DNA from: Octopus sinensis
Lineage: Eukaryota
Assembly (NCBI RefSeq): GCF_006345805.1
Contig: NC_043010.1
Span: forward strand, 46,934,001-46,998,000
Direction of reading: 5' to 3'
DNA: 64,000 bases
The notes under the pieces are model-generated. The model saw nothing but the letters and a program-made list of their open reading frames with translations. It did no database searches and was not told the DNA's origin. A program made the translations under genes and the position numbers. How positions within the stretch are numbered: position 1 is the stretch's first letter; every line of letters begins with the position of its first letter. This document shows, piece by piece, positions 1 through 64,000 of the stretch.

Positions 1-132
1 AGATGCGTGCTGAGTGAAGAAACCATTCTGCACGCACTCATTCAGTGTCTGGGCATTACTGGCTTGTGGGGTTATGTCGAACAGCTGCTGTCATATATCC
101 ATAGTGACGATTGCCCTGCCGCCCTCCTTTAA
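1..132 (+). mobile_element. L1/Tx1-type LINE zf-RVT fragment, cut by the window start
   Basis: Frame 1 reads RCVLSEETILHALIQCLGITGLWGYVEQLLS (C...ET..H...C...LW pattern). Homologous to the relic at 48100-49330. Confidence 0.65.
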
Positions 133-164
133 TATTATTATTATTAAGAAGAAGAAGAAGAAGA

Positions 165-560
165 AGAAGGCGTGCTAGCAGAATCGTTAGCACACCGGGC
201 GAAATGCTTAGCTGTATTTCGTCTGCCGTTATGTTCTGAGTTCAAATTCCGCCGAGGTCGACTTTGCTTTTCATCCTTTCGGGGTCGATAAATTAATTAC
301 CAGTTATGCACTAGGGTCGATGTAATCGACTGTACCCATCCCCCAAATTTCAGGCCTCGTGCCTATTGTTGAAAGGATTATTATTATTAATAAGGCGGCG
401 AGCTTAGCGACATTTCATCCGTCTTTATGTTCTGAGTTCAAATTCCGCCGAGGTTGACCTTGCCTTTCATCCTTCCTAGGTCGATAAAATAAATACCGCT
501 TGTAATCGACTATCCCTCCCATTGCTGGCCTTGTGCCAAAATTTAAAATCATTATTATTA
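165..560 (+). mobile_element. Two tandem tRNA-headed SINEs with a Nin/Deu-like domain, separated by (ATT)n
   Basis: Each carries gagttcaaattccgccgaggt(c/t)gac...tttcatcctt...ggtcgataaa. Preceded by (ATT)n(AAG)n. Confidence 0.8.
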
Positions 561-2479
561 TTAGTAATAATAATATACACGCATATACACATACATATAA
601 AATACATGTGTGTGTGTGTGTGCAGATAGACATTAAATTATCGAGTAGACAGACGTTTGACAAGCCAGATAATTTATGAAACCTATAGAGTAAATATATC
701 AACTGTATCTTCAACAGAAAATTAGGAGAAAAAATGTGAGCAAATTATATTCTGTAAAGTTGCGGACGAGAAACAATACGGAAAAGGAAAACTACAATCA
801 GTCAGTGAAAACATTGATTGAAAACCTTGCTGAAGATTACGCTTAACGTGAAATTGCATGCCAATACTGTTTTTTTTTTTTTCATCGACGCAAAATCACT
901 TTCGTATTAAAAATCGATCGTTAGTTGATCGATCGTTCTTGGAAAGCAAAAGGGTTTGGTCGTAAATACTAAAAACAAGCACACATCCTGAAAAGTGAAC
1001 TTTCATTACTATTCAGTTACTGCAAAACCGTGCTAGTGTGTTTGTTTCTCTAACCAAATCTTTATCGGATTTTGGTATTCGATATTTGTGGAGAGATGCT
1101 TTATAGATTTCTCAGCACCTCCTTATTAACTTGCCGTCTCTTGTCCTTTTATAAATGCCGGGGTGACGGTCTTATATATTACATCAGTTCTTAAAAATCA
1201 AGAGATGGATAAAAATATCTACAATAGGTCAGCATTCTCGTTCAATGGAGATTACTGTCTCATACTAGAAAAATTGTTATTGAACTCTCCTTGTGCATCA
1301 CCTAATGTTCGTGAAAAAACAATCCTTTATTCCAACTATCAAAATAGCGCTGCTAAATAAATTAATAAAGAAATTGACAAAATCTTATCAAGCTAGTGAA
1401 AATAATATTTAATGATCTTCATTTCTATTTCATGCTTGTTTCATGCTCTGTCATCATTCGATTTGAATTCTAGTTTTCATTTTGTGTGTAAAAACAAATG
1501 CATTCATTGTGTGTACTCGTGTTCATTATGTAATAGCTTTAGCATTTCTCTTAGAAAGTATTCATTAAAATATAGCATACACATTAATTTCTTCTGGCGG
1601 GACGCAAGAGTCTTTGTAAGAATGATATGGTTGAACAATTCAGCTGCAGTTGGATATTTATTTCAGGATTTTAACTCGGAAATGTTAATGTAGCTAAATA
1701 TATAGTATGAAAATAGTTCGTCTGGTTATTTAATTAATCATTTGCGCCACTTCACTTAATCTAATAATAATTGTCCTTGTTGCATGGCAAATAGTACTGA
1801 AGTGACTGACTGGAGACTAGGGGGTTATCCAGACTGTCTGGACTGTTGCTATGTAGGAGTGTAGTAGAAGTTAAGGCAGGTTTCATTCATTTTGCAACCT
1901 GATTTTTATATATAAGATCAAAAGCTTGTTCGTGCATTTCATATTTCCGTGGGCCAGACGGAATAGTATTTCTATTAAGAATTGTGTCGTGTACTGAAGC
2001 ATTGTGATGTTGACATGTTTGTATGTAGGTGGACAATGTTGTCAGTCAAAATTCCAGTAAATTGCAGCTGCAATTTATATGAAATCAGAGATAGACAGTT
2101 ACACCAGCAATTTTCCGGTATCCATGGTTCCAGACTTGTGCCAGATTATCCGATTTTTGGTGGATTAGCGGAAGACAAAATAATCCGGAATAAAATACTA
2201 GTAGACTGTTGCCAGGTTAAAACTTTCTTTTTCATCAATGAACCTTCACGGCACCCGTTTCTTTATTCACTAGAAAAATATTATAAAGGTGGAAATATGC
2301 TTCCAGTCCTTCAGCTGTAATAATGTGAAGGCGCAACTATTTAAAGCAAAGTCTAATGCCGTGCACTAACTTCCTAACCACCGGGACCCTATCTGGAAAC
2401 ATAACTGAAGGGCATTACCTTTTCCATATTTAATAACGAACCATGTAATTCACACTCTGGAAAATGTATTTCTGTAAAA

Positions 2480-3250
2480 TTTTGGGAGTGGGTAAAATTT
2501 CTGAGGGTTCCATTCCACCCCACCCCGTTTTCCGGGCCCAGAGAAAGGGTCACCGGAATTCATTCAATGAAAAAAAAAATTCCAATGCATAGGCGCAGGA
2601 GTGGCTGTGTATTAAGTAGCTTGCTTACCAACTACGTGGTTTCGGGTTCAGTCCCACCGCGTGGCACCTTGGGCAAGTGTCTTCTATAGCCTAGGGCTTA
2701 TGAGTGGATTTGGTAGACGGAAACTGAAAGAAGCCTGTCGTATATATATCTATATATATGTATATGTTTGTGTACCGATGCTGGTGTGTTTACGTCCCCG
2801 TAACTTAGCGGCTCGGCAAAAGAAACCGATAGAATAAGTACTAGGCTTATAAAGAATAAGTCCTGGGGTCGATTTGTTCGACTAAAGGCGATAATCCCCC
2901 TTTTTTCTTTTCGAACAAAAATAAGGGGTTTGCAGCATATTAGGCAGTCATATTACTTGATTCCACGCCAAAAATCCGATTTTTTTTTCTTAGCGAAAAT
3001 TGTGCGGGTGTGCTTCCCAATGGGGGTGGAGGGGTGAAATTTCCAAGGCTTCACCCCACCCAAGAGGTCACCGAAATTATTCAGCGAAAAAAAATTTTCC
3101 AATGATTCCGGAATGGAGTGGGGTGGTTTCCCCCTATTTTTGTTGAACAAAAATAAGGGGTTTGTAGCATATTAGTAGGTCAGGGTACTTGCTACTACGC
3201 AAAACATCCGAGTGTTTTTTTCTTTCTTAGTGGAAATCGTGCGGGTGAAA
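2480..3250. repeat. Diverged ~235-bp tandem repeat (~2.5 units) with an internal palindrome, interrupted by the 2592-2890 SINE
   Basis: 2895-3010 resembles 3130-3247, and 2480-2586 resembles 3015-3102. Confidence 0.6.
2592..2890 (+). mobile_element. tRNA-derived SINE with internal (TA)n, CpG-intact copy
   Basis: Head ggcgcaggagtggctgtgt...ggttcagtccc. Same family at ~12560-12887(-), 13298-13580(+), 25540-25685(-), 39850-40215(+) and 40900-41065(-). Confidence 0.8.
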
Positions 3251-4069
3251 GTATCAAATAATACCCAAAGGTGTGTAGCGAAAAAGTTGTTAGTAATAGT
3301 CACGAGAAATTTAAGCGTCCTCACGTAGTTGTGTCCGGATTAATAGACGTATTGGATCACCAGTTGCCGGGAAATCGGTGGTGTATCTGTATAAGCATAA
3401 ATCACTACGTGTGAGAGGGTCGGAATACCAAGTGTTGAATAGAACTCGTTGATATTTATCGGCTACGTTTCATGCTCCGACAGCAGAAATGAAGTGATCA
3501 ACAATGGTTTTCGTCTGTGTTGCGAAGGCAGTCAGTCAGTAGCAAACAGAAGTTTAAGAGGTGCTTTAATATCTGGTACTCTCGGCGTTTGTGGCAGAGC
3601 CAGAATATCAAACTTGCTAAATTCTGAATTGAATGTTTCGTACGTATGTAGTGATATTCCCGGTCCTATGCGCAGCTTTTAGAAACTTGAACATAGAGGG
3701 TTTGAGAATATTTATATATACTGCTTGTTTGGTAAGCTCACCTCATGCAAAAGCTATCTCAAATAGGTGATCGAAGTCCTCTATTTCATTCAATATGCCC
3801 AACGCGTATCTTAATAAGCCTTACTCTGTTATAAAAACTAAAATAAGCCTTATTCTGTTATAAAAACTAAGTGGTGAATGTGTTTGTGACCGCCCCTACT
3901 GCTTTTGAAATTTCATGTTATACGTAGGCTCAACAGCGAAAACATTTTTAGAACCAAAAATCAAATTATTTGAAGAAAAATATTCACATTTGTCATCCAT
4001 GACACGTATTTTCTACTCTAGGCACAAGGCACGAAAGTTTTTTTTTGGGGGGGGGGCAGTCGATTAGCA

Positions 4070-4770
4070 CGGCCCCAGTACTCAACTGGTACTTATTTTA
4101 TCGACCCCGAAAGGATGAAAGGTAAAGTCGACCTCGGCAGAATTTGAATTCAGAACGTAACGGCAGACGAAATACTTATTTCTTTATTACCCACAAGGGG
4201 CTAAACACAGAAGGTACAAACAAGGACAGACAAACGGATTAAGTCGATTATATCGACCTCAGTATGTAACTGGTACTTATTTAATCGACCCCGAAAGTAT
4301 AAAAGGTAAAGTCGACCTCGGCAGAATTTGAATTCAGAACGTAACGGCAGACGAAATACTTATTTCTTTATTACCCACAAGGAGCTAAACACAGAGAGGC
4401 CAAACAAACGGATTAAGTCGATTATATCGACCCCAGTGCATAACTGGTACTTATTTAATCGACCCCGAAAGGATGAAGGACAAAGTCGACCTCGGCAGAA
4501 TTTGAACTCAGAACGTAACGGCAGACGAAATACCTATTTCTGTACTACCCACAAGGGGCTAAACACAGAGAGGACAAACAAAGACAGACAAACGGATTAA
4601 GTCAATGATATCGACCCCAGTGCATAACTGGTACTTATTTCATCGACCCCGAAAGGATGAAAGGCAAAGTCGACCTCGGTGGAATTTGAACTCAGAACGT
4701 AACGGCAGACGAAATATCCGCTAAGCATATCGCCCGGCGTGCTAACGTTTCTGCCAGCTCGCCGCCTTAT
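4070..4770 (-). repeat. Head-to-tail array of four Nin-like SINE units
   Basis: The anchor cggcagacgaaata recurs with spacings of 184, 174 and 184 bp. Only the rightmost unit has the tRNA-like head. Confidence 0.9.
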
Positions 4771-5446
4771 CCATGACACGTATTGGTATTAAATCAAGAA
4801 ACCAACATATATAAACATTCTCCGTTAAATATATGGCTGTGTATGTATGTGTACACACACATATCTTTTACATATTTCAGTCTTGCACTGCGGCCATGCT
4901 GGAACACAGCCTTGAAGGGTTTAGTCGAACACATCGACTCCAGTACCTTTTTTCAAAGCCTGGTACTTATTCTGTCGGTTACTTTTTATCGAACCGTTAA
5001 GTTACGGGGATGTCAACAAATCAACACTGGCTATAATAGAAGACACTTGCCCAAGATATTCCTGTTTCGCCTACTGGCTCCTTCAACCATTAGTTGAACA
5101 AACCAATATGCATAACTTGAAGTCCCAGATCCTCGCAATAAATTTAACTCAACCCTCATTTAAGAATCACACCGTAAGTTCAGTTGCTGATCTTAAAAGC
5201 GTTTTTAAATAACTATTTTAACATATTTGCGACACGCGCATGCATGCGTGCATACATACATACGTACGTACATACATACATACGTACGTACGTGCGTGCG
5301 TGCGTGCTCAAAATGTTAAGAGGTTCGTCTTCATCATAGCTTTGGATCGAACCGAGCCTTGTAAATGACAGGTAAAAATTGTGCGGAACCTACCAGATAG
5401 ATTGCACATGCAATTGAAGCGTCCAGCTTTATCATACACTGTGTCA

Positions 5447-5817
5447 GTGGAGGCGCAATGGCCCAGTGGTTAGGGCAGCGGACTCGCAGTCATAGGATCG
5501 CGGTTTCGATTCCCAGACCGGGCGTTGTGAGTGTTTATTGAGCGAAAACACCTAAAGCTCCACGAGGCTCCGGCAGGGGATGGTGGTGATCCCTACTGTA
5601 CTCTTTCACCACAACTTTCTCTCACTCTTACTTCCTGTTTCTGTTGTAGGGCCGGCCTTGTCACTCTCTGTGTCACGCTGAAAATCCCCAAGAACTACGT
5701 TAAGGGTACACGTGTCTGTGGAGTGCTCAGCCACTTACACGTTAATTTCACGAGCAGGCTGTTCCGTTGATTCAGATCAACCGGAACCCTCGTCGTCGTA
5801 ACCGACGGAGTGCTTCC
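5447..5817 (+). mobile_element. Full-length young tRNA-derived SINE with 11-bp TSD
   Basis: A-box TGGCCCAGTGG, B-box-like GGTTTCGATTCC, and TSD ACACTGTGTCA at 5436-46 and 5818-28. Confidence 0.9.
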
Positions 5818-7773
5818 ACACTGTGTCAAGCTGGTTCTGCTTAAAGATTACATTGAGTTACAACGTGTCTGTGGAATAATACTCAGTCACTTTGAATCTA
5901 ATTCAGTGAGCACGTAGTTAAGCGACGGAGATCCTTTTTTACATTTCACACAACACTGTCTCGGTCCTCAGTTTCTTAACCCGACGTAGCATCGTGAATG
6001 TGACAGCTAGTGATTGGAAAGATGTACCAGCACCTGGTTGGAACTCATTTTCAGCTGTGTGTGTGTGTGTGTGTATAGCCGCAGAAATCCTTTAATATTC
6101 GGTTTGGGTTGCCTTGAATGTGGAGGGATACAATGAAGAATTCCAAAACCTTAAGCGAGGTTAATTTGCCACTGCCTATTTTGGTATTTATTTTCCCCCC
6201 ATTTTTGAAAAAAATGTCTTTATATAGTCTGTTATTACACCTTATAAATATCGGTGACCTTACAAAACTTATTTTGCCGTATCACAAGACTCATTTATTA
6301 TGTAGAAGAATGGAATATAACCGACAGCAATGTTACTGGCACTTATACCATTAGCCATAGTGAAGATTTGAACTCAGAAAGTAAAGCATCAAACAACCTC
6401 CTTATGTAATACATCTTTAGTCCTCATATCCTAATACGTATTATTTCATGGGCCGATTATTGATACCGATGCGTTTTTGTCAAAATTAGAAGTTATGGGG
6501 ATGACATTAAACTGCATCCAGTAATGGGATCCTGGTTCGGGAGTTGCAGGGTTTTGAGGTGTGTGGAGCCACCTATAAGCCACAATTGTTCACAGGTCTA
6601 TTCTGACCCAGAGTAGTAGCATCTGCCAGAGTCCTGGCTGTGGGTTAAATATAACACGTAAACTACCAGGTGGTTGTTCTCTATTTCGGCAAACGAACTT
6701 ATTGTGGTCAATGGCGAATATTATTTACATTACTAAGTGGATGAACAGGCTACAAACTGTCAACAGTCGGGATCAACCATTTCATTTAGCGAACTACGGC
6801 TTGCATGTATAGTCGTGTCATGTTTCTGCTAGCGAAAGACCAGTGTGTCTAAAACCGAAGTTAGATAGGCAGACATTCATATGCCTCATGGCTCGATCGA
6901 GACATTTGGCATGGAAGAGTTAACATTGGTCCGGGCAAGTTGCTCGACCTGGATGGATGAGACACATATTTGGACTAGGTTGCAAAGCTAACCTTTGTAA
7001 GAGAGAGAGGGAGAGAGTTGGTCGTTTAATTTACTCTAGTATATTATTAGTGTATGTGCTTGTTTTCTTGATCCTTGACTTAGCAGGATTTGAACTGAAG
7101 TACGGGACTTCACTGTTTCAACTACACTTACCGCCGCCCTCCAACATTAAGTCTTGGAGGTGTGATGTCTAACATTATCACAAGGCCAGAGATGGTAATG
7201 GTAGAGAAGGATTGCTTAAAGTCGCTTCAATCGATTCTCAGTAAAACTATTTATTTGCTACAGGGGAATTAAAAGCCAGTCATGTCCTGAATGATTTGAA
7301 TTCAGAACGTAATGGGTCGAAACTAAATACTACAAGGTATTTTAGCCGAGCGCTCGGCCATGTCTACCCTTTTGACTCGTCCATGTGAAGATCAGAAATG
7401 CATATTAAAAATATCTTATTTGATGAAAACAATCTATTGTCTTAATATATTATTTTTTTCACCATTGAGGCGATTGCACGAATGTTTTTTTTCGGCATAA
7501 TGTTTTCTCAAACAGATACAGTCCCGAGAGAGAGGCGCGGGTAAATAAGCTAGCAAGACGGTCATGGTTTTCTCAAGGGCATTAGCGATGTAATTAAAGT
7601 GGAAAGCTGGACACGAACTTGTTTCTACTATGCAATCGTGATTAGTACTAAACAGTTTATTTTCCTTTGTTTTTCACTGTTCTGTACACGAAAAAATATA
7701 AACTCCACACTTCTATTTATGAACGTAAAGATTATCATCTGTTATAAATCTATTTGAAATCTTTCTTTTAAGC

Positions 7774-7786
7774 GGCCAATCAGCTG
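7774..7786 (+). promoter_or_regulatory. CCAAT (NF-Y) box with overlapping CAGCTG E-box, upstream of the HTH ORF
   Basis: GGCCAATCAGCTG matches the RRCCAATCAG consensus, about 140 bp before ATG 7920. Confidence 0.45.
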
Positions 7787-7919
7787 AGAGATCGATATTG
7801 TGTTTAACGCATACACAGTAGAGACACAAACATAAACACACGTATATTTAATATACGTCTGCGTGTGTGTATGTTTGTATGTATGTACATATATATATAT
7901 ATTTGTTTATTTATTCAAC

Positions 7920-8282
7920 ATGGCTGACGATAAACGAAAAAGCTATCCGTTGATGTTTAAAAACAGTGTCCTTAAAATGCTTCGCGAAAACAATGGAAAC
8001 GTAGCTAAAACTGCTAGGGAATGTGGTGTACATAGGAAAAATATTCGGCGCTGGAAGTCTCAAGAAGCTTTGATTTCGGACACGGTTCAAAATCGTAAGA
8101 TGAATGCCGGATTTCGACGAAGGATACGGGATCGAAATTTAGTTCTTCTGGTATATATTTTCTTTCTTTCCTTTTTAAACATTCATCTTTACTTCCAGAC
8201 AAAAAGAAAAATCTACATATATAGAGAGAGTAATAATGATTATTATTGTTACTATAATGATGATGACACGAGTAATTTATAA
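7920..8282 (+). CDS. Stand-alone Brinker-type / pogo-family N-terminal helix-turn-helix ORF
   Basis: caacATGG start. MADDKRKSYPLMFKNSVLKMLRENNGNVAKTARECGVHRKNIRRWKSQE matches the recalled BrkDBD pattern (FK..VL...GN...TAR...HR..I..W..E). There are no stops to 8282. A possible 48-nt in-frame intron spans 8151-8198. No second HTH or DDE domain follows. Confidence 0.6.
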   Translation: MADDKRKSYPLMFKNSVLKMLRENNGNVAKTARECGVHRKNIRRWKSQEALISDTVQNRKMNAGFRRRIRDRNLVLLVYIFFLSFLNIHLYFQTKRKIYIYRESNNDYYCYYNDDDTSNL

Positions 8283-9999
8283 TGGAATATAATAATTTCT
8301 TTATAATTAACCGGTAAGGTAGGTGCGTGTACTTATAAACCACGGCGTTTTTCATATTACGAACGTCAAAAGTAAACATTAATAGACTCATGTGCTTATC
8401 TGATACATGTGTTTGTGTATGTTGTCTTCTTAGTTTACATGTACTTTCGTTTTAACAACACACCCACTCAATTTAAAAATTTATATGATTTATATATAAA
8501 TTAATTTTAAAATTAATATATATATATATATATTAGGAGGGGTCTGCGAAGGTCATGGGGCAAAACGGCAACTTCTTCCAGACCAAACTAGAAAAATAAA
8601 CAAATTAATTAAAAGAAAAGCTGATTAAAAAAATATGACTAATTTGATTTCTCAATTTTATTTAGTAACAAAACCGAATATGTTTTATCGATTAAAATTA
8701 CAGAATATTTATAGTGTAGCAATAATACGAATTATCTAAAAATTTGTCCTTATCGGAAAATCGAAAAGTAAACAGCTTATCAGACCTTTATTTGTTTTTT
8801 TTTTCTTTTTTCATTGATTTCCACGACTACCCTCATTTCGTCTGCTTTTGAGTCCACATCGGTTCGCTTAGTTAAACATGAACACTGGGTGATTAAATAA
8901 TGGTGATAAACGTTTGTATTTGCGGGCAAACAATTTTGACCGGGTTTATAAACTTTTTTTTTTCTGGTTTTTCCTTTCATTTAGTTAATATATTTAAATG
9001 GAAGTACGGATATCTTTGTAATGAAGAAAGCTGCTTTGTATTTTAAATGTAATTTATGTTTGTGTGGATATATTTATGTATATATAACATATACACGTGC
9101 GAATTCACGTACAGTGTGTTTATGTGCATACGTTCCTGATGGAAGTATTTGTATATATGTACAAATGTAAAGATTTCATATAGCCAACCTTGTACTGGGA
9201 CGGCTATAGTCGGCAGTGGTTGCGTGTCCATATGAGAGGCATGTGCTTAGATATATATATATATATATATATACACATAGTGTTTCGATGGTATATGAAA
9301 TAAACACTGGATTCCGATGCCTTGTTGTAAAGCAGTTTCGGAGCTAATGCTCTTAAAAACATGTACATGTTCTCTTCCTATATAAAACCGCTTACATTTT
9401 CTGTCGGTAGTCAAAATTATTTTAAAGCAGATATCCGATCCAATTATGAACATTATTGAATGGATTTTTCTGAATAACAACAAACTCTTTGGAACTTAGA
9501 TATGTTTTCTCCAAGTACTGCCTTCCTTCACGAGGACAGTGGAGTCATCTTTACATGTAGCATGCTAAATCCAGCCAGTGAGGAAGGCCCTATGCAGTCG
9601 CCCAAACTGCTAGAAATAGCAACCATATCGCCCCCAAATCACACCGTAACACACACAAAAAAAAAAGGAATAATATGATCCTGTGTGCACTCTGTCTGAA
9701 AACTATGTTGGATAATTACGGCTGGAATGATTTTAATTATAAATCTTACCTGCTTCATCAGGGCTGATTTGAAGCTAAACATTTGCTAATCAGACTGTGC
9801 TATTATAGATTTATTAGATTTAGCATGTCTTGGTTCCCGACTGAATGACTCTTACCCGAGATTTGTTAGGGCATCGAAAACTTTTTTTATACTTGCACTA
9901 AACAATGATAACACCAACAATTCCTGTAACAGGGATTTGCATAGATCTATTACTAGAAATACATGAAACTTCAGACGCAGGTTTCTTCTCCCAGTCAAA

Positions 10000-10320
10000 A
10001 CCATCCCTATACACGCGCGCTCGTGTATATATATCCCTAACAACACCGCTGCTTTAAAAATACGCACACACAAGTTTGGTAGAACAAGCAGGAGAAATAG
10101 AACTCAATACTTGAAAATATGTACATTTTAATTATCATTAAACTACAAGACTTTGAGTCACTTTTGTAACTTTCTGCTAGTTAAAAATAAGAGTGTATAT
10201 AAAAAAGAAAGTGCGCGCGTGATGCTGTTGTTCGTCGAGTGCACAAGGCTCAAAAAGCCCTCTGCATTCTTCCATGTCACCTGGTATATAAGAAATTGGC
10301 TAAAATACTTAGGTACTTGC
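10000..10320. promoter_or_regulatory. Probable FH promoter / first-exon region, possibly bidirectional
   Basis: This is the last CpG-rich segment before the CpG-poor gene body. Mirror-image GCGCGCGTG motifs lie at 10012-20 (-) and 10213-21 (+), each followed by an ATG. Donor-like sites occur at 10283/4 and 10312/3 (+) and 9856/5 (-). Confidence 0.4.
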
Positions 10321-13300
10321 TTAAGCAAGCACACGAGTATATTTTTTAACCTGGGTTACAGGTGGCACTATTGGAGTTCAGAACGCACAGAGGCAAAAAC
10401 AGCTGTCCCAAAGCGTCTTGTCTGCTGTATTCATGACCTTAGACTGGTACTTTTATTTATTAACTCTGAAAGCATGAAAAGCAAAGTTGACCATAGCAGG
10501 ATTTGAAAGCTGGAATAAATGCTCTAAAGTTTCTTAGCCAATGCAGAATTGACTCTACTAATTTGATTCCAGTTTCACACATGAGCGCCTGTATGTTTGT
10601 AAATATATGTATATGGTGTGTCTGTGTGTTTATATATAGGTATCTGTATGTATGTAGGTGTGTGTATAATATATGTATACATGAAAGATGAAACATGAAA
10701 ATTTCAGCTTTTAATAGAAAAAAATTTTGACCACTCTACTTTCACTATCGAATAACTCTATTGGTGTTTACATTCAAGTATTTACAGACACACATGTGCC
10801 TGTCCACATACACACACACACACACGTTTCATTTATTTGTGCTTATAATTTCTTTACAGAATCATGTTTTTAAGCACAGTCACACTGTGCATCACTTTCA
10901 GGCGTCAAGTGCCTTGTCATGCCACTTTATGTTGATTAAAACCACCTCTTGAATGAAATCTAATGGATAGAAATTGTACTGAAGCTCATTGTCTGTGTGT
11001 TTGTCTGTCTGAATTTATGTCCTGTAACTTATGTTTCAATAAATAGAGATAAAAATAAGTATTGGAATTCATAATATTGACTAAATCCTTGAAGTGGTGG
11101 TCAAGCCTGGCGACAATCCAATGACTGAAGCCAGTGAATGTGTGTGTGTGTGTGTGTGTGTGTGAGTGTTCACACACCATATATAACACAGACCAAATCA
11201 TTAAAATAGAATTTTTTTAAATGCAGAATGGCAGGCTCTAATTTGGGGAATTTTATAAGTTATAAACAGGTCATAGTAAAAAGGAAAAAAGTTGCAAGAT
11301 GTATGAGTGTGTATTTTTTTCATTATACTTTTCAAAAAGGACAACTAAACAACTAACTATACTTAATATTAGTATAAAGTAACCCTTTGATAGACCACAG
11401 CTACTGGTTGCTGTTCTAACCATAAATGCTATTTACAGTGAGTCAATCCTTTTGCAGTCTTGAGTTGTTGAAAGCACTTAGTCTGACTACTACATATCAC
11501 TATTTTAACTAAATCCTTTTGTCAATATGAAGTAACAGAGAATGAACCCAGCCTTAATTCATATGAGTTTGCTGCAGAGAAAATTTGGGGTTCTGCCAGC
11601 ATGAGAGAAATTTGGTGCCATGCCAAATCCTATTTGGCATTATTTTAGCATATTTATTGATTTATGTTAATATTGGATATCTCTTCAGAATATTGATTTC
11701 TTACATTGGCACAAGGCCAGAAATTTGCAGGGGAACTGTGTAGTCTAGTGAACCAATCCCTGTACATGACTCATGCTTTATTTTCTCAACCTTGTAGAGG
11801 TGAAAGGCAGAAATTGTTTCCCCAGGAATTTGAACTCAAAACATAAGAAATAACCACTAAACTGTGTAATGCATTTAGTCCAGTTTTCTGTGCCTCAATA
11901 TCCACAACTCATCATTTTATGCTCTGCCACATCTTTATACATACATATATATATATTTATATAGTTTCATAATATTATCATCAACAAACGAAAATAAATA
12001 TGAGTATACCATTTCATTGTAGGTTCTTACTCTCTTCATAAATACAAGAGAATGAAAAAGAGGGAAGGGATGTGTTGGTGAAGTATTTGATTTAGATTAC
12101 TTTTATTTTGTTTTGTTTCTCAACACAAAATCTGTTATAGGTTTTTGCTTGAAATTTGATACAGAAGGAAAAACTTTTCTATACAGAAATATCTATATGC
12201 CTATGTGTGAGTGTGTATGTTTGTATTTAGGTGCAGTATGGTTGAATGGTCAAGAAGTTTGTTTTGCAACCACTACGTGGCATCTCAAGCAGTTGTTATT
12301 TTCTATAGCTTTGGGTTGACCAATTATATCTTATGAATGAAAATGGAGAGATGGAAACTGAAAAGAAAGTCGTCCAATGAATCATACCTGTAATTCAAAG
12401 GTACAACCTTGTCAACTGTGTCACTCTGATTCTGTCTGAGAATTACATTAAGGGTACACTTGTCTGTGGAGTGCTCAACCACTTACTGATTCTTTGAGCA
12501 GAAAATCCACTTGATTGAATAACTGAATTCTCAGCATTGAAATCAATAGAGATCCATCCATCTTTTACTTGTTACAGTCATTAGACTGTGGCCATACTGG
12601 GGCACCACCTTTAGTTGAATGAATCGACCCCAGTACTGTTTATTGTTTTTAAGCTTGGTACCGAACCACTAAGTTGTTATGGGGGTGTAAACACACCAAC
12701 ACCGATTGGCAAGTTGTGTTGTAGAGGACAGACACACACATATACATACACACACACCATATTCACTCACAAGGTTTAGGTTGGCCCAAGGCTATTGTAG
12801 AAAATACTTGCTCAAAATGCCATGCAGTGGGACTGAACCAGAACCATGTGGTTGGGAAACAAGCTTCTTACCACACAGCTGCACCTGACTCGAATAGAAA
12901 ATCGATAACTACCCGTGAAACATGAACTACCATCTCCTGCAGTCATGACAAGAATTCTTACAACATACAATATATATACATACATTTACAGAAATATCTT
13001 AAGATTTGATTTGTGGTTTCCTATTGCTTTTATTATAAAGAAATAGCCTATTGTGTTTAGAGTTGGTTCTGTGAATTCTCTTTCACTCTTTTTCTAGCAA
13101 AAGCTCCAGTCAATTCTCTTCCTTTAACTGCAATTAGGTTTCATGGGGTATACCAGCATCCTACCTTTCCAAATGTACACTTATTGTACACTTTCTACAT
13201 TCTTAATTAAACTATCTGCTCAAAACTACCTCCGCTTCTATGATACAAACTTCATGTTTAAAATGATCTAAATTAAAGCCTTTCAAAATTATGGTTGGGT

Positions 13301-13624
13301 AGGCATGGCTGTGTGGCACCTTGGGCAAGTGTTGTCCTACTATAGTCTCGGGTTGACCAAAGTTTTGTGAGTGGATTTGGTAGACAGAAACTGAAAGAAG
13401 CCTGTCATATATATATATATATATATGTGTATATGCATATATTTATGTGTGTGTCTTAGTGTTTGTCTCTCTCCCCATTGCTTGGCAACTGATGTTGGTG
13501 TGTTTACGTCCCTGTAACTTAGCTGTTTGGCATGAGAAACTGATAGAGTAAGTACCACGCTTACAAAGAATAAGTCCAAAGTATTGAATAACCTTATTTT
13601 CATTGCTTTTCTTTGTGTGTTCAG

Positions 13625-13635
13625 ATGAAGGACCT
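13625..13635 (+). other. Candidate 11-nt microexon ATGAAGGACCT in FH intron 1
   Basis: Long pyrimidine tract ending ttcag| and a |GTAAGC donor. It keeps the FH frame only if entered in phase 1. Confidence 0.3.
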
Positions 13636-13744
13636 GTAAGCTGAACCTTTTTGTGTTACATATTTTCTGCCAACTCTAAGATTTAAACACTTCAGTATGC
13701 ATGTATAATGTTACTTCACTGGCAAACACAATCTATCAAGAAAT

Positions 13745-14606
13745 CAATGACAACTACTGTTCTCTCGCTCAGGATGAAAGGTAGACTATATGATGCATGT
13801 GTGCAAACTACCATGATACACGGCAGTCAAACATGGGCGATGACTGCTGAGGATGTGTAGGCTTGAAATAAATGAAGCTAGTATGATCCACCAGATGTGT
13901 AATGTCAGTGTGCATACACGACAGTGTGTGAGTGCCCTGAGAGAAAAGTTGGACATAAGAAGCATCAAATCTGGTGTGCAAGAGAGACAACTGCACTGGT
14001 ATGGTCATGTGTTACATATGAATGAGGATAGCTGTGTAAGGAAGTGCCACACACTAACTGTGGAAGAGGCAGACCCAGAAAGACATGGGATGAAGTGATG
14101 AAGCATGACCTTCGAACATTGGGCCTCACAGAGGCAATGACAGGAGACTGAGACCTTTGGAGATATGCTGTGATTGAGAAAACCTGGCAACTAAAGTGAA
14201 ATCTCAGACATGGCCAATGTCAGTGTTGCATGTCTGGCCCATTTAAAAGTACCCTTGATGCATCAGGCAATATGATATGCTTGAGAAGATCTGTTGAGTC
14301 AAGTAAAACCAAATTCGTAGCTGTGTTCAGTGCCTCCTGACTGGCTCCCATGCCAGTGGCACATAAAAAGCACTATCCAGATGGGATCAATGCCAGGCCC
14401 ACTGACTGGCTCCTGTGCCAGTGGCATGTAAAAAGCACCCACTACACTCTCAGAGTGGTTGGCTTTAGGAAGGGCATCCAGCTGTAGAAATATTATCAGA
14501 TCAGATTGGAACCTGGTGCAGCTGCTGGCTCTCCAGTCCTCAGTCAAACCGTCCAACCCGTACCAGCATGGAAAACAGGCATTTAAACAATGATGAAGAT
14601 GATGAT
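13745..14606 (+). mobile_element. 5'-truncated RTE-clade LINE (RT C-terminus, 3' UTR, (GAT)n tail)
   Basis: ORF 13853..14098 reads LREKLDIRSI...QERQLHWYGHVLHMNEDSCV, followed by the 3' repeat ending tgatgaagatgatgat. A related fragment lies at ~15905-16310. Confidence 0.85.
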
Positions 14607-15633
14607 ATCCAGCCAAAATATTCTGCTTGTTTTATGCTAAAACTGGCCAGATCCAACCTCTCACAACTACCCTACAATGTCAATCTAAAGACAAACAATC
14701 ACACAAGCAAAATTCCATAGCTATGAAATAATGCAGATGTTCAATAACATGAGTAAAATCTCATTGCCATGAGATAATGCAGATATTCAAATGCTGATAA
14801 TGCAGGATTAATTCAAAACAATGTGCATAAATAAGCATTACACTCCACAGAGAAATCTGAATGCTGAGAGGTCAAATTACTTGCTGTCAGAAAAAGGAAA
14901 GGTCACATTAGATAATGTAGTCTGAGATATGCAATGCCATGAGAGTAGGCTGGGCTGCTCGTGGTTGAAAGGATTTTGGTAATAGGCCTTCTTGGTTAAG
15001 GCTAAACAATACACCAGGCATGGGCAACCTTTCTCAAGAAGTGGGTCACATTAAGCATGCTGTACTACTAAAAATAATTGAAAGTAATTTTTTGTTAGGC
15101 ATGCCATTAAGAAAATCCCATGGAGTGCAATTTGCCCATAATTGCAATAAACTATTGACACTTTGGTTGGTTTACCAATACTTTTAACCTGTCTAGCCAC
15201 AGCTCGAAATAACAATGAAACTATTCCAAAAAATTGTTTGAATAAAGATTTAGTATTCGTGAAGATGTGGAATGGTTGGATGGATTGAGTGGCCTATTGA
15301 CACATACTGACTTACTGAGTGGCATATTGACTCATATTATTTTAAGCCCCATTAGTTGGCACATTAGTCTATGTGCTACAATTGATCAAACTGAAGTAAA
15401 AGAAAAGAAATTACAATTGCCAATTAGACTATCCAACTTCTGCAATTTATGCAAAAATAATCAAATTTCCGTTAATACAATAACTGATGCTAAATGTATA
15501 TATATATATATATATATATGTATAAAAGGAATAAATATATTTTTAAAAATATGTTTCTAAATGGTTCTGAAATAATTTCCAAATGTCTTCTCGGATCATA
15601 AATATCTAAATTAACTATCGCTTCTCTTTTCAG

Positions 15634-15762
15634 CCTGGAGCTTCAAGATTAGAGACTGACAGTTTGGGGCCTGTGCCAGTCCCAAATGACAAACTCTATG
15701 GAGCTGTCACGGCACGCACTTTGATCAATTTCAACATTGGTGGTGAAACTGAAAAAATGCCG
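15634..15762 (+). CDS. FH: FH exon 2 ([43 protein letters not shown])
   Basis: ttttcag acceptor at 15631-33 and CCG|GTATGT donor, 129 nt, phase 0/0. Resembles the fumarase N-terminus (R-x-E-x-D...VP.DK.YGA.T.R...NF.IGG..E.MP). Confidence 0.93.
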
Positions 15763-18700
15763 GTATGTAGAATTCTAGTATTCAGTCTTTCTTTAATGCA
15801 ATGCTTTAAGATGTATGGGAAAACAAAATCCTAGGGTATCCTTACTTGATAAGATGTCACACAATAAAGAAGCCTTTATTTCTGTAAATTCTTTCATTAT
15901 CAGTCTGTCTGATTTGAAGTGATGTGTATGGATCTAGACAGTTGCATACAGAAGTGCCAATCACTTAACGTAGATGGAACTTGTAGAAGAGAGAAACCCA
16001 AGAAGACATGGTACAAAGTATTGAAGGCCAATCTCAAGACACTGAGTCTTACAAAGGAGATGACAAAGGGCCAAGGTATCTGGTGGGTACCTTGCTATAC
16101 TCAAGAAGATCTACCCACCATAGCAGAACTGATACCAATGCTGGTGTCACGTTAAAGCACTGGTGCTGGTGCCACATAAAAAGTAACCAGTACACTCTGT
16201 AAAGTGGTTGATGGTAGAACAAACAGTGGTGCCTGGTGTGGTCCATGGCCTTACCAGCTCCTGTTAAACCATCCAACTCATGCCAGCATGAAAAACAAGT
16301 TAAATGAGGATTTAAATTTAAATGAAAAAGGTCATTTTTGTGACATGAATGGTGAAAGATTTCAAAAAGTATCTATTTGTGTGTGTGTTCTTTAGTTTTA
16401 GATATCATGGTCAAGGTCAAGCTGGAGCATCATTGTGTAGTGTGCATGTATATATTTTTGAGTAGTATTCCAAATACTACTCAAGGTGCATGAAGGCACG
16501 TGGCCTAGTGGTTAGGGCATTCGGCTCACGATTGTAAGGTTGGGAGCTCACTTCCCGGCGACACGCTGTGTCCTTGAGCAAGTCACTTTATTTCACATTG
16601 CTCCAGTCCTCTCAGCTGGCAAAAATAAGTTGTACCTGTATTTCAAAGGGCCAGCCTTGTCCAGACTCTGTGTCACACTGAATCTCCCTAAGAACTATGT
16701 TAGGGGTACACGTGTCTGTGGATTGCTCAATCAATTGCACATTAATTTCACGAGCAGGCTGTTCCGTTGATCGTATCAGCTGGGACCCTCATTATCGTAA
16801 CCGATTGAGTGCTCCTATTCCAAATAATCAATTGTCAATACACGAAGAAAGTTAAGTACTTTTTTTTCTTGTGAAATCCTTGCCTGGTTATTTTGTAAAT
16901 TGAGACGCATAAACATTCTATTCTTATTAGAAATATAACTATGAAAAGGTATAATATTTTAGTCAGTTGAATTTTACTTTAAATATAAACTTTAAAAGAA
17001 AATTACTTGGTTTTTTGTTTTAATCTTTTGGAATTTTTTTTTTTTTTTGCTTGGTATAAAATGTAATAGAAGAAATAAGGCATTTTACTTTTTTAATTAA
17101 CTGTGCACTTCTTTTCATATAATTTAGTTGTTGTTCTGAGAACTAACAAAAGGATTAAGAATAAATCCAGGAACAAGCAGTTGGAAAAATGAAAGAATGA
17201 GAAATGAAATAGATACAACAATCTGTTATAGGGGCACCTGTAAACACTTTATATTCTGCAGCAAATTAGCCCACCACATCCTATCCTTTCCCTAGAAATT
17301 GAATTCAATGTACAGCTACTGAAATGCTCTTCGATTTTGTAGCACTCTTGTTGTGTACAGCAGTGAGTTGTTCCTGACCTTCAGTATCTGTTTACAACTA
17401 GGTAGGCTGCAATACTTGAGAGTTTACTCTTATAGTCATTGAAGTCAGTGACAGGGAACAAGCCATCAACCTTCTGGATACTGACTATTAAACCATATTG
17501 AATTGATTATCAGCATTTTTCTCTCACAATTCTAGTGTATAACTCTTTTGCCCACCTATCTTATCCATTTCTATTCTAGATAGTACAAAAATGAGTGAAT
17601 TCAATGGTGTAACATAATCAAAAAATAAGGTAATTCAGTGTGAAGAAATCCAAGAAATAGGTACTCCAAATCAATGTTGGATCCAATCGCTTCAGCCACA
17701 TAACGACACATGTGCTTTTCTTGGACTATTCTTTTCCTTCTCTCCGGACCCTTCCTCTTTCTAATGAAGAGCCATGTTCAAAATGTCATCTTCAACCTCT
17801 TTTATTTTTTCCATCTTAAACTGACTATCTACCTAATACATTCATTGATTTTTATTGCTTTTATTTTTATTATTTTGTCTATTCTGGAAGTCTATTCTGA
17901 AGCAATGTTAATGAATAAAATAAGGTTATATTAATAAAGAACCAAGGAGGTGGAGAGTGGTAATAAGTGATGAACTTATTGCTTTCCCAAAGTGAAATGA
18001 AATGGCTTTTCAATAAGAAAATATAAGAAAAGAAATCTTGAAATAAAACTTGGTTTGTATTTGATTTGTCTGGAGAGTAATGACAATAATAATGCTGATT
18101 TAAAAAAAAAAATTTTCTATGTTAGTAGTAAGCGTCAAAAACAGATTGTATGACAGTCATTCCTTTCTCAATATTGTTAATAACATCATTGAAGAAAACA
18201 GATGCAACCAGAAAACTAAACCAAATAGAAAAGTTGTTTAGTTTCAAGTCAGTCTTGATTGAGCTGTTTTATGATCATCCTACCAAGAGTACCATGAAAT
18301 CTTTTCCAAGTAGTGTCATACAAGACAACATTATATGATGTGTTCTTCCCCTATTGAGAAAGTAGGAGTTAATTTAAGGAAGATTTAGCTGTTATTTCTA
18401 GCAGGTTGACTGACTGCCTAGACATACCATCATTGACTCTATGTAGCAAAATAATAATTAATAAAAGTTGGCAAATGATTGGCACTCGAGGGCTCATAGC
18501 AGCAATATTAGTAACAAAGGCAATTTTTATTCATTATTCCTTGCTACATCAACAGAACTACTAGTAGCAGTTGTAGTAAAAGTAACAGCATAATTAGTTT
18601 TCCTGGCATAACATCATCAGATACTATGTTGATTAAGTACCTTATTTAAAACAGCAAAGAATAATTGATCATGAATTTTTATAAAGTCACTGTATGATAA

Positions 18701-21700
18701 GAGATTACTATACTGGGTTTCTCATATTGTTTAGATGTGTTGAAAAGGCATGTGCCTTTCACATGACACTGTATTGATCCCACAAGTCTTTGGTTGATCG
18801 CCCTCTCTATGTTCCTGATTTTACTCCTATCTTCTGTTCCCCACATGTGAAAACACTTGGCTGGGAATCAGTATCAGTGATGATATCATATCTGCTGTTG
18901 ACTTTTTTGAGCAACAGGATGAAAGCTTCTTCACCAATGGGATCCAAGCACTGCAGCATAGTCCCACAAGGGGGACTATATTGAAAAATAAACCTCATTT
19001 GGTCACATTCTATGAGAATATTATGGTCAGCCTATGAATTTTTCAACTGACTCTTGTATATACAGTCCACTTTGGTTTGGTGATCACTAAATTACACAAA
19101 CAGATATGACCATATCTATTATGTCTCACATCCATAGAAAGCTTGAGACATCTATTATGTTTCACATCAATAGGAAGCTTGAAATCTTAGCTTTCAGTAC
19201 CTGACAAGATACTATGAGGGTGCGGGGAATATGACTGACTGGCTAAAACCTTTGACAGAGATCCTGGACTAAAATAATTTCTTACAACATTGAACTGTAT
19301 CTACTCATGGCCTACACACTATTTACAACATGGTCTCAGCCAGTGAATGTTAAAGTAATTGACTTTCTGCAGCTTCCTTATGGGTTGGTCAGTTAACAGT
19401 TCTCTTAAATGACCAATTCTGCATAAGTTAAATAAAAATTTATAGCTAAAGTAATAGTAACATTTGTTATGTGCAGCAGAAGCAGTACTAGATTAAATTA
19501 GTAATTTGTGCATCATGCTTAATGCAAATAGATCATGGAAAGCTTAATTAACTGCAATTTTTGTCTGGAGGTAATATCTGTTTTGGACGTACTGTGTTAA
19601 AAAAACACAAAATTATATTGGTAGCAGATGAAAATTGTCCACCAGTGATGACAAGAATGCTATGTGCTTCTAGTATTTCCATTGTCACTACTCAACAATT
19701 TTCTTCTGCTACCAATTTAACTTTGTGTTATTCAATTTAATTTTGTGCTATTCAAATCGATCGACATCAATGGAAATTGTAGCTGTGATACCAGTGCCGG
19801 TGGCACGTAAGCGAACCATCCGAACATGGCCGTTGCCAGCGCCACCCCGACTGGCCTCCGTGCTGGTGGCACGTAAAAAGCACCATCCGATCGTGGCCGT
19901 TTGCCAGCCTCATCTGGCTCCCGTGCTAGTGGCACATAAAAAGCACCATCCGATCGTGGCCGTTTGCCAGCCTCGTCTGGCACCTGTGCAGGTGGCACGT
20001 AAAAAGCACCCACTACACTCACGGAGTGGTTGGCGTTAGGAAGGGCATCCAACTGTAGAAACACTGCCAGATCAGACTAGGCCTGGTGCAGCCTTCTGGC
20101 TTCCCAGACCCCAGTTGAACCGTCCAACCCATGCTAGCATGGAAAACAGACGTTAAACGATGATGATGATGAATACAGCAAGTCCATAAGAGATATTATC
20201 TGTAGTATCTCCAACTGAACACTGTAGTTAATTCAGCCTTTTGTGATGTATTTATATAAAGTATGATACACAGATTGCTAATAGTAGTATATATTTTATG
20301 AAAAATAAAGAGAGCAACAGAAGCAATATTAATACCAAAAGATAAAATATTCACCACTTAAAAGTAGATGTTGTGTTAGGACAAACAAATACTGCAATAT
20401 TTACCAAGAGAGAAAAACCTTCATGTGGGTTTTTTTTTTTTTTTGTGTGCATAAAAGCATATAGCTATTGCCAGTGGCAGACAATCACTGCTACTTCTGC
20501 TTCCAGGACTACCAGATCACGTGATTTCAGCTTTTTTTTTGGGGGGGGGGGGTCAGTGGCAGATACTTTGGCACCGGAAATAACAGTAACTGCTATGCTA
20601 ACAATATACATAGAGATCACGTGACCAACCAGGCTATCAGATGTTGCTACACATTGCTGGTCACAATGCACTTTGCTTTGTTTTAGCCTTCAAATCAGGC
20701 CACCCCGCTGGCTAAGCGAGTAGGCCAACAGAAGAAAGAGTGAGAGAAAGTTGTGGTGAAAGAGTACAGCAGGGATCACCACCACTCCCTGCCAGAGCCT
20801 TGTGGAGCTTTAGGTGTTTTCGCTCAATAAACACTCACAACACCTGGTCTGGGAATCGAAACTGCAATCCTACAACCGTGAGTCTGCTGCCCTAACCACT
20901 GGGCCATTGCACCTCCACGATATACATAGAAATACAGAGCCAAATATATTTTATATTTCTTTTTCTTATTTTGTAATGTCAAAGTATTATTTTCTAAAAT
21001 GATTATATCTTATCCATATTATTATGAGAAACGTTTAATGATTGATTTTATACTTGCAGGTTCCACTTATCAAAGCTTTTGGTATTCTGAAGGCTGCAGC
21101 AGCCCAAGTGAATCAAGAGTATGGCCTGGATCCCAAAATAGCTGAAGTAATAAAATCTGCTGCCATGGAAGTATGTTAGCTTTGTTGTATTTGGTCATTA
21201 GGACATAGTTTATTTACCTAGTGATGACACCATGTAACCAATTTGAAAATAGTGCAAACGATATAATTCTTGAATAGAATCAAGAATTTTCTATTCTCAA
21301 ATTGAGAGTTGTGAAAATGCATGGCCTAGTGGTTGAGGTGTTGCACTCATGATTGCTAGATCATGGTTTTGATTCCCCGACTGGGTAGTGCATTGTATTC
21401 TTGAGCAAGACACTTCATTTCATGTCGCTCTGCGATCACTTTAACATTTGATAATGTGGCATACTATACACTTGTACTAGGCAATGTTGATTTGATGACA
21501 GAAGTGAGCTAATGTACAACACAAACATTTGATCAACAGAAACAAATCGCCTGTGGAACAAATTGTTCAGCAAGAAATTGCAAAGCCCTAATCTGTCATC
21601 TGTGACAGGTGAGTCTACCACAATTGAAAATAACAGTTAAAAGTGTTTGTTTTTTTTTTAAGTTTTGATATTTCTCTGAATGGTTAAATGGGCATGAAAC

Positions 21701-21984
21701 TTATCAAAACTAATTTATTCATTCTTAAAAATATTCTTTTTTACTTGTGGCTAAAATTCAACTTTCCTTCATTTAAAAAAAAAATCTTTTATCTTATTAT
21801 TATCATTATGGCAGCAAGCTGGCTGAATTGTTAGCATGGTGGGCAAAATTTCGCTCGTCGCTATGTTCTGAGTTCAAGTCCTGCCAAGGTTAAATTTGCC
21901 TTTCATCCTTTCAGGGTTGATAAATTAAGTACCAGTGAATCACCTTCCTTCAATATTTCAGGCCTTGTGCCTTTAGTAGAAAGG

Positions 21985-22046
<62 letters not shown>

Positions 22047-25000
22047 GGTGAGCTGGAAGAATTGCTACCACACTGGACAAAATGCTTAACAGCATTTCAT
22101 CCTTCTTCACATTTTGAGTTCAAATTTTGCCAAGGTTGACTTTGCCTTTCTTCCTTTCAGGGTCAATAAAATAAGTACCAGTAAAACACTGGGGTCAATA
22201 TAATTGACTACCAGTTACACACTGGGATTGATGTAATCGACTAGCCCCCGTCCCCAAAATTTCAGGCCTTGTGCTTATAGTAGAAAGGATTATTATTATT
22301 GTTGTTGTTATTATTATTATTATTACCAGTACTATTATTATTACTACTACTACTATTGTTACTACTACTACTACTATTATTATTATTACTATTATTGTTG
22401 TTGTTATTACTACTACTACTAATACTGCAATTACTATTATTATTATTGTTGTTGTTGTTACTATTATTGTTATTATTATTATTATTATTACTTTTACCAC
22501 TTAAGTTCAGTTAGCAACATGATACATGTTTCTTCACATTACAAAATTAAAACAAGGTACCTCATCTTTTCAAAAAACTATGTCATGAATATTAATTATA
22601 TGTGTTTATGTTATCTTCTTCATTGTTAATATCTATATCATATCTTGTCATGAAAAGTTTAATAAGGAATGCCCATGGATTGAATTTCCAACAATAATCT
22701 ACCTTCAACATGATACTGGGAAAGAAGGTAGTAAAAGAACAAATATTTCTCAGTCTAACTACACTAGTCATAGTTATGTATTTGTAAGGCTATAAGAGGT
22801 AATGAGCTGGCAGAATCATTAGCATGCCAGGGGAAATGCTTAGTAGAATTTTGTCCATCTTTTGTCCATTATGAGTTCAAATTCTGTTGAGATTGACTTT
22901 GCCTTTCTTCTATCCTGAGTCAATAAAATAAATACCAGTTGAGCACTGGGGTTGATGTAATTGACTTAACTACTCCTGGGTATGAGTAAAAGAAAAAAAT
23001 TGCATACCTCTGTCAAGCCAGTGTGGCAGAGTAGGCTCACCAAACCAGTATGATCTCAAGCTTAAATTCATGGCCTCTACATCAGACCATGGTTGATGGA
23101 GAGAACATGCTGAGGCCCTTGTCTTGCAGTGGACTGAACATGGGCAATCCAATCCAATCCAATCCAAGGTTTCTCCATCTAGCCATATTTACTTGCACTC
23201 GCATGCATACACACACACACACACACACACACACAAGGCCATTTCTTTTTAGTTAATACTATGTTTGATTTTATTTTTCTTTATTTCTGTTCAGGTGAGT
23301 TCTGGTGAACTTATGGATCATTTCCCTCTTGTCGTGTGGCAGACAGGTTCTGGCACACAGACAAATATGAATGTGAATGAAGTGATTAGCAACCGAGCTA
23401 TTCAGTTACTTGGTGGTCAGCTTGGCAGTAAGGATCCTGTGCATCCAAATGATCATGTAAATATGAGCCAAGTAAGTGTGATTTATCTTATCAAGATAGA
23501 TATATTTTTTTTTTTTTTGTGAAATGGGGTGAAGCTATTGTTTGTCTTTTACTGGTACCTATTGACTTTCCAGAAGAACAAGAAATACGATATCCTCACA
23601 TTATTTTTCCATGCAGAAATATAAATGAATAAACAGGATGATTTAAAGCATTGACACCTTTTTCAGATACAAATTAAAATAAACTCAAAGGAAGTTAAAA
23701 GTAAACTTGAATCAAATTTAAACATCTTGAAATAAATTAATCTTGCAGTAAATTAACCCTTCAGTATTTAAACTGGCCATATCTGGCCCAAAATTTTCTA
23801 CATGTTTTTTGTTAAAAGTGGCCAGATCTGACTCCCCACAATACCTAACAATGTCATTATAAAAATATAGTCACATCATTGAAATCTCAAAGCTGCAAGA
23901 TAATGCATTATTAATTTTTTTTTTATGTGAATTAATAAGCATTACATTTGACAGAATAATCTGAATGCTAAAGGGTCAAATCTTTTTTTTCTAATTAGAT
24001 GATGGCATCCAACCTTATTTCCAATGCTTTTATAAAATGAATAATAAATAAACAGTACACAGACAAACACACACACAGACACACAAACACTCTCACACAT
24101 ACGTTTTAAGTGCAAGCTTTTTGTATGGTCCTCCACTTGTTTCCCTGATTACTTTGAGCATCCACAAGTAAGCACATTATTGTAGGTATATGTTGGCACT
24201 TTATTGGCAGCTATCAAACTGTTGAGAATTATCTGTTTTGGAAATACAATAGGCAATTACTTTGGTTATAAGTAGACATTCCTCCTCATCATCATCATTT
24301 AACATCTGCCTTCCATGCTAGCATGAGTGGGATGGTTTGACAACAGCCTGTCAGGCAGAAGCCTGCACCAGACTTCTGTGACTATTTTGGCAGGATTTTT
24401 ACAGTTGGGTACCCTTCCTAACACCAACAACTCAGCAGAGTGGACTTAATGCATTTTACATGGCACAAGCACAGGTGAGATCAGTTTTGGCAAGGTTACC
24501 GAAATATAAAGCACGTTGTTACCGAAATGCAATTCGAAAAAGCCCACCATTTACATAGATGTGAACATTTCTATATGCTATGTTGGATACAATGGTTGTT
24601 CGTCTGGTATGTTGATTTTGTTCATTCATTATAAATCTTGAATTATGCTTGCACTGATGAGTAAAGAGTGCACCACTGCAGCTAAATTCTGTTTTTAAGT
24701 GACTTGCTTCGAGACTTGCATTCGGTACGATGTGCTTATTTTTTTTAGTAGTTTTGACTTTGAGTCCCTCCTAGCGTGTGGCATTTATGTGTAGTAATGC
24801 TCTCTATATAATATATATATATAGATAGATGTGTGTGTGTGCTGGTGGAACGTAAAAAGCACCTTCCAAATGTGATTGATACCAGGGCTGCCTGACTGGT
24901 TCCCATGCCGGTGGCACATAAAAAGCACCATCCAGACATAGCCAATGCCAGTGCTTCCTGACTGGCTCCTGTGCTGGTGGCACGTAAAATGCGCTATCTG

Positions 25001-28000
25001 AACATGATCGATGCCAGGCCCACCTGACTGGCCCCTGTGCCAAAAGCACATAAAAAGCACCTACTATACTCTCTGAGTGATTGGCATTATGAAGGGCATC
25101 CAACTGTAGAAACATTGCCAGATCAGATTGGAAACTGGTGCAGCCGCTGGCTTTCCAGGCCTCAGTCAAACTGTCCAACACATGCCAGCATGGAAAACGG
25201 ATGTTAAATGATGATGATATATAAGCTGGCACTCCAGTGGTTATGACAATGAAGGTTCCAGTTGATCCAATCAATGGAACAGCTTGCTCATGAAATTAAT
25301 GTGCAAGTAGTTGAGCACTCCACAGACATGTATACCCTTAACATAGTTCTCAGGGAGATTCAGGGTGACACAGAATGTGACAAAGCTGGTTATTTGAATT
25401 ACAAGTACAACTCATTTTTGTCAACTGAGTGGATGGGGGTAACATAAAATAAAGTGTCTTACTCGAGGACAAAATGTGCCACTGGAATCAAACTCATGTC
25501 CTTATGATCATGAACTGAATACTACTAAGCTCACACACACAACAGACTTCCACACAGTTGGCATCTACTAAATTCATCCACATGGTTGGTTTGGGTCTAT
25601 ATTAGAAGAGGTGCTGTGTAGCAGGACTGAATCTAAAACCATGTGGTTGTAAAGTAAGCTTCTTAATCACACAGTCAGGACTGTGCCTTTATAGAATAAT
25701 GTTTAAGACTCAATTAAATACCAGCAATGAGAACTCACAGCTCTATCTAGAACAGATACAGAAAATGTTTTTTAGATGGAATAAAAAAAAAATTTGAAAA
25801 TATGAATTTATAATCTACACCCGTGGCTTTCAACCAGGGTCCATGTGGCTCTTGGGTGGGGTCCATATAAGATTTTGTTAAATTTATCTGCAATAAATTT
25901 GTTATACTTTCACAATTCACAAAATATATATATATTTTTTTTAATACAATTCCTAATAATATTTAATTATAAAAATATCATTTTTTAAACATTGAATTGC
26001 TGGGAGAGTCCATCCGAGTAAAATAAAAATCAAACGGGTCCATTGGTAAAAAATGATTGAGAACCGCTGATCTATGCAATAACCAACTAACAACTCAACC
26101 GTTCTTTTTCTAATTAGTGTAATTTTCTCATAACTTAGCAAAAAGAAAAATATATTTTAATCAAGTGTTCCTGAATAAGGTGCCAAATACATATTTTTTA
26201 TATTCTTATTTACTTGCTTAACCCTCTAGCATTTAAACCGGCTATATCCGTCCCAAATATTCTACCTGTGTTATACTCCAACCAACCAGATCCAGCCTAT
26301 CACACTTACTCTCTAATGCCATTGTAAAATATGCAACCATATCATCAAAATTTCGAAGTCACAAAATAATGCATGATTAATTGAAAGCAATGTGAATGTA
26401 GAAGCATTACATTGGACTGAATAATCTGAAAATGCTAAAGGGTTTTAAATACCACACCTGTCTTCAATGTGTTTACATGTCACTCTAAGAAAAACAACTT
26501 AAGAGCTTTGGATATTGGGGTCATTTGCTTATGTTTTGTGATCAAGCTTGTTTATTTTTCTTTTTATGTCTTACATTATTACAATTAATTGTTTATTCAT
26601 GTATTACAGAGTTCCAATGATACATTTCCGACTGCAATGCACATAGCTGTTGCTGCTGAAATCCACCAGCATTTATTACCTGCCCTTCATAAATTACACG
26701 AGTCTCTCAAAAACAAATCTAATGAGTTTATGGACATTATCAAAGTAGGACGTACACACACGCAAGTAAGTTATATACCAATAATTTTATCCATGTACAT
26801 TGCATGTATATATATATGATGATTGCTTCATCTTGACATATGATAACCCTCCCATTAATACACAATACAATCCCTCTGTTGATGAGCCCTCAGATGGCTT
26901 TTGAGACTAGCTCCTGACTGACTGTTTAAAACACAAGTGACAGATATTATTCATCTTTGCCCTTTAGAATCTGAATCTGAAGGAATGTTTTTATGAACTA
27001 GCATATGTCTTTTAAGTCCAGATATTGTCTTACAAGTTTTGTGATATATGGCAATTACATATATATATATATATGATAGTATTACTATCAAACAACAAAA
27101 TATAGTTACGCCATATTTCTATCGTGAAACTGCCCAAAGCACCTTTTACACAAGGGCACTTTGCAAAACAAACATATATATTAGTTCTTGACCTGATATC
27201 CTTTTGCAGTTTTGCAAAACAGTCTGCAAACTTTTTTCCTTCCATTTATTTTTTCCACTTTATGGAAGTCAATATTTTCTGTTGATGTCCACTTCAGTTA
27301 ATCTTGCTTCTCTCTCAGTTCTGTACTTTCTAGAAGAAAAGCCCTCACGTAACTGAGATGCGATGTCAACCCAAAATTTTTAAATGGTCATAGTCTTTTG
27401 GTGGCTATTTACATAAACAGTATATGAATCAACTATAGTTAGACATAACGCTGGAGATATATGGATCACCATACCTTACATCTGGACTCCAGTAGTTAAA
27501 AAAAAAAAACTTCAGTAAAAATAAAAATAAATAGTCCAATGGTTGAGCATCGGGAGGTAGATTGTGTTGTGGCCTAGTCTTTTCTGTGAAATCGGGAACT
27601 ATGGTTGATGTGATAATCTTCAACAATGTTGCCATAATGTTTTCAATATAATTTTCATCACTTTTATTATCAAAATCTTCCTCTCACAATGAAGATCCAT
27701 AAATATCAATATCAAATTTGTCCAAAGACAAATCACAGTTGTGTTCATTTATATTTTGGACATCATTAAGAGTAAAATCTTCAAAGTCAGAATTGCTACT
27801 TGCTGACACCATATCGTTGGAAACTAAGATATACACTTCTCTTCAAATGTTGAAAAAAAAGACCAAGAAGTCTAAAAAATTTCACAGTATTTTTACTTGA
27901 AAGATAAAGGCTTTGTCTTGCATTATCTCAAATCTGCGAGAATTCAATAACGTGATTTATTTAATTATTTAGTGATTTTGTAGAGGAATCAGATATTGCT

Positions 28001-31000
28001 AGATTTGGCTGGTTCAAACAAATAAAGGGGAATTATTTTCGGCCAGTCTAAACACGAAAGGGTTAATACCACTACCCAGAACTGTTTCCCTTGATATATG
28101 TCCCTCACCCTTAATACTGTCCTCCATTCTCACATCCTCTCCACCACTGTTTCTCACTCCCCCTGTGTTACACCTGCCCCTTTCTTCCCCACACTCTCAC
28201 AACCTACTCAACTACTCATCATCCCTCTCTCTCTCATCCTTCCTCTGTCTACTATATCTCCTGTATCTGTTCTGTAACTTATTACTCCACATTTTTATTC
28301 ACCTCTCAACCTTAGCCTATCTCTTGCATTTGTTGCCTATTCTTCCCTACTCATCCACTCAACACTTGTTCTTTATTATAGTCACCACCTCAACCATTCC
28401 CTATCTCTGACTCTGCCATACATTCACACATCCTTTACCCATCCACACTTCTAGTTCTTTTGCCCTGTTCACTTTTAGTCACTTTGTATTTTGAGGGTTC
28501 ACAAAGACACCTTATCACTATTTTTATCTCTTCCCAGCTCCACCTGATCACTCCCACCCTCTCTTCCAAAATGCGAGTACCCATGTAGCCCCTCTGTAGC
28601 ATGAAACTTGCCCTGCAACTAATTTTGAGCTGTGCATTTTTATATTTTCACACATCTTTTCTTTCTTTACTGTTTTACACCTGTTTTCCTCCCTGCTTAT
28701 CAAAGGGAGGAAGGCACACACGCAAATTTTGCTGTATGATTATGTTTTTATTGTTCAAATGTTATTTTGCAGGATGCAGTACCCTTAACACTTGGACAAG
28801 AGTTTAGCGGATATGTAACCCAGTTAGCTAATGGAATTGAACGCATCAAATCAACTATGCCAAGATTATATCAGCTAGCCATAGGTTTGTTAGATATCTT
28901 TATAAATTCCAATAGCTCGAGTTGGTCTCTTTTAAAAAATTTTTTTATTAACATCATCATTCAGTAATAACTGAACATTTTGTTGTTGACTCTCTTGCAG
29001 GTAGAACATTTCATTCACCAATGGTACAGACAGAGGGACATTTTGGTCATCTTTTCATAGCTCATTGTCAAACATTCTCCTATTGGTTGATTTTTTTTCT
29101 TTTTACTTCAGTAATTTGATTGTGGCCACGCTGGAGCACCACCAAATATTGCATGTTAACTTGTTGAAGCATCCATGTATTCCTATAGAATTCCAGACTG
29201 TGGCCATGCTGGGGCACCACCAACTATTGCATGTTAACTTGATGAAGCATCCATGCATTCCTGTAGAATTCCAGTGATTTTCACATCATTATGTTATATA
29301 ATTTATAGCTTTAAATGCTCAAAAGCAACATGAGTGGTTCATATTGTTTGCTTGCAAAAAGGGAGGTCTTCAATCAGTGTAGAGAGAAATGTTTGATATC
29401 TCCAAAGAGTCGAACAGTAACAATGACAGCCTAGGTAATGGAAATGATCTTAATTTGTTCTTTGTATGCAGACAATAGAGCTGAATCTAGTTGTGGAAAT
29501 GAGTTACATGATGGTGATACTTCTGACAATGCAGATGCAGGATACATGTGACTTGAAAACTGATAAATCCCACATCTTATAAAGGATTTTGTAGGCCAAG
29601 GTGGACCTAGATAGACACTAACTAAAACTACGTCTGTTGATTATTTTCATAATTCTTTTTGGCTTCTGTTGGTGCTGGGTTTTTTACTTTGGGATCATCT
29701 TGTGAAGGAAACCAAAAATATATTTCACCTGCTGTATATAGTGTTTCCCAACCTATTTTCACAAAAATACTCCACTGTAACTTTCCAAAAAAATGTATGC
29801 CCCCACTGGTGGCGGGTAAAAAAATAACTTATTTTTAATATTTGATAATTATATATTTTCCTTAAAGAAATATCCACACCAGGGCACTAGAATAACACTA
29901 TACTGTAGCAAACAGTCTTCACACAGTATGCTTGGCTGGAGGGATTGGTTTGGCTAGGTTGAGTATAAGTGTAGAATGTTAGCTGTGAAAAAAAGAATTT
30001 CACAATTCCATATTCCATTAAAAATAAATAAGAAAAGAGAAAAGAAAAAATTTTGGATTCCATGCCCCATGTTGGGAATCACTTGTATATGATATGTGGG
30101 ACCACTTCAAAAATGTCCCAGAATTCTGTGGCAACCGTTGACACTTGAAAAACTATGAGCATTTGCCGGTTTGATTTTTGAATATGGGTACTCGTCCCTC
30201 ATGCCAGTGGCATGTAAAAGTACCCACTACACTCTTAGAGTGGTTGGCATTAGGAAGGGCATCCAGCTGTTGAAACTCTGCCAGATCAAGATTGGAGCCT
30301 GGTGCAGCCATCTGGTTTGCTAGTCCTTAGTCAAATCGTCCAACTCATGCTAGCATGGAAAGCGGACATTAAATGATGATGATGTACATAAAACACACTG
30401 CATAGAGCAGTACTAGAACACATTTTCAAAAATTATTTGCCTATGTCACAAGGGTTTAAAAAAGATTATCTACTTATTAAAAGGTTAAGATCCAGGTCAG
30501 TTCTGATCAAGCATACATATGATTAAAGGAAGTTTCACTGTGACCATCGTGCCTTATGTTCCAACACAGTTTATCTAGGACTATATTATTATATAGTTAT
30601 TATTAGTAGTAGTAGTAGCAACACTGATGCTGATATTAGAATAATATGTAGGTAAATTTTTATTTCTAATTTTACTTACCTTTGCTGCTACTCTTAGCAG
30701 ATTTATCAAATAAAGATAGAAGCTTTCTCATAGACTCAACCATTTTTTCCTAAAGTTAGGATTAAGTTGTTTAATGAATACATAACTAGGATGGGGAAAT
30801 ATGTAAGATATTGATAGAGTAATCCCAAGTATTATGTAAATGCCATTAAATTTAATTTGATCATAATTTCACCAGATTCCTATAATGGTGCATGCATCTA
30901 GAAACAGCTGGTGCTAAATGAATAGCAATGACAGTTTATAGGTGATTTGAATTCACAAAAACACTCAATCTTTTCGTCATTTTCAATTATTATCTGTGTT

Positions 31001-34000
31001 ACACTAAAGAAATTGAAAGTTAAGTGCCTTTGCAAAAGATACAGTGGCAGAGAGACAAGCCATTTAGCCTTCTTAGTGGCCCCAACAGCTAATGCTCACC
31101 CCACATAAGTGAAATACTCAAAGATAGTATTTGTTGTTTTTCTTAAGTGTACTAGTGATACAAGGGAAATCTGTACAACCAAGAATTAGTTGCAGACTTA
31201 CAAGTAGCTTATCTCAATTAAGCAAGCTTCTATTTTTCCCCAAGTTAATACAGGTAATTCAGATACTGGAGATTTCTTCTTGCTCTTTAACCTTCTACTA
31301 AACATAATACATCATCATATTTTATGTCATATACTAATCAATGTCCTACAAGTTACTGCACACATTTATATTCTAGTACGTCCTTTCCGTTTTTAGCATA
31401 TTCCAAATAATTTTTTTAAAGATCTATTTTCATATCTGATCCATCTTCTCTGTCCACTATTCCTGGAAGAGTTGTTGGGGTAGTTTTCAGGCCCTTCCTC
31501 CATAGGGTCCTATCAGAAGCAATCATCATTAGACTTTCCAGTTAGATTCCCAAGCACGACCAACTGAGACTATGAATATATTCCAGCCATTTCATTCTTG
31601 GTCTACCCCAAGTTCTCCTGCTGATTGGCTCAACTTGAATGATCTGTCTTGTGATTTTTTTCCTGCTACATTCTAATAATATGTCCAAATTCCTGGAGCT
31701 GTGACTTCTGAATATGGAGAAGTAACAGTTTAACCTACCTTTGCTTTGATTTCATCCAATAAGCATTTTTTAAATCTGCAATTTATTTATTTTAACAAGG
31801 TGGCACAGCTGTTGGAACTGGAATAAATACAAGAATTGGATTTGCAGAAAAAATTGCTTCTAACATTGCTGAAATTACAGGTAAAGTTTTATAAAACTAA
31901 GTTTGATTCCTTATGTTGCAAATATTTTCCATTTGTTTTCATGAAATTTGTCTACTTAAATATATTTTCAATTTTGTGAGGATTGTAATTTTTAGAAATG
32001 TAATTGGTTGTCTCAAGTAAGATATAAGCTTCTCAATTGGAGATTTCAACCAAGTGTTATATTTAGGAAATAAAAAGGCAATATTTGAAAGGACAATTTT
32101 GTATGAGTGCTTTTCGATATTTGTCAGTGATTCCAACCCGATCATGATACAGGCAGTGATTTGTGTTAACAAAATCTCTCAGTTGTGAAAACATACTTTT
32201 TGTTTACACGTTGCTACAACTTTGTTGTAGAAATGGCAGGTGTTACAACACAAACATTTTCACTATAAATAGAAAATAAATGTGTAAGGAGTGACATGTA
32301 TTGATAGAAAGAAATTTGCTAAATATTCTTTATTTAAATGTACTGTACTCTTAACTTTTCCTTTCACAACAACTTTGTGTGTTACAGGTTCTATCTTTAT
32401 ATCATATTTTTAGGGCTTCCTTTCCAATCTGCTCCTAATAAATTTGAAGCACTTGCAGCTCATGACGCACTTGTTGAAGTACATGGAGCTTTAAATGTTG
32501 TGGCATGCAGTTTAATGAAAATTGGTAATGACCTACGCTTCCTTGCTTCTGGTCCTCGGTGTGGTTTTGGAGAATTAATTCTTCCTGAAAATGAGCCTGG
32601 AAGTAGTATCATGCCAGGTGAGTGAAATGTATATCAAATTTTTATATTAGATTTATCTTTTTGAATTCTGTGAGCTGATTTTATTAGGTAACACAAGCTC
32701 ACTAGTTGTCCATTGCAGTTATTATATAGTAGCTTTAAACAAGGCTTTCATATGATTGTGACTGGTTCTGTGCTAACAGGGATTATGACGCCTGGTGCCA
32801 ACAACTGATGGTTTTAAGTTCCCAATTAAAGTTTTTGTTATATCCTTAAAATGTTAGATTGCTATAACGCCCACTTTGGTATACAGTATACTTATACAAC
32901 TATTTCTGACTGCCTACTATATACGCCAGTACTTCACGTACTTCTCTTTACTTGCAGTGACTAGGTTATTCCATTCATCATGTGAGAAAGGTGTACCATT
33001 ATTACTAATTCCCTACATCTCCCCTTTTAAGTTTTTCTTAGGAAGTGTCATTTTATTTAGCAATATTTTTTATTCACCCCACCTCCCTTTTTTGATTTTT
33101 TTTCTTCTGTACTATTTAATATTTTTTGTGCTTGGCATCTATTTTCAAGAACTCTGTATGTTTTCTTTTCCTCTCACTTGTACACCTGGGTTCAATCACC
33201 TGTAGTGGTGTTGGTATTTGGAATGTATTGAACAACCATTCCATTGGTTCCTCCAACTTCTTAGGTTCACTCTTCACGAATCTTTTTTTTTTTTTCAGTT
33301 GGTTCATGTGTCTCTTTTGTATACCTTTTCTATTTTTTTACCCAATACATCATTTTACCTATGCATTTGGTAATCACACCATCTTCCCAACTCTGCTTTT
33401 CATTCTTGTATGCCCTCATATACACCTTCTCACCAACTTTAAAGAATCGTGCTATGTCATCCCTGGCACTTTTTCTTTTCTTGCCAGATAGCAATTTATC
33501 AAGGACAGATTTTACTTTCCTTGCAAACATCAGCTCTGCTGATGTATTCAGATTTGATATTACACAGTACACTCTAAAAAATTATTGAGCTACCTCATAC
33601 GTTTTGCAAGGTTGAAACACAAAAATCAGTCCTGGTAGTATTTTAACTTTAAATGTAGAGGGACATAAGTAAATATCACAAGGCATACTAATAGTTCTGC
33701 AAAATAAGTTTCAAGAGAGTTATTCTGAATTGTTTTTGATGTTTTACACCCTAATTATTATCTTCAGTTTTGGGGCTGTGATCTATTTTCTTGGTGTCCT
33801 AGTTATGTTCTAAGAATAGAACAGGTGAAATCAAGTACTAAATTGAGCAAGTTAGATTGTGATGACAGAACTAGGACAGTATCTTACCCTGTAGCTCACT
33901 ATTCAATTCTTCCCGCATCACAAAGGTCTATAGAGCTGGTTGTCTATTTTGGTTTCAGTAAAGTAAAACAAATTAAATAAATATATATGGCACAAAATTG

Positions 34001-36481
34001 AACTGCACTGCAAACTAACAAACAATAAACAAAACCACTTGCAGTACCAACCTTGAACTAGATAGGTTTAGTAACTTTCAAAAGTTATATGACATGCCAA
34101 CCTTTTCAACTAGGTTTGCTTAAGCCAATTTAACCCTTTCGTTACTAAATTTATTTTGAGGGGTTCTGTGTTTCTTTCAATTACATTAAATATAACAAAG
34201 AATTTCATGAAATAACTTAGTTATCATTAAGCTAGTGTTAGGAACATAAATTGTGACTAAGGTTTGGTGGAAGATTTTTTATTTCATAACTTATGAAAAC
34301 AAGGTGTTTGTACTACAGAGCCGGTTTCAGCCGGGTTGGTAACGAAAGGGTTAATCATTATGATTGGTTAGTATAAGGTTGAACGTGCAAGTAAACCACC
34401 AAGGAAAGCTCACAGAGATGCTGAAAACGTCATTTCAGTAGTATATGGTGCTACACCCAATAATTGTTGCTGCATCAAATACTACAAAGACAGTGGTGAT
34501 GCTCTAGTTAAGAATTATAGCACAAGTGATTAGGAAGAAAACTAGCTTGGATGAGGAGTAGCACAGCTTTGTGCATCACTGACTGCATAGAGCAAGCCAT
34601 TACGCCTAACATTTAATACCCTGGAGAAGGCCTTATGGTCTGATGATTGCAAAAGATATCTAGAATAACTGGATGGCTAGGAAGAGCCATGCAAGCCATG
34701 TACAGAAATGCTGTTGACATGGTGAGATTTAGTAATTGGTTTAGTGAGGTGATTAGCATGCAGGTAGGTGTTTCTCAACTCTTGGATCTTGTTTAGTATA
34801 GTTCTCCAGACTATAACAGAAGAGTTTAAGACAATGCTTAAGAGAACTCCTCTGCCTAGTTTTCATAGTTGAAGATTTATAATGGAAATATAAAAAGCAG
34901 AGCTTCAATGCCATATGCAAAATGCTGAAAAGTTGATATGGATTCCATATAGCATACCCACTGTAAACTATGGGTGCAGTGGAATCACAGACAAGCTGAA
35001 AGAGAAGAAAAACTTTGTAGCAAATGCACAATAATGGTTAGCAGTTAGAGAACCAATCAAATAACTCCTTTCAAATGTTTAAAAGACTGCTTTGAAGTTT
35101 AGTTGGTAGTTTCTGTTATGTAGGGGACCTAATTAGTAACAGAGGAGGATGTTCCAAAAGCATAGTAGCCAGAGAAAGAATCGGGTAACAAAAAATTCAG
35201 GGAGCTATTACCTCTACTGGCAACAAAGGGATTCTCTTTCCAAAGCAAATTGTATGATGCTTGTGTGTGATGTTGCATGGTAGTAAAACATAGGCATTCA
35301 ATTTGGAGTATGTGCGAAGGCTGTAAAGAAATGAGACAAACTTTACACATCCATTGCATGTGTAATGTTAGTGTGAATGAACAATGAAGCACAAATAAGC
35401 TTTAAGAAAAGTTGGATGTAAGAGGATTAAGATATGATGTGCAGGAGAGAAGACTATGGTGTTGGTATGTGATACATATGAGGGATCCTGTAGAACAGTG
35501 GTACTTAACCTTTTTCATCGTCTTACTCTGCCAAGCCTTTCATTACAAATTTTGTAATGGTCTTGGGACACAAAGCGCCATGGGAGTCACAGAGCAGGAG
35601 CAAAGCACATGCAGTCATGATGCCACTAGCAATACCATAATTACATGGAATAAATTACTTTCTCCCAAACCTTCCGTAACACCCTCTCCCCCGAAACCCC
35701 ATGGTTAAGAACCACTGCTGTAGAGGGAAAAGACATGGAGAAAAAGGAATTGCAAGATAATTAAACCTTAAAAGGGACACAAGTGTTAAAATGCTGTTCT
35801 GAAAAGCTGTCAAAACCATGCAGGCATGGGAAAATATGTAAAAATAATCATCATCATTGTTTTTACATTCACTTTTCTTTCATGCTGTATAGGTTGGATG
35901 GGCTTGAGACAGTATTCTATGGCCAGATGTTGTTCTTGATGCCATCAAGGCGCCATACAGTGGGATTGAACCCAAAACGAAGTTGTAGCAAAGCAAACTT
36001 TTTAAGCACACCACCACCATGTACCCACCTATTGATGCTGTGTTTTCTATTTTCAGGTAAAATCAACCCTACGCAGTGTGAAGCCATCACAATGGTGGCT
36101 GCCCAAGTTATGGGTAACCAGGTTGCAGTTACTATTGGTGGCTCAAATGGCCATTTTGAACTGAATGTTTTCAAACCTCTCATTGCACGTAATGTTCTAC
36201 AATCAATTAGACTCGTTGGAGATGCATGCATTTCTTTCACTGACCATTGTGTTAAAGATATCCAACCAAACAGGAAACGCTTGCAATCCAATCTTAACGA
36301 ATCCCTTATGCTAGTCACTGCCCTAAATCCCCACATTGGCTATGACAGAGCAGCAAAAATAGCCAAACTAGCTCACCAAGAAGGTACTACATTAAAAGAG
36401 GCAGCGCTAAAATTAAATTTTTTGAAGGAAGACCAATTTGATGAAATAGTTCGACCCGAAAATATGCTTGGACCAAAATGA
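15634..36481 (+). CDS. FH: Fumarate hydratase (class II fumarase), gene span of 8 resolved coding exons, 464 aa plus an unresolved first exon
   Basis: Exons 15634-15762, 21060-21170, 23295-23471, 26610-26765, 28773-28884, 31800-31880, 32414-32617 and 36057-36481 all have AG/GT boundaries and join into one open frame (1395 nt including TGA). Motifs [28 protein letters not shown] and GSSIMPGKxNPTQCE are intact. Confidence 0.97.
16477..16815 (+). mobile_element. tRNA-derived SINE with 11-bp TSD TATTCCAAATA
   Basis: TSD at 16466-76 and 16816-26. The body is shared with the copies at 5447, 54052-54370 and 60998-61280. Confidence 0.85.
19790..20172 (+). mobile_element. Young RTE-associated 3' repeat with four ~63-66-bp internal units
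   Basis: gtggcac(g/a)taa anchors at 19800, 19866, 19929 and 19992, with a (GAT)n tail. Family copies at 24287-24470(-), 24840-25220(+), 30195-30385(+), 51845-52050(-), 52400-52602(+) and 53325-53640(-). Confidence 0.8.
20615..20919 (-). mobile_element. tRNA-derived SINE (same head as 5447, different 3' body), 11-bp TSD
   Basis: TSD ATATACATAGA at 20604-14 and 20920-30. Confidence 0.85.
21060..21170 (+). CDS. FH: FH exon 3 ([37 protein letters not shown])
   Basis: ttgcag acceptor and GAA|GTATGT donor, 111 nt, phase 0/0. Aligns to recalled human [28 protein letters not shown]. Confidence 0.95.
21310..21620 (+). mobile_element. tRNA-derived SINE, older copy
   Basis: Head atggcctagtggtt...ggttttgattcc. 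The body is shared with ~38825-38990. Confidence 0.7.
21808..22495 (+). repeat. Two tandem Nin-like SINEs with an (ATT)~20 spacer and a compound (ATT/ACT/GTT)n tail
   Basis: Two CpG-decayed copies of the Nin-like core. The microsatellite spans 22289-22495. Another copy lies at ~22795-22980. Confidence 0.85.
23295..23471 (+). CDS. FH: FH exon 4 ([35 protein letters not shown]...[10 protein letters not shown])
   Basis: ttcag acceptor and CAA|GTAAGT donor, 177 nt. Lies in ORF-track 23265..23522 and carries active-site region 1. Confidence 0.97.
23757..23975. mobile_element. piggyBac-type MITE family A (~215-220 bp, TTAA target, CCCTTTAGCATT-like ends)
   Basis: Further copies at 26222-26442, 38175-38379, 50846-51061, 58252-58464 and a partial one at ~60522-60712. 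The copies at 38175, 50846 and 58252 have TTAA on both sides. Confidence 0.85.
25821..26069. mobile_element. hAT MITE with degenerate 8-bp TSD ATCTACAC/ATCTATGC
   Basis: Ends resemble CAG(T/C)GGTTCTCAA. Same family as 52686-52919, in opposite orientation. Confidence 0.75.
26610..26765 (+). CDS. FH: FH exon 5 ([14 protein letters not shown]...[10 protein letters not shown])
   Basis: tacag acceptor and CAA|GTAAGT donor, 156 nt. Contains the catalytic His of GRTH. Confidence 0.97.
27430..28062 (-). mobile_element. piggyBac transposon 5' relic (TIR plus decayed transposase N-terminus)
   Basis: TTAA at 28063-66 abuts CCCTTTCG... on -. The decayed frame reads [13 protein letters not shown]...(stop)...[27 protein letters not shown], like the PGBD N-terminal F...P...LP....PLDYF motif. 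Confidence 0.7.
28085..28570 (+). repeat. About 490-bp pyrimidine-rich, G-poor low-complexity tract
   Basis: Strong C/T excess on +, visible directly. Confidence 0.7.
28773..28884 (+). CDS. FH: FH exon 6 ([15 protein letters not shown]...RLYQLAI-G)
   Basis: tttgcag acceptor and ATAG|GTTTGT donor, 112 nt, phase 0/1. Confidence 0.96.
29121..29276. repeat. 78-bp tandem duplication (2 copies)
   Basis: tgtggcc...gaattccag starts at 29121 and 29199. Confidence 0.9.
31440..31745 (-). mobile_element. RTE LINE RT C-terminal relic, ending ~55 nt before FH exon 7
   Basis: The - frame reads [14 protein letters not shown]...[15 protein letters not shown]...DRTLWR. Confidence 0.75.
31800..31880 (+). CDS. 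FH: FH exon 7 ([28 protein letters not shown])
   Basis: AAG acceptor at 31797-99 and CAG|GTAAAG donor, 81 nt, phase 1/1. Not in the ORF track; translated by hand. Confidence 0.95.
32414..32617 (+). CDS. FH: FH exon 8 ([19 protein letters not shown]...[12 protein letters not shown])
   Basis: tttttag acceptor and CAG|GTGAGT donor, 204 nt. Carries the first half of the fumarate-lyase signature. Confidence 0.97.
32852..33620 (-). mobile_element. Ty3/Gypsy LTR retrotransposon 3' relic: integrase C-terminus, PPT and ~166-bp LTR
   Basis: ORFs 33330..33572 ([18 protein letters not shown]...FKVGEKVY...WEDGVI) and 33116..33307. PPT AAAAGGGGAGA at 33028-18 directly precedes TGTAG at 33017. The putative LTR end is CTAACA at 32852. 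Confidence 0.8.
34134..34350. mobile_element. piggyBac-type MITE family B, perfect 12-bp TIR CCCTTTCGTTAC, TTAA TSD
   Basis: TTAA at 34130-33 and 34351-54. An older relative lies at 55231-55451, also TTAA-flanked. Confidence 0.9.
34420..35870 (+). mobile_element. Fragmented RTE LINE RT region, interrupted by a hAT MITE
   Basis: Decayed motifs [25 protein letters not shown] and VQERRL. Confidence 0.7.
35496..35717. mobile_element. hAT MITE, TSD CTGTAGAA/CTGTAGAG
   Basis: CAGTGGTACTTAACC...GGTTAAGAACCACTG ends. Confidence 0.85.
36057..36481 (+). CDS. FH: FH terminal coding exon 9 ([10 protein letters not shown]...[10 protein letters not shown])
   Basis: ttttcag acceptor and TGA at 36479-81. 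Corresponds to the 3' part of ORF-track 35783..36481. Confidence 0.97.
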
Positions 36482-36675
36482 TGGAATTATTAATGTACTC
36501 TATAGCAACCTGGTTAAAAACCTTGTGAGGATAGCTCTAACTTTCCCTCCTTGACTGACTTTCATAGCCAACCTCTTTTGATAGCTGTTGAGCAACAGTT
36601 GACTACAGATGTAATCACCAAGACAGGATAAAAATCTGATACGGAAAAAAATTGTAAATAGGTTGAGAAAAAAAT

Positions 36676-36860
36676 AATAAAACAAATGAATTTGATAGTT
36701 GACATCTTTTACCAATTTATTTATTTATAAATTCCTTAGCTATAATGGATACTGTTAATTCAATTTTTGATATTTTGAAATAAACATATGTAGAATATGT
36801 ACTTGAAATAATGAAATATTTTGTTCATCATAGCAAAGTAGGGGATGTTCATAAAATAAA
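36676..36860 (+). promoter_or_regulatory. Candidate FH polyadenylation signals (AATAAA at 36676, 36779, 36855)
   Basis: Three AATAAA hexamers 195-375 nt after the stop codon. Which one is used is unknown. Confidence 0.45.
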
Positions 36861-37980
36861 CTTACCAATTTAATTTTGGTCTCTTACATAGGCACAAGGC
36901 TTCAATTTTGCAGTAGATTGGAAAAATATATTTTGATGTCCATGCTTTTTATAAGTGCATGAGACATGAATGAAATGATTTTAGACTTGGGTTGCCTGAA
37001 CTTCACTCTACGGCACTTGTTACAATTGTAATTCTTAAATGACTTGGATTTTTTTTCCCCTAGACACAGAAGCTTCATATTTGAAAGGAAGGCAGAGGCC
37101 ATTTCACCTCATAGAAATGGAGTTTCAAAAGCAAGTCACAGACTTGGGCTTGCTACGGGCTTACCTTGTGTGCTACTTAAATTGAATTCTAACTGAGGCA
37201 CAAGGCTGATTGTTCAAAGAGAGGAAATGTGTAACTGAATTGACACCCGTGTATTACCAGTATTTATTTACCACAATGGGATGGGTAAACATTTGAACCA
37301 AATGAGTTTTAAAAACACTGAAATGTATTTAACCCTATTTATCTCAACCGTCTTTAAACATCAGGTAAAGTGAGCCAGTGAGAGAGTCTCTACACGTCAC
37401 TCAATCTGCTAAAATTAGCAACCCAAATTTCTTATATCACAGCCTACCATCTAACAAAAACTGGAAGAACATAGATAATGTAATCTTAGATTAGCATCTA
37501 AAAAGACAGGATGGTCATGGCTGGAATGCCTTTGATCATAGGTCTGCTAGATTAGGGTTAAACAATAAGAACAATTATCATATATATCAATATAAAAGTT
37601 AGAGAAACATTTCAGATGAAGAGAAGGAATTAAATATTTATAAACTGAATAAGATATTTTTACTTATTTTCAGTCTGAGCAGCTCAATATGACTGACTAG
37701 TAGAAGTAATTTTTAAAACTGAGGCTGATGAAAAACCCTGAGAACTGATAGTGAAGAAGCAAACCATTCTCACTGTAACTGAAACTAATTTATCCTACAG
37801 GTCAACCATGTGTCTCCATTAATTTTTTTTCAATGAAAGACAACATGTTAGGAAATATAAAGTAGGACTGTTATTTACTAATTTGTTTACAAGAGAATTA
37901 GTATGGGGGAAGGGGCAGTAAAATGTCAGAACTACGTGTGAAGAGAGTTCATGTGCAAGAAAAGTATCCTACAATGAGAT

Positions 37981-38098
37981 TTACGTGACTTCAGCTTCCA
38001 TGTCTTCCTCCTCCTCATCTTCTTCACTCGAAGTAATATCTGGTTCATCACATTGAGACTGGCATTTTATACATTTGCAATTAAAGAGGTAATTATCC
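37981..38098 (-). CDS. SMYD5: SMYD5 terminal exon 12 ([38 protein letters not shown])
   Basis: ttccag acceptor, post-SET cysteines, acidic tail and TAA at 37983-81. Confidence 0.94.
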
Positions 38099-41000
38099 CT
38101 GGAAATAAAAATTGAATTAAATTTCTTTTTACTCATTTAAAATAAAAAATTTTCTTTTGTTAGATTTCTTTTAACCGTTTAGCATTTGGGTTTATTTTGC
38201 CAAATGTATTGCTTATTTACATTGTTTTAAATTCATCATGTATCTCATAGCCTTCAAATTTTGATGATGTGATTGTACATTTTGAGAATGACATTGTAGG
38301 ATGGGTATGAGAGTCCAGATCTGGCTGGTTTGAACATGAAACATTTGAGCTGGATATGGATGGTTTAAATGCTAAAGGGTTAACAATGTTAAATTATTTC
38401 TTTCTTTTGAAAAAAAAAAACCCTATAATATTTGTAAATGTAAAAGTAGTGGAGAAACAAAGAATGTTATACTTGTGGGATTTAAGTTCCTTACAATATT
38501 TAGTTATATATATATTTATATAAATAAGGATAAGATCGTTAATTTAATTATCAATCTTATCAAGTGACCAGCATGGGAATAAAAGCCTTCAAAAGTAATA
38601 ATTATTATTAAAATTATAATTTAGGGTATCTAAGAGATACCTCCACGCTGGAAATAGCAGCCAAAACTTGACTCTGCCTTTATTATATATATATATATAT
38701 ATATACTGTTGCATAGTGTACCATAATCCAGGAATTGAAACTGCAATCATCGAAGGGTGTTGCATTGATGATTGCAGTTACAATGATGATGATGACAGCA
38801 ACGATGACGATTCATTTTTATTATGGTACACTATGCAACTGTACAGAGAATGTCGATTTGATAAAGGGAGTGAGCTAATAATAGTACAGCACAAACATTT
38901 GATCACTATGAACAAATTTGTGCTAGTTGTTCAGCAAAAAGTTGTGGCACCTCATCTGATTTCATCTGATGTTTACAACAGGAGAGTCTACTTATACATA
39001 CATACACACACACACAAGGTACTCCATCAGTTACAAAAATGAGGATTCTGGTTGATCCAATAACTGGAACAGCCTGCTCATGAAATTAACATTCAAGAGG
39101 CTGAGCACTCGACAGACATGCAACATGCAAAAGGCTGAGCACTACCCTTAACATAGTTCTCAGGGAGAATTACAGGTACAACTCATATTTCGCCAGCTGA
39201 GTGAACTGGAGCAACAGGAAATAAAGTGTCTTACTCAAGAGCACAATGTGCTGCCTGGAATCAAACTTACAACCTTATGATCATAAGCCAAATACCTTAA
39301 CCACTAAGCCACATGCCTTCACACACATATATTCCCCAGCCAGGTAAACTGCAACAAACAGAATTATGGATTCCAAAGATAAAGAAGCAATTATACTTGG
39401 ATAAGAAACCCACTTATTACCTAGTAGTCTTATTACTATCTTATTCACTTTTCTCTCTCTCACACATCTAAAGAGTACAAGTATATAAATGTGCTTTAAT
39501 ATGGGCAGTAGCACCCCCTTCAGGTTGTGAGTTCAAAAAAGGATCTTGTCAAACGGCATTTGACATTTAAAAAGGGACATGATTTTTCTTGGAAATAAAA
39601 TACTTAAATCGATTATATTTTAAGCACATTTTCAAAAAAATTTCAATTTTCTATTGGGGTGAGAATGTGTAGGACATTTGTCATAGGCAAGTAGAAACAT
39701 GATTGATGATGCACCAAGGTCCAACATAATTTCATTACTTAAGTCCTTGCCTTTAGTAATTTCCATAAAAATCTCTCCATGCAAGATGGGAAAATAGAGA
39801 TAGTAAACTAAGCAAAACTAGCTTCTGTTTAGACCCCCACACACACACATGAGGAACAAGCATGGCATGTGGTAAGAAGCATGCTTCCCAGTACATGATT
39901 CTGCATGGCACCTAGGGCAAGTGTCTTCTATAACCTCAGACCAACCAAAACCTTGTAAGTGGATTTGGTAGATGGAAATTGAAGAAGCCTGTGGTATGTA
40001 TGTATACATGTGTGTGTGTGTGTTTGTCACACACACCCACTACTTGACAACCAGTGTTGGTGTGTTTACATTCCCATAACTTAACAGTTTGGCAAAAGAC
40101 ACTGATAGAATAAATACAAGGCTTAAAAATAAAAATACTGGGGGTCGATTAGTTCAACTAAAATTCTTCGAGACAGTGCCCCAGAATGGCCAGTTTAATG
40201 ACTGAAACAGATAAAAGATGAGTGACATTGTAAAATGTCATTTGGTAAAAGGGGACACTTAGCTTTTATGTTGGGAACTACAGATTACAACAAACTTTTT
40301 TTTATAGAAAAGGACTAAAAGCATATACAATGAAAGGTACCTTAAATGCTTCTGTCTGCTATGACGACTTCTTTCCAACATGCATCCATCCAAATAACTG
40401 ATACAGATCTCCTGAAGAAGAAAAAATATATATATATTTATAATCATTTAGCGTCGAATATCTTGCTGTTGTATCATAACCATGACAATTGCTTCTAACA
40501 TGAAGAAAACATGATATTGTGGAAATAAATATATTTTAACAGTTTGACACTGACCTGACAATGTTTCATCAAACTGAAGAGTATAGGACGAGAGAGTGGC
40601 TGTGATAGAATATAAGTTAGACTGCACAATTAAAAATATGTTTGTAGTTCACAATCCTAAGATTTAAATCCTATCATAGTAGGCTTAGCTCTCTGTTCCA
40701 TCAAGATTCATCATTTTAACATTCATTTCTCTATGTTTGTATGGGTTGAACGGAGTTTGAGGCAGATTTTCTATGGCCAAATCTACCTTCCTCTAGCCAT
40801 CTGCTACCTGCTTCAAAGCAAGGTAACATTTCTCTGGCCAGAATATTGGAAATGAATGATATTCATTAACAACAATCACATGATGTCATATACACACACA
40901 CATGTATATGATGATTTTTTTTGGTTTCTACCTACCAAATCCTGTGACAAGGCTTTGGTTAGCCCAAGACTATAGTAGAAAACACTTGCCCAATGAGTCG

Positions 41001-44000
41001 CTCAGTGGGACTGAACCCAAGACTATGTAATTGGGAAGCAAGTTTCTTAACCACACAGCCACATCTGCATTCAGAAAATAATACCAAAAATACATCAAGA
41101 AAATGCAGATTAGCTAAAAACTTATTGCGTTTTTTTTTTTAAATGAACAAAATACTTGGCGTTTATTGAAAACATTCAGTTAATGCTGCTAAAACTCCAT
41201 TATTTGTGTCTTGTTTGTTGCTAGGACAGCCATGAGAGTGCCCTGGTCAGTCTTCTACCAGTTGTTTCCGCGATGTGAAAGCACCCATTCCCAGTTTTCT
41301 TTCAGTTGCTAATTAGGCATGCAGAAGAAATATAATTTGATTACACAGGTGTTATGTCAGGATTTGTCTCGGATTATCATCTGCAAGGGATGTACTTATA
41401 ACTGTTCCAAAAAGATTTCTAGGATTAAAAAATAAATCCCTGCTCTGACAGTTTTCTCTTGTGGCCCCAAATGGAGAGATTAATCTCCTTTTAGCAAGAA
41501 TCATTTGTATATAATCGGCAGAAGCAAACACAATGTTGGCTCAAGCCAGTGAAGAAGCCCCAACTTAGTTTGTTCATCCTGCTAAAAAGAGCACCCAAAT
41601 CTTTTTTAAACTACACCCTACTTAGAAGAGGGAAGAACACATTAGATAATGTAGTCTTAGATAAATTGAAAAATATGTGATTGTTGTGGTTGGAATGCCT
41701 AGGACTGCTTGATGTACATTGACCCAAATCAAAGAAAAAAACCTATTTCATACATTTGATACCCAATCAGTCAATTGCATTCAGTTTTTTCTCCTATGCT
41801 AACTTATTGTCACATACCATTTTAATTATATAACATTTCATTTAACTACCTGTTTAGATTCCATATTGGAAATTTCCAAAGTTGCAACAGCAGCCTGTCA
41901 ACAGAGGACGTGAATTGGATAAAAAGAAAAACCAAAAAAAGACATTTACATGAAAACAAATAAAAATACATGTTATGGAAAGTGCATTCTCACCTCTCCT
42001 GGTACAATATCTTCTAAAGCCACCACTCTTAATTTATGGCAATTGTGAGGGAACTGAACTTCTGCATTAGGCACACAGCTGTGATTACCTGTGTATTGTA
42101 AAAAAAATGAACATTATAACAACATGATGTCTGTGAGGTTACAGCTGTTGACCAAAGGGTCATGAGTTCAAAGCTTACTTCAGTTAGTTATGCCTTGGAG
42201 CACTGCAATAGCTAAATTGTCTTGTAATACTTAGCTTAGTCAATCAGCTAACAGGTTCCATTTCTAGCTTAAAAAAAAAAAGTGGTTAGCAATAGATGTC
42301 TTTAGTAGTAAAAGCTCTAGCAGCAGGTGGATGTTCAAATTAGCAAACATCTCATTCAGTGGGTAGTCAAAACTACAGGGCATAACAACCTTGCCTTACA
42401 TGAATCCCAAACTGAGCAAGCTCAGGTTGGCAGTATTTGGAATGGGCTCCTATCTGGGGTTACAGATTCTCCCTCATCTTGATCAAGAATTTCTGGGCCA
42501 GTATCTGGCATAGCCTGTCCCAGGACTATGTTCAATGAAGAGGAGAGGTGGACAGAAAGCTGGCAACCAAACCTTCAGTGTTCAAATCACTATACAAGCA
42601 GCAAAGTGGGAGGAACTTAGTATGAAAATTGTACTTAAAACAGTTCATGTTGAAAAGGAATGCTTGTCTTGCTATGATTATAGCCACAAATGAAGCTATT
42701 GTGGTAAGCATTTGACATAATAATTTTTAATTCCAGAGCAGAATTCTGATTACTTTGTAAAAAATTAAATAATTTCATAACTTGACAAAGGTAATATAAA
42801 ATTTGGTCAAGAGAAATGAAGATATATTAGGAGCAACAACAATTCTTAGAATAAAAGAAATTCAACTGAATACTTACAACAACTTTGCATTGAGTAAAGA
42901 CCAGATCCTTCACAGTTCAAGAATGTTCCGGATTCTACAAGATAAAATATTAATAAGGTCTTATATTGATTTTTTATTTACGTGCCCTTTTCACGCCTAG
43001 CCAGGCTCATGGGCCCGGTTTCCTGGTTTCTATGGCATATGTGTTCCCCCCAGCTGGACGGGACGCCAGTCCATCACAGTGTTTGTTACTCAAGAAACAG
43101 GAAGAAAGAGTGAGAGAAAGTTTGGGCGAAAGAGTACACCATGAGTCGCCACCCCCCACCCCCTGCCAGAGCTTCATGGAGCTTTAGGTGTTTTCGCTCA
43201 ATAAACACTCACAACGCCTGGTCTGGGAATCGAAACCGCAATCCTACGACTACGAGTCCGCTGCCCTAACCACTGGGCTATTGCGCCTCCACCTAGTCAT
43301 ATATAGGTAACAAAAAATTATTTACAAACCTGTACTCATAAACCCAATATTTAACTCTAGACTCAACAGTGTTAAATGTATGAAAGAGAAGGATCTTCCC
43401 TTGTGTAGGTTACTAGTCTACTACAGATAACATTTGTACAAGATTTGGTATTTATTCCCAACAGTTAGAGAAGCTGAAGAACAGGCAGTTGTAAGTTAGA
43501 TAAAAGCAGAGTATCACAAGTACAAAATAGCTAAATTGATTGGATAAAGAATTAGTTTGTTGGTTGTGAAACTATTTGAAACCTAAATGTTCTCTTATGA
43601 TTTTGGACAGAACACCACCAAATTAATTTGTTTACCATTATAAGAGTTAACAGCAATGCTAAGTAAGAAACAAAAACCAGCTGTACATACCTCTTTCCAA
43701 GTCAACATAAAGCTGGTCTATGAAACTGTCGATACTAATCCGTTCATCTGGATGAAGGTCCATAGCATCACAATTTTGACACCACACACTAATAGAACTA
43801 AGAAAAAATAACCGTTCTTTACTGATATGAAAAATATCAATGCTCATATACACTCTTTCTCTCTCTTTCTCAGAGACTATGTAATAATGTAAGTAGCAGT
43901 CAATACTGACGTATCACAATACACAACTTGCTGAATACATAACTAGTTTTGGCTGTAATTACCAGATGATGTGAAGGTGAACAATTTTAACTCAGTGGAT

Positions 44001-47000
44001 AGAATTATAGATTCCTCATAGTTTATTTAAAGTGGGCTGGCAACCTAACATAGAATTTAGCCACAGAGAGTAAATTAATAAATATTTTGTGTTGTTTCAA
44101 TCATAGGGAAAAATTCAAGAATCTTACAATTGTGTTGTAGAATGAATTCATAGGAATTGTTTAAGATTTGTAGTTAGACACGAAATTTGTGATAGTAGTA
44201 TTTAGGAAGCTATCTATAATTTTAATTACTGATTTGGATAATACAAATGTACTATAGCATATATCTTACTTAGTAGTACAAGTTGAGTTTTTTCTCAGCC
44301 ATCACAGCAGCTGGTACTCAAATACACTAACCAAATATAAATATGTTTTTGTTTTTTCTAATATCTCCATGGGCTTGAAACTGAGATTGACCTGACCAGT
44401 TTCAATCCTAGTGGGGATTCTCTTCAAAGAGACAAAGCAAAGTGTGAGGTACCCAAAGAGAATACCAATTAAGATTAAAACCAGTCAGGTCTACCTTTCA
44501 TTTTACTGTCTGCAGAGAGATAACAAAAAAATTATTTATTTATATTTACTCAGAATACTTGAGTACGCATTGCAGTCATGTTTAAAAAACCTTATATTGC
44601 TAGTATACTCTTTACTACATTTCCATTGTAAAATATTTTGGTTTTCTTTGTAGATCAAAGTGTAGCTGTATGAACATGTATGTAGCACACCCCTTTATGA
44701 TACAAAATATGCTTCAAATGCGTTCTATCCTGTTGTAATGTCAGTTATAATAGTGTTCAGGTCGGGTGTGGGGGCATGTGCCATTGCAGCGCATTGCTGC
44801 ATCAACCATTTGTTGGTACTTGTGTGGGTTGTCCTGTGCAACCCTCTGAGCAGTGTCCCAGTCAGTCCCCAGCTCTGTGACATACTTCCCCATTCGCTGT
44901 GAGCATGAGGCATGTGGCCAACCAACACAAGCCATCACCCCAGGCAGATCCTCAGAAAAGAGAACATGGTACACAGGATCTAACTCAGAAAATTGAGCAG
45001 TCTGATCAAACAATTTGAGCTGACTCTCCCGAATCATACAAGTAAGATTCAGATGATGGTATCAATAGTAATTAACCATCAACATTCTAGATGAATTGTC
45101 AACCTCTAGACCTATGTGTTATATACAATCAAGTATAATTTTTTTTTTTTATATTTTATTCTAAAATATTCCCCTCACATCCAGAAGTAAAAATGCAATA
45201 TTTACCTAGTACCAATTCCTTGACCATTACGACCAATGAGAGCAAACAAGGATTGAAACCCTTCATAAGTGAACCACTGGAAAATTGAAAATAATTGCTT
45301 TTTTAGTCAATTTGCTTCCTTCCAATAAAAATACACACACACACATAAAGAATTTGTAATATCAATTGCTACCAAAGGCACATTTAAGCGAGGAATACAG
45401 TTGAATAATTCAACCACAATGTTTGACTGGTACTTTTTCTATCAACCATTAATATAAGTTGGCTTGTCTAGGATTCAAACCAAAACTATTTGCACCCTAA
45501 TTAAGGAGCATACTCCTCAACAATTGTCTATGCAATAAAATATGTTAAATTAAATCAACCAAAAAAGAAAAAAAGTATAATAAATTTCAAAAATGTAATT
45601 ATTTAAAGTTTTAATTCTGAAATGAGAAAAATATAAAACTTTAATATTATCATTGTTTTCTTAAGAAAACAATGATAATATTTTTCAAATAATTCATCAT
45701 ACAATTTTTAAAGCTAACAATTATAAATACAATAAATATTTAATAATAATCTAACATTATAAAGGCAAAAATTACTACATGGATATAATATTGAATTACC
45801 AACATATAATCCCTAAGTTTCCAATCAAAAGAAGAGCAGTGTTTGAAATTCCTCAGCTTAGCTAGCTGTTGGAAATCCTGGGGAAATTACAACAAACAGG
45901 TACCCTATTCAGATGTTTTTTTTTTTTTTGTTTAACTGTACAATACAAAGTATTAGCCTGTGCAAGGTACCAGTTAATAAGTTTGGCAGCTGTGAGAATT
46001 TGAAGTTCCTGTTTGCAAATTAGTGCAGATTATAAGAGGCTCTGATTCCAGACCACCCGTATAGAGTATGTCGGTGTTGTATCTGTGCTGCCTTTAGTAA
46101 ATAGGAAAACAGTTAACTGAATAACTAACATGCAACAAACATTAATAATAGAATCCTAGTACTACATACCTGTGGGATGTGCTCATCATACAAACTTAAC
46201 ATAACCATTGACCTGAATGTTTCTAGCTGCTCCTGCATAAGAGAAAACATGTGAGTGGTAGATGTGTAGTCAACAAATGTTGTCCACAAAATTTGGACTT
46301 AAGATGTAACAGGAGAGTTAACTAAATACATTTTTTTTTTTTTATTATCAGAAAGTCCCAAATGAGGTGAGAAGCTACTTAGTGTAAGAGTCTATGAAGA
46401 AGGAAAAATGAATTTATTTCAGACTTGAAAAAGTTCAGGTCAAAAGAAAGAAAGCAAATAGATGGAAGAGCGTTCAAAAGCCTAGTAGTTCGAGGGGGAA
46501 AAGCTATGACTTCCTTATTCATAGACTTCCTTATTCATAGAAGCACAACAGTATTTGGATGAAGACACTGAGTTTCGAGTCAGGTGAGATGGCACAAAGT
46601 GATCTAGAACTAAGAGAGAAAGTTCATCAGAGCATTTCCAGTGGCAATAACAATAGAAAAGACCAGGACTGCTGACGTCATTGATGTGATAAGGGCTGCA
46701 GAGTTAAGCAAGAGAGGGACCAATATAGTTAGAGACTCGTTTCTGAACCCAGTCGAGAAGATCCAAATGACAAGATGGTGCACCTGTCCAAATATGACAA
46801 CAGTATTCCAGACAAGGATGAATTATGGACTTGTAAAGTTACAAAATGGCCTCAGATTTGAGGTAGTCCTTTGACCTATACAATGACCCAACCTCATGGG
46901 AAACAGGCCTATGAATTGACAATATGTAAGAACCCTAAGAAAGATCAGGTGAGAAAGTACCTAATAAAAATGTTTACATAAAGAAAGATCAGAGCAATAT

Positions 47001-50000
47001 GTTTATAAGTAAGAAAGATATCTGGAAAGGGGAGAGTCACAGGATTTTAGGGTTCTCACATGGAAACAAAGAAATAGTAAAGACTTCAGATAGAGAGTCA
47101 AACATTTTACAGTTTTCTTTCCACAGTAGTTCTACAATAATCTAGGACATCTCTTTGAACCCTTTTATATAAAGCATGACAAACTTCCTTACACACTGAA
47201 CTAGAAAGTTAGGTACAGTATTGAAGGATTCACCATTTGCTCTTGAGAACACTGTATTTAGATTAGCTTTAGGGATTTAGAGAAGAATATAGGACCTGAA
47301 CTCTGCATTACACACTAAACATTTGTTGGTCAAATAGTGGTTCTATAACAATGATTTCAGTGAAGAATTTAGTGTGAGGGTAGGTGTTCATCAAGGTTCA
47401 ATCCCCTGTCCACTCCTGCTCATCATAGTCTTACAGGCCATCACAGAGGAGTTTAAGACTTGATATATATGTATACGTATATTAAGTTTAAAAAAGTAAA
47501 AATTAAGATAAATAATAAAGGAAATATAGAAATTGTTTATTTACTTTGAACTGTGGGCCCAGCAACTTGTGCATAATCTGTTCTTCTTCATTCACAGTTG
47601 AGTTAGTAAACTGAGAAAATGCTTTCAATACTGCTTCAGGGTCATTAGACTGTATGAAATTTTAGTTAAAAAGAAAATAATATAATTATAAAATAATAAT
47701 TACTTACAATAAAATTACAATAATTGCAGTTATACCTCAACTTATGGTAATTAGTTCCAAGACATGAAATCCTAACTAAAAAAATGACATAACACAAGAA
47801 TTTTTAAAACTTTATCAGCTTATATGTTTTAATAAATGGTTTGTACATATTTTCACATGTATTTTATTTAATTTTCTATTTCACTATTAGTTTTTAGGAT
47901 CTTTTTTTAAAATTTACACTTTTATATAAGGTTGCCGAGACTGATGTAAAAGTCAGATAACTTGATTGAAGTTGAGGGGTATATTTTTTTTTATTAATTT
48001 CTTTAAAAAAAAACCCAAAAATAATGTGAAGTCAAAAGAGACTTAACTTGAAATTATCTAAGTTGAGGTAAGCCTGTATTTATAATAATATAATTATAAA
48101 ATAATGATAATTACTCCTTTTATTGACCATAAGGGTCCAAGATGTTGGAGACGTACAAAGAGGAAATCCAAATGAAAACAGAAAACAAGAAACAATAGCA
48201 GAATTACACATAAACAAGTGAGATCAAACAAATAATAAACACATCAATAAATAAATAATACAGAACAAAATAAGAACAAATAATGATCTTCATGAAGGAA
48301 GGGTGAGGCAACCCTCATGCAACCCAGGATTACACTAACACATCAAAAGGTAATTTCTCCGTTCTTGCCACCAGCCTATTGCTGAGCAGTATCCAATGCT
48401 GCCACTTTCACCCATTTTTGATAAAATTTACAAGAGACCAACACCTCCCCTCACCTTCATTTTTAAATGATACTTGAAGAAGTAGATGGGGGGGGTGATT
48501 TGAGGACAGCATTTTCCGAGATAATATACTATCTTCCAACTTTTCAACTGCATCCACAAGACAGTGGAAGCCTACCCATTGCTATCCTTGCCAAAAAAAG
48601 AGATGGTGAAATGGTCTTTCTACAAGACTTGATTGATAGCCAGTGTCATTCCCATACACGGTAACAACTGTTCAACATAAACCCCACAAATCAACAATGC
48701 ATGAACACTGAACATGTGACATAGTTTCATTACTTTCCACACATCTCAGACAAGTGTGGTTCATTGCAGCTCCAACATGGTTATGCCTGTAGAATATATC
48801 CCAAACAAGCAAGGCCCTAGTAGCACAGTTAGATGAAAGATGTTAAAGTCCTCCAGAAAAGAATACTTCCTAGTCAATAACCAGAATCATTCTCAAGCTA
48901 CAGTCACTCATACTCTAGACTTACCCTCTTTAAAATGTGAGAAATGATTCTTTAGCAGTCCAGCTAGTAGAAAGCAGTCACAAACATTCCAAATGCTAAA
49001 TGCTCAACTTTGGTATGTGCTTGAACCTATGACTGACACTTTATCAAAAGAGATGAGTTGTGTAAAGACAAGCTGCATGAATGGCAACCACACTTGTTTA
49101 GCGGAACTTTCAATTGAAGTAGCAACCTGAGTGCTTCTTCCCAAGTTTTTGTTCACTTGGGAGGTCAAGTCCAAACCAAACCTCAGACACTTTAATTGGA
49201 GCCCTTGAACTTGTCTCAGTAGGACTTACCTCTCCAGTTGCTAAGGGTGAAACCCACCAATTTTCCTAGCTAAAGTATACTCTAATTACCTAATGATGCT
49301 CTTCCAGAATGGTGCCAACCACCTTGATTTCCCTTGTGTTTGACACCATGATGATGACATCCACATACACAGACATGACTCTCCTGTGTCCCAGTTCAAG
49401 TGGGATGCTTCTCAACATCTCCAACCTTAGACCAGTACTCAAATGACTACCATCCGTGACTTTCATATAGTGTGTGTGTGTGTGTAGTGTCTTACTTTTT
49501 AGTTAGATACACAGGAAATAGAAAACTGTACCTTATCAAAGACCTTAATGGTACTGACAGAATTTAGGTTCTGTAGCACAAAATATACACAGAACTTCAT
49601 AATTGTAGACAAGTAAGAAATGACATTCTTATGACATTGTAGTGAGTATATCTTTCCCACAAGCATTATTAGAATGATAGTAGTGTCCTTTGTTAGTTCA
49701 GTGTTATATAATACAAATAAAAGAAATTAAAATGCCAAGAAGAGTTGTTGTCACATCAAGAATAAAGCTTCAGAGATATAAAGAAATAAGGCATTATGAT
49801 GTTTAACCCATTCTTAACGATATCATGATAAATAAGGGAGGCCATTCAAACATGGTATTAAAACTAAAGCATAGAATTTGTTTTTTAAATCACTAAGAAC
49901 TTACCAACACTGCACAATGTAATAATTATAACAATAGAGATACTTGCCTGTTTTACCATGCAGATCATTTTTGCCAACAGCATTATACTGCAGGATTCAG

Positions 50001-53000
50001 GGGGGAAGTGAATGTTCCTAAAATAATGAGAAAGTCTTTAGTTTCACATAACATGAAATAAAAAGGGCAGTTGGCTGTGAACAGAGCTTTGAGAAAACAG
50101 TTTCAACACAATTGGCTACATACAGACCTCCATGCTACTTGTAACATTCCCAAGGGATGGGACTCATCCTCCCTGGAAGATCCCATACAGAGTGTGCAAT
50201 GGTATTTTTTCCAGGCAGTCTCCATGCATTCCTTGCTGCAGTAAACAACCTGTGTGATAGCCAAAAACACACACACACCTGAACAAGTGGCATGTAGCAT
50301 AAGCAACTTCAATTTTAAATCAAACAAGCTTACATGAAACCAAATTAATTCACAAATCAATTAATAACAGGCAATCAGTACATATGAATAATGTAATCAC
50401 AGTAATTTGGTCAATTTTATAAAAATGTGTGAGAAGTTTGAACAAGCATTTACCAAAATCTTCACTAAAATTCATATCTAATATTTTCATTCTTAAATGG
50501 GTTTATGAGTACCTTGTTATCCTTACTTCAATAATATAGATTATCTTATATAATGGTGTGTAAACCAAGTAAAAACCAAGACATAAACAAAATCATTATG
50601 CAAACCACAGTGTAGGGTTCATAAAACAAGAATTGTCTTGAAAACTAAAGTTCTCCTATATAAGATGCTAAGAAATTTTTCCACATAGGTATGGTGCCTT
50701 AATTCTCCAATGTGTTAACTTGAAGAATGAAGAATTTAAATAGCTTCTCCACAGAAAGACAAATGACCAGCATTAAATATGATCTTTTCTCCCTACAAAT
50801 TTGTAATCCAAGTCCTACGCAGTCTACCATTTCGCCCCTACTTAACCTTTTAGCATTCAGATTATTCTACCAAGTGTAATACTTATTTATTCACATTGTT
50901 TTGAATTTATCCTGCATTATCTTGTAGCTTTGATATTTCGATTACGTGACTATTTTTAGACTAACATAGTTGGGTAGGTGTGAGAGGTTGGATCTGGCCA
51001 GTTTGAACATAAAACAAGAAGAACATTTTGGCTGGCTATGGCCTGTTTAAATGCTAAAGGGTTAAGGCTAGAAAATTTCACTAATTCTAACAATGATGAG
51101 AAAGGAAAATGAGTAATGACAAAGAAGTACATCCGTTAAAAACCAAACTATCTACTAATGATGACGTTATACATCAAACATACAACAATCAACAAATGAA
51201 GGGGTACACACAGGAGTAAAATGTCTGATGGAACAATACTAAGGAATTTAACTGTGAAGGGTCTAAGGATAAAATTGCACTTGATTTTTAATCTCTTTGT
51301 AAACAACCAGATTGAAACTGTATTTAGTCTTACGTTTGAAAAAAAAAGGGTCATTTCGAAGTGTTTTTATTTGAATCAAAACTTTCCAACATGATCTTAA
51401 ACTTTTGTTAAGTTGTCCAGCTGAATAATAAAGTTACTTTCTCATTTTACTAAATCCCTGCAAAATTCTTAGCTCCTTTTAAAATTAACTGAAAAATGTG
51501 AATTTCTGCAGAAATGTGGTCGCAAAAGAGTTAAAGTAAATAAGTATACGGAATAAGCCAATAGTTCTCAAAGTTTAAATGTTTGTAACAGTAATACATT
51601 GTCCTTCATATTGTTTCCTTTCCCTACTGTTACAGCAAGTCCCTTACAAAGACAACCCAATTCTCAACAGCCCTGTACTATGGGTTGGTGTTGCTACTGT
51701 TTAACCCCAAGATCAATCAAATGTAAAAGTATTACAAAGGTGATCATCTTGCCTTTTTCTATGCCCTGTCAGTAGGGTGTGCTTTGAAAGATACCTGACT
51801 GTTATTTCCAGCAGACTGAATGACAATATAAAGTCTATCCTATGATTCATCATCATCATCATTTAGCATCTGCTTTCCATGCTGGCATGAGTTAGATGGT
51901 TTGATTGAAACTGGTAAGCTGGAGAGCTGCATCAGGTTCCAATCTGGTTTGGCATGATTTCTACAGCTGGATACTGTTCTTAACACCAACCACTCCAAGA
52001 GTGTAGTGGGTGTTTGTTTTTTTTTTTTTAAGTGTCAGTTACATGACACCAGGACTATAAAAATGAAATGGCTTTGTGAGTATAGTATTGGACTATGAGG
52101 TCAAAGGTACTGAGTTCAAGTCTACTGGAAGCATAACGTTTGTGTATGTGAACAATATACTTAGTTCAGAGCATGTCAATTTACCTAGCTGTTGAGAATA
52201 GGTAACCAAAATCATCTTGGAATGTTACCTATCCAACTATTGAGCAGAACTTTTGATACTTTGTATAAAAGTATTATAAATTCCAAAGTGATGCATGGCA
52301 TTCAAACTTTAATGCAGTTAACCAAGCACATATTTGTAAACTAAAGTAAGTGGCAATATTATGTCAGTGCAATGTGACATGTAAAAGGCATCTATACCAG
52401 TGACACATAAATGGCAGCCATGCTGGTGGCATGCAAAAGACACCTAGTACATTCTCTAAAGCGACTGGCGTTAGCATCGAGCTACAGAAACCAAATCAAA
52501 ACAGGTGACTGGACCTTGGTGCAGCTCCCCAGCTTACCAGTCCCAGTCAAACCGTCTAACCCATGCCAGCATGGAAAACAGACATTAAATGAAGATGATG
52601 GTATGGAAAAATGTCATCAGATGATAAATTACTATGTGAACCTTTCTTTGAAAGAGAAAAGGCATGAACTCCCTACAGTGTAAATCAGTGTTTCTCAACC
52701 ATTTTTTTTTACCTATGAACCCTTTTGACTCTACTGGACCACTATAGCTATTTGCTGTTTAAAAAAATTCTATTGTATTTTTATAATCAAATATTATTAG
52801 AAATTGTATTTAAAAATTTGTTAAAATATTTCGTGCATTGTAGAAGTATAACCAATTCATTTTTTTATATGGACCCTGCCCCAACCGAGGGTCATATGGA
52901 TTCTGGTTGAGAATGACTGGTGTAAATGTAGGACATTTACATCATAAAACAAAAATGTTATGGTCCAATGGGTTGTGTAAGTTATCTAGAGATGGGAGAG

Positions 53001-56000
53001 GAGCAGTGTCAATGACCTTGGCAGAACTTCTTATGCTGCTGAGATAAATACGCAGTCTGAACTCTTGTAGGTCAATATCCACAGGAAAAACGTCACGCGT
53101 ATGTTTGATGTACACACAAACACATGTTAAATCTAGTAACATATATGCCTAAGGCAACAGTTCTTAGCTGTAGGCAAAAATTAATTAACAACAAGATTAA
53201 TATAATAAGTAATCATTACATTAAAGAGAAAATATTATGTGAGATTTTACAGATTTTTATCGCAATTAACCTTACAAAGGACTAGACAGATTTTCCCGTT
53301 ATTAACTTCAAAATAAAATACATTATCATTTAGCATCCGTTTTCCATGCTAGCATGGGTTGGACGGTTCAACTGGGGTCTGTGAAGCTGGAAGGCTTCAT
53401 CAGGCCCAGTCAGATCTGGCAGTGTTTCTACGGCTGGATGCCCTTCCTAACGCCAACCACTCCGTGAGTGTAGTGGGTGCTTTTTACATGCCACCCGCAC
53501 AGGTGCCAGACAGAGCTGGCAAACGGCCACGAACAGATGGTGCTTTTACGTGTCACCGGCACAGGGGCCAGGCGAGGCCACGAACGGATGGTGCTTTTAC
53601 GTGTCACCGGCACGGGGGCCAGGCGAGGCTGGCAACGGACATACATGATATAAAAAATATAAAGGAGTAAATGTAAGACGTTATATAAATTTAATGATAT
53701 GGTTAGAAGTTTATTTTGAATCCTATGGAATGGTGTTGTGATCCTCTTAGAACAATATGGTATATTGTCTCCTGTGTGAATATGCATAATTCCTATCATT
53801 AAAACATTGTCATTCTGCTTTTGTTCCTATAAATCTAATTACTTTCATGATTTTAGTGCCTCACTTGGTTTTGATAGACAACTTAGCTCATCTAATTAAC
53901 CTAATTTTCTACCGAGGAACTGATAAATCTAAACACTTGTTAGCATTATTTTTCCTCATTCCAATTAATAAAAGGAAAGAGGCCTCTACATAGTCACTCA
54001 ACCTGCTAAAAATTGCAACCAAATCTCTCACCATTGTCTTTAAAAATTAAGGTGCGTGGCTTAGTGGTTAGGGCATTCGGCTCACAATCATGAGGTCATG
54101 AGTTCAATTCCTGGTGACGCATTGTGTCCTTGAGCAAGATGCTTTATTTCACTTTACTCCCATCCACTCAACTGGCAAAAATGAGTAGTACCTATATTTC
54201 AAAAGGGCCAGCCTTGTCACATTCTGTGTCACACTGAAGTTCACAGTGAACTATGTTAAGGGTATGCGTGTCTGTGGAGTGCTCAGCCACTTGCACATTA
54301 ATTTCACAAGCAAGCTGTTCCGTTGATCGGATCAACTGGAACCCTTGTTGTTGTAACTGACAGTGTGCCAGTTATACTGAATAATGTACTCCTGTACATA
54401 CACTCTGAAATCAAGATGAGTTAGTCACAACTGGAACAATTTCGATCACAGGCCCGATCAGCCCTAGGGCTAACCTGAGCAAAACAACAAGATGTGGTTT
54501 CTTTGTTGTGTAGAAGTCTCATCTAAAAAGTTTATACTGAGGTATTCCTAAGGAATACCTCAGTACAAAATGAATTTCTATCCCAAAACACATATGGCTA
54601 TCTCCATAAGCTGCAGAGAATGCAATCCACATAGGAGAGCAGCAGACAGAATTAAAATTATACGAATGGGAGAGGGCTCTCAATCTTTTGCAAGATAAAT
54701 TCTCTAGTGTTGGTGGCACAATCACTTTCTCACTGATTATTATTACAAAAGTGCAACAATTCAGAAAATAACTTTCCAATTAATCATGAAGCACACCATA
54801 TCAATTTGTAATACCAACTGCATTAACAGATGTGATACCTGTCATGTTATTACTAAATGTAGTTTACAATAATGTCAGGTGTGAGTACTTCTTGACTGAT
54901 ATCAAGAAATCTTGATGCCACCAGCATCAAATCTGTTCTTTTCAGACCCCATTCCATCAATATTAGCATAATGCTTAACACGATAAGGTTGAGATTTTAG
55001 AACATAAACAAATGGTTGTACGTCATGTTCAAGTAATGAGGGAAAGTAGTGCTTCAGTCTTGCACATCAAAGGCAAGGAACATAAATTCAAAATTTTGAG
55101 TGTGTAGCAACTCTAGCATAGATAATGTATTAAGTAATTAACAGCAACATTCCAATAATAGCTGACAATTTTAATGACCACACTGTAAAATGACTGTATG
55201 AACAGTGGTAAACATAGAAGCTACAGTTAACCCTTTTAATACAAACAGCCCAAGACTGCCCATGGATCAATGATGCAAACTTATTAATATAAAGTGAACA
55301 AAATTAAAACCTTCCATAAAAATTTGGTATTAATCTATGTTCTAAACTCCAGTTTAATAATAACAAAGTTATTTTACTAAATTCATCATTATTACCAAAA
55401 TTAATTAAAACACAAACAGTGTATATTAATAGTAATTCAGTAATGAAAGGATTAATGTACAAGAAATGAAGAGATGCCAATGTTCTTGCAGCTCTGAATT
55501 AACCATTTACTGCACAAACATCAGATACCCAACTTATCAACTGATCGCTAAAAGCAGGTTTGAGATCCAGGCTGATTTTGTACTGACCAGTAAGTCAGTC
55601 TGGATGATGAGGTAAACACTAAATTTTCCTCTAATCAGAAATGTATGTCTCAGTATAAATTAGTGTTTAGCAAGTTTAAACTGGAGACAAGACACATTTT
55701 GAAGCAACGGACAAGTCAAAAAAGGAAGGTAATACAGTTCTCGAAGACCTTCCTGTTAGCTAACATTTCCAAAAAAAAATGATTGGGGATATAAACTAGA
55801 GAATTATAACAAAGGATGATTTGATATCCCTGAAGAGTAATCAAATGTATGCTACAGACTACTTCTATGAAATAGAGCAAGGTCCCCAGCTAGGCAGCAG
55901 GCAACATAGTGAAATAATAATGGCTAGGGCTATAAGAGATCATTGAAAGGTCTGCAAGGAATAGATGAAAGGGAGTAGGAATGCATGATATCAAGATATT

Positions 56001-59000
56001 ATACAAGGTGCCAAGTCTTTCAAGCCAGGAAGAAACCTGAGGACAGGAGATTCACTTATGTTCTAATAGGAAGGATTAAATGTTTTCTAGTTACTAGGTT
56101 AACCATCAGCAAAATGCTATCTCCAATAACAAGGGTCTTATCTTTGTCAACTACTACAAAGGGAAGAGAAAAACTAGAACAGGGCAATTACAGAAGCCTC
56201 AAATTAATGGATCAAACCTAGTAAATAGCTGAGAAAGTTTTAACAAAGCTTGGAAAAAAGTGGCTAAATTCTATTAGATACCATGTTTGCTTGTATATAC
56301 TTAGTGAATAACAATTATATTTTGCATTTGACAATCAAAAGAAGGTGTTTAATTAAGCTACTTAGTCTTTTGTCTGCTGAGTACTAAGGAAACTAGGTAC
56401 AAGTAAATGACTTATGTGAGTGCACACATAAGTGGGGAAGTGGGGCATAATGGGTCTTTTGTCAGATTTTCATTAATTTCTACCAGCTTTAGGATGTACT
56501 GCAGATTTGGACTCTTTGTACTAGAGATATGTTCAGAGTATCTTCTTTGCCCATGTTATGTTGGATAAAGGAATTATCCTTGGAAACACTGAAATTCAAA
56601 AGTGGGGCATAATGAGTCACTTGTCAGTTTGTGGGGGTGGAGCATAATGGGTTACTTAAAATATAGCACATAAGCTTCTATAAATAGAAGAAAAGACAAA
56701 TTAAAGAAGTCAAATATGTGCCAGTATCTGAAAGTGTTTTGGCAGCGTTGTTTCAGGTAACTATTGATATTTACACAGGATAAAGGGGCAGAAGGTGATT
56801 GTATTGTTATCCCAAGAGGAAACGAGAAGAGTGTGCAGCAAAAAATGCACTAACAAAGCAACTAAAGTCTAAAAATGAGAAAATGGAAGGAGGGTCACTT
56901 GCTCCAAAATGGCAGAAAACAGCTAGTGCAAAGTGTGACAATAGTGATGATAACCATCACTAGTGCAGATGATTTGGAGGAAGAGGATGCTGAGAGCTCC
57001 ATCTGCAAAAGATTCTGGAACAGATACAAAGGCAGGAAGAATGAAGTTTGGCTGCTGTGTGACCTTTGTTATGATGTCTGCCCTAAGCAGATTCTACAGG
57101 GAACAGATGTTAACCAAGATTTCGTCTGCAAGAAGTAGACAGCTTTATCTGAACTGTGTGTGCCAAATGGAGGACTTTATTATGATCATTGTTCAGTAAA
57201 CATGGTTGTTATTTTAAAATTTTGATGAAGATTGAGGGACATTCGGATGTCTCTCATATGATTCTTTATTGATTGTTTCCAACATTCACCCACAATTTGC
57301 CATATTTTTTATCCAAATACTACTCTGCATTTCACTCTATATGCGGATAACCCATTATGCCCCACCAAATATTGAAATTTCTGGTTTTTACTGTAGTTTA
57401 AATATAACTATGTATTTATGATGAGTATTCAAAATTGCCTCATAATCCTTCAGAAGTGATTATCAGAATCATGATGCACTTTTTGAGATTATAAATCCAT
57501 ATTAACTGTTACATTTTGGTTTTTATTTGACATAGCTTTCAAAATTTTGGAAAAAATTTACCCATTATGCCCCACCCCACCCTACACCCTGTAGCAAGTT
57601 TACAGTCTGCAATGAATTTAGTGAAGAATTTAGCATTCAGACTACCTTTTTCTAATTTGAGTTAATGGAAGTTGCAACATGTTAAACCAATTCTTTTAGA
57701 ACTTATATAAATTAGAGAGTTAGAGAAAAATGTTCCAAACATAAGAGTTCAAATACTTAAATGGTTAATCATTAAGAGAGAAAACAATGACTAAGACATA
57801 TCTAGAAAGGGGCTTTGCCTGATATGGCAAAAATAAATAGGAACACAATGGCAAGAGTATCGATAATTGATAGACTTATAAGGAATCATAACTTCAGATG
57901 TAATATGTGTACATTAGAAGTTAGTAGTAGTAGGAGCACACCCATGCAATGAAAAATCACAAACCTCTCAGACACTCCTTAAACACAGTTCTTACCTAGG
58001 TAAATTAATGAGCGCAGAGGATAAATGTAACAAAATCACACTACTTTGGGTGAGTAAAGGGAGGAGAAAAGATTATGTAGTTATTGCTTCTGTTGGCAAC
58101 AAAGAATTCCTCTCTTCATGCAAAAGACACACTGCATTACAGGTAAAACATACGGTGCTGCACAACAGTGAGATATTGATATTGAGTATGGAATGATCAA
58201 CACAGACTGGAGAGAATTTGAGTTTGATAGTTTGATCTATTGGAGGTTTAACCCTTTAGCATTCAGATTATCCTGTCAAATGTAATGATTATCTATTCAC
58301 ATTGTTTGGAATTAATCATGCATTTATCTTAGAGCTTCAACATTTTGATGATGTGACTGTTTATTTTTTAGAATAAAATTGTAAGACAGGTGTGAGAAGC
58401 TAGATCTGGCCCGTTTGGATATAAAACATTTGAACCAGATATGGCTAGTTGAAACGCTAAAGGGTTAACATTAACCTGTACAAGTTAGCTGAGAGATTAG
58501 TTACACATCAAACGTATCAGCTGACGCTTGCAGTTGATTGATTGGTTAGTAGTTGCAAAAGTATCTAACTGTAAAAAGTCACTCCAACAACAAAAACCAT
58601 CCCGCTTACACAAACATGGAAAAATGGCTGTAAAATAATAATTAAAAATGTCTTGTACTTTTCTTTAGAGTTAACAGTATAAAAGACTTTGTCATACATC
58701 TATGAGTTGACACTCTACTTTACAATGACTAATGTGAAACCCATTTTATTCTATATTTCATATCCAAAGCAGAAATACTTCAATATTATTCAAAACAAAT
58801 CTTTCTTATTATGAGCATGTGCTGTTAAACAATGAAAATGTTTAGATAAATATTTATGCAACAGATAAGACCCTGATCATACATAAAGAGGCTAATTAAA
58901 CAGCTTAGAAAGAACTAAATCTAAAATAAGGTGGAGATAATTCCAAATTAATCACACTGTAATGATTAATTTCCAACTTAATACCCAGTGGTTAAAACTT

Positions 59001-60429
59001 CTAGGAAAGTTCTCTACCAAATTGATGAATAAGCCACAAAACATCTTAGAGCTGAAGCAATGCATAAATTTATAATTCCTGTCTGTTTTTTTTCATTATT
59101 GAGTAAAAGATGACTCTTGGAATCATGTACATGCTTCCTTTACAGAAAGATGAACTGAAGTGGTTCCCTGTCATAAACAACATCAAGCATAAAAATATTG
59201 TTGGGTCTGATAGAATTCCCAACAGATAGGTAAAATGGAAGCACAGATTCCTGCATCCTCTCAAAAAACATAAGAAAATAATTGCTGTAAATTCTGATTT
59301 CACAATACATATTTATATCACATAGTCATATCAGAATATGGGACAAATGTCTGTAGTGAAATATCGATTTAATAACCTGGGCCCCCTATAGTGTTTCCCT
59401 CTAATTATGTGGGTGAGCATGCGCATGTTTTTTTTAAACATATCTATTGATATACATATAATTTACACACAGTTATACTCTTTGAGAAACTAACATATGC
59501 TTTCAACTAGAAGTGAGAATAGCATTAAACTATTAAACTTGAAAATAAAGTGCTTAATGTCAAACTTGATTACTTCAATTTGTATTTCTACATTATTCAG
59601 AAATATCTGCAATACACCTGTTTAAAGATATTCTTACAAAAAAAAAATCAAGACTTTGATAATTATCATTATTAAAACTTTGGATTTAGTGTGTTTTTTA
59701 AAAAATTATACAACATAAACATTAATAAGATATACATACATATATATACATACATACATACATACGTGTGTGCATGTGTATATATATATATATAATTTAA
59801 AATTTAAAATTCTTGAAAATATTTAGTAACTTATTCTACAGTGATTTAAGAAGGGATTTTGTAAGGTGTTGCTTTCTCCAACCTATAGGATTTAAAGATC
59901 AGCACTAACAAAATTGCTCCCTACTGTTCTACAGAAAGGTGGATAAAGTGACTGAAAAAGTGCTAGGATACAAACTGATTATTTCTGGGTTGATAAGCCT
60001 CCATCCTATTGATATGAACAGTAACAACCTTTTATAATTCAATTTACATGAAACAACAAAGTGTATCTAATCTATACGAAATACACACCAAAAGGTTTAC
60101 TTTAATTTTATGAGGTAATAGGTAAATATTTCGAGAAGTTTCTAGAGATGAATAAATTTAATGAGAAAAGCTGCTTTTACCTGACAATGTGGACAGCAGA
60201 TATATTGATCTGGTCTTACTGTGCAATTCTGCTTTTGGGGCAATTCCAAGGTGGAAATAGAGGTAAGGCGCCTGGCCATATTTTCAGCAGTCTCCAAAGA
60301 CTTGAGGCAGAACTCACAAGCCTCATATTTGTAGAATTCATTCCATAAAAACTGGGAGCATACCAAAGGAACTTCTTCAAAAATCTGGTCCCCTTTCTTG
60401 AATGCTTGGCATGCAAATAATCCTTTGCC
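37981..60429 (-). CDS. SMYD5: SET and MYND domain protein 5 (lysine methyltransferase), 11 resolved exons, 375 aa, exon 1 not found
   Basis: Exons on - at 60429-60181, 50249-50128, 50017-49948, 47649-47545, 46232-46170, 45276-45206, 43797-43691, 42934-42878, 42088-41994, 40411-40341 and 38098-37981 join in frame (1128 nt including TAA). Motifs: GKGLF, MYND cysteines, [34 protein letters not shown], post-SET CxCxxC and an acidic tail. Confidence 0.95.
40341..40411 (-). CDS. SMYD5: SMYD5 exon 11 ([24 protein letters not shown])
   Basis: ttcag acceptor and AAG|GTACCT donor, 71 nt. Confidence 0.94.
41994..42088 (-). CDS. SMYD5: SMYD5 exon 10 ([31 protein letters not shown])
   Basis: cacag acceptor and GAG|GTGAGA donor, 95 nt. 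Carries the SET NHSC motif. Confidence 0.95.
42878..42934 (-). CDS. SMYD5: SMYD5 exon 9 ([19 protein letters not shown])
   Basis: ttgtag acceptor and GTT|GTAAGT donor, 57 nt. Confidence 0.94.
42975..43290 (-). mobile_element. tRNA-derived SINE (5447-type head) carrying a Meta-SINE-like central domain
   Basis: The - strand reads gatggactggcgtcccgtccag...atgccatagaaaccaggaaaccgggcccatgagcc, matching the recalled Meta domain. The family name needs a Dfam/RepBase check. Confidence 0.7.
43691..43797 (-). CDS. SMYD5: SMYD5 exon 8 ([14 protein letters not shown]...[12 protein letters not shown])
   Basis: cttag acceptor and GAG|GTATGT donor, 107 nt. Confidence 0.93.
44735..45040 (-). mobile_element. 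RTE-clade (Rex3/Expander-like) LINE 3' relic
   Basis: ORF 44741..45037 reads [15 protein letters not shown]...DP...[18 protein letters not shown]. Confidence 0.65.
45206..45276 (-). CDS. SMYD5: SMYD5 exon 7 ([24 protein letters not shown])
   Basis: ttccag acceptor and TAG|GTAAAT donor, 71 nt. Confidence 0.94.
46170..46232 (-). CDS. SMYD5: SMYD5 exon 6 ([21 protein letters not shown])
   Basis: tgcag acceptor and CAG|GTATGT donor, 63 nt. Confidence 0.9.
46400..46880 (-). mobile_element. CR1/jockey-group LINE RT C-terminal relic
   Basis: The - frame reads [20 protein letters not shown]...LLDWVQKR...[13 protein letters not shown]. Contains a 16-bp tandem duplication near 46509-46540. Confidence 0.8.
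47230..47460 (+). mobile_element. RTE RT fragment
   Basis: [30 protein letters not shown] second RTE RT piece lies at ~55900-56250 ([11 protein letters not shown]). Confidence 0.75.
47545..47649 (-). CDS. SMYD5: SMYD5 exon 5 ([35 protein letters not shown])
   Basis: tacag acceptor and AAA|GTAAAT donor, 105 nt. Confidence 0.92.
48100..49330 (-). mobile_element. L1/Tx1-type LINE 3' relic with zf-RVT, 3' UTR and AATAAA
   Basis: The - frames read [16 protein letters not shown]...DLWG and [11 protein letters not shown]...KWVKVA. AATAAA lies near 48120. Confidence 0.7.
49948..50017 (-). CDS. SMYD5: SMYD5 exon 4 ([23 protein letters not shown]), followed by a GC donor
   Basis: ttttag acceptor and CAG|GCAAGT donor, 70 nt. 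Aligns to recalled human [23 protein letters not shown]. Confidence 0.92.
50128..50249 (-). CDS. SMYD5: SMYD5 exon 3 ([21 protein letters not shown]...LQVAW-R)
   Basis: cacag acceptor and GAG|GTCTGT donor, 122 nt. Confidence 0.94.
52686..52919. mobile_element. hAT MITE, perfect TSD GTGTAAAT
   Basis: TSD at 52678-85 and 52920-27, with CAGTGTTTCTCAACC...GGTTGAGAATGACTG ends. Confidence 0.9.
54535..54565. other. Perfect 15-1-15 palindrome TACTGAGGTATTCCT-A-AGGAATACCTCAGTA
   Basis: The arms are exact reverse complements. Confidence 0.95.
56431..57584 (+). mobile_element. About 1.15-kb non-autonomous DNA transposon, probably pogo-like, with a decayed C-terminal PHD finger
   Basis: Core GTGGGGCATAATGGG at 56440-54 is inverted at 57561-75, with subterminal copies at 56602, 56637 and 57351. 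ORF 56875..57138 reads ICKR...EVWLLCDLC...FVCKK. Confidence 0.65.
60181..60429 (-). CDS. SMYD5: SMYD5 exon 2 ([30 protein letters not shown]...CCPHCQ)
   Basis: ttttcag acceptor and CAG|GTAAAA donor, 249 nt, phase 0/0. Confidence 0.95.
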
Positions 60430-61310
60430 CTGAAAAAGAAATAGGAAGACTTATTATTTCACACATGATGTTCTTGTTGTTTAACCTGAAGTCAACACTG
60501 ATTGAGCCAACATATGATTAATCCTTTAACATTTAAATGTAATGTTTGTTTATTCACGTTGTTTTGAATTTATCTTGCATTATCTTGTAGCCTGGAGATT
60601 TTGAATATATGACTATATTTTTTTAGACTAACACTGTAGGGTAGGTGTGAGAGGCTGGATCTGGCCAGTTTAAACTTGAAACAGGAAGAATATTTTGGCT
60701 GGACATGGCTGGTCAAAAGCATTTCAGCCATGAATTTGTACATTTAATACATTGTCTAATGCACCCATTCTTTTAAAGATGGTAGGGTGTGATTCAAGGG
60801 AGAATTGACAGTCATTTCAAGTTAGTTAAGCAATAAAGTAGAGGGTCTTTAAGAGCCCATTCATCACCTGGTTGATATTGTAGGCAAATTCACTTCGTGA
60901 GGAGTGTTATAAGGATATGATTTTTCTTCTGTAGGACATGAAGATAAAATCTCAAAAAGGATTATGTAATTCTTCCGAACGTAATCAAATGGGAGCAAAG
61001 CCATGTGGCTTAGTTGTAAGGGGTATTCAGCTCACAATTGTATGGTCATGAGTTTGATTCCTGGTGGCATGTATCTCTTGAACAAGACACTTTATTTCAT
61101 TTTGCTCCAGTCCACTCAGCTGTCAAAAATGAGTTGCATCTTTATTTCAAAGGATCTGCCTTGTAACATTCTGTGTCATGGTGAATCTCCCTAAGAACTG
61201 TTATGGGCATGCATGCCTGTGGAGTGCTCAGCTGCTTGCGCGTTAATTCCACAAGCAAGCTGTACCATTCATCAGATCATAACCAAGGGAGTATTGGTTA
61301 AGTATTACCT

Positions 61311-61522
61311 GAAAGTGCTCCAGGAGCTGTGGAAGGTGTTGTGAGTACTGTGGCAAAATGAGATAATACCACCAGAATGGTGCATCGCAGAAGGCATTTA
61401 TGTCCCCCATCGTCAAGGAGAAGGATTCTAAGACGTTGGATCAGTTCAGGCTGATATCACTGCTAAATGTCAATGGCAAGATTTTCTTTGGTGTCATGGC
61501 GAAACAACTGACAGACTTCGTA
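61311..61522 (+). mobile_element. HERO-like (REL-endonuclease group) non-LTR RT fragment
   Basis: VLQELWKVL*VLW...IPPEWCIAEGIYVP/KEKDSKTLDQFRLISLLNVNGKIFFGVMAKQL matches the recalled AEG..IPKE....QFR.ISLLNVEGKIFF. Confidence 0.65.
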
Positions 61523-62656
61523 TTACTGTGAGGATTAGCATGATTTGGCAGAATGGGTAGTTTTAGATACTGAATATTAGCAGTAGTAACTGGAAAACCT
61601 AATGTTGCTGACCAGTTAAAAACAGTGCTACAAGAGACCACGAGACCAAGTGGTAGCTCTACAAGAGATTTGGCTGATATCATCAGTCAGATAATCCATA
61701 TTTAGCAAGATGTGCTTGAGGAAGAATACTTCAGATCTGGTTATTCAGTTGACACTAATTGAGCTGTTCAATATTGGTTATGTTCTGGCCAGCATAAATC
61801 AGATTATGTACATCTTACAAGAAATTTCATTACATTATTCTTGTAATGAATCAGTTGCCCAACCTCATAAAAGGTTTACTGATATTCTGGCAAGTAATAT
61901 TTCAGCTGACAAAACTTGCCTATATTAGGTGCACCATTTACGCTATGATGACTAACAAGAACCTTCAGCAAACACTCATCAAACTCTCCAACTGATGGAT
62001 TTATAATCTTTTAATGCAGACTTAATTGTTCGCCCAATTCTACTGCACCATTAAATTTTAGTTTGTAGGTAGGACTTTTAATTTTCTTGCTATAAATTTG
62101 GTTGGACCACTCCTTTAACTGAATGAAGTTTGGTATATTGTCTAACATCACTGCCACTGGAATGCCAAATCTAGATAGGAAATAGGCATTTGCTTATGTT
62201 TTTTTAGCTGGGGCATAAAATACCTTCAAGATCAACACATTCCCAGCATCTTCATTGTATCTCCTGTTCATATGCAACTTTTCTCAAAGCTGTGATTTGT
62301 GCCACTTATCAAGTACAAGAAATAGTTTTAAATCTCATTTTAGCATAGTCATCTGACAAACTCCTTTTTCAAAAACACTGGTCTAATTCTAGCGATAAGA
62401 TTCTTTAAGCTAACATAATGAGTACATATGTTAAAATGATTTTTGATGTCTTCAGCAATATAAGCTGGAATTAATTCGTCATTACCTATATCAGAATGTA
62501 AAGAGAACTGTACCATTACAAGAGCATAAATATGACTGACGATTTCAGCAGGCAAGTGAATGATTTTGAAACAATATTAATATGAGGGCCTAAGTAATTC
62601 ACAGAGAGGCTCACTTAAAAACATCAAGATCTTTAATATATGATACCACTGTAGAG

Positions 62657-62854
62657 CAGTGGTTCCCAAAGTTTTTAGAGTCGCGACCCACTATTTATCA
62701 CACCAGTTTATGACGACCCACTTAACTCTACTGAACTATCTCGATAGACAGCAGTTAATCAAAGCTAATGCGTAATTTTATAACTTTTTGCGACCCACTA
62801 AGATTCCATTCGCGACCCATCTGTGGGTCGTGACTCATAGTTTGGGAACCACTG
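62657..62854. mobile_element. Young hAT MITE, perfect 14-bp TIR CAGTGGTTCCCAAA and TSD CTGTAGAG
   Basis: TSD at 62649-56 and 62855-62. Confidence 0.92.
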
Positions 62855-62899
62855 CTGTAGAGGATTCACATTCAATATCAGAATATTTCTCTAGAGTCC

Positions 62900-63720
62900 T
62901 GCCAAGTGTATAATTAAGATATGCTATAGGCCTTTCATTTTGAGACCTTATTTCTGCTACAGTAAATTTAGCAACTTACTTAACTAAGTGTGAATAGTAA
63001 GACGTTTTATCTTCTTAAGACGATGGCGATGTTTATCTCAATTTAGAGATAAAGAATTTGGTTTCATGTCCAACAGATCGATCGTGCTACAACTAAATGA
63101 TAAATGGACAGGAGGTTACTGAAGAAGCTGAAAAGTTGATCATATTCTTGGATAGATTGAAACATTCTTGACAAACCTGAAAACAAAGAGTTGTTGCTGA
63201 TAAGGAAGCATTAATGTAATCAGGGTGTAGTATGTGTGGGTGCTTGACTGTGTTATATGACCTGTCCAAAGTGATTAATAACAGAGAGATATTCTTCTAC
63301 ATAGATAAAACGAAAATATTCAAAAACTTTTGCGAAAGAAGAGACTGAAGTCAAATACCACGGGACTTGAATGAGGCTGGGAATACAGTCAGAAGTTTGG
63401 AGAGCCTTAGGCACAGAAAATAAAGACAAGCTATTGGGATTTTCAGCATTTGAGTGGGGTTTCACTTGGAGTACACATAAATCATATCTGGTACCTATAT
63501 AAAGAGGACCTACATCAAAATGATAGAAAATGTGCAACGAAGCGAAACAAAACTTGATTCGATATTAAGAGAATCTTTCATTTGCAGAACGACTGAGGAA
63601 ACTGGTTTTACATACACCGTTGCCTATAGAAAATCAAGCGTATACAGTATATATTTTTAAGAGTATGAAAGAACCTACGACAAAGAAGCTCAAGAAATGT
63701 AAATAAAATACAAAGAGGCA
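62900..63720 (+). mobile_element. Decayed CR1/L2-group LINE RT C-terminus
   Basis: Frameshifted motifs INGQEV, LEY...IW.LY, MIENVQRSETKL and SFAERLRKL. Confidence 0.65.
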
Positions 63721-64000
63721 ACAAGTGTAACTAAACAAAAGGAAACATTCATTTTGAGAGTTGTGAATACTGAGTACGGTCTCCAGTAAAATAAGATAAA
63801 CTCAAAATCAGTGACGGAGTTTGAAAGTGGGATACAACTTTCATGGTAAAAAGATATCAACCCTAAGACAAAAATCACATAACCACCGTGACCACCACCA
63901 TATAACATTAATTTTTGTTATCTTTATGTTGGTGTCGCAGGCTTGAAGTCACTACATGTGGCAGTCATAACTGAGCATCGTAGGTCATTGACATTCCACA

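Follow-up and report, generated by a model that had tools for sequence, protein, structure and literature searches.

A conserved transposase-derived helix-turn-helix exon within fumarate hydratase intron 1 of octopods, and the HTH-fumarase that it may encode

What is an intact reading frame for a DNA-binding helix-turn-helix (HTH) doing beside the gene of a core metabolic enzyme? In a 64,000-nt stretch of Octopus sinensis contig NC_043010.1 (hereafter, the window), the original prediction described such a frame as a stand-alone mini-gene upstream of fumarate hydratase (FH), with two splicing outcomes: a 48-nt mini-intron yielding a 104-aa HTH protein, or an in-frame junction to FH exon 2 yielding an HTH-fumarase. 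Our starting points are direct observations, namely the anatomy of the locus, its synteny, purifying selection at the protein level and the identity of the spliced product with existing gene models. From these, we consider it probable that a domesticated transposase HTH constitutes an alternative first exon of FH, giving rise to an HTH-fumarase devoid of a mitochondrial signal and perhaps capable of binding DNA.

Position of the HTH exon in the FH gene

The sequence elements named by the original prediction are in place: a CCAAT box (7776–7780), the start context caacATGG (ATG at 7920–7922), 77 sense codons (7920–8150), the donor CTG/GTATAT at 8150/8151, an AG-ended 48-nt segment (8151–8198) and the phase-0 acceptor of FH exon 2 at 15634. 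The locus is laid out as follows:

7774..7796, + strand: conserved promoter-proximal motif GGCCAATCAGCTGAGAGATCGAT, containing the CCAAT box CCAATCAG
7797..7919, + strand: candidate 5′ leader plus core promoter for the probable alternative first exon
7920..8150, + strand: coding part of the probable alternative first exon, 77 codons
8151..15633, + strand: intron between the HTH exon and FH exon 2, with donor GTATAT (phase 0) and acceptor ttttcag/CCT (15633/15634)
15634..15762, + strand: FH exon 2 (PGASRLETD...EKMP), the first exon common to the mitochondrial and HTH isoforms
21060..36481, + strand: span of FH exons 3–9, stop included in the last
21060–21170, 23295–23471 and 26610–26765, + strand: FH exons 3–5
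28773–28884, 31800–31880 and 32414–32617, + strand: FH exons 6–8
36057–36481, + strand: FH exon 9, including the stop

Exons 2–9 have AG/GT at every splice site and form a 464-aa ORF without a stop, which carries the class II fumarase signature GSSIMPGKIN and the domains Lyase_1 (PF00206) and FumaraseC_C (PF10415), and matches human FH (3E04) with 772 bits. The canonical exon 1 was not found anywhere in the window. In O. bimaculoides (locus L001), it occupies 10001–10108, with the HTH exon at 40241–40471 and exon 2 at 49345; since exon 1 thus lies about 30 kb 5′ of the HTH exon, the latter sits inside FH intron 1. The order is the same in Argonauta (exon 1 at about 10003, HTH exon at 16036–16266, exon 2 at 20791), whose exon-1 region shows an apparent stop and an apparent shift of frame within the presequence. 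The frame is therefore not a mini-gene upstream of FH, and the FH promoter that had been placed near 10.2 kb finds no support, exon 1 being outside the window and, in O. bimaculoides, some 30 kb upstream.

In all three species (O. sinensis as well as O. bimaculoides and Argonauta) an in-frame stop precedes the HTH ATG, and no usable AG acceptor lies between the two. Consequently, translation must begin at the ATG at 7920, there can be no read-in from exon 1, and an internal cassette fed from exon 1 is ruled out. The possible leader contains out-of-frame upstream ATGs at 7871, 7879 and 7883, and positions 1–20000 gave no Rfam match. The 77-aa peptide expected from the coding sequence is strongly basic (pI 11.4, 20 K+R).

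Joining 7920–8150 to 15634 onward connects a phase-0 GT donor with a phase-0 AG acceptor in one frame, the arrangement by which host–transposase fusions are recognized. The in-frame HTH-fumarase envisaged by the original prediction is borne out at the level of gene models, as the 541-aa translation is identical to a public protein (our P0271; XP_029644594.1 in O. sinensis, CAI9733076.1 in O. vulgaris). With a counterpart of the same architecture in O. bimaculoides (XP_014786186.1), fusion models are annotated in three Octopus species, always under the sole name "fumarate hydratase(, mitochondrial) isoform X1". In these models the HTH exon replaces the 36-aa exon-1 presequence MFHCTTLHRIATKSIGVRLTFFCLQRFSRDKFYSNM, so that, judging by sequence, the HTH isoform would be without an N-terminal mitochondrial presequence. 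The fusion junction coincides with the start of the mature human FH chain, where about 25 additional residues extend the N-terminus of the crystallized construct 3E04. The predicted tryptic peptide across the junction is NLVLLPGASR, and the HTH part would yield peptides such as SQEALISDTVQNR.

Support for the 8150>15634 junction comes from gene models. NCBI Gnomon builds alternative isoforms out of transcript alignments. For O. vulgaris, the annotators obtained alternative forms with PASA, run on RNA-seq/Iso-Seq assemblies, and the pipeline also took O. bimaculoides proteins as hints (PMC10700109), so that the three models depend on one another to some extent. Isoform models present in three Octopus annotations, together with PASA isoform calling, are indirect evidence that the fusion transcript and protein are expressed. 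The longest Argonauta product on record has 465 aa; hence, no HTH isoform is annotated in that species.

A word-indexed protein search with the 77-aa query returned no match, and one with a 158-aa junction-spanning Octopus+Argonauta alignment returned two irrelevant matches; both missed the identical public protein and are hence uninformative. For the 120-aa read-through ORF, a look-up by exact identity yielded no record. Our literature searches and a 2026 survey of fumarase evolution contained no description of the HTH-fumarase fusion or its accessions; the survey reports no DNA-binding-domain-fused fumarase, and its text contains none of the words helix-turn-helix, DNA-binding, fusion or octopus. 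As a side observation, an alligator FH model carrying RT/RNaseH domains exemplifies an artefactual chimera between a transposable element and FH.

Domain identity and transposon ancestry

The suggested match to a Brinker-type HTH exceeds the Pfam thresholds, with 27.9 bits for BrkDBD (PF09607; curated cut-off 23.4; residues 6–50) and 26.8 bits for HTH_Tnp_1 (curated cut-off 24.1), and the precomputed Pfam annotation of the public 541-aa model likewise includes PF09607. The top PDB match by sequence is the Brinker–DNA complex 2GLO (E 0.0017). An AF2 model of the 77-aa domain (pLDDT 85; about 95 over residues 11–50) predicts helices at 11–23, 28–35 and 39–47, forming a helix-turn-helix of the Brinker/CENP-B_N type that is followed by a basic helical linker (49–76) including RRRIRDR. 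2GLO is also the top fold match (rmsd 1.5 Å over 54 columns, target-normalized TM 0.78, probability 1.00), and CENP-B (1HLV) superposes with an rmsd of 1.3 Å over 52 columns; with so small a domain, Foldseek gives weak E-values (0.14). The recognition-helix motif HRKNIRRW of the exon aligns with the DNA-contacting HRRQIQKW of Brinker. The exon shares its HTH fold and the signature HR+xI++W with the family of Brinker, pipsqueak, CENP-B and Jerky-TIGD-POGK. However, these pogo-related proteins are dedicated DNA-binding or centromere proteins, mostly with at least two HTH units (three repeats in the Brinker homologues examined), whereas the octopod exon contributes a single unit to an enzyme.

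In a library of 1.84 billion representatives, 178 proteins match the HTH at E ≤ 1e-3, with an E-value of 1e-14 for the top single-domain relative. The sequences closest to the HTH are the N-terminal parts of pogo/Tc5 transposases; the nearest single-domain ones are 45–64% identical, with none of the 1.84 billion representatives exceeding 64%, and continue into HTH_Tnp_Tc5, which is present in relatives P0139, P0176, P0191 and P0206. By eye, the alignment of P0206 seems to run on into the start of a DDE domain, although Pfam reports no DDE family there.

As originally noted, no such continuation follows the octopod exon: the + strand from 6001 to 10890 has no Pfam match to HTH_Tnp_Tc5 or DDE_1. 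Neither is there a convincing TIR pair, the inverted repeats being TA-microsatellite matches only. The HTH exon occurs once in the window and as one syntenic copy at each of the O. bimaculoides and Argonauta loci. The hallmarks of an autonomous pogo/Tc5 element (bipartite DNA-binding domain, DDE_1, TIR/TA TSD and multiple copies) were thus not found in the regions searched. The 77-codon ORF is best explained as what domestication has kept of an ancient pogo/Tc5-type transposon, namely HTH1 and the basic linker. Domestication, rather than a recent MITE, is favoured by an exon that is intact, syntenic and under purifying selection.

Conservation across octopods and the competing readings

The HTH exon lies intact in the same FH intron in O. 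sinensis/vulgaris, O. bimaculoides and Argonauta hians, and its dN/dS of 0.06 agrees with the domestication that had been proposed. Between O. sinensis and O. bimaculoides, 2 of the 231 nt differ, both synonymously (P 4.7e-5 against the 6.2% aligned intronic background), which equals the substitution rate of FH exon 2. Towards Argonauta, 69 of the 77 residues are identical (dS 0.86, dN 0.054, omega 0.063, binomial P 4e-10), the nucleotide differences fall 7/3/25 on codon positions 1/2/3 (P 8e-6), and pN is 0.052 for the HTH exon versus 0.063 for the FH exons. Of the eight amino acid differences, four affect residues 5, 12, 20 and 25, and the other four are in the C-terminal linker/tail (59, 60, 76 and 77), leaving residues 26–58, with helices 28–35 and 39–47 and HRKNIRRW, identical between Octopus and Argonauta.

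Signals around the coding part are likewise maintained, with the ATG, its Kozak context, the CCAAT motif and the donor GGTAT with its phase conserved in all three species. The motif at 7774..7796 is identical in O. bimaculoides and Argonauta hians, while the neighbouring sequence cannot be aligned with Argonauta; its CCAAT box CCAATCAG fits an NF-Y-type consensus and might therefore be bound by NF-Y. The last ~25 nt of the putative leader (TATTTGTTTATTTATTCAAC) and the context caacATGG are kept as far as Argonauta. Positions 7750–7919 differ from O. bimaculoides by one substitution and one 2-nt indel in all 170 nt (P 2.5e-4 versus the 6.2% intronic background). Alignability with Argonauta ends at the GT donor, and the acceptor context of FH exon 2 is conserved. 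No HTH exon was found at the FH locus of the cuttlefish Acanthosepion, where a weak HTH-like intronic match (L003, 14130–14222, E 7.6) turned out to be an unrelated Tc1/mariner remnant.

Could the fusion be real and its HTH no longer bind DNA, the basic extension serving nuclear import as an NLS, protein contact or translational control? The exon would then be, in effect, a way to make an MTS-less cytosolic/nuclear fumarase echoform, an idea consistent with the retention of HTH1 alone from a bipartite domain, with the marked basicity of the peptide (pI 11.4, 20 K+R) and with human MTS-less fumarase arising by alternative transcription initiation (Dik et al. 2016, as cited in PMC13655608). Yet the invariance of residues 26–58, including a recognition helix that aligns with the DNA-contacting residues of Brinker, counts against this view, and an NLS or spacer alone would not need a folded HTH as constrained as the enzyme itself. 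We therefore deem a loss of DNA binding unlikely.

Alternatively, FH intron 1 may house a small gene in its own right, whose transcript, unspliced or spliced to an unrecognized short terminal exon, encodes a free HTH protein of ~80–120 aa, with the database fusion being a chimeric model. Such a gene would account for a conserved promoter motif and ATG of its own, for an ORF that in each species runs on beyond the donor and for the lack of an annotated fusion in Argonauta; moreover, small single-HTH regulators exist. Nevertheless, conservation stops exactly at the GT donor, beyond which neither the tails obtained by reading through (43, 8 and 26 aa) nor their stops are related to one another. 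The 48-nt mini-intron and its 104-aa product are rejected, as the segment measures 47 nt in O. bimaculoides, shifting the frame, and cannot be aligned in Argonauta, where the tail has no homology. The sole other Argonauta-conserved block before exon 2, 11610–11745, has non-triplet indels and no conserved frame, and was rejected as a second exon of a separate HTH gene. Considering also that the phase-0/phase-0 match with exon 2 is held in three species and that fusion models exist in three Octopus species, a nested gene appears quite improbable.

Finally, the ORF might be a transposon relic without function, or a non-coding FH regulatory element that is conserved, and stay open by chance, with the gene models as prediction artefacts. 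This view would fit the 170 nt upstream, which the two Octopus species conserve to the same degree as the ORF, the second conserved non-coding block in the same intron and the chimeric TE-FH models known elsewhere, but is very hard to sustain given the third-position excess (7/3/25, P 8e-6), an omega of 0.06 with dS near saturation, and an ORF, ATG and donor intact in three genomes whose remaining intron cannot be aligned with Argonauta.

Possible function and known counterparts

The reading that we prefer, an alternative first exon heading an HTH-fumarase, implies the following course of events. A pogo/Tc5-type transposon would have inserted into FH intron 1 in an ancestor of incirrate octopods, and the captured fragment would now serve as an alternative first exon under its own CCAAT-box promoter. 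Translation would start at 7920 and the donor at 8150/8151 would be spliced to exon 2 at 15634, yielding a 541-aa product in which the basic HTH replaces the 36-aa presequence and heads a complete class II fumarase. Without a presequence, this isoform should remain outside mitochondria, and the basic HTH may bring it to the nucleus and to DNA. As fumarase is a homotetramer, each enzyme would bear four HTH heads, potentially fixing fumarate/malate interconversion at particular chromatin sites, where local fumarate could inhibit 2-oxoglutarate-dependent demethylases. Nuclear localization, DNA binding and a chromatin effect of the isoform are what we infer from these features; specific DNA binding is not assured, since only half of the transposase's bipartite DNA-binding domain is kept. 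In its most explicit form, a tetramer that sits on particular sites in the genome, perhaps terminal repeats left behind by pogo elements, and tunes 2-oxoglutarate-dependent histone/DNA demethylases through fumarate/malate, the proposal is a tentative one, and we would sooner doubt than assume it.

An enzyme and a transposase DNA-binding module are known to share one polypeptide in primate SETMAR, which unites a SET methyltransferase with the Hsmar1 mariner transposase and, like the octopod fusion, arose from a transposon exonized beside or within a host gene. SETMAR, however, carries the entire transposase at the C-terminus of an enzyme that already acted on chromatin, whereas in octopods a 77-aa HTH is placed at the N-terminus of a metabolic lyase.

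Host–transposase fusion genes such as KRABINER (Cosby et al., bioRxiv 10.1101/2020.05.07.082677) derive, like the octopod exon, from an intronic DNA transposon, and share with it an in-frame exonized transposase DNA-binding domain, purifying selection and decay of the catalytic domain and TIRs. The octopod exon differs in that the captured 5′ end would act as an alternative first exon driven by a promoter of its own, that HTH1 alone of the bipartite domain is kept, and that the host partner is a TCA-cycle enzyme instead of KRAB/SCAN/BTB-type regulatory domains; in addition, it occurs in cephalopods, while the cases catalogued by Cosby et al. are from tetrapods. Transposase capture, whose documented cases so far come mainly from vertebrates and mainly involve regulatory domains as partners, would thereby extend to cephalopods and to a core metabolic enzyme.

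On the enzyme side, the closest parallel is offered by the fumarase echoforms of yeast and human, MTS-less cytosolic/nuclear FH with a role in DNA damage (PMC6068284, PMC13655608). There, as in octopod FH, one gene supplies a mitochondrial and a presequence-less form, the human route being alternative transcription initiation. A comparable chromatin effect is achieved in yeast and human by transient recruitment of MTS-less fumarase, the known echoforms having no extra domain and reaching chromatin through protein partners or modification, in contrast to the covalently attached, predicted DNA-binding domain of the octopod isoform. The local-metabolite model for fumarase and several other metabolic enzymes rests mostly on such transient recruitment, whose effects are not easily told apart from bulk metabolism. 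The fusion, if expressed, would provide a clean genetic handle, since the targeting part is confined to one 77-aa exon that has a putative promoter to itself and could be deleted, swapped or mapped by ChIP, leaving the mitochondrial enzyme untouched. Should the DNA-tethered reading prove true, octopods would offer a natural case, more than 30 Myr old and probably much older, in which a fused DNA-binding domain brings the making of a metabolite to defined chromatin sites, with a role in gene regulation or DNA repair. The analysis also corrects the public label "mitochondrial isoform X1", which is attached to proteins that, as predicted from their N-termini, carry no mitochondrial presequence.

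The HTH exon and the fumarase gene models

The helix-turn-helix (HTH) reading frame, MADDKRKSYPLMFKNSVLKMLRENNGNVAKTARECGVHRKNIRRWKSQEALISDTVQNRKMNAGFRRRIRDRNLVLL, comprises 77 sense codons from its ATG (window 7920-8150, forward strand), with GTATAT directly 3′. The sequence elements of the original prediction were all confirmed at the positions proposed for them (window entries); the exons of the O. bimaculoides FH locus are given after them:

Window 7776-7780 (+), CCAAT box
Window 7920 (+), ATG in the Kozak-like context caacATGG
Window 8150/8151 (+), donor of the HTH exon
Window 8151-8198 (+), 48-nt segment ending in AG
Window 15634 (+), acceptor of fumarate hydratase (FH) exon 2
O. bimaculoides FH locus 10001-10108, presequence exon (FH exon 1)
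O. bimaculoides FH locus 40241-40471, HTH exon
O. bimaculoides FH locus 49345, FH exon 2

FH exons 2-9 were rebuilt within the window as an intact 464-aa ORF with AG/GT at every splice site, and a search with this ORF returned two O. bimaculoides isoforms. X2 (500 aa) begins with the 36-aa mitochondrial presequence; residues 1-77 of X1 (541 aa) are exactly the HTH-exon ORF, after which the sequence continues PGASRLETD.... The O. sinensis protein XP_029644594.1, the same as O. vulgaris CAI9733076.1 (541 aa), came from a cluster look-up together with a 500-aa partner. The predicted in-frame fusion, window 7920-8150 spliced to exons 2-9, translates identically to these two accessions and is therefore already public, though undescribed, as a gene model; our literature search found no description of an HTH-fumarase fusion, and database entries label the HTH isoform "mitochondrial".

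The ORF had been taken for a stand-alone gene upstream of FH. Because of the exon order in O. bimaculoides, it is instead placed inside the first intron of FH, 30 kb 3′ of exon 1. Canonical exon 1 is absent from the whole window, so the FH promoter suggested near 10.2 kb is unsupported. The neighbourhood is syntenic across coleoids, since a convergent SET-domain gene lies 3′ of FH in three species; the cuttlefish copy combines SET with a weak zf-MYND match.

O. bimaculoides FH locus 73989-82518 (-), SET-domain gene
Argonauta hians FH locus 29579-36411 (-), SET-domain gene
Acanthosepion pharaonis FH locus 30677-39160 (-), SET-domain gene

Transposon origin and predicted fold

The Brinker-type identity was borne out by BrkDBD (27.9 bits versus a curated Pfam cut-off of 23.4), and the 77-codon peptide also matches HTH_Tnp_1 (26.8 bits versus 24.1). 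An exhaustive HMMER search found 178 relatives at E<=1e-3. The nearest single-HTH relatives (45-64% identical) are pogo/Tc5-type transposase N-termini that run on into HTH_Tnp_Tc5, and one of the transposase relatives (P0206) appears from the alignment to reach the start of the DDE domain, with no DDE family assigned to it by Pfam; multi-repeat relatives are Brinker homologues or pogo N-terminus arrays. The octopod exon ends within the basic linker, where the second HTH of its relatives begins. The forward strand of window 6001-10890 carries no further Pfam domain, and the inverted repeats near the exon are TA-microsatellite matches only. HTH1 is the only defining transposon feature retained, and the window holds a single copy of the exon, which, judged by its sequence, is a domesticated transposon fragment and not a transposon.

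The octopod case is like known host-transposase fusion genes in kind, in which the DNA-binding domain of a transposase was captured by splicing (bioRxiv 10.1101/2020.05.07.082677). Unusual here are the TCA-cycle enzyme as host partner, the captured domain as an alternative first exon replacing an organelle-targeting signal, the cephalopod lineage, and conservation reaching Argonauta.

The rival that the HTH merely serves the fusion as a nuclear localization signal or spacer is to be weighed with the peptide's pI of 11.4 on one side and its predicted fold on the other. An AlphaFold2 model built from a 38-sequence alignment (pLDDT 85) has helices at 11-23, 28-35, 39-47 and 49-76, and in the PDB it most closely matches the Brinker DBD-DNA complex 2GLO (rmsd 1.5 Å), also the best match by sequence, and CENP-B 1HLV (rmsd 1.3 Å). 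Alignment of the FH part with human FH begins at the first residue encoded by exon 2, a point where the human crystal construct 3E04 carries about 25 additional N-terminal residues; the structure could thus plausibly accommodate an N-terminal addition.

Exon boundaries and selective constraint

GTAT directly follows codon 77 in all three species compared (the window, O. bimaculoides and Argonauta), and sequence conservation stops there. A further rival is that the exon encodes a free small HTH protein. One such product, of 104 aa, had been predicted through removal of the 48-nt segment as a mini-intron; it fails, since the putative intron is 47 nt in O. bimaculoides. Read-through past the donor gives mutually unrelated tails of 43, 8 and 26 aa. 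On the 5′ side, an in-frame stop precedes the ATG in all three species (just 6 nt away in Argonauta), with no usable acceptor between the two in any of them; the ORF is therefore not readable from exon 1, and its product cannot carry the presequence. Between the HTH exon and exon 3, Argonauta-conserved sequence is limited to FH exon 2 and one non-coding block, and the phase-0 acceptor of exon 2 fits the HTH-exon donor in all species. Because this boundary conservation comes together with isoform models in three annotations, the predicted HTH-FH fusion is the best-supported product.

How far these models amount to transcript evidence depends on how they were built. Gnomon isoforms derive from transcript alignments. 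In the O. vulgaris annotation, alternative forms come from PASA transcript assemblies, with O. bimaculoides proteins also used as hints (PMC10700109). An Alligator sinensis "fumarate hydratase" model of 623 aa with reverse-transcriptase/RNase H Pfam domains (P0115) is likely a TE-host chimeric annotation, a caution that fusion models need comparative support.

O. sinensis/vulgaris and O. bimaculoides split about 34 Myr ago (PMC10700109). Across their collinear first introns, 6.2% of aligned sites carry substitutions; the HTH ORF differs at 2 of 231 nt, both synonymous (P 4.7e-5), comparable to 1 of 129 nt in FH exon 2, and the 170 nt 5′ of the ORF show one substitution and one 2-nt indel. An intact orthologue of the exon lies between FH exons 1 and 2 in Argonauta hians:

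Argonauta FH locus, about 10003, FH exon 1
Argonauta FH locus 16036-16266, 77-codon HTH orthologue
Argonauta FH locus 20791, FH exon 2

Here 69 of 77 residues are identical to the window, and the rest of the intron is unalignable except for a 23-nt motif (GGCCAATCAGCTGAGAGATCGAT), a stretch of roughly 25 nt directly before the ATG, and one non-coding block. With dN 0.054 and dS 0.86, omega is 0.063 (binomial P 4e-10); differences at codon positions 1/2/3 number 7/3/25 (P 8e-6), and pN is 0.052 versus 0.063 for FH exons. As read from these substitutions, constraint on the exon is at the protein level, beyond a conserved DNA element, which leaves little room for the exon as a relic or the fusion as an artefact. 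The FH locus of the cuttlefish Acanthosepion lacks the exon; a weak HTH-like match there proved to be a mariner remnant.

The Argonauta homologue of the presequence exon (~9890-10003 of its locus) is interrupted by an in-frame TGA and changes frame, and the 465-aa Argonauta FH model takes the final ATG of exon 1 as its start and lacks the presequence; either these lesions are assembly errors or the mitochondrial signal is encoded elsewhere.

Predicted role and neighbouring elements

At the level of gene models, the HTH exon, with a conserved CCAAT motif of its own, is shown to act as an alternative first exon that puts a conserved HTH in place of the presequence, the rest of the fumarase being complete. 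Such an isoform would be non-mitochondrial and nuclear; as a tetramer it would present four HTH heads and bind DNA, placing fumarate/malate interconversion on chromatin. It would parallel known fumarase echoforms, in their nuclear role (PMC6068284) and in alternative initiation, the latter as cited in PMC13655608.

The putative 5′ leader (7819-7919) contains a near-palindrome (7819-7848/7850-7879) and three out-of-frame ATGs (7871, 7879 and 7883) that could act as uORFs, depending on the TSS. Intron 1 also holds a second conserved island:

Window 11610-11745 (+); O. bimaculoides FH locus ~43860-44000; Argonauta FH locus 18991-19106

In the surrounding 250-nt bin (11568-11817), identity with O. 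bimaculoides reaches 98%. The island aligns with Argonauta at 73%, with indels that are not multiples of three and an unconserved reading frame; it carries NFI-site-like TTGGC...GCCA(A) motifs, has no Rfam match, and may be an intronic enhancer serving one of two FH promoters. Several short interspersed repeat families (window 2570-2890, 12560-12880, 13309-13577, 14327-14600 and others) are scattered over the O. bimaculoides locus in numerous diverged copies of either orientation (67-85% identical), and related ORF fragments recur at window 14299-14616, 19732-20064, 24804-25274 and 53359-53670.
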